The notes: a model not told the origin generated them from the letters alone. Numbered from the stretch's first letter, positions 1-64,000 are shown. The stretch is DNA of 64,000 nucleotides from Candidatus Coprovivens sp. (GCA_051886175.1 JBJEXV010000029.1:27029-91028); one strand, 5' to 3'. Numbers and translations are program-made.

Positions 1-729
1 GGCATATTCTGTACCATTTATAGTCGCAGTTGATGCAAGTAGTAAACCTGCTACTTCAGTGTAACCTGGTTTGTTACCAGTAAGTAATGTATCATCTAGG
101 CCATGGAATGTTGCAATTGAACGAGTGTAATTTACTACTCTTCTTCCGTTAGACATAGTGTAATATGTTGATTGAAATATTTTTTTGAATGTTTCGTTTT
201 TTAATGCTTTTACAAGTAAGAAACATATTTCTCTACCGGTTGCAATGTTGTCATCATGCCCACCAAATGAATCTTCAAAGTTTGTATTTCTTAAGAATAA
301 GTTATCTGCTTCTTGATCCATCATTTTTACGAATTCAGCTTCAGAACCAGCAATATGGTTAGCTAGGGCTTTACTAGAATCAGCTCCTGATTCAAGTAAA
401 GTTGCATATAGTAAGTCTTCAATAGTAACTATATCTCCTACTTGTAAACCAACTACTGTAAATCCTTCAAGACCAGTTATATCTTCTTCTGTTATTGTAA
501 CTTTTGTTTTTATATTTTGAACGTTATTAATTGCAGTATAAGCTGTCATTATTTTAGTTAGGGAAGCTAATACTTGTACTTTATCGGGATTCTTTTCGTA
601 TATTACTTCTTCTTCCTCGATATTATATAATACTACAGTATCTGATTGGACTTCGATTGGTAATGTAACTGCATTTATATTAGATATGAATACAAATAAT
701 AAAAATATTGAAAATATTATTTTTTTCAT
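1..729 (-). CDS. D-alanyl-D-alanine carboxypeptidase (peptidase S11 family), 3' end runs off the window
   Basis: I translated the minus strand from the ATG at 727-729. It has a signal peptide (MKKIIFSIFLLFVFISNINA), an SxxK motif (ASLTK), SGA in the SxN position and KPG in the KTG position. It is not in the ORF track because it is truncated by the window edge. Confidence 0.75.
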   Translation of the reverse strand, partial: MKKIIFSIFLLFVFISNINAVTLPIEVQSDTVVLYNIEEEEVIYEKNPDKVQVLASLTKIMTAYTAINNVQNIKTKVTITEEDITGLEGFTVVGLQVGDIVTIEDLLYATLLESGADSSKALANHIAGSEAEFVKMMDQEADNLFLRNTNFEDSFGGHDDNIATGREICFLLVKALKNETFKKIFQSTYYTMSNGRRVVNYTRSIATFHGLDDTLLTGNKPGYTEVAGLLLASTATINGTEYA

Positions 730-806
730 ATTAGCCACTCCCTATTCTTTAATATCATATCATTTATAATAGTTTTATTCAAATAAAAAAGAGAGTTAAT
801 ACTCTC

Positions 807-1799
807 TTATAACCATACTCCGTATGCTATTGCAATCATTGCTAGAATTAAACCAACTACATAGAATATTTTTACTATGTCTTGTTCTTTCCATCCTATT
901 TGTTCAAAATGGTGATGTAATGGTGCCATTTTGAATATTTTCTTTTTAAATTTAATGATTGCAATCATTTGAATCATTGATGATAATGTTTCTACTACGA
1001 ATACTCCACCAACTATTGCTAGTGATAATTCATGTTTAGTTAATATTGCTATAGCTGCTAAAGCACCACCTAGTGCTAAAGAACCAGTATCACCCATGAA
1101 TACTTTTGCTGGATGTGAGTTGAATACTAGGAATCCAAGTAATGATCCTACTAGTACGAAACAGAAGATACCTAATGCTTCATTTCCTTCCATCCAAGTA
1201 GTATTCCAAGCTATTATTCCGTATGCTAAGAACGCTATCACTGATAAACCACCAGCTAAGCCGTCTAAACCATCTGTTATATTTACTGCATTTGATGTTC
1301 CTACTAGTAAGAATAGAATAAATAAGCCATAGAACCATCTAAGATCTATCGAGAAGCCAATTGCTGACATTTCAATAGTTGGTGAACCACCATTAACCAT
1401 GTAGATATAAAAGAATGCTAATGCAATTAATACTTGGCATAATAATTTAAATAATATACTTAATCCTTTATTGTTATGGAACTTTATTTTTATATAGTCA
1501 TCAGCTAATCCGAGTAGTCCATAAGCTCCGAATACTATTAATACTATTATTAAGTTAGATGATAAAGTAAAACTATCTTTTATCAATAATAATATTAATA
1601 CTAAGAATGTCGGTATTATAAATATTAAACCACCTAATGTAGGAGTTCCATCTTTAGATAAATGTCTTTCTCCTATCATTCTACTTACACTTTGTTTAAT
1701 TTTTAATCGTTTTAGTAAAGGTATTAATATAAGTCCGGCTATTAGAGCTAGAATAAAACCCAACATCATAGCCATTGCTGCTTTTGCTAATATTAGCAT
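807..1799 (-). CDS. mraY: phospho-N-acetylmuramoyl-pentapeptide transferase
   Basis: 330-aa polytopic membrane protein with MraY hallmarks (NAVNITDGLDGLA, FMGDTGSLALGG, APLHHHFE). Confidence 0.95.
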   Translation of the reverse strand: MLILAKAAMAMMLGFILALIAGLILIPLLKRLKIKQSVSRMIGERHLSKDGTPTLGGLIFIIPTFLVLILLLIKDSFTLSSNLIIVLIVFGAYGLLGLADDYIKIKFHNNKGLSILFKLLCQVLIALAFFYIYMVNGGSPTIEMSAIGFSIDLRWFYGLFILFLLVGTSNAVNITDGLDGLAGGLSVIAFLAYGIIAWNTTWMEGNEALGIFCFVLVGSLLGFLVFNSHPAKVFMGDTGSLALGGALAAIAILTKHELSLAIVGGVFVVETLSSMIQMIAIIKFKKKIFKMAPLHHHFEQIGWKEQDIVKIFYVVGLILAMIAIAYGVWL

Positions 1800-1966
1800 A
1801 ACAACACCTCTTTCTTTTGTAATTATACTACAAAATTAAGGTTTAATATTATAATTTTTATGAATTTACATAGTTTAGACATATTATATATATTAATTAT
1901 ATTTATAATATTATTAAATATTCTAATGTTTATGATATACTTATTAAAGATAAGGAGTATTAAAGT

Positions 1967-2161
1967 ATGTATGATAATATAGATATAGATAGTGATATAT
2001 TTAAAGAAGTTAAAGATATTATGTTAGACAATGATGATGAAGATATTATTAATAATTTAGAGATTAATGTAACTAAGTTAATTGAAGTATTAAAAGATAC
2101 TGATATGAAATTAGAAGAATATAATGATAATGGTTATAGAGAAAGAATAAGTGTGATCTAA
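1967..2161 (+). CDS. hypothetical small acidic protein
   Basis: 64-aa ORF with GGAG 8 nt upstream of the ATG. Its stop overlaps the next start (TAATG). No family recognised. Confidence 0.4.
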   Translation: MYDNIDIDSDIFKEVKDIMLDNDDEDIINNLEINVTKLIEVLKDTDMKLEEYNDNGYRERISVI

Positions 2162-2376
2162 TGAGTAATAAAGATAAGATACAGATTATTAATAGATATC
2201 AAGGTATGATTAATAGTAAAGTAGCAGTATTATTAAATAAGAGTAAGAAGATAAAAGAATCTATTAATGATGAAGATGAGTTAAATAGATTAAATGAAAT
2301 TATTGATAATTTAAAGTTACATGAAGCTAATGTAATTAAGTTATTAAATAAGTATTGTAGTAAATTAGAAAAGTAA
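2161..2376 (+). CDS. hypothetical small coiled-coil protein
   Basis: 71-aa ORF translationally coupled to 1967-2161. No family recognised. Confidence 0.4.
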   Translation: MSNKDKIQIINRYQGMINSKVAVLLNKSKKIKESINDEDELNRLNEIIDNLKLHEANVIKLLNKYCSKLEK

Positions 2377-2395
2377 CTAGGAATAGTTATTTTTT

Positions 2396-3436
2396 TTAAT
2401 TAAGCATTAGTTTTACTGTACTATTTTCTTTTATATAAGTATCGGGAGATGGTTCTTGGTAGATTATTTTATCTCCTGTTCCTGATATTTCTATTTTATA
2501 TCCTTTTAGGGTATTTTTAGCTTCTTTTAGGCTCATACCAATGACATTTGGTAATTTTTGATATTTTATATCTAACCAAGTATATGTTCTTGGAGTAACT
2601 TCTTTTGTAGGTTTTAAGTCTTTTATACTTATGATGCTTTTAATTATGTTTTTTGCTATAGGAGCGGAGACTGTTCCACCGTATTGAGTTATTCCTTTGG
2701 GATTATCTATTGCTACATATACAATGTATTCTGGTTTGTTTGCTGGGAGAAAGCCAATGAAGGAAACTATGTAATTACCACTCATATATTTGCCATCTTT
2801 TACTTTTTGAGCTGTACCAGTCTTCCCTCCTACTCTATAGTTTTCAACATAAGCGTTTTTACCTGTACCTTGAGATACAACTGATTCTAATGTTTCTCTT
2901 ACTAAAGAAGATGTTTCTTCGCTGATTACTTGTCTTACTTTGGTAGGTTTATTTTCTAAGATAAGATTATTGGTATTTGGTTCAGTTATATATTTAACTG
3001 TATAAGGTTTATAAAGTGTACCACCATTGATTGCTGCAGATACACCGTTTACTTGTTGAATTGGCGTTACGCTTATTCCTTGACCAAAACTGATAGTTGC
3101 TTGTTCTACTGGTCCAATGTTTTCGTATTTGAACATTATCCCTTTTGCTTCACCATTCAAGTCGATGCCTGTTTTTTCTGTCATACCGAATTTTTCTACG
3201 TATTCGTATAGTTTTTGTTTACCAAGCTTTTGCCCCATTACGACGAATCCTGGGTTGCAAGAGTTTTGGACTACTTGGAGAAATGTTTGGGAACCATGGC
3301 CGCCTTTTTTCCAACATTTAATTTTTGCTCCTTCAACATTTATTGAACCGCTATCATGATAATGATCTTCAAAGACATTTATTACTTTTTCTTCTAGTGC
3401 TGCACTTAGTGTAATTATTTTGAACGTACCTACCAT
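2396..3436 (-). CDS. spoVD: C-terminal fragment of SpoVD-type class B penicillin-binding protein (transpeptidase core after SxxK, plus one PASTA domain)
   Basis: Contains CWKKGGHGSQTFLQVVQNSCNPGF (SxN), YRVGGKTGTAQKVKDGKY (KTG) and a PASTA-like tail. It starts MVGTFK|IITLSAALEE, where the first codons come from the element arm, and no RBS precedes the ATG. It continues the 7623-8522 fragment. Confidence 0.85.
   Translation of the reverse strand: MVGTFKIITLSAALEEKVINVFEDHYHDSGSINVEGAKIKCWKKGGHGSQTFLQVVQNSCNPGFVVMGQKLGKQKLYEYVEKFGMTEKTGIDLNGEAKGIMFKYENIGPVEQATISFGQGISVTPIQQVNGVSAAINGGTLYKPYTVKYITEPNTNNLILENKPTKVRQVISEETSSLVRETLESVVSQGTGKNAYVENYRVGGKTGTAQKVKDGKYMSGNYIVSFIGFLPANKPEYIVYVAIDNPKGITQYGGTVSAPIAKNIIKSIISIKDLKPTKEVTPRTYTWLDIKYQKLPNVIGMSLKEAKNTLKGYKIEISGTGDKIIYQEPSPDTYIKENSTVKLMLN
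3422..3436. repeat. terminal inverted repeat (element arm at 3' junction)
   Basis: GAACGTACCTACCAT on the plus strand matches the reverse complement of 7627-7641 (GAACGTGAATACCAT) at 12 of 15 positions. Confidence 0.8.
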
Positions 3437-3448
3437 TTGGTGATTAGC

Positions 3449-3481
3449 AAATAAAAAAGGAATGTATTAATTACATTCCTT
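3449..3481 (-). terminator. rho-independent terminator at the inner edge of the element
   Basis: Stem AAGGAATGTA / TACATTCCTT with a 5-nt loop, followed by a T-run in minus sense. It overlaps the stop codon of the ArsC-family gene. Confidence 0.5.
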
Positions 3482-3823
3482 AATTGTATTCCATTCTGTT
3501 TCTTTGAATCCTATTAAAACTATATCATCTAATTCTAATAAAGGTCTTTTTACAAGCATACCATCTGTACTTAAAATTTGTAATTTTTCTTCATATGACA
3601 TAGTTTGAATTTTATCTTTGAGTTTTAATTCTCTATATTTTAATCCACTGGTATTAAAAAATCTATTAATGTCTTTTCCTGATTTTTGAATCAATCTATG
3701 TAATTCTTTTTGATTTAATTTTTCTTCAACAATATTTCTAGTTTCAAAAGCAATTTTTTTTGAAACTAAATAATTTTTTGCTTTTTGACATGTACTACAC
3801 TTAGGATATTCAATTAACAACAT
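3467..3823 (-). CDS. ArsC/Spx/MgsR-family thioredoxin-fold protein
   Basis: 118 aa with an N-terminal CxxC (YPKCSTCQKAK) and the family-typical LVKRP...IGF core. Confidence 0.8.
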   Translation of the reverse strand: MLLIEYPKCSTCQKAKNYLVSKKIAFETRNIVEEKLNQKELHRLIQKSGKDINRFFNTSGLKYRELKLKDKIQTMSYEEKLQILSTDGMLVKRPLLELDDIVLIGFKETEWNTIKECN

Positions 3824-3846
3824 ATTTTTAATCCTTTCAAATAAAA

Positions 3847-4262
3847 TTAATATTCAACTAATTCAAAAGATTCTTTACCAACACCACATATAGGACACTT
3901 AAAATCATCAGGGAATTCATCAGCTTCGTGGATATATCCACAAGTATTTTCTAAAACAGGTATTTCTGAAATTTCTTTAAAATCGATTCCATCAAATTTA
4001 TCAGTATCCTTACTCGATTTATATCCAAATGTTCCTATAATCTTTGCATCAGTTGTTTCTTTTAATATTTAAACTCCAAACTTATTATTTTCTTTAATTA
4101 CTTTATTAGTATAATTATCATGGTTTATACTAACTGCAATCACAGAAGGATTTGAAGTAACTTGCATAATACTATTTGCAATACAACCAATATTTTTATC
4201 TTTATCTCTGCTTGTTACAACATAAACGCCATAAGATAGATTTCTTAAGACTTTCTTATCCG
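3847..4262 (-). pseudogene. flavin reductase-like domain fused to C-terminal rubredoxin (high-molecular-weight rubredoxin type), disrupted
   Basis: Minus-strand translation gives KKVLRNLSYGVYVVTSRDKDKNIGCIANSIMQVTS...NNKFGV*ILKETT...DDFKCPICGVGKESFELVEY. There is an in-frame TAA at 4069-4071, where homologs usually have Ser (FGVS), and no canonical start codon. It is absent from the ORF track. Confidence 0.7.
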
Positions 4263-4265
4263 CAA

Positions 4266-5009
4266 TTAGCTTCTTGCTGCACCATCAACAGATAAAATAA
4301 CTCCTGTTATATAACTTGCCATATCACTTGCTAAAAATAAAAATGCATTTGCTATATCTTCTGGAGTACCAATTCTACCTAAAGGAATTCCTTTAATAAT
4401 AGGTTCTATAACACTATCAGGAACATCTTTCATCATATCAGTTAATGTTACTCCAGGTGCTACAGCATTAACTCTTATATTATCTTTACCTAATTCTCTA
4501 GCTAATGATTTTGTAAGACCATTTACTGCAAATTTACTTGCTGGATACCCACATCCTGATGGTTGACCATAAATACTTACCATTGAAGAAGTATTTAATA
4601 TTACTCCACCACCATTTTTCTTCATATATTCTACAACTGCACGAGAACAATTAAATACAGCATTTACGTTTAAGTCCATAATCTTCTTAAAATCTTCTTC
4701 TTTATAATCATAAATCTTATCCATTGAACTCATTCCTGCATTATTAACTAGGATATCAATTTTTCCATACTTTTCTACAATTTGTTTAAATGTTTTTTCA
4801 ACTGAAGCTAAATCACTTAAATTTGGATAATCTCCATCTACTTCGTAATTTTCATTTATAGTTTTAAGCTTATCAATTGCTTTATCAACGCTTTCTTTTT
4901 TAGAGCCTAGTAAAATTACTTTTGCTCCATTTTCTAAAAATTTTTCTACCGTAGCAAAACCAATACCACGAGTACCTCCTGTTACTACAGCAACTTTTCC
5001 TTCTAACAT
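4266..5009 (-). CDS. short-chain dehydrogenase/reductase (FabG-like)
   Basis: TGGTRGIG cofactor motif, NNAG, and the catalytic S...YxxxK (YPASK). Confidence 0.9.
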   Translation of the reverse strand: MLEGKVAVVTGGTRGIGFATVEKFLENGAKVILLGSKKESVDKAIDKLKTINENYEVDGDYPNLSDLASVEKTFKQIVEKYGKIDILVNNAGMSSMDKIYDYKEEDFKKIMDLNVNAVFNCSRAVVEYMKKNGGGVILNTSSMVSIYGQPSGCGYPASKFAVNGLTKSLARELGKDNIRVNAVAPGVTLTDMMKDVPDSVIEPIIKGIPLGRIGTPEDIANAFLFLASDMASYITGVILSVDGAARS

Positions 5010-5060
5010 ATTATCCCTCCTATAATAAATACTAACTATAAAATTATATATTTTTTAAAT

Positions 5061-5426
5061 CTATTCAACTTCTTTTGCCCATAAAGAATGCTTATTACAA
5101 TATGAGTATATTGTTGCTCCTTTTACATATTTAAATGTTGCAATTGGCTCATCACCTGGAGCAAAATAAACTATTTGCTCATTTTTATCATCTACGTAAC
5201 TAATCCATTCTATATAATGATCTTCGTCCATAACGTGATTAACTCTTACATTAATATTTTCGCCATCAATTTGATATTCTGGTACATGCTTCTCAAATGA
5301 AGCATCTACACTATTAGGTTTTATATTTTCAAGTGGCTCACCACAACATGTAATTCCACAAGTATCACAATTGCAATCTTTCAATACTTTTAAAAGTGCT
5401 CCACACTTATTACATCTTTTTAACAT
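5061..5426 (-). CDS. dfx: desulfoferrodoxin (2Fe superoxide reductase)
   Basis: N-terminal desulforedoxin-type CxxC...CC (CNKCG...CCGEP) and a C-terminal SOR centre (EKHVP, H..H, CNKHSLW). I moved the start to the ATG at 5424-5426, which follows AAGGAGGAAAG. A TATAAT box lies at 5449-5454 in minus sense. Confidence 0.85.
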   Translation of the reverse strand: MLKRCNKCGALLKVLKDCNCDTCGITCCGEPLENIKPNSVDASFEKHVPEYQIDGENINVRVNHVMDEDHYIEWISYVDDKNEQIVYFAPGDEPIATFKYVKGATIYSYCNKHSLWAKEVE

Positions 5427-5495
5427 ATCTTTCCTCCTTATAAATATATTATACAATAATTTTAAAAAACAAAAAAGAAAAAAGAAAAAATATAA

Positions 5496-7229
5496 TTAGA
5501 TATTTTTAAAATAAACATTGTATGTAAATCTATTTGGATTATCTATCGCTCTTTTAATCTCGATAGTATCGCAAGTTTGATTTTCTAAATATAAGATATC
5601 ATCAGAAGTAACTCCACCTATATGTCTAGCACCTTTAATTTTTGGTAATTCATTACCTAATAGATTCAAATATATATCTAGTTTTATATTGTATCTATCA
5701 TCATCTATTTTTGATACAATAATTTCATCAACAAACTTTCTTATAAAATCTTCCAAAGAACCACCACTAATTTCTTCTTGAATAGATTTCGTAATATTTT
5801 CAATATTACTATCTCTTTCATTTAATATACTTATCTGTTCTAAAATCTTTAATTTCTTCTTACTTAGTTCTTTAATTGTACTCTCGAAGTTAGCAAATTG
5901 CGCTTTGAGTTCATCTTTTTTAAGCTCGCCAGAAAGAACCAAATCAAGTGCCAATGATTTCTTTTCTTCAATAATTTTCAGTTGTTTATCTATTTCGTTT
6001 AATTCATCATCATACTTATTAGATTTATCTATACTCTCATATATTCTTAACATATTATCTATAATATGATTCTTTTTTGGAATAATAGTATCCATTATTT
6101 TCATGAATATATTGTATAAATCCTTCTCACCAATAATAGGTGAACTACACGAACTAAGTCTATATTGTAAGTATAATCCGCAACTCCAAGTTGGTCTATT
6201 TTTCTTTTTACTACCATGTGACCTTTGAAAGTTAGTATTATGTTCCTTACAATAGATTTTAGAACTAAAGGGATACTTAACTCCACCGGACCAATAGTTA
6301 TTGTCTTTATAGCCTTTGACTCTAGCATTTAATACTTCATTTGCTTTGTCCCATAATTCTTCAGAAACAATCGCTGGAACACTGCCATCAATACACTTAT
6401 ATATAACTTGATTTTCTATAGTATTTTTCTTTCTTTTCTTGGTCCTATAATCTAAAATTTCATATTGTTTAGCTCTATAAAATCCTTTGTACTTTGGATT
6501 TTGTATCATTCCTTTAAGAGAATCTTTATCATATATTCTTCCATTTTTATTTAGATACCCCTCTTGTGAAAGCTTCACTGCTAGTTTATGAAAGCCATAT
6601 TCACCAGTAGCATATAATTCAAATATTCTTCTCACCATTTTGGCTTCTTCTTCGATAATAACTAATTTGCAATTATCTTTTCTATAACCAGTTATATTAG
6701 AGGAACCAAGTACATGTCCTTGACTAATCGCCTTACGATATCCAAACTTAACACTTGCTGAAATTTTCTTAGATTCTTCTTGTGCGATATTAAATAATAT
6801 ATTAAGAGTAAGTTCTGAGTTTAGATCAAATGTATTAAGTGACTGATTTTCAAAGAACACCCCAACTCCAGATGATTTTAATTCTCTAATATAGTGAATA
6901 CTGTCCTCTAAGTCACGAGCAAACCTTGAAACATCCTTTGTAATAATTAAATCAAATTTGTTGAGTTTAGCATCTCTTATCATTCGCATAAATGATAGTC
7001 TTTTATCTGCTCGTGTTCCCGTAACACCTTCTTCAATATATCCATCTACGAAAGACCATGTTTTATTTTTCTTAATATATGTTTCATAATAATCTAATTG
7101 ATTATCTAATGAATTTAGTTGAACATCGCTATCAGTAGATACTCGGCAATAATAAGTAACCCGTAGTGGAAGATTATAAAGCTTCTCACCACGTGCTATT
7201 GCACTAACTATGTCATAATAGTTCGTATT
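5496..7229 (-). CDS. large serine recombinase (resolvase domain, recombinase domain, zinc ribbon, coiled coil); start codon undefined
   Basis: The ORF-track entry 5496-6989 lacks the catalytic domain. The same frame stays open up to the stop at 7230-7232 and encodes ...LRVTYYCRVSTDSDVQLNSLDNQ...GVTGTRADKRLSF, the nucleophile-serine motif. That stretch contains no ATG, GTG or TTG. Confidence 0.8.
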   Translation of the reverse strand, partial: NTNYYDIVSAIARGEKLYNLPLRVTYYCRVSTDSDVQLNSLDNQLDYYETYIKKNKTWSFVDGYIEEGVTGTRADKRLSFMRMIRDAKLNKFDLIITKDVSRFARDLEDSIHYIRELKSSGVGVFFENQSLNTFDLNSELTLNILFNIAQEESKKISASVKFGYRKAISQGHVLGSSNITGYRKDNCKLVIIEEEAKMVRRIFELYATGEYGFHKLAVKLSQEGYLNKNGRIYDKDSLKGMIQNPKYKGFYRAKQYEILDYRTKKRKKNTIENQVIYKCIDGSVPAIVSEELWDKANEVLNARVKGYKDNNYWSGGVKYPFSSKIYCKEHNTNFQRSHGSKKKNRPTWSCGLYLQYRLSSCSSPIIGEKDLYNIFMKIMDTIIPKKNHIIDNMLRIYESIDKSNKYDDELNEIDKQLKIIEEKKSLALDLVLSGELKKDELKAQFANFESTIKELSKKKLKILEQISILNERDSNIENITKSIQEEISGGSLEDFIRKFVDEIIVSKIDDDRYNIKLDIYLNLLGNELPKIKGARHIGGVTSDDILYLENQTCDTIEIKRAIDNPNRFTYNVYFKNI

Positions 7230-7263
7230 CTACCACCACCTTTGCTATTTATTGTTATAACTT

Positions 7264-7407
7264 TTATATTACTTGTAATTTTTTAATCATTTTCAACAAT
7301 CTTTCATTTGCTTTTGAAAATGTATTTTCATCAATAATGTTCTTTTTGTAAAGGTTGTTATTGATGATAAGTTGTAATTGCAACTCCGTAATTGCATTTA
7401 ATTTCAT
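7264..7407 (-). CDS. hypothetical 47-aa protein directly upstream of the recombinase (candidate accessory/directionality factor)
   Basis: The ATG at 7405-7407 follows AAGGAAAGGA. The product is MKLNAITELQLQLIINNNLYKKNIIDENTFSKANERLLKMIKKLQVI. It falls below the ORF-track length cutoff. Confidence 0.35.
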   Translation of the reverse strand: MKLNAITELQLQLIINNNLYKKNIIDENTFSKANERLLKMIKKLQVI

Positions 7408-7622
7408 ATAATCATCCTTTCCTTATTATTGGATATTATGATAACCCGTAAGTTCATATACCATTTTATAATAGTATTTATGTGCAATAACCCGATTCAG
7501 CATTTCCTGATTTGAATTTATCTAATTTTATATCAATAGTAAATTACTTAGCGTTCTATCAAAATTATTTTCCACTTTATTTTAATGCAAACCATATATT
7601 AAATCCTTATAACATAAGGTCA

Positions 7623-8522
7623 CTATATGGTATTCACGTTCTTAAATGTTGAACCAGGTTCATAACTTTTCCATATTGGTAAGTTTCTATTTATTGTTTC
7701 TAAATCAAATTTTTGATAGTTATTTGAATCAAATGTTGGCCGAGATGCCATAGCAAGTATTTCTCCAGTATTAGGGTCCATAACAATTGCTAAGGATTCT
7801 TCTGGGGTATATTTGGTGTCAACTTGGGATAATTCATTTTCTAAAGCTAATTGGATATCTATATCAATAGTTAAAGTTATATCCATTCCATTTACTGCTG
7901 GTACATACTTTTCTAATTCATTTAATCTATGCCCTTTACCATCTGAGAAGTATTTAATAGACCCGCTGGTACCAGTTAGATATTTATCATACTGCAATTC
8001 TAGTCCAGATAAGCCTTGATTATCTATACCGACATATCCCAATACATGAGATAGTACTGTATCATATGGATAATAACGAACCGATTCTTTCATAAGATAT
8101 AAACCATCTATATTTAGTGCTGCTATTTTATCTGCTATATCACTACTTAATTGTCTTCCTTCAGGATTTATCTTTTCCAAGGAAGTTTTTTTAGTTAGAT
8201 GTTTTAATATACTATCATAACTACAATTAAGAATACTTGATAATGCTTTAGCTGTAAGTTCTTTATCTACGATTTGATTTGGTACGGCGTATAGGGTTGT
8301 TGTAGTTATATTGGTTGCTAATACTTTTCCGTTACGATCTAGTATTCTACCTCTATCTGGTGTTAGAGGTAGATTACGTTCCCATAAATCGTTTGCTAAT
8401 TTAGATAGTTTATTGTTTGATATAGTTTGAAGATAGAATATCTTAAATAATATTACAAACAACACTAATATTGTTACTAATAATACTATTTTAATTCTTT
8501 TTTGTTTTATCTTTTGAAACAT
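7623..8522 (-). CDS. spoVD: N-terminal fragment of SpoVD-type class B PBP (TM anchor, dimerisation domain, up to SxxK)
   Basis: LWERNLPLTPDRGRILDRNGKVLATN and ...WKSYEPGSTFK match my recollection of B. subtilis SpoVD closely. The last five codons (NVNTI) and the stop are element sequence. Confidence 0.85.
   Translation of the reverse strand: MFQKIKQKRIKIVLLVTILVLFVILFKIFYLQTISNNKLSKLANDLWERNLPLTPDRGRILDRNGKVLATNITTTTLYAVPNQIVDKELTAKALSSILNCSYDSILKHLTKKTSLEKINPEGRQLSSDIADKIAALNIDGLYLMKESVRYYPYDTVLSHVLGYVGIDNQGLSGLELQYDKYLTGTSGSIKYFSDGKGHRLNELEKYVPAVNGMDITLTIDIDIQLALENELSQVDTKYTPEESLAIVMDPNTGEILAMASRPTFDSNNYQKFDLETINRNLPIWKSYEPGSTFKNVNTI
7627..7641. repeat. terminal inverted repeat (element arm at 5' junction)
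   Basis: ATGGTATTCACGTTC on the plus strand is the inverted partner of 3422-3436. Confidence 0.8.
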
Positions 8523-8544
8523 ATTATCACCTATTAATTTTATG

Positions 8545-8575
8545 CATAAAAAAAGAAGATTTTGACTCTTCTTTT
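8545..8575 (-). terminator. rho-independent terminator upstream of spoVD
   Basis: Stem AAAGAAGA / TCTTCTTT with a 7-nt loop and a T-run in minus sense. Confidence 0.5.
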
Positions 8576-8581
8576 TATTTA

Positions 8582-8761
8582 TTAAGCTTGTGGGATTATA
8601 ATATTACCAGTTACGCTTCCGTTGTTGTTGAATTTTACACTATTAGCTACTAATTCAATATCTCTTTTAATAATTCCGTTATTATTTGATACTGCTACTA
8701 CTGTAAACACTAAACCAACCATATCTTTTATGAATTCTTTTATTTCTCTTAATTCTAACAT
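8582..8761 (-). CDS. hypothetical 59-aa protein
   Basis: The ATG at 8759-8761 has GAGG 8 nt upstream. The product begins MLELREIKEFIKDMVGLVFTVVAVSNNNG... It falls just below the ORF-track cutoff. Confidence 0.35.
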   Translation of the reverse strand: MLELREIKEFIKDMVGLVFTVVAVSNNNGIIKRDIELVANSVKFNNNGSVTGNIIIPQA

Positions 8762-8909
8762 ATTATTACCTCAATCTATTTTGTCCTATTTAATCTTAGT
8801 ATATTGAATTTGTTTTTTTAAATATGTAAGTACACCTCCTCAGTAAGTTATGTAAACATATTTGTTTGTCGAATTTTTTCTAATAATGTAAAAAAGACTT
8901 TTGCGAGTC

Positions 8910-9848
8910 TTAACATAAAAAGTTCATTATTAAATCAATCATAATTTGTTTTTCTTTTGGATTAGATTGAGCTATTAAAAGTGTTAGAGCAACTAATGTA
9001 TTATTGTCTATTACTCTTTGATTGTCTTTATATAATATTTTGTTATATTCTAAGAAGTAAATGAATAGTGTTGCTCCTATTCTTTTATTACCATCTATAA
9101 ATGTATGATTTTTAATTATTAGGTATAAGAAGTTGGCAGCTTTTTCTTCTATGGTTGGATATAAATCTTCTCCACCAAACGTTTGATAGATTGTGTCTAT
9201 TATTGTTTGAAGACCCTTATTACGTTCTAGAGCAAATAATTTACTTTCGTTATTGAATCTTAATCTATCTATCATTGATAAACATTCTTCATATGTAATT
9301 TTAGTTTGATTTATTGTACCTTTTGGTTTTGATATTTTTTGATGATCATAATCATCTAATAAATCTAATGCGGTTGAGTATTTATCTATTACTTTTATTA
9401 TTTCTTTAGCTTCAGTACTAGATATGTCATCTTCTATTCTTCCTGCTATATTTATCAGTTGAACAGTTTTTTCTAGATACTGCAGTCTCTTTTGATTAAC
9501 AGTATACCCTTTTAGCATATGGTCTTTTAGAATTTGAGTTGCCCATTTTCTGAAAGCAAAACCTCTTTTACTATTTACACGATATCCTACAGATATGATC
9601 ATATCTAGATTATAAAATTGTACGAGATACTTTTTGCCATCTTTCGCAGTATGCTCAAAAAATGAGCATACTGCTTTTTCGTTTAATTCTTTGTCTTTAT
9701 AGATGTTTTGGATATGCCTTGTAATTGTTTTTCTGTCTTTTTCAAATAGTTCGGCCATTTGTTGTTGTGTTAACCATACTGTTTCGTCTTTCATATTTAC
9801 TTCTAATTTAACCCCTTGATTTTCAAATAATATTATTTCGTTTTCCAT
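8910..9848 (-). CDS. RhuM-like N-terminal domain fused to Fic/Doc domain
   Basis: The N-terminal half resembles the RhuM virulence-protein family (VWLTQQQMAELF...ISVGYRVNS). The C-terminal half carries the Doc-type motif HTFIDGNKRIG. Confidence 0.75.
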   Translation of the reverse strand: MENEIILFENQGVKLEVNMKDETVWLTQQQMAELFEKDRKTITRHIQNIYKDKELNEKAVCSFFEHTAKDGKKYLVQFYNLDMIISVGYRVNSKRGFAFRKWATQILKDHMLKGYTVNQKRLQYLEKTVQLINIAGRIEDDISSTEAKEIIKVIDKYSTALDLLDDYDHQKISKPKGTINQTKITYEECLSMIDRLRFNNESKLFALERNKGLQTIIDTIYQTFGGEDLYPTIEEKAANFLYLIIKNHTFIDGNKRIGATLFIYFLEYNKILYKDNQRVIDNNTLVALTLLIAQSNPKEKQIMIDLIMNFLC

Positions 9849-10112
9849 ATTTATTTCTCCTTTTCATAATTCAATTTTGACGATTTTAACTTTTGTATAT
9901 CACCTCCTTTAAACAAAAAAAGAAGGTACTAAAAAGTACCTTCGAATAGATATATTTTTTCTTGCCTAAATATATAAATTATCGTCAAAATTGTCTATCG
10001 ATTAGTTTTTTGGCAAGTAACTAATCTTGTTTTAATTATACTATAGATAATTATGTATCACAATACATTTGTTCGTTATATTATAAAAAATAAAAAGAAC
10101 TCTATTGAGTTC

Positions 10113-10685
10113 TTATATTAGAAATATTATAAAGTCTAGAATGAATAAACCTAGTACTATAAAGAATATTGTATTTAGTTTTTTCTTATCTAGTTTATTT
10201 ATTAGTTTTTCAAATATTGGTTGTAGAATGTATAAGAATAATACTCCTCCTATACCAAATCTAATACTTGGTGATAATGCAATTCTCCCTTGGAAGTTAA
10301 TTGCATATTCACTATATGTTTGCCATGGCCATGAACCAGTAAACCATTCACATAAGTATGATGTAAATAGTTCTAGTAATGTTGCTACTAAACCACATAA
10401 TAAGAATACTAGAGGTATCATTAGAAGTTGTTTTCTTTTTGGTTTGTTTTTTATTAGAGGTCTTACGCAGAATATAAATAGTAAGGCACCAAATCCATAT
10501 ACTGGACAGTATGGACCGAATAGTACTCCTCTATCACAGAATCCCCATCTATAGATTATTACTTCTAAGAATATTTCATAGCACCATCCAAATATTGCAT
10601 ACATCATAAAATATAAGTAATGTTGTTGGATGAATTTTATTATAGTATCTTTTTTTGATTCTTTCTTTTTAGCCATATAGCTCAC
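10113..10685 (-). CDS. polytopic membrane protein (putative ABC-transporter type IV / DUF1113-like)
   Basis: 190 aa with multiple TM segments and the FGWCYE...GPYCPVYGFG pattern. Confidence 0.65.
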   Translation of the reverse strand: MSYMAKKKESKKDTIIKFIQQHYLYFMMYAIFGWCYEIFLEVIIYRWGFCDRGVLFGPYCPVYGFGALLFIFCVRPLIKNKPKRKQLLMIPLVFLLCGLVATLLELFTSYLCEWFTGSWPWQTYSEYAINFQGRIALSPSIRFGIGGVLFLYILQPIFEKLINKLDKKKLNTIFFIVLGLFILDFIIFLI

Positions 10686-10697
10686 CTTTTATTCTTT

Positions 10698-12176
10698 TTA
10701 CATATTATCTACTTCAACATCTGATTTAAACTTAGGTTCACATGTTAAGTTTATTTTTAATTGTTTTAATGCTTTACGATCTCCATTTTCAACCATGTAT
10801 GTTGCATGGGCTTCGCAGTTTTTTAATTTTTTTAAATTACTTAATGCTTTTTCAACCATTGGGTTTGTTGTTGAAGTAATACTTAAAGCAGTTAGTACTT
10901 CAGTTAAACCTAATCTTGTTTGTTCAGCATCTAAATCTTTTTTCATTTTTAACATTGGTTCTAAAACGTTTGGTGATATTAATTTAATATCATCAGGGAT
11001 TTTAGAAAATTCTTTTATAGCATTTAAAACTACTGTACAAGCAGGTGTTAGAATGTCTGTTTCTTTACCTGTAATAATTTTCTTAGAAGATAGTTTCATA
11101 GATATAACTGGTTTGCATTCTAATTTGCTCTTATTAAGAGCAGGTTCAATTACATCTAGATAATGTTCGTCTATCTTTAATTCATTCATTAATAGTTTTA
11201 TTTTTTGACAAGCATCTTCATCTGTTAAGCCTAATTTATAATTATTAAGTTCATTGTAGTATCTTCTTACTACTTCTTTTTTAGATGCTTCTGCCACTAT
11301 ATTTTCATCTGTAATACAGTATCCTACCATATTAACTCCCATATCTGTTGGAGAGTGATAAATATCTTTACCAGTTACTTTTTTTAGGATATCTTTTAGT
11401 ACAGGAAACATTTCAATGTCTCTATTATAGTTAACTGTAGACACTCCATATTTTTCTAAATGGAATGGATCTATCATATTAGTGTCTTTTAAGTCAGCTG
11501 TTGCTGCTTCGTATGCTAAGTTAACTGGATGTTTAAGTGGAAGGTTCCAAACTGGGAATGTTTCAAATTTCGCATAACAAGAGTTAATACCTCTTTTTGT
11601 TTCATGATAAATTTGTGATAAACAAGTTGCTAGTTTGCCACTTCCTGCTCCAGGGGCATTTACTAATATTAGTTTTTTAGTTGTTTCAATATATGGATTA
11701 GCACCATATCCTTCTTCACTAACTATTGTATCGACATCAGTTGGATATCCTTTAGTGAATGTATGGATATAAGTTTTAATTCCATTTCTTTCTAATTTTT
11801 TTATAAATTTATTAACACTAACTTGGTTTTTATATAATGTGATAACTACTGAGTTAACACTGAAACCCATCTTTTTAGATTTATTAATTAGTTTAATAAC
11901 TTCGTTATCGTATGTAATTCCATACTCGCCACGTGTTTTGTTTTTTTCAATGTCGCCAGCATTGATACAATAAATTATTTCTAGATCTTTTTTTAATTCT
12001 TTTAACACACTTATTTTTGCGTCGCTTTTGAATCCTGGTAGAACTCTTGCTGCATGTGTATCATCAAATAGTTTGCCACCTATTTCTAGATATAACTTAT
12101 CAAACATGTTAAATCTCTCTCTAATTTTTTCGCTTTGTATTTTTACATACTTTTTGTGATCAAATCCCTCTTTCAT
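10698..12176 (-). CDS. DUF1846 (UPF0371) family protein
   Basis: 492 aa. The N-terminal FDxxKYxxxQ...LYLEIGGKLFDDxHAARVLPGF is characteristic of the family. Confidence 0.7.
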   Translation of the reverse strand: MKEGFDHKKYVKIQSEKIRERFNMFDKLYLEIGGKLFDDTHAARVLPGFKSDAKISVLKELKKDLEIIYCINAGDIEKNKTRGEYGITYDNEVIKLINKSKKMGFSVNSVVITLYKNQVSVNKFIKKLERNGIKTYIHTFTKGYPTDVDTIVSEEGYGANPYIETTKKLILVNAPGAGSGKLATCLSQIYHETKRGINSCYAKFETFPVWNLPLKHPVNLAYEAATADLKDTNMIDPFHLEKYGVSTVNYNRDIEMFPVLKDILKKVTGKDIYHSPTDMGVNMVGYCITDENIVAEASKKEVVRRYYNELNNYKLGLTDEDACQKIKLLMNELKIDEHYLDVIEPALNKSKLECKPVISMKLSSKKIITGKETDILTPACTVVLNAIKEFSKIPDDIKLISPNVLEPMLKMKKDLDAEQTRLGLTEVLTALSITSTTNPMVEKALSNLKKLKNCEAHATYMVENGDRKALKQLKINLTCEPKFKSDVEVDNM

Positions 12177-12280
12177 AATTTACTCCTTTTACCATATTCT
12201 ATATTATATTTTCATTATAACATTGATTGATAAAAAGTAATTTATTTTTTTTACTTTTTGACGTAAAAAAATCAAACTTT

Positions 12281-12627
12281 TTAAGTTTGATTCTTTGTTA
12301 ATGGTGTTACCATTTTTTTAGTCATAGTTAAGTATGTATCTTGATTACCAATAAATATTGTGGAGAAGGCATCTATTTTATCTAGAGGTATTAGTTCTAG
12401 GTTTGTTACTTCGCCACTTTCGTTTGGTTCACCAAGATGACTAGCTATTCCGATCATTGGATTTGGTCCACGGTATTTTAATAATATTTCTTTAGCTAGT
12501 TCAATATTCTTTTTAGTAGGATTGCAAGGACTATAGAATATTAGTATTAAATTTGTTTGAGCTAATATTAATAGCGTTTAAACATCTTGTTTTAGTTTTA
12601 GTATATTCGTTATTTTATTTAATTTCA
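12281..12627 (-). pseudogene. remnant of a tetrapyrrole methylase (CbiH/CobJ-like C-terminus)
   Basis: Minus-strand translation: MKLNKITNILKLKQDV*TLLILAQTNLILIFYSPCNPTKKNIELAKEILLKYRGPNPMIGIASHLGEPNESGEVTNLELIPLDKIDAFSTIFIGNQDTYLTMTKKMVTPL. Only about the last 100 residues of the fold are present, and codon 17 is an in-frame stop. Confidence 0.5.
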
Positions 12628-12628
12628 T

Positions 12629-13300
12629 CTAGTCTTCGATATCTATATTGATTCCTGCAGCATGATCTACTGGTATTGAGAAACATAAGCCAGCTTGTTC
12701 TTTATGTGAACCACATTTTTCTATTATTTTTTCCATTATTTTATTCTTTATGTTATCTGGAGCTAGTATTAGAACTACATCTTTTTCTGGTTCTAATGAT
12801 AAACCTAATACTTTAACTATTTTGTTTGGTTCTAAACCACGACCATTGATTGTAGTACCACCAGTTGCACCGGCTTTTTTAGCTGAGGCCATTATTGTTT
12901 CGGCACTACCTTCATTAGCTATTGTAATTATTAAATGTTGATTTGCTGGTTTCATATCTATGTCCTCCACTTCAATATCTTTATATCTATCGATCATGTA
13001 TTGTGTTCCACTTGATAATGGAATTGTAAATGCTATTCCATTACCAGGTTCATCAATTTTTATTTTTTTATCTTCTTTTAATTGTTTTAATATGTATTTG
13101 CTCATGTTATATGGTACAACACTAAGAATAATACATTTTTTTATTTCATTTAAACCAAAGTAATCAAGTACACTATCTGATGCTGTACCTGTTGCACGAA
13201 TTATGTTTTTAAATCCAGCTTTTTTATCTTGTAGGAAATCTATAAACTCTTCTTCTTGGGAATGATTAATAATCATCGTTAAAAGTGATAATTTATTCAT
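12629..13300 (-). CDS. tandem P-II-like domain protein
   Basis: Two PII-like repeats. I moved the start to the ATG at 13298-13300, which follows GGAGGG and overlaps the upstream stop (ATGAATAA). Confidence 0.6.
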   Translation of the reverse strand: MNKLSLLTMIINHSQEEEFIDFLQDKKAGFKNIIRATGTASDSVLDYFGLNEIKKCIILSVVPYNMSKYILKQLKEDKKIKIDEPGNGIAFTIPLSSGTQYMIDRYKDIEVEDIDMKPANQHLIITIANEGSAETIMASAKKAGATGGTTINGRGLEPNKIVKVLGLSLEPEKDVVLILAPDNIKNKIMEKIIEKCGSHKEQAGLCFSIPVDHAAGINIDIED

Positions 13301-14798
13301 GTTGAGCCCTCCAATCAAAGTCGATGATTGTTTCATCAAGTTTACTTGTGTCTGGTTTCTTATTAGAAATAATTTTATATAGTATACCAAGTATTTGGAT
13401 TGTAATTAATGGTGATAATGCAACCATTGCTACTAGTCCAAAGGCATCTGTTAGAACGTTACCTTGGTGAGCATAACAAATACCAATTATAAATGGTAGT
13501 AAGAATGATGTTGTCATTGGACCAGACACTGCTCCACCTGAATCGAATGCTACCATTGTAAATATTTTTGGTGTAAATATCATTAATAGTAATGCAATTC
13601 CATAACCAATAATTAAGAACCATGTAATCGGTACTCCTGTCATTACTCTAGTAATTGAAATAGCTACTGCTAAAGCAACACCACAAGCAATTGTATTAAC
13701 TAGTAATGATTTTTTTAAGCTTCCTTCTGTCATTTCTTCTATTTTTTCAGTTAGTACTGATACAGCAGGTTCTGCTCTAACGATTACAAAACCAACTACT
13801 ACACCAAATAGAATTGTTAGCATACCAATTTTTTCATGTAACTCTGCTCCTAGTAAGTAAGCGTTTGGCATATAACCAACATTTACTCCTAGGAAGAATA
13901 ATGCTAATCCTAACAAAGCTAATATTAAACCAGCAATTATTTTTCTTATATTTTTAGTTTTTACTTTTTTAGTTATTATATTAAATATTGCAAATACTCC
14001 TAGAATTGGAGCTAATGAAATTGTTACATCTTTTAATATAGGTATTATTTCATGTATGTAATGTTTTAATAATACTGCGTATGATGTTACTTGTGGGTCT
14101 ATGTTATATTCATATGTCATATTAGATGGCATTAATAAACCTAGTAATAATACTGTTAGGATTGGTCCTATAGAACATAAGGCAACAAGACCAAAACTGT
14201 TTTCTTTTGCTTCTTTACGAGGTCTTGCTTTGGAAAAACCAATTCCCATTGCAATGATAAATGGTACGGACATTGGTCCTGTTGTAACTCCGCCCGAATC
14301 GAATGCTAATGGTACCATATTTTTATTTGATACAAATAAGAATACTATTAGTAAGATGTAGAAGAATGCTATTATCTTTTTTAAGTCTATTTGGAATAGT
14401 ATTCTTAATGCGGCAATACTTAGGAATATTCCTACTCCTAATCCAACGCATAGTATTAATGTCGAACTAGGTATTGCAGTCATTTGAGTAGCTAATACTT
14501 TTAAGTCTGGTTCAGCAACTGTAATAATAATACCAACTATTAATGCTACTATTGCAATAAGGATTGGCTTTTTTGTCTTAACTAAGGTTGATGCGATTAC
14601 TTTACCTATTTCTATCATGGAAAGATCAGAACCGTATGTAAATAATGTAACTCCAACTATGAGTAGTAATGTACTAAATAAAACTGATACTATAGTTTGG
14701 ATAGAAAAATCTAAGATGACACTAGATACTAACATTACTACTGCTATTGGTAGTATTGATAGTATTGCTTCTTTTAGTTTTTCTGTTATTTCTTGCAT
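13293..14798 (-). CDS. DUF1538-family membrane protein (internally duplicated)
   Basis: 501-aa polytopic protein. The motif AFDSGGVTTGPMSVPFI recurs in the second half as AFDSGGAVSGPMTTSFL. Confidence 0.7.
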   Translation of the reverse strand: MQEITEKLKEAILSILPIAVVMLVSSVILDFSIQTIVSVLFSTLLLIVGVTLFTYGSDLSMIEIGKVIASTLVKTKKPILIAIVALIVGIIITVAEPDLKVLATQMTAIPSSTLILCVGLGVGIFLSIAALRILFQIDLKKIIAFFYILLIVFLFVSNKNMVPLAFDSGGVTTGPMSVPFIIAMGIGFSKARPRKEAKENSFGLVALCSIGPILTVLLLGLLMPSNMTYEYNIDPQVTSYAVLLKHYIHEIIPILKDVTISLAPILGVFAIFNIITKKVKTKNIRKIIAGLILALLGLALFFLGVNVGYMPNAYLLGAELHEKIGMLTILFGVVVGFVIVRAEPAVSVLTEKIEEMTEGSLKKSLLVNTIACGVALAVAISITRVMTGVPITWFLIIGYGIALLLMIFTPKIFTMVAFDSGGAVSGPMTTSFLLPFIIGICYAHQGNVLTDAFGLVAMVALSPLITIQILGILYKIISNKKPDTSKLDETIIDFDWRAQHE

Positions 14799-15283
14799 TC
14801 TGTCACCTCGCCAATTCTACCTTTTAATTCTTCGATATTTATATCTTCTTTTTTTATTAAAAAATGAGATTTCTTTTTTAATAATAAAATATAATAGTTT
14901 TTTGTTTCTTCTATTTTATCGATATCTTCATAATTAACTTTAATTAGTTTACTAAAATGATCATTGCCAAATACGATTTCATCTTTTTTAAAGTTAATTA
15001 TTAAAGTATATTCACCTTTTGGATATGTTTTATCAAATACTTTTAAAGCAACATCTTCTTTTGCTTTAACGAGAAAAATGAATGTAAGTATTTCTGTTAT
15101 AAGTAATACTATTGCTAATATAGTTGCTAGTGTATTAGAAAATACTATGTTTAAGATAATTAATAAAATTATTAAGATAATAAAGATAAGATATTTTAAT
15201 TTTGTTTTATTTTCTAATAATTTAAATGTTGTTTCTTTTACTGAATCTCTATTTATTATTGATTTTATTTTCATAATACTCAC
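14786..15283 (-). CDS. YcxB-like membrane protein
   Basis: Two TM helices followed by a small cytoplasmic domain. The assignment is weak. Confidence 0.45.
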   Translation of the reverse strand: MSIMKIKSIINRDSVKETTFKLLENKTKLKYLIFIILIILLIILNIVFSNTLATILAIVLLITEILTFIFLVKAKEDVALKVFDKTYPKGEYTLIINFKKDEIVFGNDHFSKLIKVNYEDIDKIEETKNYYILLLKKKSHFLIKKEDINIEELKGRIGEVTECKK

Positions 15284-15327
15284 CTTAATAATTATATCAT
15301 AAAAAAAGATAACTTTTTAGAGTTATC

Positions 15328-15594
15328 TTATTTGTTTATTTTCTTTTCCCATATTTTTCTTACTAAGTTTAATGACAATGTAGATAGTAAGAAACCAATT
15401 ACTGGTACTAATGATGTTAAGAACATATTAGATACTGCATTAGTTAGGAATGTATATGTAAGTACTACGATATAAGTTAGAATAGCTATGCAAGCTTTTC
15501 TAGTAAAACAAGTTTCCCATTTTTTATTTAGTTCTACTACTTTGTTTCTTTTTTTAATAGATTCTATTTCTTTTAATAAGTCTTTTTCTTTCAT
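15328..15594 (-). CDS. hypothetical small membrane protein
   Basis: 88 aa with two TM segments; AGAGGTG RBS. Confidence 0.5.
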   Translation of the reverse strand: MKEKDLLKEIESIKKRNKVVELNKKWETCFTRKACIAILTYIVVLTYTFLTNAVSNMFLTSLVPVIGFLLSTLSLNLVRKIWEKKINK

Positions 15595-15775
15595 AAGTTA
15601 CACCTCTATATGTATTATAACATAAGATAAATAAAAAAAGCATTATTGCTAATGCTTTTTGTTCTCTAATGAGAAACCCCTTTTTAATCCCTCGTTCTTT
15701 GAACGTGATAATAATATACTATATGTTTTTATTATATTCAAGGGGTATTGGTATATCTTTTAGTTATATCTATTA

Positions 15776-16855
15776 TTATTCCTGTATATATACCCTAGGT
15801 ACTCTTTCTGATATGTTAGATAATATTTCGTAGTTTATTGTATTACATATCTTAGCTATATCTTCTAATGTAACTAGTTTGTTATCGTATATATATACTT
15901 TATCACCTATTGATACATTTTGTAAATGAGTTACATCTACTAATATTGAATCCATACATACGTTACCTATTATAGGACATAATGTATTATTTATAATTAC
16001 ATTACCTTTGTTACTTAATGATCTACGTAAGCCGTCGGCGTATCCAATACCTAGTGTAGCTATTTTAGTTGTTTTAGTTGTTTTATATGTTTGATTATAA
16101 CTTACTGATTCATTTGCTGGTATTTCTTTTAGATAAGATATTTTAGTAATTAGTTTTGTTGTAGGTTTTAATTCTATTTTATTAGTTATTTCATCGTATG
16201 ATGGATAGCCATACATTATAATGCCTGGACGGATTGCGTTAGTTATATCTATGTTATAGTTTACTAATCCGTTTGATGCACTAGTATGGATATATTTTAT
16301 ATTAGGGTATTCTTTAATTAAAATATTATAGTATTCTTTAAATTTATTTATTTGTTTTTTAGTATATTCATCATCTGAGTCAGCCGATGAAAAGTGTGTA
16401 TATAAACCTTCTACTATAATATTATTGCTATTATGTAATGTTTTTAGTAATTCATCTAATGATTGGAAACCAGTTCTATTCATACCTGTTTCTACTTCAA
16501 TATGAATTTTAACTTGTTTATCTTGTTTAATTAGTTCTTTTAAGAAATCGATACTTGATAAACCTACTGTAATATTATTAGAGATAATATCTTCTATTTC
16601 TTCTATATATGGTTGGTTTAATACTAGTATATCTTTTTTATAACCTAATTCTCTTAAGTATAGAGCTTCTTCTACTATTGCTACTGCTACTATATTGAAT
16701 TCATTTATTATATCTAGTCTTTTATTTATATGTGTACCATAAGCATTAGCTTTTATTACTGGTATTATTTCTTTATCTTTATGTAATTTTTTTATTTCTT
16801 TTATATTATGTTTGAAATTACTTAGATTAACTTCTAAGTATGTTTGTCTTTTCAT
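15776..16855 (-). CDS. alr: alanine racemase
   Basis: PLP-lysine motif VIKANAYG, plus the typical length and C-terminal beta domain. Confidence 0.9.
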   Translation of the reverse strand: MKRQTYLEVNLSNFKHNIKEIKKLHKDKEIIPVIKANAYGTHINKRLDIINEFNIVAVAIVEEALYLRELGYKKDILVLNQPYIEEIEDIISNNITVGLSSIDFLKELIKQDKQVKIHIEVETGMNRTGFQSLDELLKTLHNSNNIIVEGLYTHFSSADSDDEYTKKQINKFKEYYNILIKEYPNIKYIHTSASNGLVNYNIDITNAIRPGIIMYGYPSYDEITNKIELKPTTKLITKISYLKEIPANESVSYNQTYKTTKTTKIATLGIGYADGLRRSLSNKGNVIINNTLCPIIGNVCMDSILVDVTHLQNVSIGDKVYIYDNKLVTLEDIAKICNTINYEILSNISERVPRVYIQE

Positions 16856-16963
16856 TGTTTCACCTTTTCTATAGAATATTATATTTATTTAAAGTAAATT
16901 ATTCAATTTAATTATTAATATTATAGTAAAGTTATGTAAAAGAAAAAGAAACCTGTTGGTTTC

Positions 16964-18157
16964 TTATTTTGTTTTTGGAAGTAAACTTAATGCATGTGGA
17001 ATTTCATCTACAATATATTCGGCCCAGATATCTTTTTCTTCTTGATCTTCTGTTGCATTAAATTCAATTAAGTATTCTTCTAGCACTTTAATACCATTTG
17101 ATACGTCTTTATAATCAGAGTTTTCTTTATCTTCAAATGTTTCTTGGTATGCTTTTAATCTTCTTAAGATATTTGATGCATGTAAAACAGGATCTGTTTG
17201 AGCGTTATATCTATCCATTTTAGCAATGAATTCGTTCAATAAACTTTCTGTTACATCAGTCTTAGATAATTTAGCTAGACATAGAATCATTTCGTCATAT
17301 GATAATGGTCGAATTGGTTCCATATTGAAAAAATCAAAATATGTTTCTAGTTCTTTGAATGTCTTTTTGATTAATCTTCTATTTACTGGTTTTATTTCAG
17401 GTATCATTGGAACTACTTTATCTACTGGGTAGATTGATTCAGCTTGTTTTTTAGCTTGTTCTTCTTTAGCTATTCTTTTATCTAATACTACTTTTAAGTA
17501 TCTACAATATTTTTTAGTTACCTCTAATGATAAACCTAAATGTAATAAAGCATCACATATAGCAATCATTTCATATTCAGTAAATGTTTCTTCTTTTGTT
17601 AAGTATCCGTTATACATTATTGTATGTTGTTTTTTTAAGTTATCTAATTCTGCTAGTTCTTTATCGTATAAACCTTCTTTAGTATTTGGTTCATATGTTT
17701 CACAAACTATACGTTGTTTTTGCATTCTAATATATGATTCAAAATATGTTGCGTCTTTTCCGTATTCTTTAATATTTTGTAAACTAAATATATTTTTATT
17801 AAAGTTATCGAATGAAAAATCGGCCGGTTGAACAATTATTTCATCATTTAATATAGCAGCTCCAATATTTCTTTTTAATACATAATTGATTATATTAAAT
17901 ACATCTTTATCTGATAAACCCTTTTCTTCTAATAGACTTGATAGGAATGCAAAGTTATCAAAGATTACATTATGTTCTAGTTCTTCTTTTGTAAATGTTA
18001 ACCATGTTGCAAATGTTCCAGATACTACAGCATCTGCCATTTGAGTTTGGCATTTTGGGTCTCTTAACATTGATAATGTATCTTTTTTGATATCAGGTAC
18101 TACTTGGTTATATTTGTTTTTTAGGATATTAAATAGTTTTTCTAATGATTTATTCAT
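16964..18157 (-). CDS. hypothetical cytoplasmic protein
   Basis: 397-aa ORF with coding-like composition. No family recognised. Confidence 0.55.
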   Translation of the reverse strand: MNKSLEKLFNILKNKYNQVVPDIKKDTLSMLRDPKCQTQMADAVVSGTFATWLTFTKEELEHNVIFDNFAFLSSLLEEKGLSDKDVFNIINYVLKRNIGAAILNDEIIVQPADFSFDNFNKNIFSLQNIKEYGKDATYFESYIRMQKQRIVCETYEPNTKEGLYDKELAELDNLKKQHTIMYNGYLTKEETFTEYEMIAICDALLHLGLSLEVTKKYCRYLKVVLDKRIAKEEQAKKQAESIYPVDKVVPMIPEIKPVNRRLIKKTFKELETYFDFFNMEPIRPLSYDEMILCLAKLSKTDVTESLLNEFIAKMDRYNAQTDPVLHASNILRRLKAYQETFEDKENSDYKDVSNGIKVLEEYLIEFNATEDQEEKDIWAEYIVDEIPHALSLLPKTK

Positions 18158-18216
18158 ATAAAAACACCCCTCTTGTTTGTGGGTGTTATTATATTATTTT
18201 ATGTATTTTATGTCAA

Positions 18217-19110
18217 TTATTGCTTATGGATTTTAGCTACGAAGAAACCTTCAAAATATTCGTTTGGACAGATTGTAATTACGTTATCTAAAGTAGATGG
18301 TAATGTTGGTAATGAAGATGTATCTAGTTCAGCTATTGGTACTAGTGATAATGAAGTATCTGTAAGAATTGATTTTAATATTTCTTCATTTTCTTCTTTT
18401 AAAATAGAACATGTTGAATATATTAATTCACCACCTGAATTCAAATGTTTTATTGCTTCAGTAATAAGTTCTTTTTGAAATTTAATTGATCTATTTACTA
18501 AATCAATATTAAAGTCTTCCATAGCTTTATCATTAGTAAGCAATGTACCTGAACCACTACAAGGAGCATCAAGAAGGATTTTATCGAATTTAAAGTATTC
18601 ATTTAGGTGTCTTGCATCTTCTTTTAAGACACTTACTTTTTTAGCTCCTTGTTTATCGATATTATATTGTAATCTTTCGCTTCTTATTTTATTTTTTTCT
18701 GTTGCTGTAATCATAGCAGTGTTGTTTGATAATGCAGCCATTTGTGTTGTTTTGCCACCTGGTGCTGCTGTCATATCTAAGATTAGTTCGTTGGATTTAG
18801 GATTTACAACTAATGGCGGTAGCATTGATGATAAACTTTGAAAGTATACTTTACCATCTTTATAAATATCTAATTTTTTTATTTTATTTAGGTCATCATT
18901 TATTATTAATACTGATTCGTACCATGTTACATTATTAAAGTTAATATTGTTTTGTTTTAATATTGAAGTTATTTCTTCATAGTTTGATTTTAATGTATTG
19001 ATACGTAATGATGATACTCTTTGTTGTTTATATCCATTAATTATTTCTTCATAATTATTTGGATATTCTAATTTAATTTTTTCTATAAGAAATTCTGGTA
19101 TTTGATACAT
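18217..19110 (-). CDS. RsmB/RsmF (NOL1/NOP2/Sun) family RNA m5C methyltransferase
   Basis: DMTAAPGGKT, DAPCSGSG and YSTCS motifs. I moved the start to MYQIPEF, which follows AGAGGTG. Confidence 0.8.
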   Translation of the reverse strand: MYQIPEFLIEKIKLEYPNNYEEIINGYKQQRVSSLRINTLKSNYEEITSILKQNNINFNNVTWYESVLIINDDLNKIKKLDIYKDGKVYFQSLSSMLPPLVVNPKSNELILDMTAAPGGKTTQMAALSNNTAMITATEKNKIRSERLQYNIDKQGAKKVSVLKEDARHLNEYFKFDKILLDAPCSGSGTLLTNDKAMEDFNIDLVNRSIKFQKELITEAIKHLNSGGELIYSTCSILKEENEEILKSILTDTSLSLVPIAELDTSSLPTLPSTLDNVITICPNEYFEGFFVAKIHKQ

Positions 19111-19149
19111 GGTTTCACCTCTAGTAAAGTATAACATAAAAAGAACAAA

Positions 19150-19692
19150 TCAATTAAGATTTGTTCTATAAATGTTTGCATAGTCTTTTAGGATGCCAGA
19201 ATATTCTAAGTTGACTCCAGGCATTGTACGGAAGTTTTCTGGTCGAATTAGTTCTGGTAATCCTGTTTCTATTTGTGAATCTTCTAATATGTGTTTTACA
19301 AATTCGGCACAATAGAAGCATTTATTTTTTTTAATTTTTTTATTGAATGCTATTGCAAATAATCCTAAGATATTGAAGCTATATTCATTTTTATGTCTTT
19401 TAATACGAGCGATAGCTTTTTTTATCTTTTTATATTGTCCTTCTGTTACAGTTAGTGAGTATACTTCAACACCAGCATTTTCGAAGCGTTTAAATGTTCC
19501 AAAATTTGGTGATTCTCTGGTAAATCCTCCCCACCAAGGGATATATGGATTTAATCTTCCAAAACTATACATTTGGTTTAGTTCTTTATCTAGCGATATT
19601 GAACTATGAGAATATTCATCTTTTGTATATGTTCTTATTATTCTAGCTAAGTATGTTGTAGTACTAGTTAGAACTATGTATACTTTCTTCAT
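19150..19692 (-). CDS. YiiX/C92-like permuted papain-fold protein
   Basis: His precedes Cys (YSHSSISL ... FYCAEFV), the permuted NlpC/P60 arrangement. Confidence 0.45.
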   Translation of the reverse strand: MKKVYIVLTSTTTYLARIIRTYTKDEYSHSSISLDKELNQMYSFGRLNPYIPWWGGFTRESPNFGTFKRFENAGVEVYSLTVTEGQYKKIKKAIARIKRHKNEYSFNILGLFAIAFNKKIKKNKCFYCAEFVKHILEDSQIETGLPELIRPENFRTMPGVNLEYSGILKDYANIYRTNLN

Positions 19693-19740
19693 GTTATCAC
19701 TCACTACTCTAATAACATTATACAATATTTAATTTTTAAT

Positions 19741-19987
19741 TTAAATATTAATTTCTAGCAGCCCGTCAACTCCAATTGTTTCTTTTAACTATTCTACTGC
19801 TACTTTAGAACATACGAACGCTGATTTTAAGCGGATATCACATACTTTATCAAATTCTTCAATTGGATGTTCAGTTAATGGCGTTCTTGATGATACACCA
19901 GCATTGTTATCTAAGAATTTTTTGCTATGTCAAAACCTATTCCTTTTGTTCCTCCTGTGATGATTGCAACTTTGTCTTTTAACATAT
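19741..19987 (-). pseudogene. remnant of an SDR (FabG-like) gene
   Basis: The sequence reads MLKDKVAIITGGTKGIGFDIAKN, then a stop. A shifted frame continues FLDNNAGVSSRTPLTEHPIEEFDKVCDIRLKSAFVCSKVAVE. The region between the cofactor loop and NNAG is deleted, and the remnant is truncated. Confidence 0.6.
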
Positions 19988-20001
19988 TAATTCCTTCTTT
20001 T

Positions 20002-21762
20002 TTATTTATCAATAATACCTATTTGTTTCATTAAGTATTTTGCATTTGTTTTTGTACACATGCCATCTTTTATTTTGTAATCAAATGATATTTTATTTTC
20101 GTTATATTGTTCTTCAAAGTGATAGTTATATACTTTTTTATTATCTATTTCACATAGTTCAAAGTCATGTGTTGTAATTAGAACAATGCAATTTAATTTA
20201 GATAATTTTTTAATTATCTCTTTAGCTCCTAGTATTCTATCTTTGTAGTTAGTTCCTTTAAATATTTCATCTATAAAGACAATTATAGGATTTGTATTTG
20301 ATTTAGAGTATTCTAAGATTTTTTCTATACGAAGTAGTTCGCCATAGAATGTTGAAATGCCTGCTTCAATATCATCGGTTACTCTAATGGATGTAAATAT
20401 TTTATTTATACTTGATTCAAAATGTGATGCATTAACGTATGATCCGTTATACATTAAGATTAAGTTAATAGCTATGGTACGCATAAATGATGTTTTACCA
20501 CTCATATTTGAACCGGTAATTATATTAATATCGTCTTTACAATTAAAGTTATTAGTTATACATTTTGATTCAGATAATAATGGATGAGCGATATCTTTGA
20601 TATTTAGTTTTATATCTTTAGATATTATCGGTAATGTAACATTATCTTTTATTAATGGTATTGTGGTAAAACTAATTAAGTTTTCTAATTCAGTAATATT
20701 ATTAGTTGTCGTTTTTAATGTATCACTATTTAATGTAATTAATTTATTGTATTTATATAATGTAATTATATTTAGTGACATAATACCATTTAAGATTACA
20801 TTAGTAATAAAGTTATATCTAAAACCATCTAAGTTACATGTTTTATCTAATTCTTTAATTATTTGTTCACTTGATGATAGTTCATTTTGTATTTTAGATA
20901 TTTTTTTACTTTTAAAATTATATTTATTTAATATAGGAAAGATATCTTTATAATCTATGAATGCTCTTCCACATTTAGATATATTATTAAATTCGTTACT
21001 ATATTTAAATTGATATATATAAGATATTATTAATTGAATTATTAAAGTTATTATAAAGAATCTTATATTTATTATATTAAATATACCTAGTAATAGAATT
21101 ATATCTGTTATGATAGCAGTTATAATACCGAATATTAATTCTTTTTTAGATATGTGTTTATCTTCACTTAAGATAGTTAAACTTTTTGTATAATCTTTTT
21201 CTTCTATCTTTTTTATATTATTTATTGTACGTATGTAATCTAGAATGAATTCTGGATTGTTTTTTAGTTCAGTAATTGCTTCTTGATTAGTTAATATATC
21301 TTTTTCTTTTGTATTTGGTTCGATTATTTTTTTTATTAAACTTTTTTTACTATTAATACTTTTAGATATGTTAATTAGTTGGAATAATGAGTTTTTACCT
21401 ACTAAGTCTAAGTCAGTAGCTAGATCATTTATTAGTAAGTTATCTCCACTATCGAATTCTTTCCATTCACTACTTCTTCTTTGTTCATATGTATTAATGA
21501 TATCTAAGTATTCTTGATACATATTTTCTTTTTTTATAATACCTTCATGGAAGAATACTACTATAAAGAAGATAGTTAGTAAGATAAATGCAATTAAACT
21601 TAGTAAGGGATTTTCTAAGAATTGGCATTTAATACTGATACTGATTATTAGTATTATAGTAAATATTATTAATCTAATGTTTGATAATGTATTAGATTTT
21701 TTTGTTTGTTCTTGTTTTAATATTGTATATTTATCTCTTAATTTAATTAATTCTTTAAACAT
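20002..21762 (-). CDS. MutS-related ATPase (MutS domain V only) with N-terminal transmembrane region
   Basis: Walker A ITGSNMSGKTSFMRT and Walker B FIDEIFKGTN, with four predicted TM helices in the first half. No mismatch-binding domain. Confidence 0.75.
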   Translation of the reverse strand: MFKELIKLRDKYTILKQEQTKKSNTLSNIRLIIFTIILIISISIKCQFLENPLLSLIAFILLTIFFIVVFFHEGIIKKENMYQEYLDIINTYEQRRSSEWKEFDSGDNLLINDLATDLDLVGKNSLFQLINISKSINSKKSLIKKIIEPNTKEKDILTNQEAITELKNNPEFILDYIRTINNIKKIEEKDYTKSLTILSEDKHISKKELIFGIITAIITDIILLLGIFNIINIRFFIITLIIQLIISYIYQFKYSNEFNNISKCGRAFIDYKDIFPILNKYNFKSKKISKIQNELSSSEQIIKELDKTCNLDGFRYNFITNVILNGIMSLNIITLYKYNKLITLNSDTLKTTTNNITELENLISFTTIPLIKDNVTLPIISKDIKLNIKDIAHPLLSESKCITNNFNCKDDINIITGSNMSGKTSFMRTIAINLILMYNGSYVNASHFESSINKIFTSIRVTDDIEAGISTFYGELLRIEKILEYSKSNTNPIIVFIDEIFKGTNYKDRILGAKEIIKKLSKLNCIVLITTHDFELCEIDNKKVYNYHFEEQYNENKISFDYKIKDGMCTKTNAKYLMKQIGIIDK

Positions 21763-21817
21763 ATTATCACCTATTTAATTATAGCATAGAATAAAAAAAG
21801 ACAAATGAATTTGTCTT

Positions 21818-23242
21818 TTAATTTACGTCTTTATATGAAGATAATGTAACAGTTACTTCTTCTTGTTTCCAGTTTCCTGTTCTACTTTCATATAGAAGTG
21901 TTATTTTTACTTTATCCCCGGCTTGTTTATCTGTTAAATGGTTTTCGATTACTTCGAATGATGTTACTTCTTTACCATCTATTTGTGTAATGATGTCATA
22001 TACTTGAATACCAGCTTTTTCTGCTCCACTACCCTTAACTACATTAGTTATATAGAAACCAACTGGTAGTTTTGATTCTTTTGCAGTTTCGGCATCATTC
22101 ATGTAACCAGATACACCAAGATATCCACGTTTATCTTCTGGTAGTGTTTCGCCATTCATTAATTTTGTAATTAAATCAGTTACATCAGATATTGGTATTG
22201 CAAATCCCATACCTTCGATGCTTGCTTCTGATGTATAACCGCTTGATGAGTATTTAGCTGAGTTAATACCAATTACTTCTCCTGATGCATTTAGTAATGC
22301 TCCTCCTGAGTTACCACCATTTATAGCAGCATCAATTTGAATCATATCGTTTTTCATGTTATCGATTGATACAGTTCTATTTAAAGCACTGATTACACCA
22401 GTTGTTACTGATTGACCATAACCCAATGCATTACCGATTGCTATTACTCCGTTACCTACTTTTAATTTAGTTGAATCACCCATTGTTGCGATTTTAATAG
22501 CGTTTGCTGTTTCTTCATCAATGTCACTCAATGGAATTGAGATAATTGCGATATCTCTAGCTGCAGATGCACCTTTGATTGTTGCATTGATACTTTTTTC
22601 ATTTATAAATTGGACGCTAAGTTTATCAGCACCTTCTACTACGTGATTGTTTGTTAGGATTAATAATTCTGTATCTGATTTAGATACGATGATACCTGAA
22701 CCCGCTCCTGTTGAATATGATTCACCATTAAAGAAACTTGGTCCAAACATTCCTGAATTAATTAATGTTTCACTAGTAATTGCTACAATTGAAGGCATTA
22801 CATTTTCAACTACGTTTGATACGTCAGTAATTACTACACCATCTACTTTGTTTTCGATTGTTTCTGTATATTGTAATTGAACATCTGCTGCTGTAGTTTT
22901 ATTTCCTTTATCGTTGATAAAGTTTACTACTGCCATAAATGCTACTATGATTAGTGCTATTGCAATGATTAATAATAGAATGGCTATAATTGCAGAACGC
23001 TTATTAGATTTCTTTTCTTCTTTTAACACTTCTTTAGGGTCATATGATAGAGGTTCTACTGCTATAACTGGTTCTTCCTTAACTTCAACCGGTTCTTCAA
23101 TAGGTTCTTCTATATCATCTAAAGCTTTTTCTACTTCTTCTTTTATATCTTCTTTTGGTTCTTCTTTAATTTCTTCTACTTTAATATCTTTTACTTTTGG
23201 TTTTGTTTTTGTTACTTTTTTTTCTTCTGTTTTTTCTGCCAT
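21818..23242 (-). CDS. htrA: HtrA/DegP-family serine protease with PDZ domain
   Basis: Catalytic triad context TNNHVV, DIAII and GNSGGAL. It has a TM anchor and an acidic N-terminal tail. Confidence 0.9.
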   Translation of the reverse strand: MAEKTEEKKVTKTKPKVKDIKVEEIKEEPKEDIKEEVEKALDDIEEPIEEPVEVKEEPVIAVEPLSYDPKEVLKEEKKSNKRSAIIAILLLIIAIALIIVAFMAVVNFINDKGNKTTAADVQLQYTETIENKVDGVVITDVSNVVENVMPSIVAITSETLINSGMFGPSFFNGESYSTGAGSGIIVSKSDTELLILTNNHVVEGADKLSVQFINEKSINATIKGASAARDIAIISIPLSDIDEETANAIKIATMGDSTKLKVGNGVIAIGNALGYGQSVTTGVISALNRTVSIDNMKNDMIQIDAAINGGNSGGALLNASGEVIGINSAKYSSSGYTSEASIEGMGFAIPISDVTDLITKLMNGETLPEDKRGYLGVSGYMNDAETAKESKLPVGFYITNVVKGSGAEKAGIQVYDIITQIDGKEVTSFEVIENHLTDKQAGDKVKITLLYESRTGNWKQEEVTVTLSSYKDVN

Positions 23243-23323
23243 ATTAATTCTCCTTCTAGTACTATTTCATTATACTATTGTTTTGTGGTATTTTTGTGAA
23301 AAAAATGCACAAAAAAAAGGAAA

Positions 23324-23854
23324 TTATACATTTCCTTGTCTCATTGAAGCAACCTTTTTATCAAACTCATCACGTTTTATTTTTCTTTCTGCATCCATTT
23401 TTAATGAGTATTGATATGATTCTTCATCTTTATATATTTCTAGAGTATGTCCTACTCCTACTGATAATACTTGATCTGGTCTAAAGTTAAGTCTTCTTAG
23501 TTCTTTTACATCATAACTATTTTCTTTTCTTTTACTATATAATAAGAATTGCAATTTTTTATTTAAGTTTTTTGGCGCTTGTGGAAGTATTCCGTAGAAA
23601 TATCTTTGCATCCAACGGAATTGTTCTCCAGTGATTAGCTTTAATTCATAGGCTGTTCTTGCTCTATTTAGATAGTATTCTAATTTTTCAATCATTTCTT
23701 TTTCACGGATTAGGATTAATCTTTCGAAATGTGGATCAATCATTGAACAAATTTCTTCGCCTTCCTCGGCTCCTGTGAATGAGGGTAATGTTATTCTATC
23801 AGTTTTATCTATTTTAAGTATAGTTTGGCCTACTATTGGATTTTCTCCGAACAT
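23324..23854 (-). CDS. divergent MraZ-like (SpoVT/AbrB-fold) protein
   Basis: IDKTDRITLPSF aligns with the MraZ motif IDEKGRLIIPAKF, and VLSVGVGHTLEIYKDEESY aligns with VIIGANDRLEIWSEENW of the mraZ product in this window. Confidence 0.45.
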   Translation of the reverse strand: MFGENPIVGQTILKIDKTDRITLPSFTGAEEGEEICSMIDPHFERLILIREKEMIEKLEYYLNRARTAYELKLITGEQFRWMQRYFYGILPQAPKNLNKKLQFLLYSKRKENSYDVKELRRLNFRPDQVLSVGVGHTLEIYKDEESYQYSLKMDAERKIKRDEFDKKVASMRQGNV

Positions 23855-23912
23855 AAAAAATACCCCCTTCTCTTGGGAGTATTTTATTATATTTCGCTGT
23901 TTTAGTCAAAAT

Positions 23913-24461
23913 TTAGTATAGTTCTTCAGGTTCTTCAGGTTCAGGAATAATTTCTATATTTTCGTCTTCTTTAGTATCTATAGCTTCATACTCTATACCA
24001 TAAGCTGATAATCTAGATATTTCAACATAACCACCTAATAATGCATCTTGAAGTAACATAGTTGATTTATCATTGAATATTACTTCTACATACATACTTT
24101 TTTCACATGGGAAATAGTATTCCATATTATCTTCTTTATGGAACATTTCTTTTTCTGCTCCTACTGCACATTCTTCTGAATTATCTACAATACGAACTAC
24201 ATCGAAGTTTCTTTCTCTTTCGGCTGCATCTAATTCGCTATAATATTCTACTGATTTAAAGTTTTTGGGGAAGAAATATACATCTCTACCTGTTTTATAT
24301 CCATCTTCGTATGTAATATTTTCTTCATGCCAATCAATTATTTTGTATGTAAGAGAATTATATACTACTGTACCTCCATCATCTTTAGTTGATTTAATTG
24401 GCACTACTAAGATAATTATTACTGCTAATATTATTAATGTTATTTTTAATTTTTTGTTCAT
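23913..24461 (-). CDS. hypothetical secreted/anchored protein
   Basis: N-terminal signal/anchor and an acidic C-terminus. I moved the start to the ATG that follows AGAGGTG. Confidence 0.5.
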   Translation of the reverse strand: MNKKLKITLIILAVIIILVVPIKSTKDDGGTVVYNSLTYKIIDWHEENITYEDGYKTGRDVYFFPKNFKSVEYYSELDAAERERNFDVVRIVDNSEECAVGAEKEMFHKEDNMEYYFPCEKSMYVEVIFNDKSTMLLQDALLGGYVEISRLSAYGIEYEAIDTKEDENIEIIPEPEEPEELY

Positions 24462-24493
24462 TTTTAACACCTCTATTTATTTATTATATCATA

Positions 24494-25909
24494 TTATTGA
24501 TTAATAATTGATAAATAAATGTTATATAAATCTTTTTTATCTAATTTAATTGGATGATTAGATAATCTATTTAAATCTACCCCATCTACTAAGTAATCTA
24601 TTTCGTTTTCTTTTAGATTTGGATTTTGTAATCGTAATGATTTTATTAAGTTATCTATTTTATTTATTGATCCTTCTATAGTATCAGTTCCAATTATATT
24701 AGATAGTTCTTCTAACATAAGTTTTGTATTGTCATCTTTTCTTTCATTTATTAGTTTCCAATTAGATATTAGGTTTAAACTTACAGCATGACCATGAGCT
24801 ATATTATATTTTGTAGTAAGTCGATAACACATTGTATGAGGGGCTGTTGTTTTAGCTAATGTAATTGCTCTACCACTTAAGTTAGCTGCTAATTGAATAG
24901 CTTTTAAACTATTATCATCATTATCTAAGTATGCTTGATAGTTATCTATAATGAGTTTAATACTTTGTTTTGAATATTTTTTAGATAATGAAGTTCTATT
25001 TTTAGACCATATTGCTTCAATACTTTGACATAAGGCATCTAGCATAGTACATTTCTTTTGGTAATCTGGTACTGATTTAAGTAAGTTATGATCTAATATT
25101 GCATAGTTAGGTATATCTGAAGGATGATCTACTGATAGTTTTTCTCCTTTATAATACATTATTGCTACTTCAGTAGATTCACTGCCTGTACCAGAAGTAG
25201 TTGGTATAGCAATTAGTTTTATAGGACTATATTTATAGTTTTTATTTATTATATCTTGTTCATCTTTTATGTTAGTAAATGCTTTTATGCATTTGGCTGT
25301 ATCTATTGTTGAACCACCACCAATTGCTATTATTGTATTTGATTTACTATTTATAAACAATTCTTTACCTTTAATGATATCTTCATATGATGGATTTGGG
25401 TGGTAGTCGTTAAATACTATGTAATTTTTAGTTATATTAGATATTTTATTTGATATGTTATGTGTCATTGATTTAGAAGATACTATGAATACTGGTTCGT
25501 TTTTATTAATTATATCTTTTAATGTATTGTAGTAATCTTCTGTAGTTATTATTTGTTGATTACATAGATCATATATACGTAGTTCTTTATTTAATATATC
25601 TTTATTATTATCATTAATAGTATTTATATATGTATTATTATAGTTATTTGTAATACGATATGTATTATGTTTATTTAATTCAAGTAAGTTGATTGTTTCT
25701 TCTTTATTAAGATAGTTATGTAAGAGTTGATTGTTAAAGATAAGATTATTTTCTATTATTATAGTTGGTTTAGTTATGTTAGATGGCAATGTATTAGAGA
25801 TAGTATAAGATATGTTATTTTCATTTAATAATCTTATTATTCTATCAGTAGTTGTTTCACCATTATATAATGTTATGTCTTTATGTAAGTTTAGTATTAT
25901 TGCTTGCAT
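24494..25909 (-). CDS. iron-containing alcohol dehydrogenase family protein with about 100-aa Asn-rich N-terminal extension
   Basis: IIAIGGGSTIDTAKC and the His-rich metal site (HTMCY, AHGHAV) in the C-terminal ~360 aa. Confidence 0.75.
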   Translation of the reverse strand: MQAIILNLHKDITLYNGETTTDRIIRLLNENNISYTISNTLPSNITKPTIIIENNLIFNNQLLHNYLNKEETINLLELNKHNTYRITNNYNNTYINTINDNNKDILNKELRIYDLCNQQIITTEDYYNTLKDIINKNEPVFIVSSKSMTHNISNKISNITKNYIVFNDYHPNPSYEDIIKGKELFINSKSNTIIAIGGGSTIDTAKCIKAFTNIKDEQDIINKNYKYSPIKLIAIPTTSGTGSESTEVAIMYYKGEKLSVDHPSDIPNYAILDHNLLKSVPDYQKKCTMLDALCQSIEAIWSKNRTSLSKKYSKQSIKLIIDNYQAYLDNDDNSLKAIQLAANLSGRAITLAKTTAPHTMCYRLTTKYNIAHGHAVSLNLISNWKLINERKDDNTKLMLEELSNIIGTDTIEGSINKIDNLIKSLRLQNPNLKENEIDYLVDGVDLNRLSNHPIKLDKKDLYNIYLSIINQ

Positions 25910-25975
25910 TATATCAACCCTATTCTTTTATATTATTTTACCATATTTAGTGATATAAAAAAAGTAAACTTTTGT

Positions 25976-26413
25976 TTACTTTCTATTAGTTATTATTTCT
26001 ATTTTTTCTTCTTTAAATGTAAATAATGTTAGTGATTTTTTACATTTAGGACATTTTGCTTTTTGAATACCTTTTTTAGATGGTAATGGTAGTTTTAGTA
26101 CTGTTTTACATTTAGGACATTTTTTATATACATGTTCTTTATCTTTGATATTTCTTTTTATATTTTCAAATGGTTTAAAGATAAAGTTAGTTATCTTGTT
26201 AAAGATATTATTTTCTTTTTGACGTGCAGTAATGTTTTTAGATAGCATTCTAAATAGTATTAATACTACTAATAGTAATGCACTAAGATCGCCAATAAAG
26301 GAATTAGTAACTAGGTTTATTATAGATAATATGATATATATCCATATTGTAAACAACCCTAGTTCATCGATACCGTTTCTACCATATAAAATATTGTTAA
26401 GTAAGTTTTTCAT
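25976..26413 (-). CDS. membrane protein with C-terminal zinc ribbon
   Basis: Two TM segments, then CPKCK...CPKCK. Confidence 0.5.
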   Translation of the reverse strand: MKNLLNNILYGRNGIDELGLFTIWIYIILSIINLVTNSFIGDLSALLLVVLILFRMLSKNITARQKENNIFNKITNFIFKPFENIKRNIKDKEHVYKKCPKCKTVLKLPLPSKKGIQKAKCPKCKKSLTLFTFKEEKIEIITNRK

Positions 26414-26428
26414 TTTATCACCTCGTTA

Positions 26429-26926
26429 TTATATGTATCTTTTTATTTTTATATGTTTTAAATGTATTAGTGTAATTATTGTAATAATAGTTAAAATAAG
26501 TAATGCAATTGGGAGTGTAGATGTATTAGGATTTTGTGATTGTTTTACTTTATTAACGAATGTAATTTTATTGTTTGTTTTAGTATTAGAATTAAATATA
26601 TTAGTTTGTTTATTGTTAATGTACGTATTGTAGTTATTATTTAATATTTGTTTTATTTGATATGATGATTCTGGGACATTTTTAATTATAATAGTTTCAT
26701 TACTTTTTAAAGTAAATGTTGTATTACCAGCAGCATCAAATATAAGGTATGAGTCTTTATTATTATAGTTATATTCATAAGCACCAGTTGCATTGTATAT
26801 ATTTAATTCGTAAGTATAGGTATTGGTTTTATAGTCATTTTGATTATTTGTTATAGTTAGATCTAGTGCTTTAGGTGATGATATGAATATAAAGAATATT
26901 ATTATGAATGTTATAAGTCTTTTCAT
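26429..26926 (-). CDS. small surface protein with sorting-signal-like C-terminus
   Basis: Signal peptide and a beta-rich domain (TFTLKSNETIIIKNVPESSYQIKQ). The C-terminus has NPNTS, a hydrophobic segment and a basic tail. Confidence 0.45.
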   Translation of the reverse strand: MKRLITFIIIFFIFISSPKALDLTITNNQNDYKTNTYTYELNIYNATGAYEYNYNNKDSYLIFDAAGNTTFTLKSNETIIIKNVPESSYQIKQILNNNYNTYINNKQTNIFNSNTKTNNKITFVNKVKQSQNPNTSTLPIALLILTIITIITLIHLKHIKIKRYI

Positions 26927-26994
26927 TTTATCACCTACCTTATATTAGATATTATATCATAGAAAAAGTATAGATTGCTCTATACTTTTATTTA

Positions 26995-29556
26995 TTATTC
27001 TGTACGTAATGCTTCTACTGGGTCTTTTTTAGATGCGATTCTAGAAGGTATTAGTCCTGCTACTACCGTTAGTACTACACTTATAATTATTAATATTATT
27101 GCACCATCTGCAGGTAGTATAGAGATATTTTTGATATCAACAATAGCTTCGATAATTATATTGATTGGAACGTTAAGTGCTAATGTTACTAAGATTCCTA
27201 GAACACCTGCTGCGAATCCTTCGATAAGTGTTTCAGCATTAAATACTCTTGAGATATCTTTTTTAGAAGCTCCGATAGCTCTTAAGATACCGATTTCTTT
27301 TGTTCTTTCAATAACTGAAATATAAGTTATGATTGCAATCATGATTGAAGATACAACTAAACTTATTGCAACGAATGCAATTAGTACTGATGAGATAACA
27401 TCAACGATTGTTGAAACTGAACTCATTATTAGACCTACTATATCAGTATATGTAAGTTGGTCTTCTTCCTCTTTTCCTTCGTTATATTTGTCTATTAATG
27501 CAGTTATTTCTTCTTTTGCTTCAAAGTTTTTAGGATAGATACTAATTGTATCTGGATCATCTAAATCAGCTACTCCTAAAGTTTTTAAGTTGTTTTCATA
27601 TGTAGAAGACATATTAGCTGTATAACTTTGCATGAATGCTGCTAAGTCTTCTTGAGACATACTTTGGAAGTATTTTAACTGTTCTGGTGTTAAAGAACTA
27701 TAATCAAATTTAGTACTTGATGAGAATTCACTACCAGTAAAGACATTTATTTCTGGTTTTTCCATTTGTTCTTTAACAATGTCTTGTTCTTTTATTTTAT
27801 TAATTAAATGTTCTTTTAGTTCTGGTTTGTAACCAACCATTCCGTATGATGCTCCACCAGCAATAGCATCTGGATTTTGTTTAATAATACCTACAATTTT
27901 TATTGTTTCTGCTTCTTCGATAACTTTACTCATGTATTTAGTATCGTTTTTCATATCCATCCAAATACCATTTTGTTTTTTATAGTAATCAGTATTTAGA
28001 AGTAATTTAAATTCTAAACCAACGATGTCGCTTGTTTTAAATTTAGCTTGTTCGAATGATACTTCTTGATGAGTAGTCATTTTATTAAAGTTTTCTTCTA
28101 ATTCATCTTGAGATAGTAATCCTAAACTATATAATGTGTAATCAGATACATTACCATTTTGATCTACTAATAGAACCATTTCGTTATATTTTTCAGGCCA
28201 TCTACCATCTACTATATCAAATTGTTGTTTATTTAATTTATCGTTATCTAGCATTTCATAGAATACGTCATAGTTAGATAAATAAGAACTATAAACGTTT
28301 GAGATACCGTCCATACCCATACCTAATGCATTGAATACTTGGTTTGGATTTACTTGAAGGTATTCGCCATCTTCTTCTTGTTTATATAAGTTCATTTGAA
28401 CATTATATCCATATTCGATAGCTGAAGTATGTTGTTTCATACCAGTATCTTTATCTTCAATATATTCTTTAAAACTCTTTAAATCGTTACTATTAGTTTG
28501 TTCTGATAATGTTGTAAACATATCACCCATAATATTTATTGAATGAATTTCATCATCTGGATGTTCTTCAACGTTTTGTGAATCAGCCATAGACATCATT
28601 AATGAACCCATATCAATTGTTTCTTTTTGAATTATTAATGGGTATGAAGATAACGTTTCTTCTTCTACTCTATCAATATATTTTTGAATACCATTTGATA
28701 ATGATAAGATTAAAGCAATACCTATGATTCCAATTGAACCAGCAAATGCTGTAAGGATTGTTCTTCCTTTTTTAGTCATTAAGTTATTTAAACTTAGTGA
28801 TAATGCTGTTTTGAAATTCATTGATGTTTTTTTAGATTTACCTTTTGAAACTACTTGTTCTGTTTGTTCTTCTTTACCATCGAATGGGTTTGAATCATCA
28901 ACTATTTGACCATCTAGTAATTGAACTATACGTGTTGAGTAGTTTACTGCAAGTTCTGGGTTGTGTGTGACCATAATAACTAATTTATCTTTGGCAATTT
29001 CTTTTAACAAATCCATTACTTGTAAACTTGTTTCTGAATCTAATGCTCCAGTTGGTTCATCAGCTAGTAAGATATCTGGATCGTTAACTAATGCTCTTGC
29101 AATAGCAATACGTTGCATTTGGCCACCAGACATTTGGTTTGGTTTTTTATTCATATGTTTTTCTAAACCAACTTTTTTAAGAACTTCGATACTTCTTTTT
29201 CTTCTTTCTTTATCATCTACACCAGATAGTGTTAGAGCTAATTCTACGTTTTGTAAGGCAGTTTGATGTGGTATTAAATTGTAACTTTGGAATACGAAAC
29301 CAACATTATGATTTCTATATGTATCCCAATCTCTATCAGTATATTCTTTAGTAGATACACCATTGATTACTAAATCTCCTGATGTATATTTATCTAAGCC
29401 ACCGATAATATTTAACATTGTAGTTTTACCACTACCACTTTGGCCTAAAATTGCTACGAATTCATTTTTGCGGAATTTAACATCTACTTTATTTAAAGCT
29501 TTTTGTTTAAATCCTGCTACTTCGTATGTTTTTGTAATTTTCTTTAACTCTAGCAT
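26995..29556 (-). CDS. fused ABC transporter ATPase-permease (MacB/FtsX type)
   Basis: Walker A GQSGSGKTT, signature LSGGQMQR, Walker B LLADEPT, and a C-terminal FtsX-like permease with a large extracytoplasmic loop. Confidence 0.9.
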   Translation of the reverse strand: MLELKKITKTYEVAGFKQKALNKVDVKFRKNEFVAILGQSGSGKTTMLNIIGGLDKYTSGDLVINGVSTKEYTDRDWDTYRNHNVGFVFQSYNLIPHQTALQNVELALTLSGVDDKERRKRSIEVLKKVGLEKHMNKKPNQMSGGQMQRIAIARALVNDPDILLADEPTGALDSETSLQVMDLLKEIAKDKLVIMVTHNPELAVNYSTRIVQLLDGQIVDDSNPFDGKEEQTEQVVSKGKSKKTSMNFKTALSLSLNNLMTKKGRTILTAFAGSIGIIGIALILSLSNGIQKYIDRVEEETLSSYPLIIQKETIDMGSLMMSMADSQNVEEHPDDEIHSINIMGDMFTTLSEQTNSNDLKSFKEYIEDKDTGMKQHTSAIEYGYNVQMNLYKQEEDGEYLQVNPNQVFNALGMGMDGISNVYSSYLSNYDVFYEMLDNDKLNKQQFDIVDGRWPEKYNEMVLLVDQNGNVSDYTLYSLGLLSQDELEENFNKMTTHQEVSFEQAKFKTSDIVGLEFKLLLNTDYYKKQNGIWMDMKNDTKYMSKVIEEAETIKIVGIIKQNPDAIAGGASYGMVGYKPELKEHLINKIKEQDIVKEQMEKPEINVFTGSEFSSSTKFDYSSLTPEQLKYFQSMSQEDLAAFMQSYTANMSSTYENNLKTLGVADLDDPDTISIYPKNFEAKEEITALIDKYNEGKEEEDQLTYTDIVGLIMSSVSTIVDVISSVLIAFVAISLVVSSIMIAIITYISVIERTKEIGILRAIGASKKDISRVFNAETLIEGFAAGVLGILVTLALNVPINIIIEAIVDIKNISILPADGAIILIIISVVLTVVAGLIPSRIASKKDPVEALRTE

Positions 29557-29647
29557 TTAATACACTCGCTTTCCTTTAATAATTTTAACACTATTAAGTA
29601 TATGTTGTAAAATGAAAATTTTGTGATAAAAAAAGAGCTTTCGCTCT

Positions 29648-31063
29648 TTATTTTTTTAGTTTACTAAATAGTATTAGTAATGGGTATATTTCTAGACGAC
29701 CTAGTAACATACCAATAGTCATAGATATTTTAGAAAGACATGTGAAATCACCGAATGAAGATATACCAAACGCTAAACCATTATTAGCAAATGTTGTGAA
29801 TGCTGCATTGATTGTTATTTCTAAACTATATCCGTCATAACTTACTATAAATACTAGTATTAGTAAGATAATTATGTATAAGAATAAGTATGCTCTTACA
29901 CTATTGATTGTGTCTTGATCAACTTTTTTATCTTCAAATTTAATAATTTTTACACTATTTGGTTTGAATGTTTTAATGATGTCTCTTGCAATTGATTTAA
30001 CACAAATAATAAGTCTTGATATTTTAAATCCGCCACATGCACTTCCAGCACATGCACCTATTAACATTAATTGTAAGAAGATGATACGACATGATGTTGG
30101 ATAGATATTTATATCACCTATTGAGAATCCAGTTGATGTAATTACGGAACTTACATGGAAGGCAGCTTCTCTTATTGATATACCTATTGTACTAAATGCA
30201 TGCCATGTATTAGCTACTACAAATGCAACTGCAATGAGACACATTATAAAGTATATTTTTAGTTCTTCACTCTTTAGTGCAGTTTTAAATTCTTTCATAA
30301 TTAAAAGAAAATAAATGTTGAAGTTTATTCCGAATAAGAACATAAATATTGTTACAACCCATTGGTTGAATGCCCCGATATTAGCCAAACCGGCATTGAA
30401 TTGTGCGAATCCTCCTGTACCAGCAGTTGAGAAAGATATTAAAACACTATCGTAGAAACTTAAACCACCTAGGTATAGTAATATCATTTCTATTACTGTT
30501 AATCCTATATAAATACCAAATAAGTAGAATAATGTTTTTTTAATACTTGGTACTAGTTTCGATACATTTGGTCCAGGCATTTCGGCTTTTAATACATGCA
30601 TAGATTTATCGTTTTGTGATAATGGTATTATAGCCATTACGAAGGCTAACACTCCCATACCACCTATATATACTGTTAAGCTTCGCCAGAATAGAATACT
30701 TTTACTTAATTTTTCAACATCTTTGAAAATTGTAGCACTAGTAGTAGTTAATCCTGATACTGATTCAAATAATGCATCTATGAATGAAGCATCTTTTGTA
30801 ATTACATATGGTAATGCAGATAATAATGATATTAGTATCCAAGAGATGGCTACTATAAGGAAACCATCTTTGGCATACATATATTTATTTTTAGGTTTTA
30901 ATCTATTTAATAATACACCTAATACTAAGCTTATTATTGCTGGTATTATAAACGGTAATATTGTTTCTTTATAAACTAAAGAAACAATTATTGGACATAA
31001 TAGTAAGATGGCAAATGTAATTAATACTTTACCAACATATTTATATATTAATTTATTTTTCAT
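29648..31063 (-). CDS. trkH: TrkH/KtrB-family potassium transporter membrane subunit
   Basis: 471-aa polytopic protein with repeated selectivity-filter-like motifs (TTTSAT, SVITSTGFS). Confidence 0.85.
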   Translation of the reverse strand: MKNKLIYKYVGKVLITFAILLLCPIIVSLVYKETILPFIIPAIISLVLGVLLNRLKPKNKYMYAKDGFLIVAISWILISLLSALPYVITKDASFIDALFESVSGLTTTSATIFKDVEKLSKSILFWRSLTVYIGGMGVLAFVMAIIPLSQNDKSMHVLKAEMPGPNVSKLVPSIKKTLFYLFGIYIGLTVIEMILLYLGGLSFYDSVLISFSTAGTGGFAQFNAGLANIGAFNQWVVTIFMFLFGINFNIYFLLIMKEFKTALKSEELKIYFIMCLIAVAFVVANTWHAFSTIGISIREAAFHVSSVITSTGFSIGDINIYPTSCRIIFLQLMLIGACAGSACGGFKISRLIICVKSIARDIIKTFKPNSVKIIKFEDKKVDQDTINSVRAYLFLYIIILLILVFIVSYDGYSLEITINAAFTTFANNGLAFGISSFGDFTCLSKISMTIGMLLGRLEIYPLLILFSKLKK

Positions 31064-32418
31064 TATTCTAGTATATCGTTAATATCTACGATATTTCCTG
31101 TACTATCTATTACTACTATTATGTCACGTTCTTTTATTTCATCATTACCAGTTGGTATTATGATATGTTTTTTTCTTTCAATAGCTCCAATTAATATTCC
31201 TTCTTTAAATTTAATATTTTTGATTGGAGTATTTAGTTCTTTAAAGTCTTTTTTGACGTTGAATTCTAACATTTCAAAGTTATCATTTTCAAATCTATAG
31301 ATTGCTTCACAACTACTGTGTGAACCTGCTTGCATAGCTCTTATATATTTAGCTATTTGAGTATTAGCTATTTTATGTGGTGTTACTACATTATCAATGT
31401 TTGATTTTTCTACTACACCATCTAATTCTATATGATTTACTTTTGTAATTATTTTTGGAACGTTATATTGTGATGCAAACATTGAAAGAACAATATTTCG
31501 TTCATCACTACTTGTTAGTGATATTAATGCATCACAGTTTTGTAGTCCTTCTTCAAATAGAACATCTTGATCCGATGCATCGGCATTAATAATTAATGCA
31601 TTCGGAAGTTTTTCGCTTAGTTCTTCGCATTTTTTAGGATCGATATCAATGATAGTTACATCCATATCCATAGCATCAATTGTTTTGGCAAGATGTTCTG
31701 CTATTCTTGAACCGCCACATATTAATACTTTTTTAGTCTTTTCACCGATTAAGCCGGTGTATTTTAAGAAAGCATTAATACTTTGAGGTGTTCCTGTTAT
31801 TGATATTTTATCTTCAGCATGTATTTTAGTATTACCACGTGGAACGATTGTTTCACCATTTCTTTCGATAGCACATATTAAAATATTACTTGGAAGTTTT
31901 TTAGATAGTTGTGTCATTGTATAACCAACTATTTTATTATTTTCTTTTATTTTAATAGAAATCATTTCTACTTTGCCTTTTAAGAATCTAGTTGCTTCTA
32001 AAGCACTTGGTATACTTAATGTTGTTGCGATATGATCTGCTGTTAAAGCTTCTGGATTAATTATCATAGAAAGACCTAGTTCTTCTTTTACGATATCAAT
32101 TGATTTAGTGTATTCTGGTGTTCTTATTCTTGCTATGGTATGTTTAACACCAAGTTTTTTTGCAAGCAATGAGCACATAATGTTTTGTTCATCTTGAGCC
32201 ATAACGCTTATTAATATATCAGCATCTTTAACACCAGCTTCTATTAATGTATCTGAATCTAGTGCGCTACCATGAATATAATTTAAATCATAGTTATTTA
32301 TTACGTCTTCTAATTCTAATTGGTCGTTATCAATTACAGTAACGCTATAGTTTTCCTTTGCTAATGTTTTTGCTAAGTGTTGTCCAATTTTTCCAACACC
32401 ACATATTATTATCTTCAT
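31063..32418 (-). CDS. trkA: Trk system potassium uptake protein TrkA (two RCK/NAD-binding repeats)
   Basis: MKIIICGVGKIG and VLICGGSRIA Rossmann starts. I moved the start to the ATG at 32416-32418. Confidence 0.85.
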   Translation of the reverse strand: MKIIICGVGKIGQHLAKTLAKENYSVTVIDNDQLELEDVINNYDLNYIHGSALDSDTLIEAGVKDADILISVMAQDEQNIMCSLLAKKLGVKHTIARIRTPEYTKSIDIVKEELGLSMIINPEALTADHIATTLSIPSALEATRFLKGKVEMISIKIKENNKIVGYTMTQLSKKLPSNILICAIERNGETIVPRGNTKIHAEDKISITGTPQSINAFLKYTGLIGEKTKKVLICGGSRIAEHLAKTIDAMDMDVTIIDIDPKKCEELSEKLPNALIINADASDQDVLFEEGLQNCDALISLTSSDERNIVLSMFASQYNVPKIITKVNHIELDGVVEKSNIDNVVTPHKIANTQIAKYIRAMQAGSHSSCEAIYRFENDNFEMLEFNVKKDFKELNTPIKNIKFKEGILIGAIERKKHIIIPTGNDEIKERDIIVVIDSTGNIVDINDILE

Positions 32419-32470
32419 ATTATCACCATTATAATTATACAAAATAAAAAGGAATAATGCCACATTATTC

Positions 32471-32914
32471 CTAGTTTAACTTACATTCAATTCCGTCTTC
32501 TTTTCTATCTTTGAAACTATCGTATGTAAATTTAGATAAGTCACCTATTTTTAACAATACTGATTGGTTGTTTTCAACGTTTTCATGTGTAATTACTTTT
32601 AATTGTGTTTCAGTTAATTCCATCTTACAAGTTATGTTTGCTGGTAGATTAGCTGTATTACATATTGTGTTTTCATAGAATGATTTTGATGTAGTTAGTT
32701 GACTATAGTCATTTTCACTAGTTATTTCAATAGTATAATCAATACCAGTTACTAATAAGCCACTTTTATTATAATGATACTTAGTGATTACTTTAGTAGA
32801 TAAGCCCTCTCCTACTTCTTCTCCTGCTGTACATGTAACTGATTTAGGTTTATCTTCTCCACCACAACCAGTTAGTAAGAAAATTGCTAATATTAATAAT
32901 AATGTTTTTTTCAT
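32471..32914 (-). CDS. lipoprotein, unknown function
   Basis: Lipobox LLTGC follows a signal peptide. Confidence 0.6.
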   Translation of the reverse strand: MKKTLLLILAIFLLTGCGGEDKPKSVTCTAGEEVGEGLSTKVITKYHYNKSGLLVTGIDYTIEITSENDYSQLTTSKSFYENTICNTANLPANITCKMELTETQLKVITHENVENNQSVLLKIGDLSKFTYDSFKDRKEDGIECKLN

Positions 32915-32919
32915 ATAAT

Positions 32920-33444
32920 CTACTCCTCTAATTCTTTTTTTATTTCTTTTACTATTTTAGAAACTGTTTTGTTATCTTTTCCATAAATAATTGTAATTCT
33001 TTGTTCTTCTAAATTTAGTTCAATTTTGTAATTACATATTTTAGTTAATGAATCTTCTTTTTTTATAGCATGTTCGAATTCTTTGATATCATTAATATCA
33101 TATATCATTATTGATTCTGGCGAATATAAATCTATTGTTTCTAATACTGTATTAATATTATTATCATCTAATCTAAAATATATATCAAAATAATTTTTAT
33201 AATCTTTGATTTTAGTGAATTCAAAGAATTCTAAAAGGATTGCATCTTTGATTTTTTTTTGCAATGTATTTATTGTTATGTATGTACGATGTGGGTTGAA
33301 TTTAAATTTATTGATTAGTAGTTGGGATGTATATGTATTAAGGGGTGTTTTTTTGGAATATTGTTTATTAGTTAATATATTATTTAATTTATCTTTGTAA
33401 TTATTGATATCCCCTAACATATAATCACCTTCTACCATATTCAT
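32920..33444 (-). CDS. hypothetical protein
   Basis: 174-aa ORF; no family recognised. Confidence 0.45.
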   Translation of the reverse strand: MNMVEGDYMLGDINNYKDKLNNILTNKQYSKKTPLNTYTSQLLINKFKFNPHRTYITINTLQKKIKDAILLEFFEFTKIKDYKNYFDIYFRLDDNNINTVLETIDLYSPESIMIYDINDIKEFEHAIKKEDSLTKICNYKIELNLEEQRITIIYGKDNKTVSKIVKEIKKELEE

Positions 33445-33509
33445 TATATCATATAATTTAATATTTTTTTATATTGTGTTATAATAGTTTTTGAATTGGG
33501 GCGGATTAT

Positions 33510-34295
33510 ATGATAGTTACTAGAACTGAAGATGAAATTGAAAAGTTAAGAATGGCTGGTAAGGTTGTTGGTTTAACTCATAAGTATTTACAACAATTTT
33601 TAAAACCAGGTATTAGCACTTTAGAGTTAAGTTTATTAGCTAAGAAGTTTATATTAAGTAAAGGATGTACATGTTCTTTTGAAGGATTGTATGGATTTCC
33701 TGGAACAATTTGTATAAGTATTAATGATGAAGTGGTTCATGGTATTCCAGGTAATAGAAGATTAAAAAATGGTGATATAGTTAAATTAGATATTGGGGCT
33801 TGCTATCAAGGTTATCATGGGGATTCAGCATGGAGTTATATTGTTGGAGAACCTAAATCTGAAAGAGATGTTAAGTTACTTAGATGGACAGAAGAATCTT
33901 TAATGGCCGGTTTAAATGCCGTTAAAGATGGATGTACAGTTGGAGATATTGGACATGCAGTATCTAAGGTTGCTAAAAAATATAACTTAGGTGTTGTTAG
34001 AGAATTAGTTGGTCATGGTGTTGGAGATAAAGTTCATTTAGCTCCTGATGTTCCTAATTACGGTACCGAAAGAAAAGGTGCTGTATTACATACTGGTAAT
34101 GTTATAGCAATTGAACCAATGTTAAATGCTGGTAGTGCTGATATTTATATGCTAGATGATGATTGGACTATTTTAACTGATGATGAATCTAATAGTGCAC
34201 ATTTTGAACATACTGTATTAGTTACTGATGATGGTTATGAAATATTAACTAGAAGAGATATTGAATTAGATCCAGAAGATATTGTTGAAATGTAG
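33510..34295 (+). CDS. map: type I methionine aminopeptidase
   Basis: Metal-ligand context DIVKLDIG, HGDSA, VGHGVG, IEP and FEHT. Confidence 0.95.
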   Translation: MIVTRTEDEIEKLRMAGKVVGLTHKYLQQFLKPGISTLELSLLAKKFILSKGCTCSFEGLYGFPGTICISINDEVVHGIPGNRRLKNGDIVKLDIGACYQGYHGDSAWSYIVGEPKSERDVKLLRWTEESLMAGLNAVKDGCTVGDIGHAVSKVAKKYNLGVVRELVGHGVGDKVHLAPDVPNYGTERKGAVLHTGNVIAIEPMLNAGSADIYMLDDDWTILTDDESNSAHFEHTVLVTDDGYEILTRRDIELDPEDIVEM

Positions 34296-34386
34296 TTTTA
34301 CTACATTTTTTATTTTGAGAAAATATTTACAATCAAATTCAATTATGGTAAAATATCCAAGTTCGTTTTGAAAGGGGTTTATTAAA

Positions 34387-35790
34387 ATGAAGAAAACAAA
34401 GATTATTTGTAGTATCGGTCCTTCTACTCAAAATTGGGAAAATTTTAAAGGAATTGTAGAAGCTGGTATGAATGTTGCAAGAATTAATTTCTCACATGCA
34501 ACATTAGAAGAAAGACAATTAGATGAAAGTTTAGTTAGAAGAGCTAATGAAGAATTAGGTGCTAATATTGGTATTTTATATGATACTAAAGGTCCTGATT
34601 TACGTACATGTAATTTTCTAGATGATAGATTAGAATTAGTTAAAGGTAATACTATTAGAATTGTTGAAGAAGATGTAATTGGTAATGAAGAAAGAATATC
34701 TTTAAATTATAAAGGTGTTTTAAAAGACGTTAAAGTTGGTTCAACTATTCTACTTGATGATGGTTTTTATAAGTTAGTTGTTGAATCTATTGAAGAAGAT
34801 GGTGTTACTTGTAGAATTATGAATTCTGGGGTAATTAAATCTAGACGTGGTGTTTGTTTACCAGGGGTTAAGTTAGATGTACCATATATATCAGATAAAG
34901 ATAAGGAAGATATTAAGTATGCTTGTGATAATAATGGTGATTATTTAGCTATATCATTCGTTAATAGTGCAGATGATGTTAACGCTGTTAAAGCTTTATG
35001 TAAGGAATATGGTAAACCTAATATGCCAATTATTTCTAAAGTAGAAACACAATATGCAATGGATAATTTAGAAGAAATTGTTGAAGCTTCTGATTATATT
35101 ATGGTTGCACGTGGAGATTTAGGTATTGAAACTGGTGTAGAAAATTTACCTTTATATCAACAAATGATGATTGATACATGTCATAAGTATGGTAAAGGTG
35201 TTATTATGGCTACACAAATGATGTATAGTATGAAAACTAATATACGTCCTACTAATGCTGAAGTAACAGATGTTGCTAATGCTGTATTAGCTGGTTGTGA
35301 TGCTATTATGACTAGTGACGAAACTACAATTGGTAACTTTCCTGTTGAAACTATTGAAACAATGACAGGTATTTGTGAGAGTGTAGAAAAAATTACTATG
35401 TATGATTTAGATGAGTTTAAGTTAAGAGGAACTGAAATTCATAATACTATTGCAAAATGTGCTGCACAAGCTAGTAAGGATCTTCCTATTAAAGCAATAG
35501 TTGCTTCTACTCTAACTGGTAAGACTGCATTAGATATTGCTTCTTTAAGACCTGATGCTTTAATTGTTGCTACTACAACTACTAAAGAAGTTGCTCGTAG
35601 TTTAGCATTAAAATGGGGAGTTTATACTAAGTTAGTTCCAATTGGAAACGATACTGATACTATTTCACAAGATGGTGTTTTAGCTGCTAAAGAATTATTA
35701 GATTTACAAAAAGGAGATTTAGTAATAGTAGTTGGTGGCTCACCAAAAGAAGCACATACTAATTTCTTAAAAATTGAAGAAATAAAATAA
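34387..35790 (+). CDS. pyk: pyruvate kinase
   Basis: KIICSIGP, NVARINFSHA, MVARGDLGIE and QMM motifs. Confidence 0.95.
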   Translation: MKKTKIICSIGPSTQNWENFKGIVEAGMNVARINFSHATLEERQLDESLVRRANEELGANIGILYDTKGPDLRTCNFLDDRLELVKGNTIRIVEEDVIGNEERISLNYKGVLKDVKVGSTILLDDGFYKLVVESIEEDGVTCRIMNSGVIKSRRGVCLPGVKLDVPYISDKDKEDIKYACDNNGDYLAISFVNSADDVNAVKALCKEYGKPNMPIISKVETQYAMDNLEEIVEASDYIMVARGDLGIETGVENLPLYQQMMIDTCHKYGKGVIMATQMMYSMKTNIRPTNAEVTDVANAVLAGCDAIMTSDETTIGNFPVETIETMTGICESVEKITMYDLDEFKLRGTEIHNTIAKCAAQASKDLPIKAIVASTLTGKTALDIASLRPDALIVATTTTKEVARSLALKWGVYTKLVPIGNDTDTISQDGVLAAKELLDLQKGDLVIVVGGSPKEAHTNFLKIEEIK

Positions 35791-35812
35791 GATTCCAAAT
35801 ATGGAATCTTTT

Positions 35813-37111
35813 TTATTCTTCGTAATATGAACCGTCTTCATTTATATGTTGTTTTAAGATAGGTAGATCATTATCTTTTTTTATAATATCTACTAAGTTA
35901 TATTCTTTATCTACAGGATTTTTAATGTAATACACTGTATCATTGTAGTTATATAATCTTTCTGTACCTATTGTTGTATATGGAAGATCTTTTTTATCAT
36001 CATAGAACTTAGTTAATTTATTATATATTTTTTTATTATCTTTAATTGATATATCTAAGTAATTTATTAAGAATATATCGTTAGATTCTTTATATAATTT
36101 AACTTTATTATAATAGTTATTACATTCTATACTATCATCACAGAATATATTTACTATTAATTTATCTTCATATAGTTCTTTTAGATACGGAGATTTTCTA
36201 CCTGATGAGATGTAACCTATTTGTTCTTTAAATGATATTTTATACCATATGTAATGTTCTCCACCTACTACATCTAGGACATTATAAATATCTCCTTCAT
36301 GTACTTCACCTATTTTATTTGAGTTAGTGGTTGGTTTTGTTCTTACGTTAATGAAATCGTTTGTTATTTCTATTTGGTAATCGCTATATGTTTGAATTAT
36401 TGTTTCATGGTATATAGGTTTTTTATTATAGTTATATATTATAAAAATAGATATTATAGATATTATTATTGATACTATTAACGTAATTATATATTTTTTA
36501 TTATAGGTAGGTTCCTTATAGTAATCTTCTATTTTTTTATTTTTTTCTGCTATTTCTAGTGTATTATCTTTTTTTATTATTTTAGGTATTTCTTGTAGTT
36601 TATTTATTCTAGGTAATAATAGATATATAATATTTATTATGTAAAGTATGTAATATTGAATATCTATTCTAAAATTTAATGAATATATATTTATAAAAAA
36701 GATTATATGTATTATTAAATTAATATAGAATGTTATTTTTGATAGTTTATAAGTCTTTTTAGATAGTATAGCTAGTATACATGATATAAATGTTATATTA
36801 ATAATAAGACTTGAATATAAGCCTGCTATGCTTGTAAATGCAGGTTCTCTTTGAGCTACAATTAATGAATATGAATTTCTAAATGTTTTTATTAAAGTAA
36901 TGTCATATATAGAAATAATTAGTAATATTATAAAAAAAGATATATATATTAATGTATTTAATGGGTGTATTCTTTCTTTTTTTATGATTATTTCTTCGTA
37001 ATCTTCTTTTTTTATTTGTTTTGTTTTAGGAACTGGGGCACCACAATTTGGGCATGATGAAGCTTTATTAGATATGTTATGTTTACATTCTTTGCATTCT
37101 ATAATTGCCAT
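35813..37111 (-). CDS. zinc-ribbon / multi-TM / SH3b-domain protein
   Basis: N-terminal CKECKH...CPNCG, several TM helices, and an SH3b-like INVRTKPTTNSNKIGEVHEGDIY...WYKI. Confidence 0.55.
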   Translation of the reverse strand: MAIIECKECKHNISNKASSCPNCGAPVPKTKQIKKEDYEEIIIKKERIHPLNTLIYISFFIILLIISIYDITLIKTFRNSYSLIVAQREPAFTSIAGLYSSLIINITFISCILAILSKKTYKLSKITFYINLIIHIIFFINIYSLNFRIDIQYYILYIINIIYLLLPRINKLQEIPKIIKKDNTLEIAEKNKKIEDYYKEPTYNKKYIITLIVSIIISIISIFIIYNYNKKPIYHETIIQTYSDYQIEITNDFINVRTKPTTNSNKIGEVHEGDIYNVLDVVGGEHYIWYKISFKEQIGYISSGRKSPYLKELYEDKLIVNIFCDDSIECNNYYNKVKLYKESNDIFLINYLDISIKDNKKIYNKLTKFYDDKKDLPYTTIGTERLYNYNDTVYYIKNPVDKEYNLVDIIKKDNDLPILKQHINEDGSYYEE

Positions 37112-37167
37112 AAGCCCACCTTCTTTGCAATTAAATTATAATATAATATTTAAGAATTTAAAAGAGA

Positions 37168-39264
37168 TTACGCTGCAGTAATCTCTAATTTAGTTATTTC
37201 AGTTATGTTAGTACCAGCTGGATAGTTATATGCTGTTACACTACCATTACCTTCTATTTTATATTCTATATTAAGTAATTTACATAGCGTTGCAACTTCA
37301 CTTGTTTTCCATCCAGTTATGTCCGGTAATAGATAATTATTACCATTAGTTACAAAGAATACTTTACTACCTGCAACTATTGTTGTGTTTTTAGGTGGGT
37401 ATTGTTTTTTTATATATTTACCATCACCTAAGATAATTGAGTTTAATGATAGTAATTTAGTATTATCTTGTAATGATGTAACATTAGTACTTAAGAAGTT
37501 ATCCATAGTAAGTATTTTAGAATAGTTTATTTCTTCTACTTTAGTTGTTAAGTTTTTATATTTAGCTATTTCTTCTACTACTTTAGATACCATGCTAGCA
37601 ACGTTTTTAAAGCTACCATCATATTGTTTTACTGATACATAAATAATGTATTTAGGATCTTCGTATGGGAAGATACCTGCAAATGAACGAACGTAATCAT
37701 TTGCTCCAGTTAAGTATGTTCCGTTAGGTCCAGTAATTTGGGCTGTACCTGTTTTACCTATTAATGTTACGTTATCTGTTTTAAAGAATTTAGCGTCTGT
37801 TTTACCGCTATATACAACGTCATACATTAAATCTAACATTTTATCAGTATTTTCTTTAGATGCTTTTTGACCTAGTTCTGTTCTTTCATGTTGGTATGAT
37901 ACTACTCCTGTTTCAGAGTTAACTATTTTTTCAATTATATATGGTTGAAGTTCAACGCCATCATTTGTTAGTACTGTTAAGGCTTGTAGGTTTTGAATAG
38001 GTGTTGTTGTAATACCTTGACCGAATGATGCTGTTGCAACTTCAGTACGATAAGTAAAGTCAATATCACCTTTTAGTTCACCAGGTAGTGTAATACCTGT
38101 TTTTTTACCAAATCCTAAATCAGAATAGAAGTTATATAGGTTTTCTCTTCCAATACTTAATGCTAAGTTTGTAGCAGCTGTATTAGATGAGTATGCAAAA
38201 CCTTCATCATATGTTATAACTCCCCAACCTTTTGTGTTAAAGTCTTTGATTGTTGCATCATCAACTTGGATAGTACCTGATTGATATTTTGCGCTACCAT
38301 TATATTTACCATTTTCCATAGCAGCCAGGAATGAGAATATTTTCATTGTACTACCTGGTTCATATGAATATGAAGTTAATGGATTTAAGTATGATTCAAT
38401 ATTAAGTTCATTTAAGTTAAATGTTGGATTTGATCCAGTTGCTACTATTGCTCCTGTATCAGCATCCATTACTGAGAATGTTAACCAAGCCATATTGTTG
38501 TCTTTTGATACTTCAGCAATACCATCTTGGACAAACATTTGGATACGTGAATCAATTGTTAAATAGATATCTTCTCCTTGTTCTGCTTCTTCTATAATTG
38601 GATTTGTATTAGGTATAGTATAACCATATGGATCTTTTTGATATGTTTTAGAACCATCTTTACCTTCTAATATCTCTTGGTAAAATGCTTCTATACCCAT
38701 TTTGCCTTCTATTTTACCTTCGTCATTAGTTTGAGCAAAACCAATTACATATGGAGCTAAACTACCCATTGGATATGTTCTTTTAGCTGTTGCTACAAAG
38801 TCGATACCTGGTAATTCTAATGCTTCTATTTCTTTTTTTTCTATTTCAGTTATATTTCTTTTTAAATTAATTTGGTATAGGTCTTTTCCAAGTAAGTTCA
38901 TTAATTGTTCAACTGTAATACCTAATACAGGTGATAGTTTTTCAGCAGTCATTTGTTTATTCACTACATGGTGAGGATGATCTGGATTGTTTGTTCTTCC
39001 TTCATCTAAGTAAGCTATTACTGTATAAGATTTAATTGATAGAGCTAATGCTTCACCATCACCAGAATAGATTGTTCCTCTTTCTGCTTCTATAACTTGT
39101 TTACCTGTATTACGGTTTTTAACAAAGTCAGTTAAGTTAATACCATTAGTTTCTTTGGATAATGCTACTATTAAAGTTTTACCTGAAATCATAAAAAAAG
39201 AAATAATTAAAACAAAGAATATAATTTTACTAATATTAATTGTTTTTTGATTATTTCTTTTCAT
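37168..39264 (-). CDS. pbpB: division-type class B PBP with two PASTA domains
   Basis: SxxK GSTMK, SSN and KTGTAQ motifs. It lies directly after ftsL in the mraZ operon. Confidence 0.9.
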   Translation of the reverse strand: MKRNNQKTINISKIIFFVLIISFFMISGKTLIVALSKETNGINLTDFVKNRNTGKQVIEAERGTIYSGDGEALALSIKSYTVIAYLDEGRTNNPDHPHHVVNKQMTAEKLSPVLGITVEQLMNLLGKDLYQINLKRNITEIEKKEIEALELPGIDFVATAKRTYPMGSLAPYVIGFAQTNDEGKIEGKMGIEAFYQEILEGKDGSKTYQKDPYGYTIPNTNPIIEEAEQGEDIYLTIDSRIQMFVQDGIAEVSKDNNMAWLTFSVMDADTGAIVATGSNPTFNLNELNIESYLNPLTSYSYEPGSTMKIFSFLAAMENGKYNGSAKYQSGTIQVDDATIKDFNTKGWGVITYDEGFAYSSNTAATNLALSIGRENLYNFYSDLGFGKKTGITLPGELKGDIDFTYRTEVATASFGQGITTTPIQNLQALTVLTNDGVELQPYIIEKIVNSETGVVSYQHERTELGQKASKENTDKMLDLMYDVVYSGKTDAKFFKTDNVTLIGKTGTAQITGPNGTYLTGANDYVRSFAGIFPYEDPKYIIYVSVKQYDGSFKNVASMVSKVVEEIAKYKNLTTKVEEINYSKILTMDNFLSTNVTSLQDNTKLLSLNSIILGDGKYIKKQYPPKNTTIVAGSKVFFVTNGNNYLLPDITGWKTSEVATLCKLLNIEYKIEGNGSVTAYNYPAGTNITEITKLEITAA

Positions 39265-39276
39265 AGCAATTACTCC

Positions 39277-39591
39277 TTAATTATCTTTTACAACGATGAT
39301 GTTTTCATTATTGTATTGTAAACCATCTTCTTGAGCAACTAATTGAATTTTATCTAATGAAGCAAGTTCATATATTTCAGTTCTTAAACTATCATTAGTA
39401 TTTTGTTGCCTTTCAACATCATTTTTAGCTTCTTCTAATTCTATATTAGTTTCTGATAGTATAGCTTTAGTATAAACGTTTGCGACAGGAATTGCAAATA
39501 TAATTAATAAAATTATAATCCAATATGTCTTTTCTTGTTCAAACATTTTTTTCTTTTTCTTTGTACGATTCTTGCTTCCCATTGTGATCAC
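39277..39591 (-). CDS. ftsL: cell division protein FtsL
   Basis: Small bitopic protein with a coiled coil, positioned between rsmH and pbpB. Its start overlaps the rsmH stop (ATGA). Confidence 0.6.
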   Translation of the reverse strand: MITMGSKNRTKKKKKMFEQEKTYWIIILLIIFAIPVANVYTKAILSETNIELEEAKNDVERQQNTNDSLRTEIYELASLDKIQLVAQEDGLQYNNENIIVVKDN

Positions 39592-40511
39592 AATCTTTCT
39601 ATTATTCTTAGTTTTGCGCTCTTACTTCTTGAGTTTTCTTTTAATTCTTCAGGAGTTGGAAGAATTGGTTTTTTATTTATTAATTTTATTTTTGGTTTGT
39701 ATTTATCAGGTATTACTGGTAAACCTTTAACCAATTCATCAATTTCACTTTCTTTTTTAAATAATTGTTTAACTATTCTATCCTCTAAGGAATGGAATGT
39801 TATTACTGACATACGACCTGTTTCGTTAAGTAATTCTATAGCATCAGGAAGTACTTTTTTAAGTACTGTAAGTTCACTATTTACTTCAATTCTTACTGCT
39901 TGAAAGATTTGTCTTTCCGGATGTTGTTTGTTGAAGTATTTAGCTCCTACTGCATTTTCAATGATATTAACTAATTCTTTAGTTGTTTTTATCGGTTTGT
40001 TTTGTCTTTCATTAACTATCTTTTTAGCAATTACTTTAGACATCTTTTCTTCACCGTATATAAAGAATATATCAGTTAATTGGTCATATGTATAAGTATT
40101 TATTACTGTTTCGGCAGTTAGTTTACATGATCTGTCCATTCTCATATCTAGTGGAGCATCATTCATGAAAGTAAAGCCTCTTTCAGCATTGTCGATTTGT
40201 GGACTTGATAATCCTAAATCAAATAGTATGCCATCTACTTTAGTAACTCCTAATTCAGCTAATTTTTCTTTCATATTAGCGAAGTTACTATGGATTATTG
40301 TGAAGTTATCATTTATCTTTGATAATCTTTCATTTGCATACTCTATTGCTTCTTCATCTTGATCAAACGAATATAGATGACCAGTAGTCAAAGTTTTTAG
40401 TATTTCACTACTATGTCCTCCGTATCCTAATGTACCATCTATATATATTCCATCAGGTTTGATGTTTAAGCCATCTATTGATTCTGTTAGCATTACGCTA
40501 TAATGTTTCAT
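39588..40511 (-). CDS. rsmH: 16S rRNA m4C1402 methyltransferase
   Basis: HYSVMLTESIDGL, DGTLGYGGHS and FDLGLSSPQ motifs. I moved the start to the ATG at 40509-40511, 7 nt after GGAGGAG. Confidence 0.95.
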   Translation of the reverse strand: MKHYSVMLTESIDGLNIKPDGIYIDGTLGYGGHSSEILKTLTTGHLYSFDQDEEAIEYANERLSKINDNFTIIHSNFANMKEKLAELGVTKVDGILFDLGLSSPQIDNAERGFTFMNDAPLDMRMDRSCKLTAETVINTYTYDQLTDIFFIYGEEKMSKVIAKKIVNERQNKPIKTTKELVNIIENAVGAKYFNKQHPERQIFQAVRIEVNSELTVLKKVLPDAIELLNETGRMSVITFHSLEDRIVKQLFKKESEIDELVKGLPVIPDKYKPKIKLINKKPILPTPEELKENSRSKSAKLRIIERL

Positions 40512-40944
40512 TAGAATCTCCTCCATTGAATAAATTTTCAGCAATATCTTCTAATACATTTTCGTTATCAATTGAGTTTTGTATCCAATTTTCTTCTGAC
40601 CATATTTCTAGTCGGTCGTTAGCGCCGATAATAACACATTTTGTGATGATACCGGCGTAACTAACCAATGGGGAGGTAATGTTGATTCGACCTTGGCGAT
40701 CGAAATCACATTCAGTGGCACCAGAAAAGAAGGATCTCGTGAACGTACGGACGTCTTTTTTGGTAAAAGGTAGAGTTTTTAATTTGGCAACTATATTATT
40801 CCATTCGGATTCAGAATATACGTAGAGACATTTTTCTAAACCGCGAACAAGAACAAATCTTTCTCCAAGCTCTTGGCGGAACTTGGCTGGAATTATTAGT
40901 CGTCCTTTTTCATCAATGTTATGATGAAATTCGCCCATGAACAT
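40498..40944 (-). CDS. mraZ: transcriptional regulator MraZ
   Basis: MFMGEFHHNIDEKGRLIIPAKFR and a second DRQGRINI repeat. I moved the start to MFMGE. Confidence 0.95.
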   Translation of the reverse strand: MFMGEFHHNIDEKGRLIIPAKFRQELGERFVLVRGLEKCLYVYSESEWNNIVAKLKTLPFTKKDVRTFTRSFFSGATECDFDRQGRINITSPLVSYAGIITKCVIIGANDRLEIWSEENWIQNSIDNENVLEDIAENLFNGGDSNETL

Positions 40945-40950
40945 AAAATC

Positions 40951-40980
40951 CCCCACTTTCCTCCACAATGTACCACTGTC
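40951..40980 (-). promoter_or_regulatory. three direct GTGG repeats at exact 10-bp spacing (candidate MraZ operator)
   Basis: The minus sense reads CAGTGGTACA TTGTGGAGGA AAGTGGGGGA. On the plus strand the repeats appear as CCAC at 40953-40956, 40963-40966 and 40973-40976. They lie between the -10 box and the mraZ ATG, and the last one overlaps the RBS. Confidence 0.6.
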
Positions 40981-40987
40981 TATAATA

Positions 40988-41016
40988 AATATACTTGAAT
41001 TCCCCACCTTTGTAAA
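40988..41016 (-). promoter_or_regulatory. sigma-A type promoter of the mraZ operon
   Basis: TTTACA, a 17-nt spacer, then TATATT in minus sense. Confidence 0.5.
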
Positions 41017-41165
41017 TGTTTTTTACAAAGTTATAAAAATAATTGTGTAAATTAACGTAAATATCATTATATAGATATTGACTTTAAGCATTTGTTGGAA
41101 AATGCGTTTTTTATTATACTAAATGTTTTATATTATGTCACAAAAAAAAGATAGATTGCTCTATC

Positions 41166-42083
41166 TTATTTAAATAGTTTTGAATTAGCTGTTTCTTTTG
41201 GTGTTAGGAATTTCATTTGTTCTGCTACTCTAATGTCATATACTTTTCCATCATATTCGAATTTTTCACCATCGATACACCATTTCTTATCAGGTTTTGC
41301 TGATAGTTTGATTTTTATTTCACTAGCTGTTGTTGAAATTAGTTTGTTTTTTCTTCCTAAAAGGAATTTTAAGAAATTAAGTATTAAATGTCTTTTCTTT
41401 GATGCTTTGCATAATAGCACTTCGAATTTACCATCATTTAGAACTACTTCTTTATGAAATTTATTGATTCCAGCAATATGATTAGCGTTAGATACCATTA
41501 TTAATGAATAGTAGTCTTCTAGTTTTTCGCCATCTAGTGTAACTTCTGCTTTATATCTTTTTAGTTTTTCAGTAAATTCTATTACACCATCTTTTAAGTA
41601 CGCAAAATAACCCATTTTTTTCTTTTCTTCATTCTTTGTGTCGTATGGTATGTTCATGAATTTACCCATACCTACTACATATACAAATGGTGTTCCATTA
41701 ATAGTTCCAATATCATATGATTTTTCTTTGCCATCAAGAGCCATTGCGATGTTCTCTTTTGGATCACTACCAAATCCTAACATTGATGCAACGTCGTTAC
41801 ATGTCCCATTTGGGATTGGGCAGATAGTCATTTTTTCTTTTCTATCAAAGTTACCTTTTACTACTTCGTTTAGGGTTCCATCGCCACCTATTGCAAAGAC
41901 AATATCGTAACCTTTAGCTTTATAAGTTGCTTCTGTTGCATCGTTTTTGCGTTTTGTAGCATAGAACTCCGCTTCGAATCCTTTATCTTCAAATATTTGT
42001 TTATATTCTTTTACTTTGTCTGCTTTTAATCCTTTACCACTCTTAGGGTTGTAGATTACTAGGCATTTTTTACTTTTTTTCAT
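41166..42083 (-). CDS. dagK: diacylglycerol/lipid kinase family protein (YegS/DagK)
   Basis: DIVFAIGGDGTLNEV and the GTCND motif, with the typical ~300-aa length. Confidence 0.75.
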   Translation of the reverse strand: MKKSKKCLVIYNPKSGKGLKADKVKEYKQIFEDKGFEAEFYATKRKNDATEATYKAKGYDIVFAIGGDGTLNEVVKGNFDRKEKMTICPIPNGTCNDVASMLGFGSDPKENIAMALDGKEKSYDIGTINGTPFVYVVGMGKFMNIPYDTKNEEKKKMGYFAYLKDGVIEFTEKLKRYKAEVTLDGEKLEDYYSLIMVSNANHIAGINKFHKEVVLNDGKFEVLLCKASKKRHLILNFLKFLLGRKNKLISTTASEIKIKLSAKPDKKWCIDGEKFEYDGKVYDIRVAEQMKFLTPKETANSKLFK

Positions 42084-42179
42084 AATAATCGCCTCTTTTT
42101 AAATAATAACATAATTTCTCTAATATAGCCATTTTTGCTCAGTGAATATTCAGTGAAAAAGATATGTTATTCACATATC

Positions 42180-43391
42180 TTAAGGTTGTAATTTACCTTT
42201 AGCGCCTTTTGAACCATCGTATGTACTTAGTACATTTGATTCGAAACTTGTTACTTTTTTAGATGCATTTTTATAATCTTTAATTGTTTGCTTGATTAGT
42301 TCGTCAAGTAACATTGGGTATTTTTTACCTTTTGGCGTATAGAAGAAGAATGCTAAGCAACCAGGTATTGTATTTGGTTCATTAACGTAAGCTTGTTTAG
42401 CTTTCTTATCTACTAAGAAGTCAAATCTAGTAACACCCTTTAAGTTAAGAGCTCTAAATGCTTCTTTTGAATATTTATAAATTTGTTCTTCGATTTCTTT
42501 ATCGATTTCTGCTGGGATTTTGAATCCACCAGTATTTATTACTCCACCAGTTTTTGGTCCAGCATTTTTAGCACCGTTCTTGCCGCCTTTGCCACCTTTG
42601 CCGATGTATTTATCTTCGAATGTAAGAAGTTCATTATCTGTTAACATTTCACCAATTAATGAACATTCCATGTCTTCGCTATTTCCTAGTACAGCACAGT
42701 CAACTTCTAGTAAGTTTTTAACCATTGCTTCTACTACGATTTTTTCATCATATTTAATTGCTTCTTCGATTGATTCTTTTAATTCATCTTCATTGTGCGC
42801 AACTGTAATACCAACACTACTTCCTAATCTTGCAGGTTTTACGATTACTGGGAATTTTAATCCTTTTACTTCTTTAATGATTTTATCTTCATCGTTTAAG
42901 TATTCATGGTCATAGAACCATACGTAATCAACTACAGGAATGTTTGATGCTTGTAGGATTTGTTTTTGAACTACTTTATCTTGTCCTACTGCAGCTCCCA
43001 GCATTGATGGTCCAACATATGGAATACCTAATGTTTCAAGGTATCCAGATAACGATCCGTCTTCTACTCCTTTACCATGTACTATTGGGAAAGCTACGTC
43101 GATAGTATCAACTACACCTTTAAATAGTCCGCGTTTTTTTTGTAAAACAAATTGGTCATCTCTTTTTGTTAATGTAACTTCTTTTGCTATAAATGGAATT
43201 TCTTCTAAGTTTTTATATGATTCCATATTTTTTAAGCATTCAGCAGTATACCAATTACGATCTTTACCTATATATATAGGTACTACATCATATTTAGATG
43301 TATCCATAAAACTCATTGCTTGAACAGCAGTAATGATTGAAACTTCATGTTCAACACTTTCACCACCGTAAATAACTCCTACTTTTATCAT
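42180..43391 (-). CDS. ddl: D-alanine--D-alanine ligase family, with Gly/Lys-rich insertion
   Basis: GGESVEHEVS, the ATP-grasp core and NEPNTIPG motifs. It is directly upstream of murF. Confidence 0.9.
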   Translation of the reverse strand: MIKVGVIYGGESVEHEVSIITAVQAMSFMDTSKYDVVPIYIGKDRNWYTAECLKNMESYKNLEEIPFIAKEVTLTKRDDQFVLQKKRGLFKGVVDTIDVAFPIVHGKGVEDGSLSGYLETLGIPYVGPSMLGAAVGQDKVVQKQILQASNIPVVDYVWFYDHEYLNDEDKIIKEVKGLKFPVIVKPARLGSSVGITVAHNEDELKESIEEAIKYDEKIVVEAMVKNLLEVDCAVLGNSEDMECSLIGEMLTDNELLTFEDKYIGKGGKGGKNGAKNAGPKTGGVINTGGFKIPAEIDKEIEEQIYKYSKEAFRALNLKGVTRFDFLVDKKAKQAYVNEPNTIPGCLAFFFYTPKGKKYPMLLDELIKQTIKDYKNASKKVTSFESNVLSTYDGSKGAKGKLQP

Positions 43392-45001
43392 TTTTTATCA
43401 CTCCTTATTTTTTCATTAAATGAATCAGGTAAGTCATTTTCTAATAAGACATATGTCTCGTTATCTTTTAATTTCATCATTAATGGGAAGGCATCCATTA
43501 CATCATTAAGAACATGTATTTTATTTTTAGGATAGTTCTTTTCGATTAAGCCTTCATAAATTGGTTTTGTTTTTTCTTCACCAATTAGGATTACTTCATC
43601 TGTTGCATCGGCGATTTGACGCCCGAATTCTTTATTTACTTCGTATTCTTTTTCACCTACTTCAATCATACCAGGTGTTACAACGATATGTTTACCAGGC
43701 ATCATTGCCAGTACTTCTAAAGCCATTTTACATCCCATAGGATTTGAGTTATAAGCATCATCGATTATATTAATATCAAAGTATTTAGTCATTGATAAAC
43801 GATGTTCTACTGGTTCTACTCTTTTAACTGCTTTTTGTAGATCTTGTATTTTGATACCCAATTCTCTACCTAAGGCAATTCCACCTAAAATGTTATAGAT
43901 ATTATTTTTTCCTAATAGTTTTGTTTCAAATTCATACAACTCTTTGTCATCTTTAAATTTAACTTTAAATTTTGTTCCTTTATATGTAAGTTGTAGGTCT
44001 TTAGCATAACAATCTACGTTTTGATTATCAATACCTATCCATATTATTTTACAGTCGTTTTTGACATTGTAACTTAATTGTTTTTCATCGTCTCCATTAA
44101 GAATACCGATACCATCACTTGGTAATGATTCGATAAGTTCAAATTTTGTATGTTGGATTATTTCTTCAGAACCAAATGTTTCTAAATGAGCTAAGCCTAT
44201 ACGAGTTATTATTCCGTATTTAGGAGATACTAAGTCGCATAGTTCTTTTATTTCTCCTTGTTTACACGCTCCCATTTCAGCTATAAAGAAATCATTATAT
44301 TTATCTAAGTGTTCATTAATTGTAATCATTAAACCAAATGGTGTATTGTAGTTAGCTGGTGTTTTAAATACATTATATTTTATATTTAAGATATCGTGTA
44401 CAACATTTTTTGTACTTGTTTTACCATAACTACCTGTAATTCCAATTACTTCCATATTTGTCATACTATGTAATTTATTTAATGCTTTCTTTTCAAAATG
44501 TTTACCAACGCATTTTTCTATAGGGCGATTTATAAAGTTAATTAGTAATACAATGAAATGATTTATGATTAGTAAAATACCTAGTACTAAGTAATATATG
44601 CTTAAATTAGTTTCATCAAAGGTAACTAACATAATAATTATTGGTATTAAATGTAATATTGTATTTGTAGCCATTAATCTTTTAATACGAGCTGTATATT
44701 TTAAAGGAAGTTTATCTTTTTGTTTTTTACGATTAGTAATAAATATATAATCATTAAATAGTAATAATACTATAAAGATTATGCTACTTAGTTTATTTAA
44801 GTTTGTAGTTAAATTAGTAAATATAAATACTAAGAATAGCAATTTATGATTTATTAATGTTTCTTTTATATTTTTAATAATCCATTTTATGTATCTATAT
44901 CCACGATTGTATCTATTTTGTTGTAACATATGTAGCGCTCTAGTTGATAGTAATGTAATACTTAGTAGATATACTATGATACTTATTATAAATAATGTCA
45001 T
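43388..45001 (-). CDS. murF: UDP-MurNAc-tripeptide--D-Ala-D-Ala ligase with N-terminal membrane domain
   Basis: GITGSYGKTSTK P-loop, the DDAYNSNP motif and ddl-murF coupling (ATGA overlap). The first ~165 aa are hydrophobic helices. Confidence 0.85.
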   Translation of the reverse strand: MTLFIISIIVYLLSITLLSTRALHMLQQNRYNRGYRYIKWIIKNIKETLINHKLLFLVFIFTNLTTNLNKLSSIIFIVLLLFNDYIFITNRKKQKDKLPLKYTARIKRLMATNTILHLIPIIIMLVTFDETNLSIYYLVLGILLIINHFIVLLINFINRPIEKCVGKHFEKKALNKLHSMTNMEVIGITGSYGKTSTKNVVHDILNIKYNVFKTPANYNTPFGLMITINEHLDKYNDFFIAEMGACKQGEIKELCDLVSPKYGIITRIGLAHLETFGSEEIIQHTKFELIESLPSDGIGILNGDDEKQLSYNVKNDCKIIWIGIDNQNVDCYAKDLQLTYKGTKFKVKFKDDKELYEFETKLLGKNNIYNILGGIALGRELGIKIQDLQKAVKRVEPVEHRLSMTKYFDINIIDDAYNSNPMGCKMALEVLAMMPGKHIVVTPGMIEVGEKEYEVNKEFGRQIADATDEVILIGEEKTKPIYEGLIEKNYPKNKIHVLNDVMDAFPLMMKLKDNETYVLLENDLPDSFNEKIRSDKK

Positions 45002-45012
45002 ATTTTCACTTC

Positions 45013-45741
45013 CTATTTAATAAATGATTTTAATACATTGATTGTTTGTTGTAATCTTTCAAGATATGCATAGTGTGTACATCCTTCATATGTAACTAAA
45101 CCAGCATCTTTGATTAGTTTTTCTAATTCTTGGGCATCCTCATAAGGTACTGCTTCATCTTGTGTACCCCATATTAGTAAGGTAGGACATTTTATTTTAT
45201 TTAGTTTATCACTAATATCTGTATTTACATGTTTTACTAATATCTCACGCATTTTTGGTGAAGCATTACGATAATCAGTTGAACCCATATGTTTTTTAGC
45301 TATTTCAACTAGACCAGATAGTAATGGAATTTTTTTAAGTTTTCTTAATAGTTTTTGTTTAGTAGTAAGTTCTTTAAATTTTACTTTATATGGACTTGCT
45401 AGTAGTACTAATCTTTTTGGATCGTATTTAATTCCATATATTAGTGATAGTTTACCACCAAATGAATGACCTACTAAGTTGGGTTTTTTAATGTTTAATG
45501 ATTCTAATAGTGCATGAATCATATCTACGTATTCTTCTAGTTCCCATACTTCTTTTGGTTCTTCAGATTCACCAAATCCTGGCAGATCAATAATTACTAT
45601 ATGGTTTGTTTTAGAAAAAGGATTAGCGATTGGTTCCATCATTTGAATGTTTTGGCCCCAGCCATGAAGATAGACGATTGCTTCTGCACCTTTCTTACCA
45701 TATTCTTTATAGTTAACTTTTATATTTTTATATTCGAACAT
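45013..45741 (-). CDS. alpha/beta hydrolase
   Basis: HGWG oxyanion region and the nucleophile elbow GHSFGG. Confidence 0.8.
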   Translation of the reverse strand: MFEYKNIKVNYKEYGKKGAEAIVYLHGWGQNIQMMEPIANPFSKTNHIVIIDLPGFGESEEPKEVWELEEYVDMIHALLESLNIKKPNLVGHSFGGKLSLIYGIKYDPKRLVLLASPYKVKFKELTTKQKLLRKLKKIPLLSGLVEIAKKHMGSTDYRNASPKMREILVKHVNTDISDKLNKIKCPTLLIWGTQDEAVPYEDAQELEKLIKDAGLVTYEGCTHYAYLERLQQTINVLKSFIK

Positions 45742-45864
45742 AATATCACCTATTATTTATATGCAAACATTGCATCATTTATATCACTATTTTACCATAT
45801 ATATTGGGGTTTTAGAGAAAATTAAAGTGCTTTTACAGAGAATTGTCGCAAAAAAAAAGAGCTA

Positions 45865-46431
45865 TTAAGCTCTGCTTGAATATTTTCCGTCTTCAGTAGA
45901 AACGATAATTCTATCTCCTGTTTTAAGGAATAATGGAACTCTAACCATTAAGCCGTTTTCCATATATGCATCTTTTTGAGCATTGTTTGTTGTATTTCCT
46001 TTAACAGCGTCAGTAGTATCTACTATTTCGTATTCAATTTTTTCTGGTAATGTAATACCGATTATTTCACCTTGATAAATAGAGATTGAAACTTCTAAGT
46101 TATAAGTTAAGAATTTCTTTTCATCTTCAATAGTATCTGCTGGGATTTCGATTTGATTTCCATCTTCTTCCATAAATACATATGTATCTCCCATATCATA
46201 AGAATAAATAGTCTTTTTCTTTTCGATATGTGCTTTTTCTATTTTATCATCACTATGAACTGTTTCAACAGTAGTTGTTCCAGTTTTAATATTACGCATT
46301 GTTATTTTGTATAAAGAGATACCTTTACCAGGTTTTGTAGTTTCGAATTTTTTAATCATGCATAAGTTTCCTTTGTAGAAAACAGTCATACCATTTTTAA
46401 TTTCACTTACTTCAATTAATGTTCCGTTCAT
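45865..46431 (-). CDS. efp: elongation factor P
   Basis: 188 aa with the KPGKG loop and EF-P domain order. Confidence 0.95.
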   Translation of the reverse strand: MNGTLIEVSEIKNGMTVFYKGNLCMIKKFETTKPGKGISLYKITMRNIKTGTTTVETVHSDDKIEKAHIEKKKTIYSYDMGDTYVFMEEDGNQIEIPADTIEDEKKFLTYNLEVSISIYQGEIIGITLPEKIEYEIVDTTDAVKGNTTNNAQKDAYMENGLMVRVPLFLKTGDRIIVSTEDGKYSSRA

Positions 46432-46452
46432 GATTACCTACACTCCTTTATA

Positions 46453-46617
46453 CTATTTTTTTTCTTTATGAACAGTTTGTTTGTTGCACCATTTGCAATA
46501 TTTGTTAAGTTCTAATTTTTCTGTTGTATTCTTTTTGTTTTTAACTGTAACATAGTTTTCATGTTTACATTCAGTACAAACTAATGCAATATTAGGTCTA
46601 TTTTCATTTTTTGCCAT
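46453..46617 (-). CDS. rpmG: 50S ribosomal protein L33
   Basis: My translation is [54 protein letters not shown], with the CxxC...CxxC zinc motif. It falls below the ORF-track cutoff. Confidence 0.9.
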
Positions 46618-46634
46618 AAGACTGCCCTCCTTTT

Positions 46635-48560
46635 TTAATCCGTTCCTATTGTATCATATATTTTGAAATTTTCAAACATTAACTTGCTTACTTCTTTTGA
46701 AATATATCGATTTATTGGTGATATATAGTTATTATTTCCATCATTATACGAACTATTTGGGCTTACTACAACGATAGAATATGCTGGATTATCATATGGA
46801 GCATACATAGCATAGGTTTGATTTATAGTATTTATATCTTTGTTATAGTAGACTTCGGCAGTACCTGTTTTACCTGCTGGTTTGTATTTAGTATCGGTAT
46901 ATCCCCTACCGGTTCCGTTATGTACTACTTCTTTAAAACCTTGTTGGATTCTTGAAAAGTAACCGGTATCTTCGATAGTATTAAGTAAGTTATTTTTGTA
47001 TGTATAAATAGTTTTATCATTATTCTTTACTTCTTTTAAGTAATGTAAGGAATATCTTTTACCTGATGTAGATATGGTATTAATGTAACTAGTTAGTTGT
47101 AATGGTGTGTATGTATCATATTGACCTATTGATAGATTTAGTAATAAATCATCAGCTATAGTTGTACCTGTAATACCATATGTTTCTTTTTCTAAGTCGA
47201 TACCTGTTGAGGTACCTAAACCAAATTGTTTAAATGTATTGCGATATGTATCAAAGTGTTCTTTTGTTGCATTAATACTCATATTATTTTTATATTTATT
47301 ACCTGTTAGTTTTATAGCAGTAATAAATTGGAAATAGTTACTTGATGTTTTTAAAGCTTCAATATCGTTAATGTAACCTAGCTTTTTATGAGAACATTTC
47401 ATTGGTACTTGGTATAGTTTAACACATGAATCTAATATTTTTTTATCATATTCAATTAAGTTATTTTGATAACCTACAGTATGAGATGCTCCTTTTATTA
47501 CTGATCCAACTGTATATGATGTTGTAAATACATTAGTGGGATTGTAATGTATTTCATTATTTATTATGGAAATACCTGTACTAGCTATAATACTACCATC
47601 ATTTGGGTTACTTACTATTACATATGACGAATTATAATATTTAGTATTTTGATATTTATCTTTGTTTGATAAGTTTTTTATTATTATGTTATCTATTTCG
47701 TTTTGTATATTGATATCTAGTGTTAGATATAAATCGTTACCTGGTATTTCTTTTGTTAGTAATGTAAGGGAGTTATCTTTATTAACTTGATATGTAGCTG
47801 GTGTTCCTTTTAAGTATTGGTCATATTCTTTTTCTAAATAACTTAGACCAACTGTATCATTTAAGGAATAACCTAGTGAGAGATAATAGTCTTTATTTTC
47901 TTTTGTTATTTTACCAGTTGTACCAATAAGTTGTTTTACGGAATCGAAAAGTATTTTTCTTGTAGTAGTGTATTCACAAGTTAAACCTGGTTGATTTAAG
48001 GAATTGATATCTGCACATTCTTGATCTGATACATTTTCTTTTAATATTTTATTATCATATGAATAACCGGTATTCATTAAGTTATAAATAGTAATTATTT
48101 TTTTATCATCTTCAGTATAGTTTAATTTATCTTCTTGGATACGTGATAGTATTAATTCTTCTATTTCTTTTTTAGTTAGTTTACGATATTTAATTTGTTT
48201 TAGTTCGTTAGCAGTAAGAAGATAATCGGTATTGTTATTATTCATGTAATGTTCTTTTTGTTCTTCTAATGTAGCTGGTTCAAATAATAATATATTATTT
48301 ATTTTAGTTGCTATTTCATAATTATCATTATCTTTTATATGACGATATATGATTGTATTTGTACCAATGTTATCTACTAAAAGAACGCCATTACGGTCGT
48401 AGATACGACCTCTTGGCGAGGATGGTCCTTTAATTATTTTATTTGTTAAGGTAAGGTATTTATTTAAAGATTCTTTATGTTTTATGTAATATAAGTCGAT
48501 GTATCTAATTGAGATTATTGTTATTAGGACAAATAATGTAAAGTAATATATTTTTTTCAT
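46635..48560 (-). CDS. class B PBP, elongation type (no PASTA)
   Basis: SVIK (SxxK), SSN and KTGTAE motifs. I moved the start to MKKIYYF, which follows AGGTGA. Confidence 0.85.
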
Positions 48561-48623
48561 AAAATCACCTATTATTAGTATCTTAATTTTTATAAATATC
48601 ATACAATTAAGTGGGTGATAAAA

Positions 48624-48890
48624 ATGATGGTTAATTTAATAGCTATGTATATTAATAAAATGAGTATTGATGATTTTAATGGGATGGCATTGGACCAAGG
48701 TATTAATTTAAGTAAAAGTGAATTAGATTTTTCTTATAATTTTATTAAAGATAATTGGTTAGATGTATTTAATGATTATGATAGTTTTGATTTTAGTAAA
48801 TATAAGAATAAGTTTAGTGATGAAAATTATGAAAAGGTATGTAAGTTGATTGATGATATGTATTCTAAATATGGTCATTTAGTCAAATAA
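48624..48890 (+). CDS. DUF2624 (YqfT-like) protein
   Basis: Small acidic protein next to nfo, as in the B. subtilis yqfS-yqfT pair. The assignment rests mainly on synteny. Confidence 0.45.
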   Translation: MMVNLIAMYINKMSIDDFNGMALDQGINLSKSELDFSYNFIKDNWLDVFNDYDSFDFSKYKNKFSDENYEKVCKLIDDMYSKYGHLVK

Positions 48891-48912
48891 AAAGCTGGTT
48901 TTATAACCAGTT

Positions 48913-49827
48913 TTATTTTTTATAATATTCTCTTATTTTTGTTTTGCATTCTGGATCGAATTTTTTATTTCTTATCATTTCGATTTCGAATTTATATGGT
49001 GGGTAGATTCTTTCTTTTGAATCATCTGTATCACCAATGTATGGAGTTTCTAAGATGAATGGTAGATGTTCTAGTCGAGGATTGTAGATTATAGATAGTA
49101 ATGTATCGTAACCAATATATCCATCGCCAATATTAGCATGTCTATCTTTTTTAGCTCCCATTTCATTTTTTGAATCATTTACATGAACACATCCGATGTA
49201 ACTTAAATCCACTAATTCACTTAGTTCATCTAGGTAAGCATCGAAGTTTGTTAAGTCTACTCCACTGTCTGATAAATGACATGTATCTAAACAAATACCG
49301 ATTTGATCTTTTTTATTGATATGGTTGATTAGGTAGGCAATTTCTTCTTTTGAATTACCGCATTCAGTACCCTTACCTGCCATTGTTTCTAATAATATTT
49401 TACATTTAGATGATCCATCTAGTATTTTATTAATAGCATTAGCAATGTTATTTAATCCTTCTTCTTTTGTTAGACCGTTAGTAGCATTACCTGGATGAAG
49501 CACCATTTTTGTTATACCCATTGCATCACAACGAATTAATTCATTACGAATAAAATTAATACTGAAGTTGTATTTATCTTCATCGCTTGCATTACCTAAG
49601 TTAACAATATATGGTGCATGGCAGATTACGTCTTCAATGTTAATACCATTTTCTTCCATTAATATTTTTGCTTCTTCTGTGTATTTATTTTCTATTTCTT
49701 TTCTAACTGTATTTGTAGGTGCCCCTGTATAAAACATAAATGTGTTAGCACCATAACTGATTGCTTCTTTGGTAGATGTTAAAATTTGTTCTTTACCAAA
49801 TGAAACATGACTTCCTATTTTTAACAT
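48913..49827 (-). CDS. nfo: endonuclease IV
   Basis: MLKIGSHVS, HAPYIVNL, LETMAGKG and HVNDS motifs. Confidence 0.95.
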   Translation of the reverse strand: MLKIGSHVSFGKEQILTSTKEAISYGANTFMFYTGAPTNTVRKEIENKYTEEAKILMEENGINIEDVICHAPYIVNLGNASDEDKYNFSINFIRNELIRCDAMGITKMVLHPGNATNGLTKEEGLNNIANAINKILDGSSKCKILLETMAGKGTECGNSKEEIAYLINHINKKDQIGICLDTCHLSDSGVDLTNFDAYLDELSELVDLSYIGCVHVNDSKNEMGAKKDRHANIGDGYIGYDTLLSIIYNPRLEHLPFILETPYIGDTDDSKERIYPPYKFEIEMIRNKKFDPECKTKIREYYKK

Positions 49828-49864
49828 AATATCACCTAGATAAAGTATAACAAAAACGAAAAGA

Positions 49865-50428
49865 TTATTCTATCTTTTCGTTTATACATTTTTGATTATA
49901 AGTTGTAATTTTTGATAAACCACCTTTATCAGAATCAGTTCCTTTAAATGAATTAGTTGGTATATCAATTGAATCTCCTTCAAGTAAAGTTTCATCTTTT
50001 AAGTTTAGTTTATCTATCATATCTAATGAATAACCATCTATTATATATTTACCATTTGTTAACCATGCAATATAATGCATTTTGTTATTTAGATCTTTTT
50101 CAATTACTAAGTAACCTTCCCAATCTTTGTATTCGTTTTCTAAGTAATCGTTTTCTTTTAAACCTTCTAATGTAATACACATAGCGCTTGATAAACCTTC
50201 ATTACTTGGGACGATATATTCACTATTTTCTTTTTCTAAGTTACCGAATATGTTTTGTGATACTGTAATTATGTTTTCAGAATCTTTTTTGAATGTATCA
50301 ATATTTTTGTTTTTTGTACCTGTTGTTACAAGAACAATTCCTAGTAATAGTAGTACTGCTATTATTACAATTATTATTAACATTTCTAATTTACTAAAAC
50401 CTTCATTATTTAATTTCATTTTTATCAT
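49865..50428 (-). CDS. type IV pilin-like (prepilin N-terminal cleavage/methylation) protein
   Basis: NEG|FSKLEMLIIIVIIAVLL has Gly-Phe at the cleavage site, Glu at +5 and a hydrophobic helix. Confidence 0.6.
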   Translation of the reverse strand: MIKMKLNNEGFSKLEMLIIIVIIAVLLLLGIVLVTTGTKNKNIDTFKKDSENIITVSQNIFGNLEKENSEYIVPSNEGLSSAMCITLEGLKENDYLENEYKDWEGYLVIEKDLNNKMHYIAWLTNGKYIIDGYSLDMIDKLNLKDETLLEGDSIDIPTNSFKGTDSDKGGLSKITTYNQKCINEKIE

Positions 50429-50474
50429 TCCTTATATTATTAATTTTATAATAATTAGCATTAAATTACAATAT

Positions 50475-50696
50475 TCAAAATTTTATTGTACTTAATATGC
50501 TGCTAATTAATTCAATATTATCGATTGTTTCATTTATTTTGTCTGATATCCTTAAATGATATTTTTCTTTAATTATGTTTTTGAATTCTTTATAGAAGGA
50601 TGGATCACGAATTAAGTATTTTATGAAGTATGAATTTTCTTTTAAGTAATTATATAGTTTATCTTTTTTTATTTGTTCTAGTAGTCTAGGATTCAT
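50475..50696 (-). CDS. YlbE-like small protein
   Basis: 73 aa, overlapping the stop of the upstream YlbD-like ORF. Family call from memory only. Confidence 0.35.
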   Translation of the reverse strand: MNPRLLEQIKKDKLYNYLKENSYFIKYLIRDPSFYKEFKNIIKEKYHLRISDKINETIDNIELISSILSTIKF

Positions 50697-51019
50697 TCTT
50701 TAAATAATTGGTTGATTGGTCTTTCTATAGAAGGTTTTATGTTGTTTTCAATATTGTCAGATGTTTTAGTAGTTAGTTCACTTATGATATTTAGAGCTTT
50801 TTGAGCAGTTTCAATATGTTTAGTTAAAGAATCAGTATCTATTTTAGATAAGAAGTCTAAACGAGATTCGGAAGGTTTGTATTTGTTCCATATATCATTT
50901 GATTCGCCATACATATCATATATTTCGTATAGTTGTTGCCATGTAATATTGTTTTTTAGAACATAGTCGGCGAGATATGGTTTGGTGCGAACAAATTCTT
51001 TGAATGTTTCTTTGGACAT
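50693..51019 (-). CDS. YlbD-like small protein
   Basis: FKEFVRTKPYLADYV...TWQQLYEIYDMYGE pattern. Family call from memory only. Confidence 0.35.
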   Translation of the reverse strand: MSKETFKEFVRTKPYLADYVLKNNITWQQLYEIYDMYGESNDIWNKYKPSESRLDFLSKIDTDSLTKHIETAQKALNIISELTTKTSDNIENNIKPSIERPINQLFKE

Positions 51020-51066
51020 AAAAAAATCACCTATTAAAGTTTATGTTTAATAAGTGATTTATTTTA

Positions 51067-53610
51067 CTATAGTTTGAAATCGTCAATGAAATCATCTATT
51101 GTTAATTCTTGAGTCTCTTCTTTTTTCTTTGGTAATTCGATTTTTTCCTCTTCTACTGGTGTTGATGTTTGTTTTGTTTCGTCTAGTTTGCTTTCTTCAA
51201 CATCAGCGATTATGAATGCTTCTTCTACTTCATATTTAGAAATTGAACTTCCTGTAGAAGATAAATCCATAATACCAATTTCAGTTACTTTGATTTCACT
51301 AATTTCATTATCGATTTTTACACCAATTGTATTTTGAATTGATACTGGTACAGCACTAATTATTGCGTATGGATTAGTTTTTACTTTCTTCATAAGTGTT
51401 GAACCTTTTTTAGCTCTTGAACTAACTTCAAGTTCACTAATTCTTACACGTTTTGCTGTACTCTTGTTTGTTGCAATAAGTAAGTAATCTTTATCAGGTG
51501 TTGGTGATAAGCAAGTTAATACTTCATCATCTTTAACATTAATTCCTCTAACACCAGATGCTTTTGATCCAACTATTGGAATTTCGTTTGAATCGATGTT
51601 TAAGTAATTTCCGTTCTTAGTAACAAATATTGCTTTACCATTATCTTTAACAGCTGATACCATTTCATCGCCATCTTTTAGTTTCATAGCGTTGATTGTC
51701 TTAGTGTAACGACTTACTATTAATTCTTCTAATTGAGTACGTTTAGATACACCTTGTTTTGTAGTCATTATTACGTATCCCTTAGGATCATCTAGAATCA
51801 TTGAAGAAATTATTCTTTCTTCTGGAGCTAATGGGATGAAGTTACTAATATGTTTACCAAGTTCTTTCCATTTTGATTCTACTATTTCATGAATAGGAAC
51901 ATATAAGTATTGTCCTTGGTTTGTAAATAGTAATAGTGTATCTAATGTTGTTGTGCTATATAAGCCTTCAATGTGATCACCAGGTTTTAATGTAGTAGGT
52001 TCTCCATTTGCAGCGACATATGATTTTAATGGAATACGTTTTACATATCCTTCACTAGTTACAGTTACAATAACATTTTCTTTTTGAATCATTTCTTTCA
52101 TATCAATCTTAATGTCTGTAACTTCATCTCTAATTTCTGTACGACGTTCGTTACCGAAGTTTTTCTTAACTTCGTTTAGACTGTTCTTCATTTGTTTTTT
52201 AAGAACTGCTTCATCATTTAGAATTGAGTTTAAGAATTCGATCATCTTACGTAAGTTATCTTGTTCTTCTAAAAGTAAGTTAATATCAGTATTTGATAAT
52301 GAATATAATCTCATCATTACGATTGCTGTTGCTTGTTCAACAGTGAAATCGAATTTTTTGATTAAGTTATCAATTGATTCTTGTTTATTTTTAGATGCTC
52401 TAATTATTTTAATTATTTCATCAATTATATCTACAGCTTTTAAGAAACCTTCTACAATATGTAGTCTTTCTTGAGCTTTACCTAAATCGTAGTTTGTTCT
52501 TCTTAGAATAACATCTTTTTGATGAGCGATAAATGCATCTAAGATTTCTAAGATACCTACTTGTTTAGGACGACGATTTACGATAGCTACCATATTGAAG
52601 TTATAGTTAACTTGTAAATCTGTATTTTTTAATAAGTAATTTAAGATTAATTCAGCATTGGCTTCTTTTTTTAGTTCGATAACTAATTTAGCCATATGTT
52701 CTTTATCTGATTCGTCTCTTATATCGACGATGCCATCAACCTTTTTATCTATTTTAATATCTTCGATTTTTTTACGTAATTGTTCTTTTAATACTTCAAA
52801 TGGTATTTCATGGATAATTATTTGATGTGTACCACGTTCTTTTACTATTTCAGTTTTGGCTTTTACAACTACTTTGCCACGACCTGTAGAGTAAGCTTGG
52901 ATTAATCCTTCTTTACCTTCTACTACACCACCTGTTGGGAAGTCTGGTCCTTTAACAATGTTAAGTATTGTTTCTAGATGACAATTTGGATTGTCGATGC
53001 GATGAACTGTTGCATCGATTACTTCTGTTAGGTTATGGGGTGGGATGTTAGTTGCATACCCTGCTGAAATACCTGTTGACCCATTAACTAATAAGTTTGG
53101 GAAGTTTGCTGGTAATACAGTTGGTTCTAATTCTTCATCTGAATAGTTTAGAGTCATTTCTACTGCATTACGATTTATATCTTTTAACATTACTTCAGCA
53201 AGTTTTGTTAACCTTGTTTCTGTATAACGATATGCTGCTGGTCCGTCACCATCTATTGAACCGTTGTTACCATGGATATCAATAAATATTTCACGCATTT
53301 TCCATGCTTGTGACATATAGATCATTGCACCATATATTGAACTATCACCGTGTGGGTGATATTTACCCATTACATCCCCTACTGCTTTTGCACATTTACG
53401 GTAAGGTTTATCAAATGTGTTTCTATCTTCCCACATTGTATATAGTATTCTTCTTTGTACTGGTTTTAGACCATCTCTTACATCTGGTAAGGCGCGGTCT
53501 TGAATGATACTTTTTGAGTAACGACCAAATCTATCACCCATTATATCTTCTAGAGTGTAATCATATATTTTCTCGATGATTGTTTTTTCTTCTTCTTTTT
53601 TCTTTGCCAA
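51067..53610 (-). CDS. parC: DNA topoisomerase IV subunit A
   Basis: GDRFGRYSKSIIQDRALPDVRDGLKPVQRRILY is the ParC-type N-terminus rather than GyrA. It is paired with parE. Confidence 0.85.
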   Translation of the reverse strand: MAKKKEEEKTIIEKIYDYTLEDIMGDRFGRYSKSIIQDRALPDVRDGLKPVQRRILYTMWEDRNTFDKPYRKCAKAVGDVMGKYHPHGDSSIYGAMIYMSQAWKMREIFIDIHGNNGSIDGDGPAAYRYTETRLTKLAEVMLKDINRNAVEMTLNYSDEELEPTVLPANFPNLLVNGSTGISAGYATNIPPHNLTEVIDATVHRIDNPNCHLETILNIVKGPDFPTGGVVEGKEGLIQAYSTGRGKVVVKAKTEIVKERGTHQIIIHEIPFEVLKEQLRKKIEDIKIDKKVDGIVDIRDESDKEHMAKLVIELKKEANAELILNYLLKNTDLQVNYNFNMVAIVNRRPKQVGILEILDAFIAHQKDVILRRTNYDLGKAQERLHIVEGFLKAVDIIDEIIKIIRASKNKQESIDNLIKKFDFTVEQATAIVMMRLYSLSNTDINLLLEEQDNLRKMIEFLNSILNDEAVLKKQMKNSLNEVKKNFGNERRTEIRDEVTDIKIDMKEMIQKENVIVTVTSEGYVKRIPLKSYVAANGEPTTLKPGDHIEGLYSTTTLDTLLLFTNQGQYLYVPIHEIVESKWKELGKHISNFIPLAPEERIISSMILDDPKGYVIMTTKQGVSKRTQLEELIVSRYTKTINAMKLKDGDEMVSAVKDNGKAIFVTKNGNYLNIDSNEIPIVGSKASGVRGINVKDDEVLTCLSPTPDKDYLLIATNKSTAKRVRISELEVSSRAKKGSTLMKKVKTNPYAIISAVPVSIQNTIGVKIDNEISEIKVTEIGIMDLSSTGSSISKYEVEEAFIIADVEESKLDETKQTSTPVEEEKIELPKKKEETQELTIDDFIDDFKL

Positions 53611-53615
53611 TTTAA

Positions 53616-55520
53616 TTACCTCCTAAAGCTATCTTCTAATGTAAAGTCTACGTTTTCGTTTATCCATTCTTTACGAGGTTCTACTTTGTCCCCCATAAGT
53701 ACTGATACTCTTTTTTCTGCTAATGCTGCATCTGTAATACTAACTTTGATAAGACTTCTTGTTTCAGGATTCATTGTTGTTTCATATAACTCATCTGAGT
53801 TCATTTCACCTAGACCTTTAAATCTTTGTACTTTATATCCTTTAGCAGTTTTCTTTTTTTCTTCTAATTCTTCATCTGTTGCTACGTATTCTTTATATTT
53901 GCCATAGTCTAATGCGTATAAAGGAGGATTAGCTATATAAAGCATTCCTTCTTCAATTAATGGGCGCATGAATCTATAGAAGAATGTAAGTAATAGAATT
54001 TGAATATGTGCGCCATCGTCATCGGCATCGGTCATGATTATAACTTTTCCATAGTTTGATTCGCTTGGATCAAAGTCATTTCCAATTCCTGCTCCGATTG
54101 CATATGTTAATGTATTTAATTCTTCATTGCTTTGAATATCATTATTTGATGCTTTTTCGCAGTTTAAAACTTTACCTCTTAATGGTAGGATTGCTTGTGT
54201 TTCACGATTACGTCCAGTTTTTGCTGAACCACCGGCTGAATCCCCTTCGACTAAGAACAGTTCATTTTTACTATTGTCTTTTCCTGTTGCTTTAGCAAGT
54301 TTACCACTTAAGATTTTTTCTTTCTTTTCTTTTCCTTTTCCTTGACGTGCTGCTTCACGTGCTTTTCTTGCTGCTTCACGAGCTACTTTTGAACGTGAAG
54401 CTTTTTCAACAATTGAAACTGCTATTTCACGATTTTCTTCAAGGAAGAATTTCATATTTTCATATGTAATTTGTTCAGTTGCTGTACGAGCTTCTGGTGT
54501 ACCTAATTTACCTTTTGTTTGTCCTTCGAATTGTAGTAAGCTTTCAGGAACTTTTAAGTTAATTACAGCACTTAATCCTTCTCTTACGTCTGAACCATCA
54601 AAACCTTCTTTACCTTTTAATAGACCATTGTCTTTAGCATAATCATTGAAGGCTTTTGTAATACCAGTTTTAAAACCAGTTTCGTGTGAACCACCATCAC
54701 CAGTTTTTACGTTATTAACGAAACTTAAAATATTTTCATTATATCCTTCTTGGTATTGTAACGCTATTTCTACTTCAATATGTTGTTTTGAACCATTGAA
54801 GTTAATTACTTTATGTAATACTGGTTTTCCTTCGTTTATATATTCAACAAAGTTAATTAAACCATTGTCGTAATGATATTTTGCGTGTCTATCATCTTCT
54901 TCATCAACCACTTCGATTGTAATACCACTTAATAAGAATGCACTTTCTTGCATTCTTTCTGTGATAGTAGTGAAAGAAAAGTTTGTTGATTTAAATATTT
55001 CAGGATCTGGTACGAATGTTACTGTTGTACCAGTTTTATTAGTTGTACCTATTTTTGTTAATGGTTGAGCAACATGACCACCATTTTCGAATTTAATGAC
55101 ATTGATTTCGCCATCACGGTGAATTGTTACTTCCATTCTTTTACTTAAGGCATTAACAACTGATGCACCAACTCCGTGTAGACCACCTGATACTTTGTAT
55201 CCAGATTCAGAGAATTTACCACCGGCATGTAAGATAGTATAAATTACTTCTGGTGTTGACTTTCCACTTTCGTGTTTTCCTATTGGAACACCACGACCAT
55301 GGTCTTCTACTGTTAGTGAACCATCTTTATTAATTGTTATTTTTATATAATCACCATATCCATTGATACTTTCGTCGATTGCGTTATCAACAATTTCCCA
55401 AATTAAATGATGAAGACCACGTTTGTCGGTAGAACCGATATACATACCTGGTCTTTTTCTAACGGCTTCTAAGCCCTCTAATATTTTAATTGAATTTTCA
55501 TCGTACTTTGTTGTTGTCAT
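53616..55520 (-). CDS. parE: DNA topoisomerase IV subunit B
   Basis: LEGLEAVRKRPGMYIGS, the GHKL ATPase and the TOPRIM motif EGDSAGG. I moved the start to MTTTKYDE, which follows GGTGA. Confidence 0.85.
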   Translation of the reverse strand: MTTTKYDENSIKILEGLEAVRKRPGMYIGSTDKRGLHHLIWEIVDNAIDESINGYGDYIKITINKDGSLTVEDHGRGVPIGKHESGKSTPEVIYTILHAGGKFSESGYKVSGGLHGVGASVVNALSKRMEVTIHRDGEINVIKFENGGHVAQPLTKIGTTNKTGTTVTFVPDPEIFKSTNFSFTTITERMQESAFLLSGITIEVVDEEDDRHAKYHYDNGLINFVEYINEGKPVLHKVINFNGSKQHIEVEIALQYQEGYNENILSFVNNVKTGDGGSHETGFKTGITKAFNDYAKDNGLLKGKEGFDGSDVREGLSAVINLKVPESLLQFEGQTKGKLGTPEARTATEQITYENMKFFLEENREIAVSIVEKASRSKVAREAARKAREAARQGKGKEKKEKILSGKLAKATGKDNSKNELFLVEGDSAGGSAKTGRNRETQAILPLRGKVLNCEKASNNDIQSNEELNTLTYAIGAGIGNDFDPSESNYGKVIIMTDADDDGAHIQILLLTFFYRFMRPLIEEGMLYIANPPLYALDYGKYKEYVATDEELEEKKKTAKGYKVQRFKGLGEMNSDELYETTMNPETRSLIKVSITDAALAEKRVSVLMGDKVEPRKEWINENVDFTLEDSFRR

Positions 55521-55613
55521 TTTTTTCACCATTGTTAGTATAACAAAGAAAAAAGCAAAAAAAAAGGGCAATTTTGTTTTTACCCTTTTTTTAAAGCCCA
55601 TATTTACGTACTT

Positions 55614-56246
55614 TTAGACATCTTGTGGGATGCGTAATGCTGTCATTGTTTTGAATAGCATTTCATCATCTTCGTCAGATTCAAGTAATGGAATATTTAG
55701 TTTTTGAACTTCGATGATTGCATCTTCATGTAATTCGGCTACCATTGGTTCATCAAAGCTTTCATCTAGTATTTCTATTTCTTCTACGTATTCTTCTATT
55801 ATACTTTCTTGTTCTTCTTTAATTGTTTCAACGATTTGTGTATTTTCTATTTCATTAATATTAAGTATTTTAATTGGTTTACTGTTATCTAGTAATGGCT
55901 TTTCATTACTTTGTTCTACTTCAATGTTAGATGTAATATTCTCTTGTTTTATTTCTTCTTCAATACTCTTTTTAAAGTCTTCTAAGTTTTTAGTAATTGA
56001 AGGCATTTCTAATGTTATTTCTTCATTTATAATTAATTCTTCTTTTGGTGCTTCAAAAGTTATTTCTTCTTCTTTTTCAAATAGTTCTACTGGTTTTTCT
56101 TTCTTTTTATGTGCATCAAGTAGTCCTAGGATTAGAACTATAATAAATAGTAAAACCAAGAATATAGATACAGAAATAATAATTGTATCAAAATGTTTAT
56201 ATTCAAATATTGTTGTTATAATATCTGTTATTTTCATCATATTCAC
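55614..56246 (-). CDS. membrane-anchored highly acidic protein
   Basis: One TM helix followed by a Glu/Ile-rich low-complexity domain. Confidence 0.5.
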   Translation of the reverse strand: MNMMKITDIITTIFEYKHFDTIIISVSIFLVLLFIIVLILGLLDAHKKKEKPVELFEKEEEITFEAPKEELIINEEITLEMPSITKNLEDFKKSIEEEIKQENITSNIEVEQSNEKPLLDNSKPIKILNINEIENTQIVETIKEEQESIIEEYVEEIEILDESFDEPMVAELHEDAIIEVQKLNIPLLESDEDDEMLFKTMTALRIPQDV

Positions 56247-56326
56247 CTATTCTTATATTATAAGAATACCACAATTAATAAATATTTACTAGATATTAAA
56301 CAAAAAAAATAATACTTAAATAAGTA

Positions 56327-56539
56327 TTATTTATATTTGTTCATTTGATTCATAACTTGTCTAACTTGTTTTTGACTAGGTTTTCTTCCCATGCTACTCA
56401 TCATAACTTCAATCATTTTTTCATTGATTGGAGGATTATCTTGTAATTGTTTTGTAAAAACTTTTTTTGATACGAAGAATCCTATTATTAAACCTATTAT
56501 TAGACCAATTGCTACATATAGTAGATCCATCCAAACCAT
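56327..56539 (-). CDS. yneF: UPF0154 family protein YneF
   Basis: 70 aa with an N-terminal TM helix and the family motif MMSSMGRKPSQKQVRQVMNQM. Confidence 0.8.
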   Translation of the reverse strand: MVWMDLLYVAIGLIIGLIIGFFVSKKVFTKQLQDNPPINEKMIEVMMSSMGRKPSQKQVRQVMNQMNKYK

Positions 56540-56597
56540 AATTCATTCTCCTTTGCTCTTTTATTTTACTAAATTTTCTATGTAAATACTAGTATTT

Positions 56598-57008
56598 TTA
56601 AATATTGGATAGCCAAAAGTAATCTTTGTTTAGAAAATCACAAATGAATAAGTTGCTTTTTTTAGATATTATTTCAAAGAATGTTGGTACTTCTTTTGTT
56701 GTTTTTATTACTATATATCTAGGGTTGATTATCATTTTAGTTTGTTCTTCTTTATAGTAATCATTTATTTGATGGATATTTTGATATTTAGTATAAGTAT
56801 ATTGTTCTTTGTATTTTTCGTAGATGATGGAATTTAGTATTTCGGTATTAAATTTCTCGTGTATTTGTAGGAATAAGTTATTAGGACTTAATAGTTCCTT
56901 TTGATTTAAGTAATACATATCTTCAATTGTTTTATAAATGTAATATGGTTTGTTTTTAGTTAATTCAGCATAATGTTTTTTGATTTTAAATATAAAGTAT
57001 GTACGCAT
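56598..57008 (-). CDS. SirA (YneE)-like sporulation inhibitor of replication candidate
   Basis: It lies between tkt and yneF, as in B. subtilis. The C-terminal PTFFEIISKKSNLFICDFLNKDYFWL resembles my recollection of SirA (FFEVL...DF...YGWL). I moved the start to MRTYF. Confidence 0.45.
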   Translation of the reverse strand: MRTYFIFKIKKHYAELTKNKPYYIYKTIEDMYYLNQKELLSPNNLFLQIHEKFNTEILNSIIYEKYKEQYTYTKYQNIHQINDYYKEEQTKMIINPRYIVIKTTKEVPTFFEIISKKSNLFICDFLNKDYFWLSNI

Positions 57009-57013
57009 AAAAA

Positions 57014-57051
57014 ATATCACCATAGTTAGTTTAATATACTTATGGTGATAT
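57014..57051 (-). terminator. 11-bp stem hairpin plus T-run downstream of tkt
   Basis: Stem ATATCACCATA / TATGGTGATAT with a 16-nt loop. In minus sense it is followed by TTTTTT and then immediately by the ATG at 57008. The only RBS-like GGTGAT lies in the 3' arm. Confidence 0.5.
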
Positions 57052-57066
57052 TTTTGTTGAAATTTG

Positions 57067-59052
57067 TTATTGCCTTAGTTTTGATTGAATTTTTTGTAAT
57101 ATTGAATTGAAGTCAAAACCAAGTTTGTTAAGTACTTGATCTTTTTGACCACTTGTACCAAATGTATCTATTCCGATTGCACATCCACGAGAAGCGATGC
57201 GGTACCAACCTAAAGTTGAACCTGCTTCAATAGTAAATACTTTAGCAGTTGGTGGAATTAATGCATCTTGAACTTCTTGTGGTTGTTCTAAGAATAATTC
57301 CATTGATGGCATTGAGATTAATCTAATGTCATATCCTGCCTTTCTTAGTTCTTCACTAACTAGGTATGCAGTTGTAAAATCGATACCAGTACTTACTATT
57401 ACAGCGTCTATACGTGCTGTTTCTTTTTTTACTATGTATGCTCCATTTTTTACGCCAGCACCGCTTGTACCAGCAAGAATGTGAGCTTCACTTCTTGATA
57501 GAACTAAGGCAGTTGGTCTTTTTGATGAGATTATATAATCCCAACAACCAATTACTTCATTAATATCTGCAGGTCTTAGAACTACTAGATTAGGTGTTGA
57601 ACGAAGCATTGTAAGTTGTTCTATTGGTTGGTGTGTTGGTCCGTCTTCACCAATATATACTGAGTCATGAGTGAATATATATGTAACCGGTAAGTTCATT
57701 AATGCACTCATTCTTATTGATGGTTTTAAGTAATCTGCAAATGCTAAGAATGTAGAACCGAATGTTCTAAATCCACTTAGGGAGAAACCATTTAATATAG
57801 CTCCCATAGCGTGTTCTCTTAAGCCGAATGCAATATTACGACCTAGTGGTACTCTTTTACTCATTGTAACTTCTTTATATAAGTTTGTATTACATGATGT
57901 AGCTAAGTCTGCTGAACCTCCTAGGAAGTATTCACTTCTTTCACTAATGATGTTCATCATTTTTGAATTTGATTCTCTTAGTTCTTCTAAGTAATCGTTT
58001 TGGATTTTAAAGTTATTACAGTTGAATGTTAAACCATCTTCTTTTGTTTCTAGGAACGTCATTATTTTAGCGACGTCTTCATCAGTAGTTGCCATATTTT
58101 TCATTTCTTGATAAATTGTATTCCATTCTTTGTAATAATCATTTAATCTATGAGAAATACTTTTACGCATGTAGTTAACAGCATTTTCGGTAATTTCTAA
58201 TGTATTTGTATGAATGTTTAATGTTTTTCTTAAGTTAGCAATGTCTTCTTTTGTAAGAGGTTTACCATGGATAATACTTTTTCCTTCATGTTGGCTTCCT
58301 CTACCAATAACTGTTTTTACTTCGATTAATGTTGGTTTTTTATTATATTTAGCTCTTTCTATTGCTTTATCTATTTCACGTACGTCATTGCCTTCTGGCA
58401 CATAGTCAACTTCCCAACCCATTGTAAGTAATTTTTTGATTGTATCTTCAGTATGTGTGTCAGATAATGCACCATCTACTGTTGTACCGTTTGAATCGTA
58501 TAGAACAATTAAGTTTGATAAACCCATTGTTCCTGCAATAGAAGCTGCTTCGTTGAAGATTCCTTCCATGATATCTCCATCCGATACTAAACAATATACA
58601 TAATAATCTATTAGTTTTTGTTTAGGAACTTTTTCGTGTAATTGAGCACTTAGATATCTTTCAGCCATTGCCATACCTACTGCTGTTGCGAATCCTTGAC
58701 CTAATGGTCCTGTTGAAACATCTACTCCAGGAGTTTTACCTAGTTCTGGGTGTCCAGGTGTTTTAGAACCAAGCTTTCTAAATTCTACTAAGTCATCAAT
58801 TGATACATCATATCCAGCCATAAATAATGTTGCATATAAAAGTGCTGATCCATGACCCGCTGATAAAACGAATCTATCTCTATTTATCCAATTAGGATTT
58901 TGAGGATTGATACGTAAATGATTTGCATATAATGAATATATTATTGGTGCGGCACCAAGACATATTCCTGGATGCCCGCTTTTAGCATAAGAAATCATAT
59001 CAATACTTAGTATTCTTAAACTGTTTAATGAATGAGTTAAATCTGGATTCAT
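57067..59052 (-). CDS. tkt: transketolase
   Basis: GHPG, the SAGHGS..LYA ThDP motif and GEDGPTHQPIE. I moved the start to the ATG 7 nt after GGAGAG. Confidence 0.95.
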   Translation of the reverse strand: MNPDLTHSLNSLRILSIDMISYAKSGHPGICLGAAPIIYSLYANHLRINPQNPNWINRDRFVLSAGHGSALLYATLFMAGYDVSIDDLVEFRKLGSKTPGHPELGKTPGVDVSTGPLGQGFATAVGMAMAERYLSAQLHEKVPKQKLIDYYVYCLVSDGDIMEGIFNEAASIAGTMGLSNLIVLYDSNGTTVDGALSDTHTEDTIKKLLTMGWEVDYVPEGNDVREIDKAIERAKYNKKPTLIEVKTVIGRGSQHEGKSIIHGKPLTKEDIANLRKTLNIHTNTLEITENAVNYMRKSISHRLNDYYKEWNTIYQEMKNMATTDEDVAKIMTFLETKEDGLTFNCNNFKIQNDYLEELRESNSKMMNIISERSEYFLGGSADLATSCNTNLYKEVTMSKRVPLGRNIAFGLREHAMGAILNGFSLSGFRTFGSTFLAFADYLKPSIRMSALMNLPVTYIFTHDSVYIGEDGPTHQPIEQLTMLRSTPNLVVLRPADINEVIGCWDYIISSKRPTALVLSRSEAHILAGTSGAGVKNGAYIVKKETARIDAVIVSTGIDFTTAYLVSEELRKAGYDIRLISMPSMELFLEQPQEVQDALIPPTAKVFTIEAGSTLGWYRIASRGCAIGIDTFGTSGQKDQVLNKLGFDFNSILQKIQSKLRQ

Positions 59053-59125
59053 AATCACACTCTCCTACTATATAATTATATCAATTTTTCATAATTAGTA
59101 AATGAAAAAAAGTCCGATTGGACTT

Positions 59126-60262
59126 TTATTTTTTTAAATTATCTTTAATAATTTTGTATAATTCTTCCATAGCTTTATCGCTGTTATTTTTTGACATGTT
59201 TTTCTTCATCTTAGCTATGATACTTGGATCATCTGATATTGCTTTCATATATTTAGCAAATGTAAATGCCGCTCTAAATCTTCTTCCATAACCATTTTTT
59301 ACAAAGTATTTGTAGTTAGCTATTTCTTGGCCACCACTACAATTAATCATAATAATTGGTTTTTTAAAGTATAAACTTTCAGTTGATTGAGCTCCACCTG
59401 GTTTTGAAACAACGAAATCACAAATTTGCATTAACTCTGGAACATTATTTACAAAACCAAATGTTTTAACATTTTTAGCATTATATTGTTTTACCCATTT
59501 ATCTACTTTATCTTTAGATGATTGGTTTTTACCAGCAACATATATAAAGTCGATATCTAGTTTGGCTTTTATTACACGACGAATGTATGGAAGTGATAAT
59601 GTTCCACCATTTGTTCCTCCACCAAAGAATAAACATATTGGTCTTTTTCCACTAAATCCATATTTCTTAGTAGCTTTTTCTACATCAAAGTCGTTATTAG
59701 TTACAGGGTGGATTGGAATCCCTAATGCATGGATTTTCTTTTTATCAACACCTTTTTTAACTAAATATTTAACTTCATCTTTGTCAGCAACAATAATAGC
59801 TTGTTCTCTTTTATATCCTTTTAACCATAAAGCATGTGCTTCATAATCTGTTACTACTGTAATAAGTTTTGTTTTTATTATTCCTTTACGATTATAGTAA
59901 TCGATTAAACTACTTCCAAAGAAATGTGTAGATATAGTTAAATCAGGATTAAAGTCAGTAATTACTTTACGCATTCTTTTGTTCTTAAATAAAGTCATAG
60001 CTGTAGCAGCTCCTACTTCACTACTTAAGTTATTATCGAATAAATTATATACAAATGACCAACCTGATGGGAATTTTAATAATAGAAAATCTGTTATTTT
60101 TTGACTTAATCTACCTAATACAGGAGTTGAATATGCCAATAAATCTATAGCTAAAATTTCTAACTCTGGATCTTGTTGTCTTAAATAATTTTCAATGTAT
60201 TTAGCAACAGCTCTATGTCCACTACCGTACATTGCATAAGTTAGTAAAATTCTTTTTTTCAT
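59126..60262 (-). CDS. GT28 diacylglycerol glycosyltransferase (UgtP/MGDG synthase-like)
   Basis: N-terminal YGSGHRAVA and C-terminal VSKPGGAQSTES motifs. Overall colinear with my recollection of B. subtilis UgtP. Confidence 0.8.
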   Translation of the reverse strand: MKKRILLTYAMYGSGHRAVAKYIENYLRQQDPELEILAIDLLAYSTPVLGRLSQKITDFLLLKFPSGWSFVYNLFDNNLSSEVGAATAMTLFKNKRMRKVITDFNPDLTISTHFFGSSLIDYYNRKGIIKTKLITVVTDYEAHALWLKGYKREQAIIVADKDEVKYLVKKGVDKKKIHALGIPIHPVTNNDFDVEKATKKYGFSGKRPICLFFGGGTNGGTLSLPYIRRVIKAKLDIDFIYVAGKNQSSKDKVDKWVKQYNAKNVKTFGFVNNVPELMQICDFVVSKPGGAQSTESLYFKKPIIMINCSGGQEIANYKYFVKNGYGRRFRAAFTFAKYMKAISDDPSIIAKMKKNMSKNNSDKAMEELYKIIKDNLKK

Positions 60263-60337
60263 ATAACAACCTCTTTAGATAATTATACATTATTATTTTG
60301 TTTTTTAAAACAATAAAAATATTAGTTTTGATTGTAA

Positions 60338-60472
60338 TTAGCGATTTAAAGATATACCATTACTTGTGTTACCAGTATTTCCTACACGTGCATTTAGAGC
60401 GATTACTCCAAATACAATTATTGAATAAAACAGTAATATCCCTGCCAAGTTCACCAAATATTCTTTTTTCAT
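60338..60472 (-). CDS. 44-aa single-TM peptide divergent from lexA (candidate SOS cell-division inhibitor)
   Basis: MKKEYLVNLAGILLFYSIIVFGVIALNARVGNTGNTSNGISLNR. The start follows AGAGGAAAG, and the promoter spacer holds a LexA box. Confidence 0.5.
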   Translation of the reverse strand: MKKEYLVNLAGILLFYSIIVFGVIALNARVGNTGNTSNGISLNR

Positions 60473-60499
60473 TTTAACCACTTTCCTCTTACCGATATT

Positions 60500-60528
60500 A
60501 ATATAACACGTACGTTCGTTCGTGTCAA
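60500..60528 (-). promoter_or_regulatory. TTGACA-17-TATATT promoter with embedded LexA (Cheo) box
   Basis: The minus sense reads TTGACA CGAACGAACGTACGTGT TATATT. The box CGAACGAACGTACG (60509-60522) has one mismatch to CGAAC-N4-GTTCG. Confidence 0.65.
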
Positions 60529-60548
60529 CATAAAATAAAAACATTTGT

Positions 60549-60577
60549 TTGACTTTTTGTAAACTGCATGATATTAT
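60549..60577 (+). promoter_or_regulatory. lexA promoter
   Basis: TTGACT, a 17-nt spacer, then TATTAT. GGAGG RBS before the ATG at 60595. Confidence 0.5.
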
Positions 60578-60594
60578 TTTTATGGAGGTAAGAT

Positions 60595-61212
60595 ATGGAA
60601 AAGATTACTAAAAGACAAGAAGATGTTCTTAATTATATTAAGAAGTATGTTGTAAAACATGGTTTTCCACCCTCAACTCGTGAAATTGGTGCAGCATTAG
60701 GTTTATCATCACCTGCTACTGTACATACGCATTTAAAGAAGTTAGAAGACGCTGGTTGTATTAGAAAAACTAATTCAAAATTTAGAACAATCGAGATAAT
60801 TGGCGATAATGAATATGCAGAAAAAGATGAAGAATTGGTTAAAGTTCCCCTACTTGGTAAAATTACTTGTGGGAATCCTATTGAAGCGATTGAAACACCA
60901 GATGAATGGTTTACAATACCTGCAAATTTAATTCCTGGAAAAGAAGTTGTATTTACATTAAAAGCTAGTGGAGATTCAATGATTAATAAAGGAATATATG
61001 ATGGAGATATAGTTATAGTTCAAAAACAAAAAGTTGCTCGTAATGGCGAAATTGTTGTTGCTATGACTGATGAAGGTGAAGTTACATTAAAGACTTTCTA
61101 TAAAGAAAAAGATCATATTAGACTTCAACCTGAAAATGATACTATGGATCCAATAATTTTAAAAAATTGTTCTATTTTAGGTAAAGCTATTGGTTTATAT
61201 CGTAGTTTATAA
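60595..61212 (+). CDS. lexA: LexA repressor
   Basis: Winged-helix N-terminus (FPPSTREIGAALGLSSPATVHTHL). The S24 peptidase core has the Ser in GDSM and the Lys in the VTLK region. Confidence 0.95.
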   Translation: MEKITKRQEDVLNYIKKYVVKHGFPPSTREIGAALGLSSPATVHTHLKKLEDAGCIRKTNSKFRTIEIIGDNEYAEKDEELVKVPLLGKITCGNPIEAIETPDEWFTIPANLIPGKEVVFTLKASGDSMINKGIYDGDIVIVQKQKVARNGEIVVAMTDEGEVTLKTFYKEKDHIRLQPENDTMDPIILKNCSILGKAIGLYRSL

Positions 61213-61237
61213 GACTCAAGGAGACTTGAGTTTTTTA
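61213..61237 (+). terminator. lexA terminator
   Basis: Stem ACTCAAG / CTTGAGT with a 4-nt loop and a T-run. Confidence 0.6.
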
Positions 61238-61240
61238 TTG

Positions 61241-61267
61241 CAAAAAAAAGATAGCTAAAAGCTATCT
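61241..61267 (-). terminator. terminator of the rhomboid gene
   Basis: Stem AGATAGC / GCTATCT with a T-run in minus sense. It overlaps the stop codon. Confidence 0.55.
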
Positions 61268-62425
61268 AAAGAATACTAAGTAACATAGGAATCCTACTGT
61301 TATTAGTAAGCATATTATACCGTTTACTCTTTCAGTAGTAGAAGATTTCTTTTCTACTCCCACAGCCATCATTGATAGTATACCACCTACTAAGCCACCA
61401 ATATGAGCCCAGTTATCTATACCACTATTTGGTGAGAATCCAATAAGTAAGTTAAGTACTATTATTGGAATTATTTGTTGTTTAATCGCAGCACCTAAGT
61501 ATGTACGATAATGGTAACCAAAGTATAGCATTGCTCCTAATATACCGAAGATTGCTCCTGATGCTCCTACTGACGTAGATGTTGGATCTAAAGCAATTGA
61601 TAGTAAGCCACCTACTATACCACTGATGAAGTATACTAATATGAATTTAACTTTTCCTACAAACGTTTCCATTTGGCTGCCTAATACAAATAGTGAATAC
61701 ATATTTACTATTATATGCATTAGTGAACCATGTAAGAACATATGAGTTATTAAACGCCAGATTTCACCACCTACTACTAAATCATAATTATTAGCTCCTA
61801 GTTTTTGAGCTACTGTTGAGTAAACACCAGTTAATGCTGTGAAACCTTGAGTGAAACAAGTAATGATAAACATTATTATACAAATTGCTATTAAGAATGG
61901 TGTAACCATAATCTTTTTAGGTTTGAATGTTTTTTCAAATACTTTATTGTTCTCTTCTGTCTTTTTATTTATATCTTTTGTTACGTTTATAATGAAATCT
62001 ATTCCATTTTCATCTTTAATTAATTTTTCGTTAATTAATGGGAATGCTTCAAGTATTTTAGCGTCAGTTATTTCTGTTACTTCTTCAGGTATTGATGCTT
62101 GTGATATATTCTTTTCATCTTCTAATTTTAGTTCTTCATTTACATTTAATTGAATATTTAATGTATTTACACTAAAAGAGAATGTTTTCTTTTTTATTTG
62201 TTTTACAATACTATTTATTTTGAATGTATCAAAGTTTAATTGTTCTTTATTAAAGATATTATTAGAATTAATTCTTATTATTTTATATGGCCCTTTGCTA
62301 TTTTCTAACCATATTTCATCTTTAACACCGTTTACAATAATAGGACTGTAATCTTCTTCTGTAATAAAATAGTGAACTAAACGCATTATTAATTCATCTT
62401 TTTTATTCATCATCATTGTACTCAT
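61262..62425 (-). CDS. rhomboid family intramembrane serine protease
   Basis: Catalytic GASGAIFG and a downstream HIGGL, six TM helices, and a cytoplasmic N-terminal domain. Confidence 0.85.
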   Translation of the reverse strand: MSTMMMNKKDELIMRLVHYFITEEDYSPIIVNGVKDEIWLENSKGPYKIIRINSNNIFNKEQLNFDTFKINSIVKQIKKKTFSFSVNTLNIQLNVNEELKLEDEKNISQASIPEEVTEITDAKILEAFPLINEKLIKDENGIDFIINVTKDINKKTEENNKVFEKTFKPKKIMVTPFLIAICIIMFIITCFTQGFTALTGVYSTVAQKLGANNYDLVVGGEIWRLITHMFLHGSLMHIIVNMYSLFVLGSQMETFVGKVKFILVYFISGIVGGLLSIALDPTSTSVGASGAIFGILGAMLYFGYHYRTYLGAAIKQQIIPIIVLNLLIGFSPNSGIDNWAHIGGLVGGILSMMAVGVEKKSSTTERVNGIICLLITVGFLCYLVFFR

Positions 62426-62483
62426 GTAATTCCTCCTAAATCATCATAATTAATTAATAAATGAATAGTATTAATTAGGTGAT

Positions 62484-62822
62484 ATGATGATTAATATTTT
62501 AGTATTTATTTATGTAATTGTTTTGTCTTTATTATCTTTTTTATTTATTAGATTAATTATTAGTAATAAGATGAAAAATGATTTATGTTTCTTTGTTATT
62601 ACTAATTTTATTTTGTCTTTTTCTTTTTTGGTATTCTTTTTTTATTATAAAGATATAGTATTAAGCTTTGTTAATATATTATTTTTATTATTTAATACAA
62701 TATTTTTAAATTATGAAATTAAGAATACTTATGATAAATATAAATTATTATCTATACCCTATTTAATTTATATAATTTGTATATTTTTTATAATGTTTGA
62801 TCTTTTTCTAATGAATTTATAA
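62484..62822 (+). CDS. hypothetical small membrane protein
   Basis: 112-aa hydrophobic ORF whose end overlaps the rluD 3' end. Weak. Confidence 0.35.
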   Translation: MMINILVFIYVIVLSLLSFLFIRLIISNKMKNDLCFFVITNFILSFSFLVFFFYYKDIVLSFVNILFLLFNTIFLNYEIKNTYDKYKLLSIPYLIYIICIFFIMFDLFLMNL

Positions 62823-63687
62823 ATTCTTGCATTTCAGTTGGCATTGGACATTCAAATGACATATGTTCTTTTGTTATTGGATGATCAAATTCCATTTTGT
62901 ATGAATGTAAGAATTGTCCAAATTCAGTAGTCTTTTTATTTGTATAAACTGGGTCGTTATATACTGGATATCCAATGTATTTCATGTGTACTCTGATTTG
63001 ATGTGTACGACCTGTTTCTAATTTCAAACTCACTAATGTATGTTCGCGATATCTTTTAATAACCTTTAAATGTGTAACAGCTTCTTTAGAGTTATCTGCT
63101 GTTACAGTCATTTTTTTACGGTCTTTAGGATCACGACCTATTGGTGCATCGATAGTAGCTGTTTCATGAGGGAATACTCCAGTAATTAATGCTAGGTATT
63201 CTCTTTTTACTTCTTTGTTTTTAAAATACTCAGTTAGTATTTGATGTGCTTCATTTGTTTTAGCTACCATTAGAAGACCTGATGTATCTTTATCTATTCT
63301 ATGAACGATACCTGGTCTTTCTTCACCATTAACATCACTTAAGCTATTTGTATAGTACATTAAACCATTTACTAATGTATTGTCGTAGTTACCTGAACCA
63401 GGATGAACTACTAAACCACTTGGTTTATTTACAATAATAATATGTTCGTCTTCATATACTATATTTATATCCATTTTAGTTGGAGTGATATCTACTTCTT
63501 CTTTAAAGCCATCTAATATTTCGATTGAATCATTTTCTCTTACTTTGTATGATGCTTTTTCTACTTTACCATTAACTTTAATATATTCAGCATCAATCAT
63601 TTTACTAATCATTACTCTTGAGTAATCTGTATTAGCAGCAAGATATTTATCCAGTCTTTCGTTTGCTTCGTTTACTATTATTTTCAT
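62788..63687 (-). CDS. rluD: RluA-family 23S rRNA pseudouridine synthase (RluD-like)
   Basis: S4 domain followed by the HRIDKDTSGLL catalytic Asp motif. Confidence 0.9.
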   Translation of the reverse strand: MKIIVNEANERLDKYLAANTDYSRVMISKMIDAEYIKVNGKVEKASYKVRENDSIEILDGFKEEVDITPTKMDINIVYEDEHIIIVNKPSGLVVHPGSGNYDNTLVNGLMYYTNSLSDVNGEERPGIVHRIDKDTSGLLMVAKTNEAHQILTEYFKNKEVKREYLALITGVFPHETATIDAPIGRDPKDRKKMTVTADNSKEAVTHLKVIKRYREHTLVSLKLETGRTHQIRVHMKYIGYPVYNDPVYTNKKTTEFGQFLHSYKMEFDHPITKEHMSFECPMPTEMQEFINSLEKDQTL

Positions 63688-64000
63688 TTACATCTTCCCC
63701 CTTTAATATTGCTATTATAAGTAAGATTACACCAATGACAATACCGATATCTGCGATATTGAATACAGGGAAATCATACCCAAATATTATAAAGTCTAAG
63801 AAATCTCTTACATAACCTAAAAAAAGTCTGTCACAAAGGTTTCCGGCTAAACCTCCAAGTACTAATCCGAATGCTATATTATTTCTAGTATTTTCTTTGA
63901 AACCATAAATGAATTTATATATTACTATAAAAGATATTATAGTTCCAATAGTTATTAGTATTTTTTGGTTACTGAATATCCCCCATGCAGCACCAGCATT
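63647..64000 (-). CDS. lspA: lipoprotein signal peptidase II, 5' end outside the window
   Basis: My translation gives NAGAAWGIFS...GGLAGNLCDR...DFPVFNIADIGIVIG. The stop at 63647-63649 overlaps the rluD start. Confidence 0.85.
   Translation of the reverse strand, partial: NAGAAWGIFSNQKILITIGTIISFIVIYKFIYGFKENTRNNIAFGLVLGGLAGNLCDRLFLGYVRDFLDFIIFGYDFPVFNIADIGIVIGVILLIIAILKGEDVNENNSKRSKRKTG

What the first reader, a model, noticed from the sequence alone, without database searches (positions are those of the whole stretch)
2396..8522. SpoVD-type PBP gene split inside the Lys codon of its SxxK active-site motif by a 4.2-kb serine-recombinase element; both att junctions are readable
Seen directly, in gene sense on the minus strand. 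The 5' junction reads GAA CCT GGT TCA ACA TTT AA|G AAC GTG AAT ACC ATA TAG. The 3' junction reads CAA ATG GTA GGT ACG TTC AA|A ATA ATT ACA CTA AGT. Joining the outer flanks at the shared AA gives GGT TCA ACA TTT AAA ATA ATT ACA. This is in frame and yields ...YEPGSTFKIITLSAALEE..., a 634-aa protein (294 + 340 residues) colinear with my recollection of B. subtilis SpoVD. Joining the inner ends gives ATGGTAGGTACGTTC-AA-GAACGTGAATACCAT. That is an imperfect palindrome (12 of 15 arm positions) around a central dinucleotide, the expected architecture of a large-serine-recombinase attP. The C-terminal fragment has no RBS, so it is unlikely to be an independent gene. The locus sits directly upstream of mraY, in the Bacillus spoVD position, and a SirA-like gene elsewhere in the window suggests a spore-former. 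By analogy with skin (sigK) and similar intervening elements, I infer that the element is excised in the mother cell to rebuild spoVD. I do not recall spoVD among the classical interrupted sporulation genes.
Basis: partly seen in the sequence, partly recalled or inferred. Interest (0 to 1): 0.9.

Follow-up and report, generated by a model that had tools for sequence, protein, structure and literature searches.

The report
Recombinase element splitting sporulation gene spoVD
A 4.2-kb mobile element carrying a serine recombinase sits exactly inside the active-site lysine codon of the spore-cortex enzyme gene spoVD in an uncultured gut bacterium. It belongs to a widespread, previously undescribed family that most likely cuts itself out during spore formation to rebuild the gene.

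Summary
Window 3420-7641 is a 4222-bp element flanked by an AA crossover dinucleotide. Removing it joins 7642-8522 and 2396-3419 (minus strand) into a 634-aa protein that passes NCBI's SpoVD equivalog model. A related strain carries the predicted empty site. The element encodes a complete large serine recombinase preceded by a conserved 47-aa ORF (excision-factor candidate), plus redox cargo.

This is not a one-off. Recombinase relatives interrupt spoVD at the same codon in at least 57 species-level genomes of uncultured gut Bacilli (RF39-type). Two further sites, the Asn codon of SxN and a TPIQ motif, are each used by their own recombinase clade, with up to three elements in one gene. In-silico excision restores an intact ORF in 23 of 23 complete cases. 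More distant relatives sit in sigK and in a D,D-carboxypeptidase gene.

Mother-cell excision is therefore the best explanation, but it is inferred: no circle junction was found. This copy also has an ATG-to-ACG recombinase start, a deleted promoter -10 box and a decayed cargo gene, so it may be impaired. I found no paper reporting spoVD as an interrupted gene.

The parts
7642..8522 (-). spoVD 5' part: codons 1-293 plus the first two bases (AA) of the Lys294 codon of S291-T-F-K294. As it stands, the ORF runs on to a stop at 7623 (299 aa, ending ...STFKNVNTI).
   Evidence: Pfam PBP_dimer and the start of Transpeptidase.
8537..8544 (-). CATAAAAT box 13 nt upstream of the spoVD start codon, just before the GGTGA ribosome-binding site. 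It is a mother-cell sigma-E/K-type -10 look-alike.
   Evidence: Read. A CATAnnnT box in the -60 to -15 window, almost always directly before the RBS, occurs in 29 of 44 spoVD upstream regions of related genomes, against 75 of 690 control genes.
7620..7665 (-). attL junction: host GGTTCAACATTTAA | element GAACGTGAATACCATATAG. Crossover AA at 7643-7642.
3420..7641 (-). The intervening element, 4222 bp counting one copy of the AA. GC is 27.6% against 28.0% for the window.
   Evidence: Collinear at 78-93% nt identity with elements in six other genomes.
7431..7461 (-). Remnant of the promoter region of the small ORF: GTATATG-N14-CATAATAT. About 34 nt that carry the conserved -10 box (CATAAGAT or CATACGAT) in relatives are deleted here, at about 7431/7432.
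7264..7407 (-). 47-aa ORF (MKLNAITELQLQLIINNNLYKKNIIDENTFSKANERLLKMIKKLQVI). Candidate recombination directionality factor.
   Evidence: A homologue lies directly upstream of the recombinase in nearly all of about 75 related loci, in all recombinase clades. No Pfam or NCBIfam match.
5496..7226 (-). Large serine recombinase gene. Catalytic motif YYCRVSTDSD. The start codon is ACG (7226-7224) where homologues have ATG. A strong RBS, AAAGGTGGTGG, lies upstream.
   Evidence: Pfam Resolvase 95 bits, Recombinase 70, Zn_ribbon_recom 28. PHROG 95 integrase. Start-codon comparison.
5061..5426 (-). Cargo: desulfoferrodoxin/superoxide-reductase-like gene (121 aa).
   Evidence: Pfam PF01880. TIGR00320 79.7 bits, below its cutoff.
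4266..5009 (-). Cargo: short-chain dehydrogenase/reductase (247 aa).
3847..4262 (-). Cargo pseudogene: remnant of a flavin-reductase/rubredoxin fusion. It is 215 aa and intact in L005, L008, L024 and L034. Here it has lost its start, has an internal stop and lacks about 215 nt.
3467..3823 (-). Cargo: ArsC/Spx-family protein (118 aa).
   Evidence: TIGR01617 98.6 bits against a cutoff of 75.
3457..3481 (-). Terminator-like hairpin with a T-run at the right end of the element, just before attR.
   Evidence: The same TTCCTTTTTTATTTG end is conserved in related elements.
3398..3445 (-). attR junction: element AAATGGTAGGTACGTTCAA | host AATAATTACACTAAG. Crossover AA at 3421-3420.
2396..3419 (-). spoVD 3' part: third base of the Lys294 codon, codons 295-634 and the stop. 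Contains SxN (S347-C-N349), KTG and one PASTA domain.

Best explanation
The 4.2-kb insert is a small, non-phage integrative element. It belongs to a family whose large serine recombinases use the AA inside the catalytic-lysine codon of spoVD as their crossover site.

Shown: the integration anatomy, the recombinase, the conserved small ORF, the empty site in a related strain, and the recurrence of the same insertion across many species.

Inferred: when the cell sporulates, the mother-cell sigma factor (sigma-E type) transcribes spoVD and the small-ORF/recombinase module. That module is driven either from its own sigma-E-like promoter or by read-through from the spoVD promoter, since it lies co-directionally just downstream. 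The 47-aa protein then acts as a recombination directionality factor and lets the recombinase join attL and attR. The element leaves as a circle, and an intact spoVD is rebuilt in the terminally differentiated mother cell, where SpoVD makes spore cortex. The forespore chromosome keeps the element, so it is inherited.

The element also moves horizontally between species and carries a small oxidative-stress cassette. The copy in this window has a mutated recombinase start codon, a deleted promoter -10 box and a decayed cargo gene. It may therefore excise poorly or not at all.
For: (1) The joined gene is a SpoVD equivalog: 708.8 bits against a cutoff of 688. It is the only one of three class-B PBPs in the window to pass; the other two best match the PBP2X and PBP2B models, though far below those models' cutoffs.
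(2) The intact allele L115 has exactly the predicted attB, with the same downstream genes.
(3) A scan of one genome per species with the recombinase returned 80 loci. 57 full-length recombinases (58 with the window) flank spoVD pieces broken at K294, always at TTYAA|, from two recombinase clades that are only 47% identical.
(4) 23 of 23 loci that hold all pieces give an intact ORF after in-silico excision: 629-637 aa where the match starts at codon 1, 601-611 aa where it starts near residue 27. Three of these carry two insertions.
(5) On the window's own branch, spoVD shows 8 conservative non-synonymous against 47 synonymous changes. dN/dS against L115 is 0.04.
(6) The recombinases are under purifying selection. 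For L046/L049, dN is 0.019 and dS is 0.16.
(7) The 47-aa ORF is conserved directly upstream of the recombinase in all clades. Known directionality factors of such elements are similarly small and unannotated: GirX is 42 aa (PMC5595907) and CD1234 is 72 aa and sigma-E dependent (PMC5025042).
(8) TCATAWT-N14-CATAMGAT, which matches the sigma-E consensus as I recall it, is conserved before the small ORF in 12 of the 15 related elements whose recombinase is at least 75% identical to the window's. The background rate is 1.2% per 130-nt window. Clade B has CATACACT.
(9) Among the spoVD-flanked loci, every recombinase except L026's is co-oriented with spoVD.
(10) More distant relatives (37-43% identity) sit in sigK, the classical skin situation, and at the SxxK lysine of a D,D-carboxypeptidase gene.
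(11) Sporulation context in the same strain: SirA and YlbD in the window; a SigG-like sigma factor next to YlmC/YmxH just beyond the window; a SEDS protein whose best model is SpoVE downstream of mraY. RF39 bacteria are predicted spore-formers (PMC10868615).
Against: No excision product was seen. The attP junction pattern had 0 hits in metagenome and viral contigs, while 15 contigs in the same collection carried attR junctions. The exact repaired 634-aa protein is absent from a collection of about 15 billion proteins.

Across species, synonymous divergence of the recombinases is far lower than that of spoVD (for example 0.16 against 1.0). Insertions are therefore younger than the host species, and intact reading frames alone do not prove long-term selection on the split state.

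This copy has ACG in place of the recombinase ATG, confirmed in three independent assemblies. It has lost the conserved -10 box and has a dead cargo gene.

Confidence: 0.6

Rival explanations
1. Plain insertional knockout. The element is a selfish integrative element that uses the highly conserved SxxK-coding sequence only because it is a reliable, non-essential landing site. It never excises developmentally. Carriers simply lack SpoVD and are asporogenous or make spores without it, and the split gene is a young pseudogene.
For: No attP junction and no repaired allele was found. The elements are younger than the host species and spread horizontally, so intact halves could reflect recent arrival. 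This copy has a non-ATG recombinase start, a deleted -10 box and a decayed cargo gene. A published survey scored spoVD as reduced or absent in RF39 (PMC10868615). Two other class-B PBPs can cover vegetative growth.
Against: 0 of 23 reconstructed genes are broken, although recombinase dS between species reaches 0.16-0.6. The window branch of spoVD has dN/dS near 0.05 with only conservative changes. Sigma-E-like promoters precede a conserved small ORF. Up to three elements stack in one gene without any decay. Relatives of the recombinase occupy sigK, where developmental excision is established in other bacteria. The 'missing spoVD' in RF39 is as well explained by annotation failing on split genes.
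Confidence: 0.25
2. A reversible population switch rather than a mother-cell event. The element excises and re-integrates at low frequency in growing cells, as in active lysogeny at Listeria comK. This would create spoVD-ON and spoVD-OFF subpopulations, or serve mainly the element's own horizontal transfer.
For: Strains with and without the element exist at 97-98% SpoVD identity. Identical element ends abut many different host alleles, showing frequent mobility. In C. difficile the skin recombinase itself is expressed constitutively (PMC5025042).
Against: The promoters conserved before the small ORF look sigma-E-type, not housekeeping. The target is a gene needed only in the mother cell. Large serine recombinases integrate unidirectionally unless a directionality factor is made (established knowledge of serine integrases; PMC3783163).
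Confidence: 0.1
3. Assembly or binning artefact that joins unrelated DNA inside a PBP gene.
For: The window comes from a metagenome-assembled genome.
Against: The identical attL arrangement is present in four independent assemblies and attR in two. The same junctions occur in dozens of other genomes and in metagenome contigs. The breakpoints are base-exact and restore the frame.
Confidence: 0.01

Closest known systems
skin element in sigK (Bacillus subtilis SpoIVCA; Clostridioides difficile CD1231 with directionality factor CD1234)
   Same: A large-serine-recombinase element interrupts the ORF of a mother-cell sporulation gene, and precise excision rebuilds the gene. In C. difficile a small sigma-E-dependent directionality factor confines excision to the mother cell (PMC5025042). 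A 39%-identical relative of the window recombinase sits directly against a SigK fragment (L083).
   Different: The target is spoVD, not sigK. The element is 4.2 kb with no phage remnants, whereas skin is about 14.6 kb in C. difficile and 48 kb in B. subtilis (sizes from my own knowledge). The candidate factor lies immediately upstream of the recombinase. The host is an uncultured RF39-type bacterium. Excision has not been demonstrated.
gin element in gerE of Bacillus cereus ATCC 10987 (GirC/GirX)
   Same: A non-prophage intervening element. A serine recombinase plus a tiny unannotated directionality factor (GirX, 42 aa) are necessary and sufficient. It spreads horizontally between strains (PMC5595907).
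   Different: gin is 28.6 kb with three recombinases, a restriction-modification system and recJ. The spoVD elements are 2.7-7 kb with one recombinase. They hit catalytic-motif codons and can stack up to three per gene.
SP-beta in spsM, vfbin in spoVFB, yin in yabG
   Same: Mobile elements inside sporulation genes that are excised, or proposed to be excised, during sporulation. Together with sigK and gerE, the genes these elements interrupt made up the list of interrupted sporulation genes given in a 2023 paper (PMC10747680).
   Different: They interrupt different genes and are mostly prophage or prophage-like and much larger. spoVD is not on any published list I could find.
Heterocyst DNA elements of cyanobacteria (nifD, fdxN, hupL; XisA, XisF, XisC)
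   Same: Developmentally excised elements in genes needed only in a terminally differentiated cell. Several elements can interrupt one operon or gene. XisF is a serine recombinase, and the window recombinase has a weak NCBIfam match to it (53 bits against a cutoff of 375).
   Different: A different phylum and a different developmental programme. There is no close sequence relationship.
Site-specific large serine recombinases targeting conserved coding sequences (survey of Durrant et al. 2022, PMC10083194)
   Same: Diverse recombinase clusters converge on one conserved site inside a gene. The crossover is a 2-bp core, and attP is an imperfect palindrome.
   Different: That survey highlights Mg-chelatase/comM-like, prolyl isomerase and competence genes. 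PBP or spoVD targets are not mentioned in its main text.

Membership tests
Large serine recombinase (serine integrase) | N-terminal resolvase catalytic domain with a serine nucleophile | tested here: met
   Pfam PF00239 at 95.1 bits. Motif YYCRVSTDSD is invariant in 9 homologues.
Large serine recombinase (serine integrase) | Recombinase domain plus zinc-ribbon domain in the C-terminal part | tested here: met
   PF07508 at 69.8 bits and PF13408 at 28.1 bits, both above their cutoffs. PHROG 95 integrase, E = 6e-99.
Large serine recombinase (serine integrase) | attP of about 40-50 bp as an imperfect palindrome around a 2-bp crossover; attL and attR are hybrid sites without a long duplication | tested here: met
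   17 of 22 arm positions are symmetric around AA, by my own count from the sequence. Clade B attP is 17 of 23, also my own count from the junctions. Only AA is shared at the junctions.
Large serine recombinase (serine integrase) | Intact, translatable gene | tested here: inconclusive
   The frame is open for 577 codons, but the start codon is ACG where all listed homologues have ATG, except L016 with ATA.
Sporulation-gene intervening element (skin / SP-beta / vfbin / gin class) | [quoted passage not shown] | tested here: met
   TIGR02214 spoVD_pbp at 708.8 bits against 688. A CATAnnnT box is enriched before spoVD genes of the clade. That expression is mother-cell specific is inferred from B. 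subtilis knowledge.
Sporulation-gene intervening element (skin / SP-beta / vfbin / gin class) | Precise excision restores an intact ORF | tested here: met
   In silico only. The window gives 634 aa, and 23 of 23 loci are intact. The natural empty site is identical to the prediction.
Sporulation-gene intervening element (skin / SP-beta / vfbin / gin class) | Element-encoded directionality factor under mother-cell control | tested here: inconclusive
   A conserved 47-aa ORF has sigma-E-like promoters in relatives. Its function is untested, and the -10 box is deleted in the window copy.
Sporulation-gene intervening element (skin / SP-beta / vfbin / gin class) | Excision actually occurs during sporulation (attB and attP junctions appear) | tested here: inconclusive
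   0 attP hits in the metagenome and viral contig collections, against 15 attR junctions. The repaired protein is not in the protein collection. Assemblies report only the majority state, so this is weak negative evidence. Read-level data were not available.
Sporulation-gene intervening element (skin / SP-beta / vfbin / gin class) | Host is an endospore former | tested here: inconclusive
   SirA and YlbD_coat pass Pfam cutoffs. YlmC/YmxH passes its cutoff, next to a SigG-like sigma factor that scores below cutoff. The best model for the downstream SEDS protein is SpoVE, also below cutoff. RF39 is predicted to sporulate (PMC10868615). The whole genome could not be inspected.
SpoVD (sporulation-specific class B PBP) | PBP_dimer + transpeptidase + a single PASTA domain, with SxxK, SxN and KTG motifs | tested here: met
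   Pfam hits. The motifs STFK, SCN and KTG are read in the joined sequence.
SpoVD (sporulation-specific class B PBP) | Distinct from the vegetative division and elongation PBPs of the same genome | tested here: met
   Two further class-B PBPs, at 37168-39264 (after mraZ-rsmH-ftsL, best model PBP2X) and at 46635-48602 (best model PBP2B), score 316 and 84 bits on the SpoVD model, far below its cutoff.
Prophage or phage satellite | Phage structural, replication or packaging genes | tested here: not met
   Only the integrase has a significant PHROG match; the small ORF matches only weakly (E about 0.01) to a family of unknown function. The cargo genes, scanned against Pfam and NCBIfam rather than PHROGs, are redox enzymes. 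The best phage integrase match is 41% identical.

The most novel reading that the evidence does not exclude
In a large clade of uncultured gut Bacilli (RF39 and neighbours), spoVD is a modular gene. It is assembled in the mother cell by up to three independent site-specific excisions, at the Lys codon of SxxK, the Asn codon of SxN and the TPIQ motif. Each excision is carried out by its own recombinase clade paired with a cognate small directionality factor under sigma-E control. The elements are horizontally mobile cassettes that ride through the spore germline. They belong to one recombinase superfamily that has repeatedly switched targets among sporulation and peptidoglycan genes (spoVD, a D,D-carboxypeptidase gene, sigK). 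The reported 'loss' of spoVD in RF39 genomes would then be largely an annotation artefact of these splits.
Probability: 0.45. Interest if true: 0.8.

Novelty: new member of a known kind. Interest (0 to 1): 0.72.

Why it matters
Interrupted sporulation genes are a short list (sigK, spsM, spoVFB, gerE, yabG), and each addition has been treated as a discovery.

- spoVD would be a new entry, and the first in the uncultured RF39-type gut lineages.
- These are among the most compact such elements, down to 2.7 kb: essentially a recombinase plus a 47-aa ORF.
- It would be the first case I know of where several elements stack inside one sporulation gene, each at a catalytic-motif codon.
- It offers natural sets of orthogonal serine integrases with defined attB and attP sites and candidate directionality factors.
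- It gives a concrete explanation for 'missing' spoVD calls in genome-based sporulation predictions for RF39.
- It gives a sequence marker (the attB and attP junctions) for detecting sporulation of uncultured gut bacteria directly in metagenomic reads.

Tried and rejected
- **attP circle junction.** I searched for AATGGTAGGTACGTTYAARAACGT in metagenome contigs and IMG/VR and found nothing. A control with the 18-nt element end found 15 attR junctions and no attP. Contigs show only the majority state, so this is uninformative rather than negative.
- **Exact repaired protein.** An exact look-up of the 634-aa protein found it absent.
- **Co-divergence test.** I wanted to show long-term residence of elements in their hosts. 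It failed: recombinase dS is far below spoVD dS and the correlation is r = 0.16, so the elements move horizontally. I therefore dropped the 'ancient vertical inheritance' argument.
- **Same-sample intact alleles.** The intact alleles P0121 and P0125 come from other studies, so they do not show excision in the same sample.
- **Annotation of the 47-aa ORF.** PHROGs, Pfam and NCBIfam gave nothing meaningful.
- **Second attB in the window.** None within 3 mismatches.
- **Prophage and transposon readings.** I rejected the prophage reading: the element carries no phage genes. I also rejected a transposon or IS reading: there are no terminal inverted repeats or target duplication beyond the 2-bp crossover, and the enzyme is a serine integrase.
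- **Not attempted.** Co-folding of the recombinase with the small ORF was not tried, because the structure tool takes single chains from the window only.


Full report
**1. The observation**

- The 5' junction is GAACCTGGTTCAACATTTAA|GAACGTGAATACCATATAG, with the AA at 7643-7642.
- The 3' junction is CAAATGGTAGGTACGTTCAA|AATAATTACACTAAGT, with the AA at 3421-3420.
- The two AA copies are 4222 bp apart.

Joining 7642..8522 to 2396..3419 gives 1905 nt in frame. This codes for 634 aa with ...YEPGSTFKIITLSAALEE.... The split falls after the second base of the Lys294 codon of S291-T-F-K294.

The inner ends joined at AA form an imperfect palindrome: 12 of 15 positions as stated, and 17 of 22 when extended.

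The C-terminal ORF starts at an ATG inside the element (3436) with no purine-rich RBS in front. The element's GC (27.6%) is the same as the window's (28.0%).

**2. What the parts are**

*The joined gene.* The joined protein scores 708.8 bits on NCBIfam TIGR02214, 'stage V sporulation protein D', an equivalog model with a cutoff of 688. It has PBP_dimer, Transpeptidase and one PASTA domain.

*Other PBPs.* The window holds two more class-B PBPs.
- One lies at 37168-39264, behind mraZ-rsmH-ftsL. Its best model is PBP2X.
- One lies at 46635-48602. Its best model is PBP2B.
- Both fall far below the SpoVD cutoff.

The split gene is therefore the only SpoVD-type PBP, and division and elongation enzymes are encoded elsewhere.

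*Downstream genes.* Two small opposite-strand ORFs come first, then a true mraY (TIGR00445, 308 bits against 192). In the same strain these are followed by a Peptidase_S11 carboxypeptidase, an unknown gene, and a SEDS protein. The best model for the SEDS protein is SpoVE (405-412 bits, cutoff 449).

*Element genes, all on the spoVD strand.*
- A 47-aa ORF (7264-7407) with no family match.
- A desulfoferrodoxin-like gene.
- A short-chain dehydrogenase.
- A remnant of a flavin-reductase/rubredoxin fusion.
- An ArsC/Spx-family gene.
- A terminator-like hairpin just before attR.

Only the integrase has a significant PHROG match. The small ORF has only a weak match (E about 0.01) to a family of unknown function.

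**3. Origin and sporulation context**

The recombinase is 100% identical to an NCBI protein from a 'Candidatus Coprovivens sp.' MAG. That genus is GTDB order RF39, family CAG-1000 (PMC8035907).

A genome survey predicts that RF39 forms spores. It has spoIIGA, spoIIM, spoIIP, spoIIQ and others. [quoted passage not shown]

In the window, SirA (29.7 bits against 26) and YlbD_coat (56.6 against 27) pass Pfam cutoffs.

About 1.5 kb beyond the window's right end, in the same strain, lies a sigma factor whose best models are SigG (306 bits, below the 372 cutoff). It is followed by a YlmC/YmxH sporulation protein (72 bits against 44).

A sporulation programme is therefore likely, but not proven for this genome.

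**4. Empty sites**

The repaired protein has many 634-aa relatives at 94-98% identity.

One of them, L115, has the same downstream gene order. It reads GGTTCAACATTTAAAATAATTACACTAAG at the site, exactly the predicted attB. Another intact allele, P0121, comes from three further samples. The insertion is thus polymorphic among close relatives.

**5. The same insertion elsewhere**

I scanned one genome per species (GTDB) with an alignment of recombinase homologues. This returned 80 loci.

*Breakpoints.* tblastn with the repaired SpoVD shows spoVD pieces flanking the recombinase in 67 of the 80 loci. The junctions are base-exact:
- host ...TTYAA | element on the left;
- element ...TTYAA | AAT.AT.AC host on the right.

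*Recombinase clades.* The recombinases at this site fall into two clusters that are only 47% identical to each other.
- Clade A includes the window. Its recombinase usually lies near the left end of the element, though some members have it at the right end.
- In clade B the recombinase lies at the right end.
- Each clade has its own palindromic attP arms.

Clade B attP is symmetric at 17 of 23 positions by my own count from the junctions.

*Orientation and size.* All recombinases but one (L026) are co-oriented with spoVD. Element sizes run from 2.7 kb (L035) to more than 10 kb.

*Close relatives of the window's element.* Six other genomes carry collinear elements at 78-93% nt identity with the same cargo.

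*Horizontal spread.* In metagenome contigs, essentially identical element ends abut at least seven different host spoVD alleles. Between species, recombinase dS is far smaller than spoVD dS, for example 0.16 against 1.0 for L046/L049. The elements therefore spread horizontally. The recombinases themselves are under purifying selection (dN/dS about 0.12).

**6. Two more sites in the same gene**

In 24 loci the gene is broken again inside the Asn349 codon of the SxN motif (TCT TGY AA|). In 7 loci it is broken at the TP(I/L)Q415 motif.

Each of these sites has its own recombinase cluster, 38-41% identical to the window enzyme. Each of those recombinases is again preceded by a homologue of the 47-aa ORF.

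Roughly 40% of genomes with the K294 insertion also carry the N349 one. L056 shows all three.

**7. Integrity of the split genes**

In every locus where all pieces lie on the contig, in-silico excision at the crossover gives an uninterrupted ORF. That is 22 other species-level genomes plus the window, three of them with two insertions. The ORFs are 629-637 aa where the match starts at codon 1, and 601-611 aa where it starts near residue 27.

With L115 as outgroup and L122 as sister, the window's branch carries 8 conservative non-synonymous and 47 synonymous changes. dN/dS against L115 is 0.04. Nothing suggests decay of the split gene.

**8. Regulatory signals**

*Before spoVD.* A CATAnnnT box lies in the -60 to -15 window, almost always directly in front of the RBS. 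It is present in 29 of 44 clade members, including the window (CATAAAAT at 8544-8537). The control rate is 75 of 690 genes. The invariant CATA matches the -10 of mother-cell sigma factors, by the sigma-E and sigma-K consensus I recall from the B. subtilis literature.

*Before the 47-aa ORF.* Among the 15 related elements whose recombinase is at least 75% identical to the window's, 12 have TCATAWT-N14-CATAMGAT at the same aligned position. The background rate is 1.2% per 130-nt window. Clade B has CATACACT.

*Compact elements.* Here the small ORF begins only about 65 nt after the junction. Read-through from the spoVD promoter is then the simplest source of transcription.

*Precedent.* In C. difficile skin, the sigma-E/SpoIIID-dependent small factor CD1234 (72 aa, no database similarity) is what confines excision to the mother cell (PMC5025042). 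GirX of gin is 42 aa (PMC5595907).

**9. Wider family**

More distant relatives from the same scan (37-43% identity) are found next to other sporulation or peptidoglycan genes.
- L083: a C-terminal SigK fragment, a skin-type situation.
- L071-L074: a D,D-carboxypeptidase fragment that begins at the Lys of its own SxxK. The junction reads ...GG|AAAATTATGACT, the same AA|AAT.AT.AC half-site as in spoVD.
- L080 and L084: a SigF/G-like C-terminal tail.

The window recombinase thus belongs to a superfamily associated with sporulation-gene interruptions.

**10. Peculiarities of the window's copy**

- The recombinase start codon is ACG where homologues have ATG. The window reads GGTGGTGGTAGAAT-ACG-AAC and relatives read ...ATT-ATG-AAC. 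The same base is seen in three independent Logan assemblies. NCBI's annotation resorts to an ATA start five codons downstream.
- About 34 nt carrying the conserved -10 box before the small ORF are deleted. What remains is a weaker look-alike, GTATATG-N14-CATAATAT.
- The flavin-reductase/rubredoxin cargo gene, intact (215 aa) in L005, L008, L024 and L034, is a pseudogene here.
- The att sites and the rest of the recombinase frame are intact.

This copy looks like one that is starting to decay. Whether it still excises cannot be decided from sequence.

**11. Direct evidence for excision: sought, not found**

- The attP pattern gave 0 hits in metagenome contigs and in IMG/VR.
- The control pattern gave 15 attR junctions and no attP.
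- The exact repaired protein is not in the protein collection.

Because assemblies report the majority state, this is weak negative evidence.

**12. Literature**

No paper in the searchable library combines spoVD with intervening elements, serine recombinases or excision. A 2023 paper lists sigK, spsM, spoVFB and gerE, and adds yabG. The large recombinase survey of Durrant et al. does not mention PBP targets in its main text.

**13. Verdict**

The anatomy is confirmed. The kind of system, a sporulation-gene intervening element excised by a large serine recombinase, is known. The target gene, the host clade, the compact recombinase-plus-small-ORF design, the three motif-codon sites and the stacking of elements appear to be new.

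Developmental excision is the best-supported mechanism for the family (about 0.6) but remains inferred, and it is doubtful for this particular copy.

Noticed in passing
L005-L079 (e.g. L030, L040, L050, L056, L077, L079); site equivalent to window ~3255 (Asn349 codon): In 24 related genomes spoVD is interrupted a second time, inside the Asn codon of the SxN motif (TCT TGY AA|). The elements there carry their own recombinase clade, 38-40% identical to the window's. L056 has three insertions in one gene.
   Followed up: yes
L009, L019, L038, L055, L056, L063, L067; site equivalent to window ~3057 (Gln415 codon): A third insertion site lies in the conserved FGQG.SVTP(I/L)Q motif of spoVD, again with a dedicated recombinase clade (L019, L055).
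   Followed up: partly
L071-L074 (Ca. Faecimonas / Ca. Aphodocola MAGs): A 41%-identical recombinase abuts a D,D-carboxypeptidase (Peptidase S11) fragment that begins at the Lys of its SxxK motif. The host half-site is the same as in spoVD (AA|AAT.AT.AC). This suggests target switching between two penicillin-binding protein families. The N-terminal fragment was not found within 10 kb.
   Followed up: partly
L083; L080 and L084: In L083 a 39%-identical recombinase lies directly before a C-terminal SigK fragment, which is skin-like. In L080 and L084 the recombinase reading frame runs into a 27-40 aa SigF/G-like region-4.2 tail (ISQAQVSRLEK). That would be odd for a forespore sigma factor.
   Followed up: partly
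window 7224-7226: The recombinase start codon is ACG instead of ATG, reproduced in three independent assemblies. L016 has ATA at the same position.
   Followed up: yes
window ~7431-7432: A deletion of about 34 nt, relative to 13 related elements, removes the conserved sigma-E-like -10 box upstream of the 47-aa ORF.
   Followed up: yes
window 3847-4262: The flavin-reductase/rubredoxin fusion gene of the cargo is a pseudogene here but intact (215 aa) in related elements. With the superoxide-reductase-like gene, it makes the cargo look like a mobile oxidative-stress cassette.
   Followed up: partly
window 1967-2376 (+ strand): Two small overlapping ORFs (64 and 71 aa) lie on the opposite strand between spoVD and mraY. 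They are conserved in all related strains (L115-L118, L122-L124) and have no family match. Function unknown; a toxin-antitoxin-like pair is possible.
   Followed up: no
window 8910-9848: A Fic/RhuM-family gene lies upstream of spoVD in this strain. In the strain with the intact allele (L115), the region upstream of spoVD instead holds very large surface-protein genes. The region upstream of spoVD is therefore variable.
   Followed up: no
window 37168-41007 and 46635-48602: The division and cell-wall cluster is dispersed. mraZ-rsmH-ftsL-PBP2X-like lie about 30 kb from spoVD-mraY, and a third class-B PBP (PBP2B-like) sits at 46.6-48.6 kb.
   Followed up: partly
just beyond window end (L119 8493-9523): A SigG-like sigma factor (below the equivalog cutoff) lies next to a YlmC/YmxH sporulation protein, matching the B. 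subtilis sigG-ylmC neighbourhood (gene order recalled, not checked here). SirA-like (56598-57023) and YlbD/YlbE-like (50475-51019) genes lie inside the window.
   Followed up: partly
literature: PMC10868615: The published statement that RF39 genomes show reduced or absent spoVD may be partly an annotation artefact, caused by the gene being split into 2-4 pieces by these elements.
   Followed up: no
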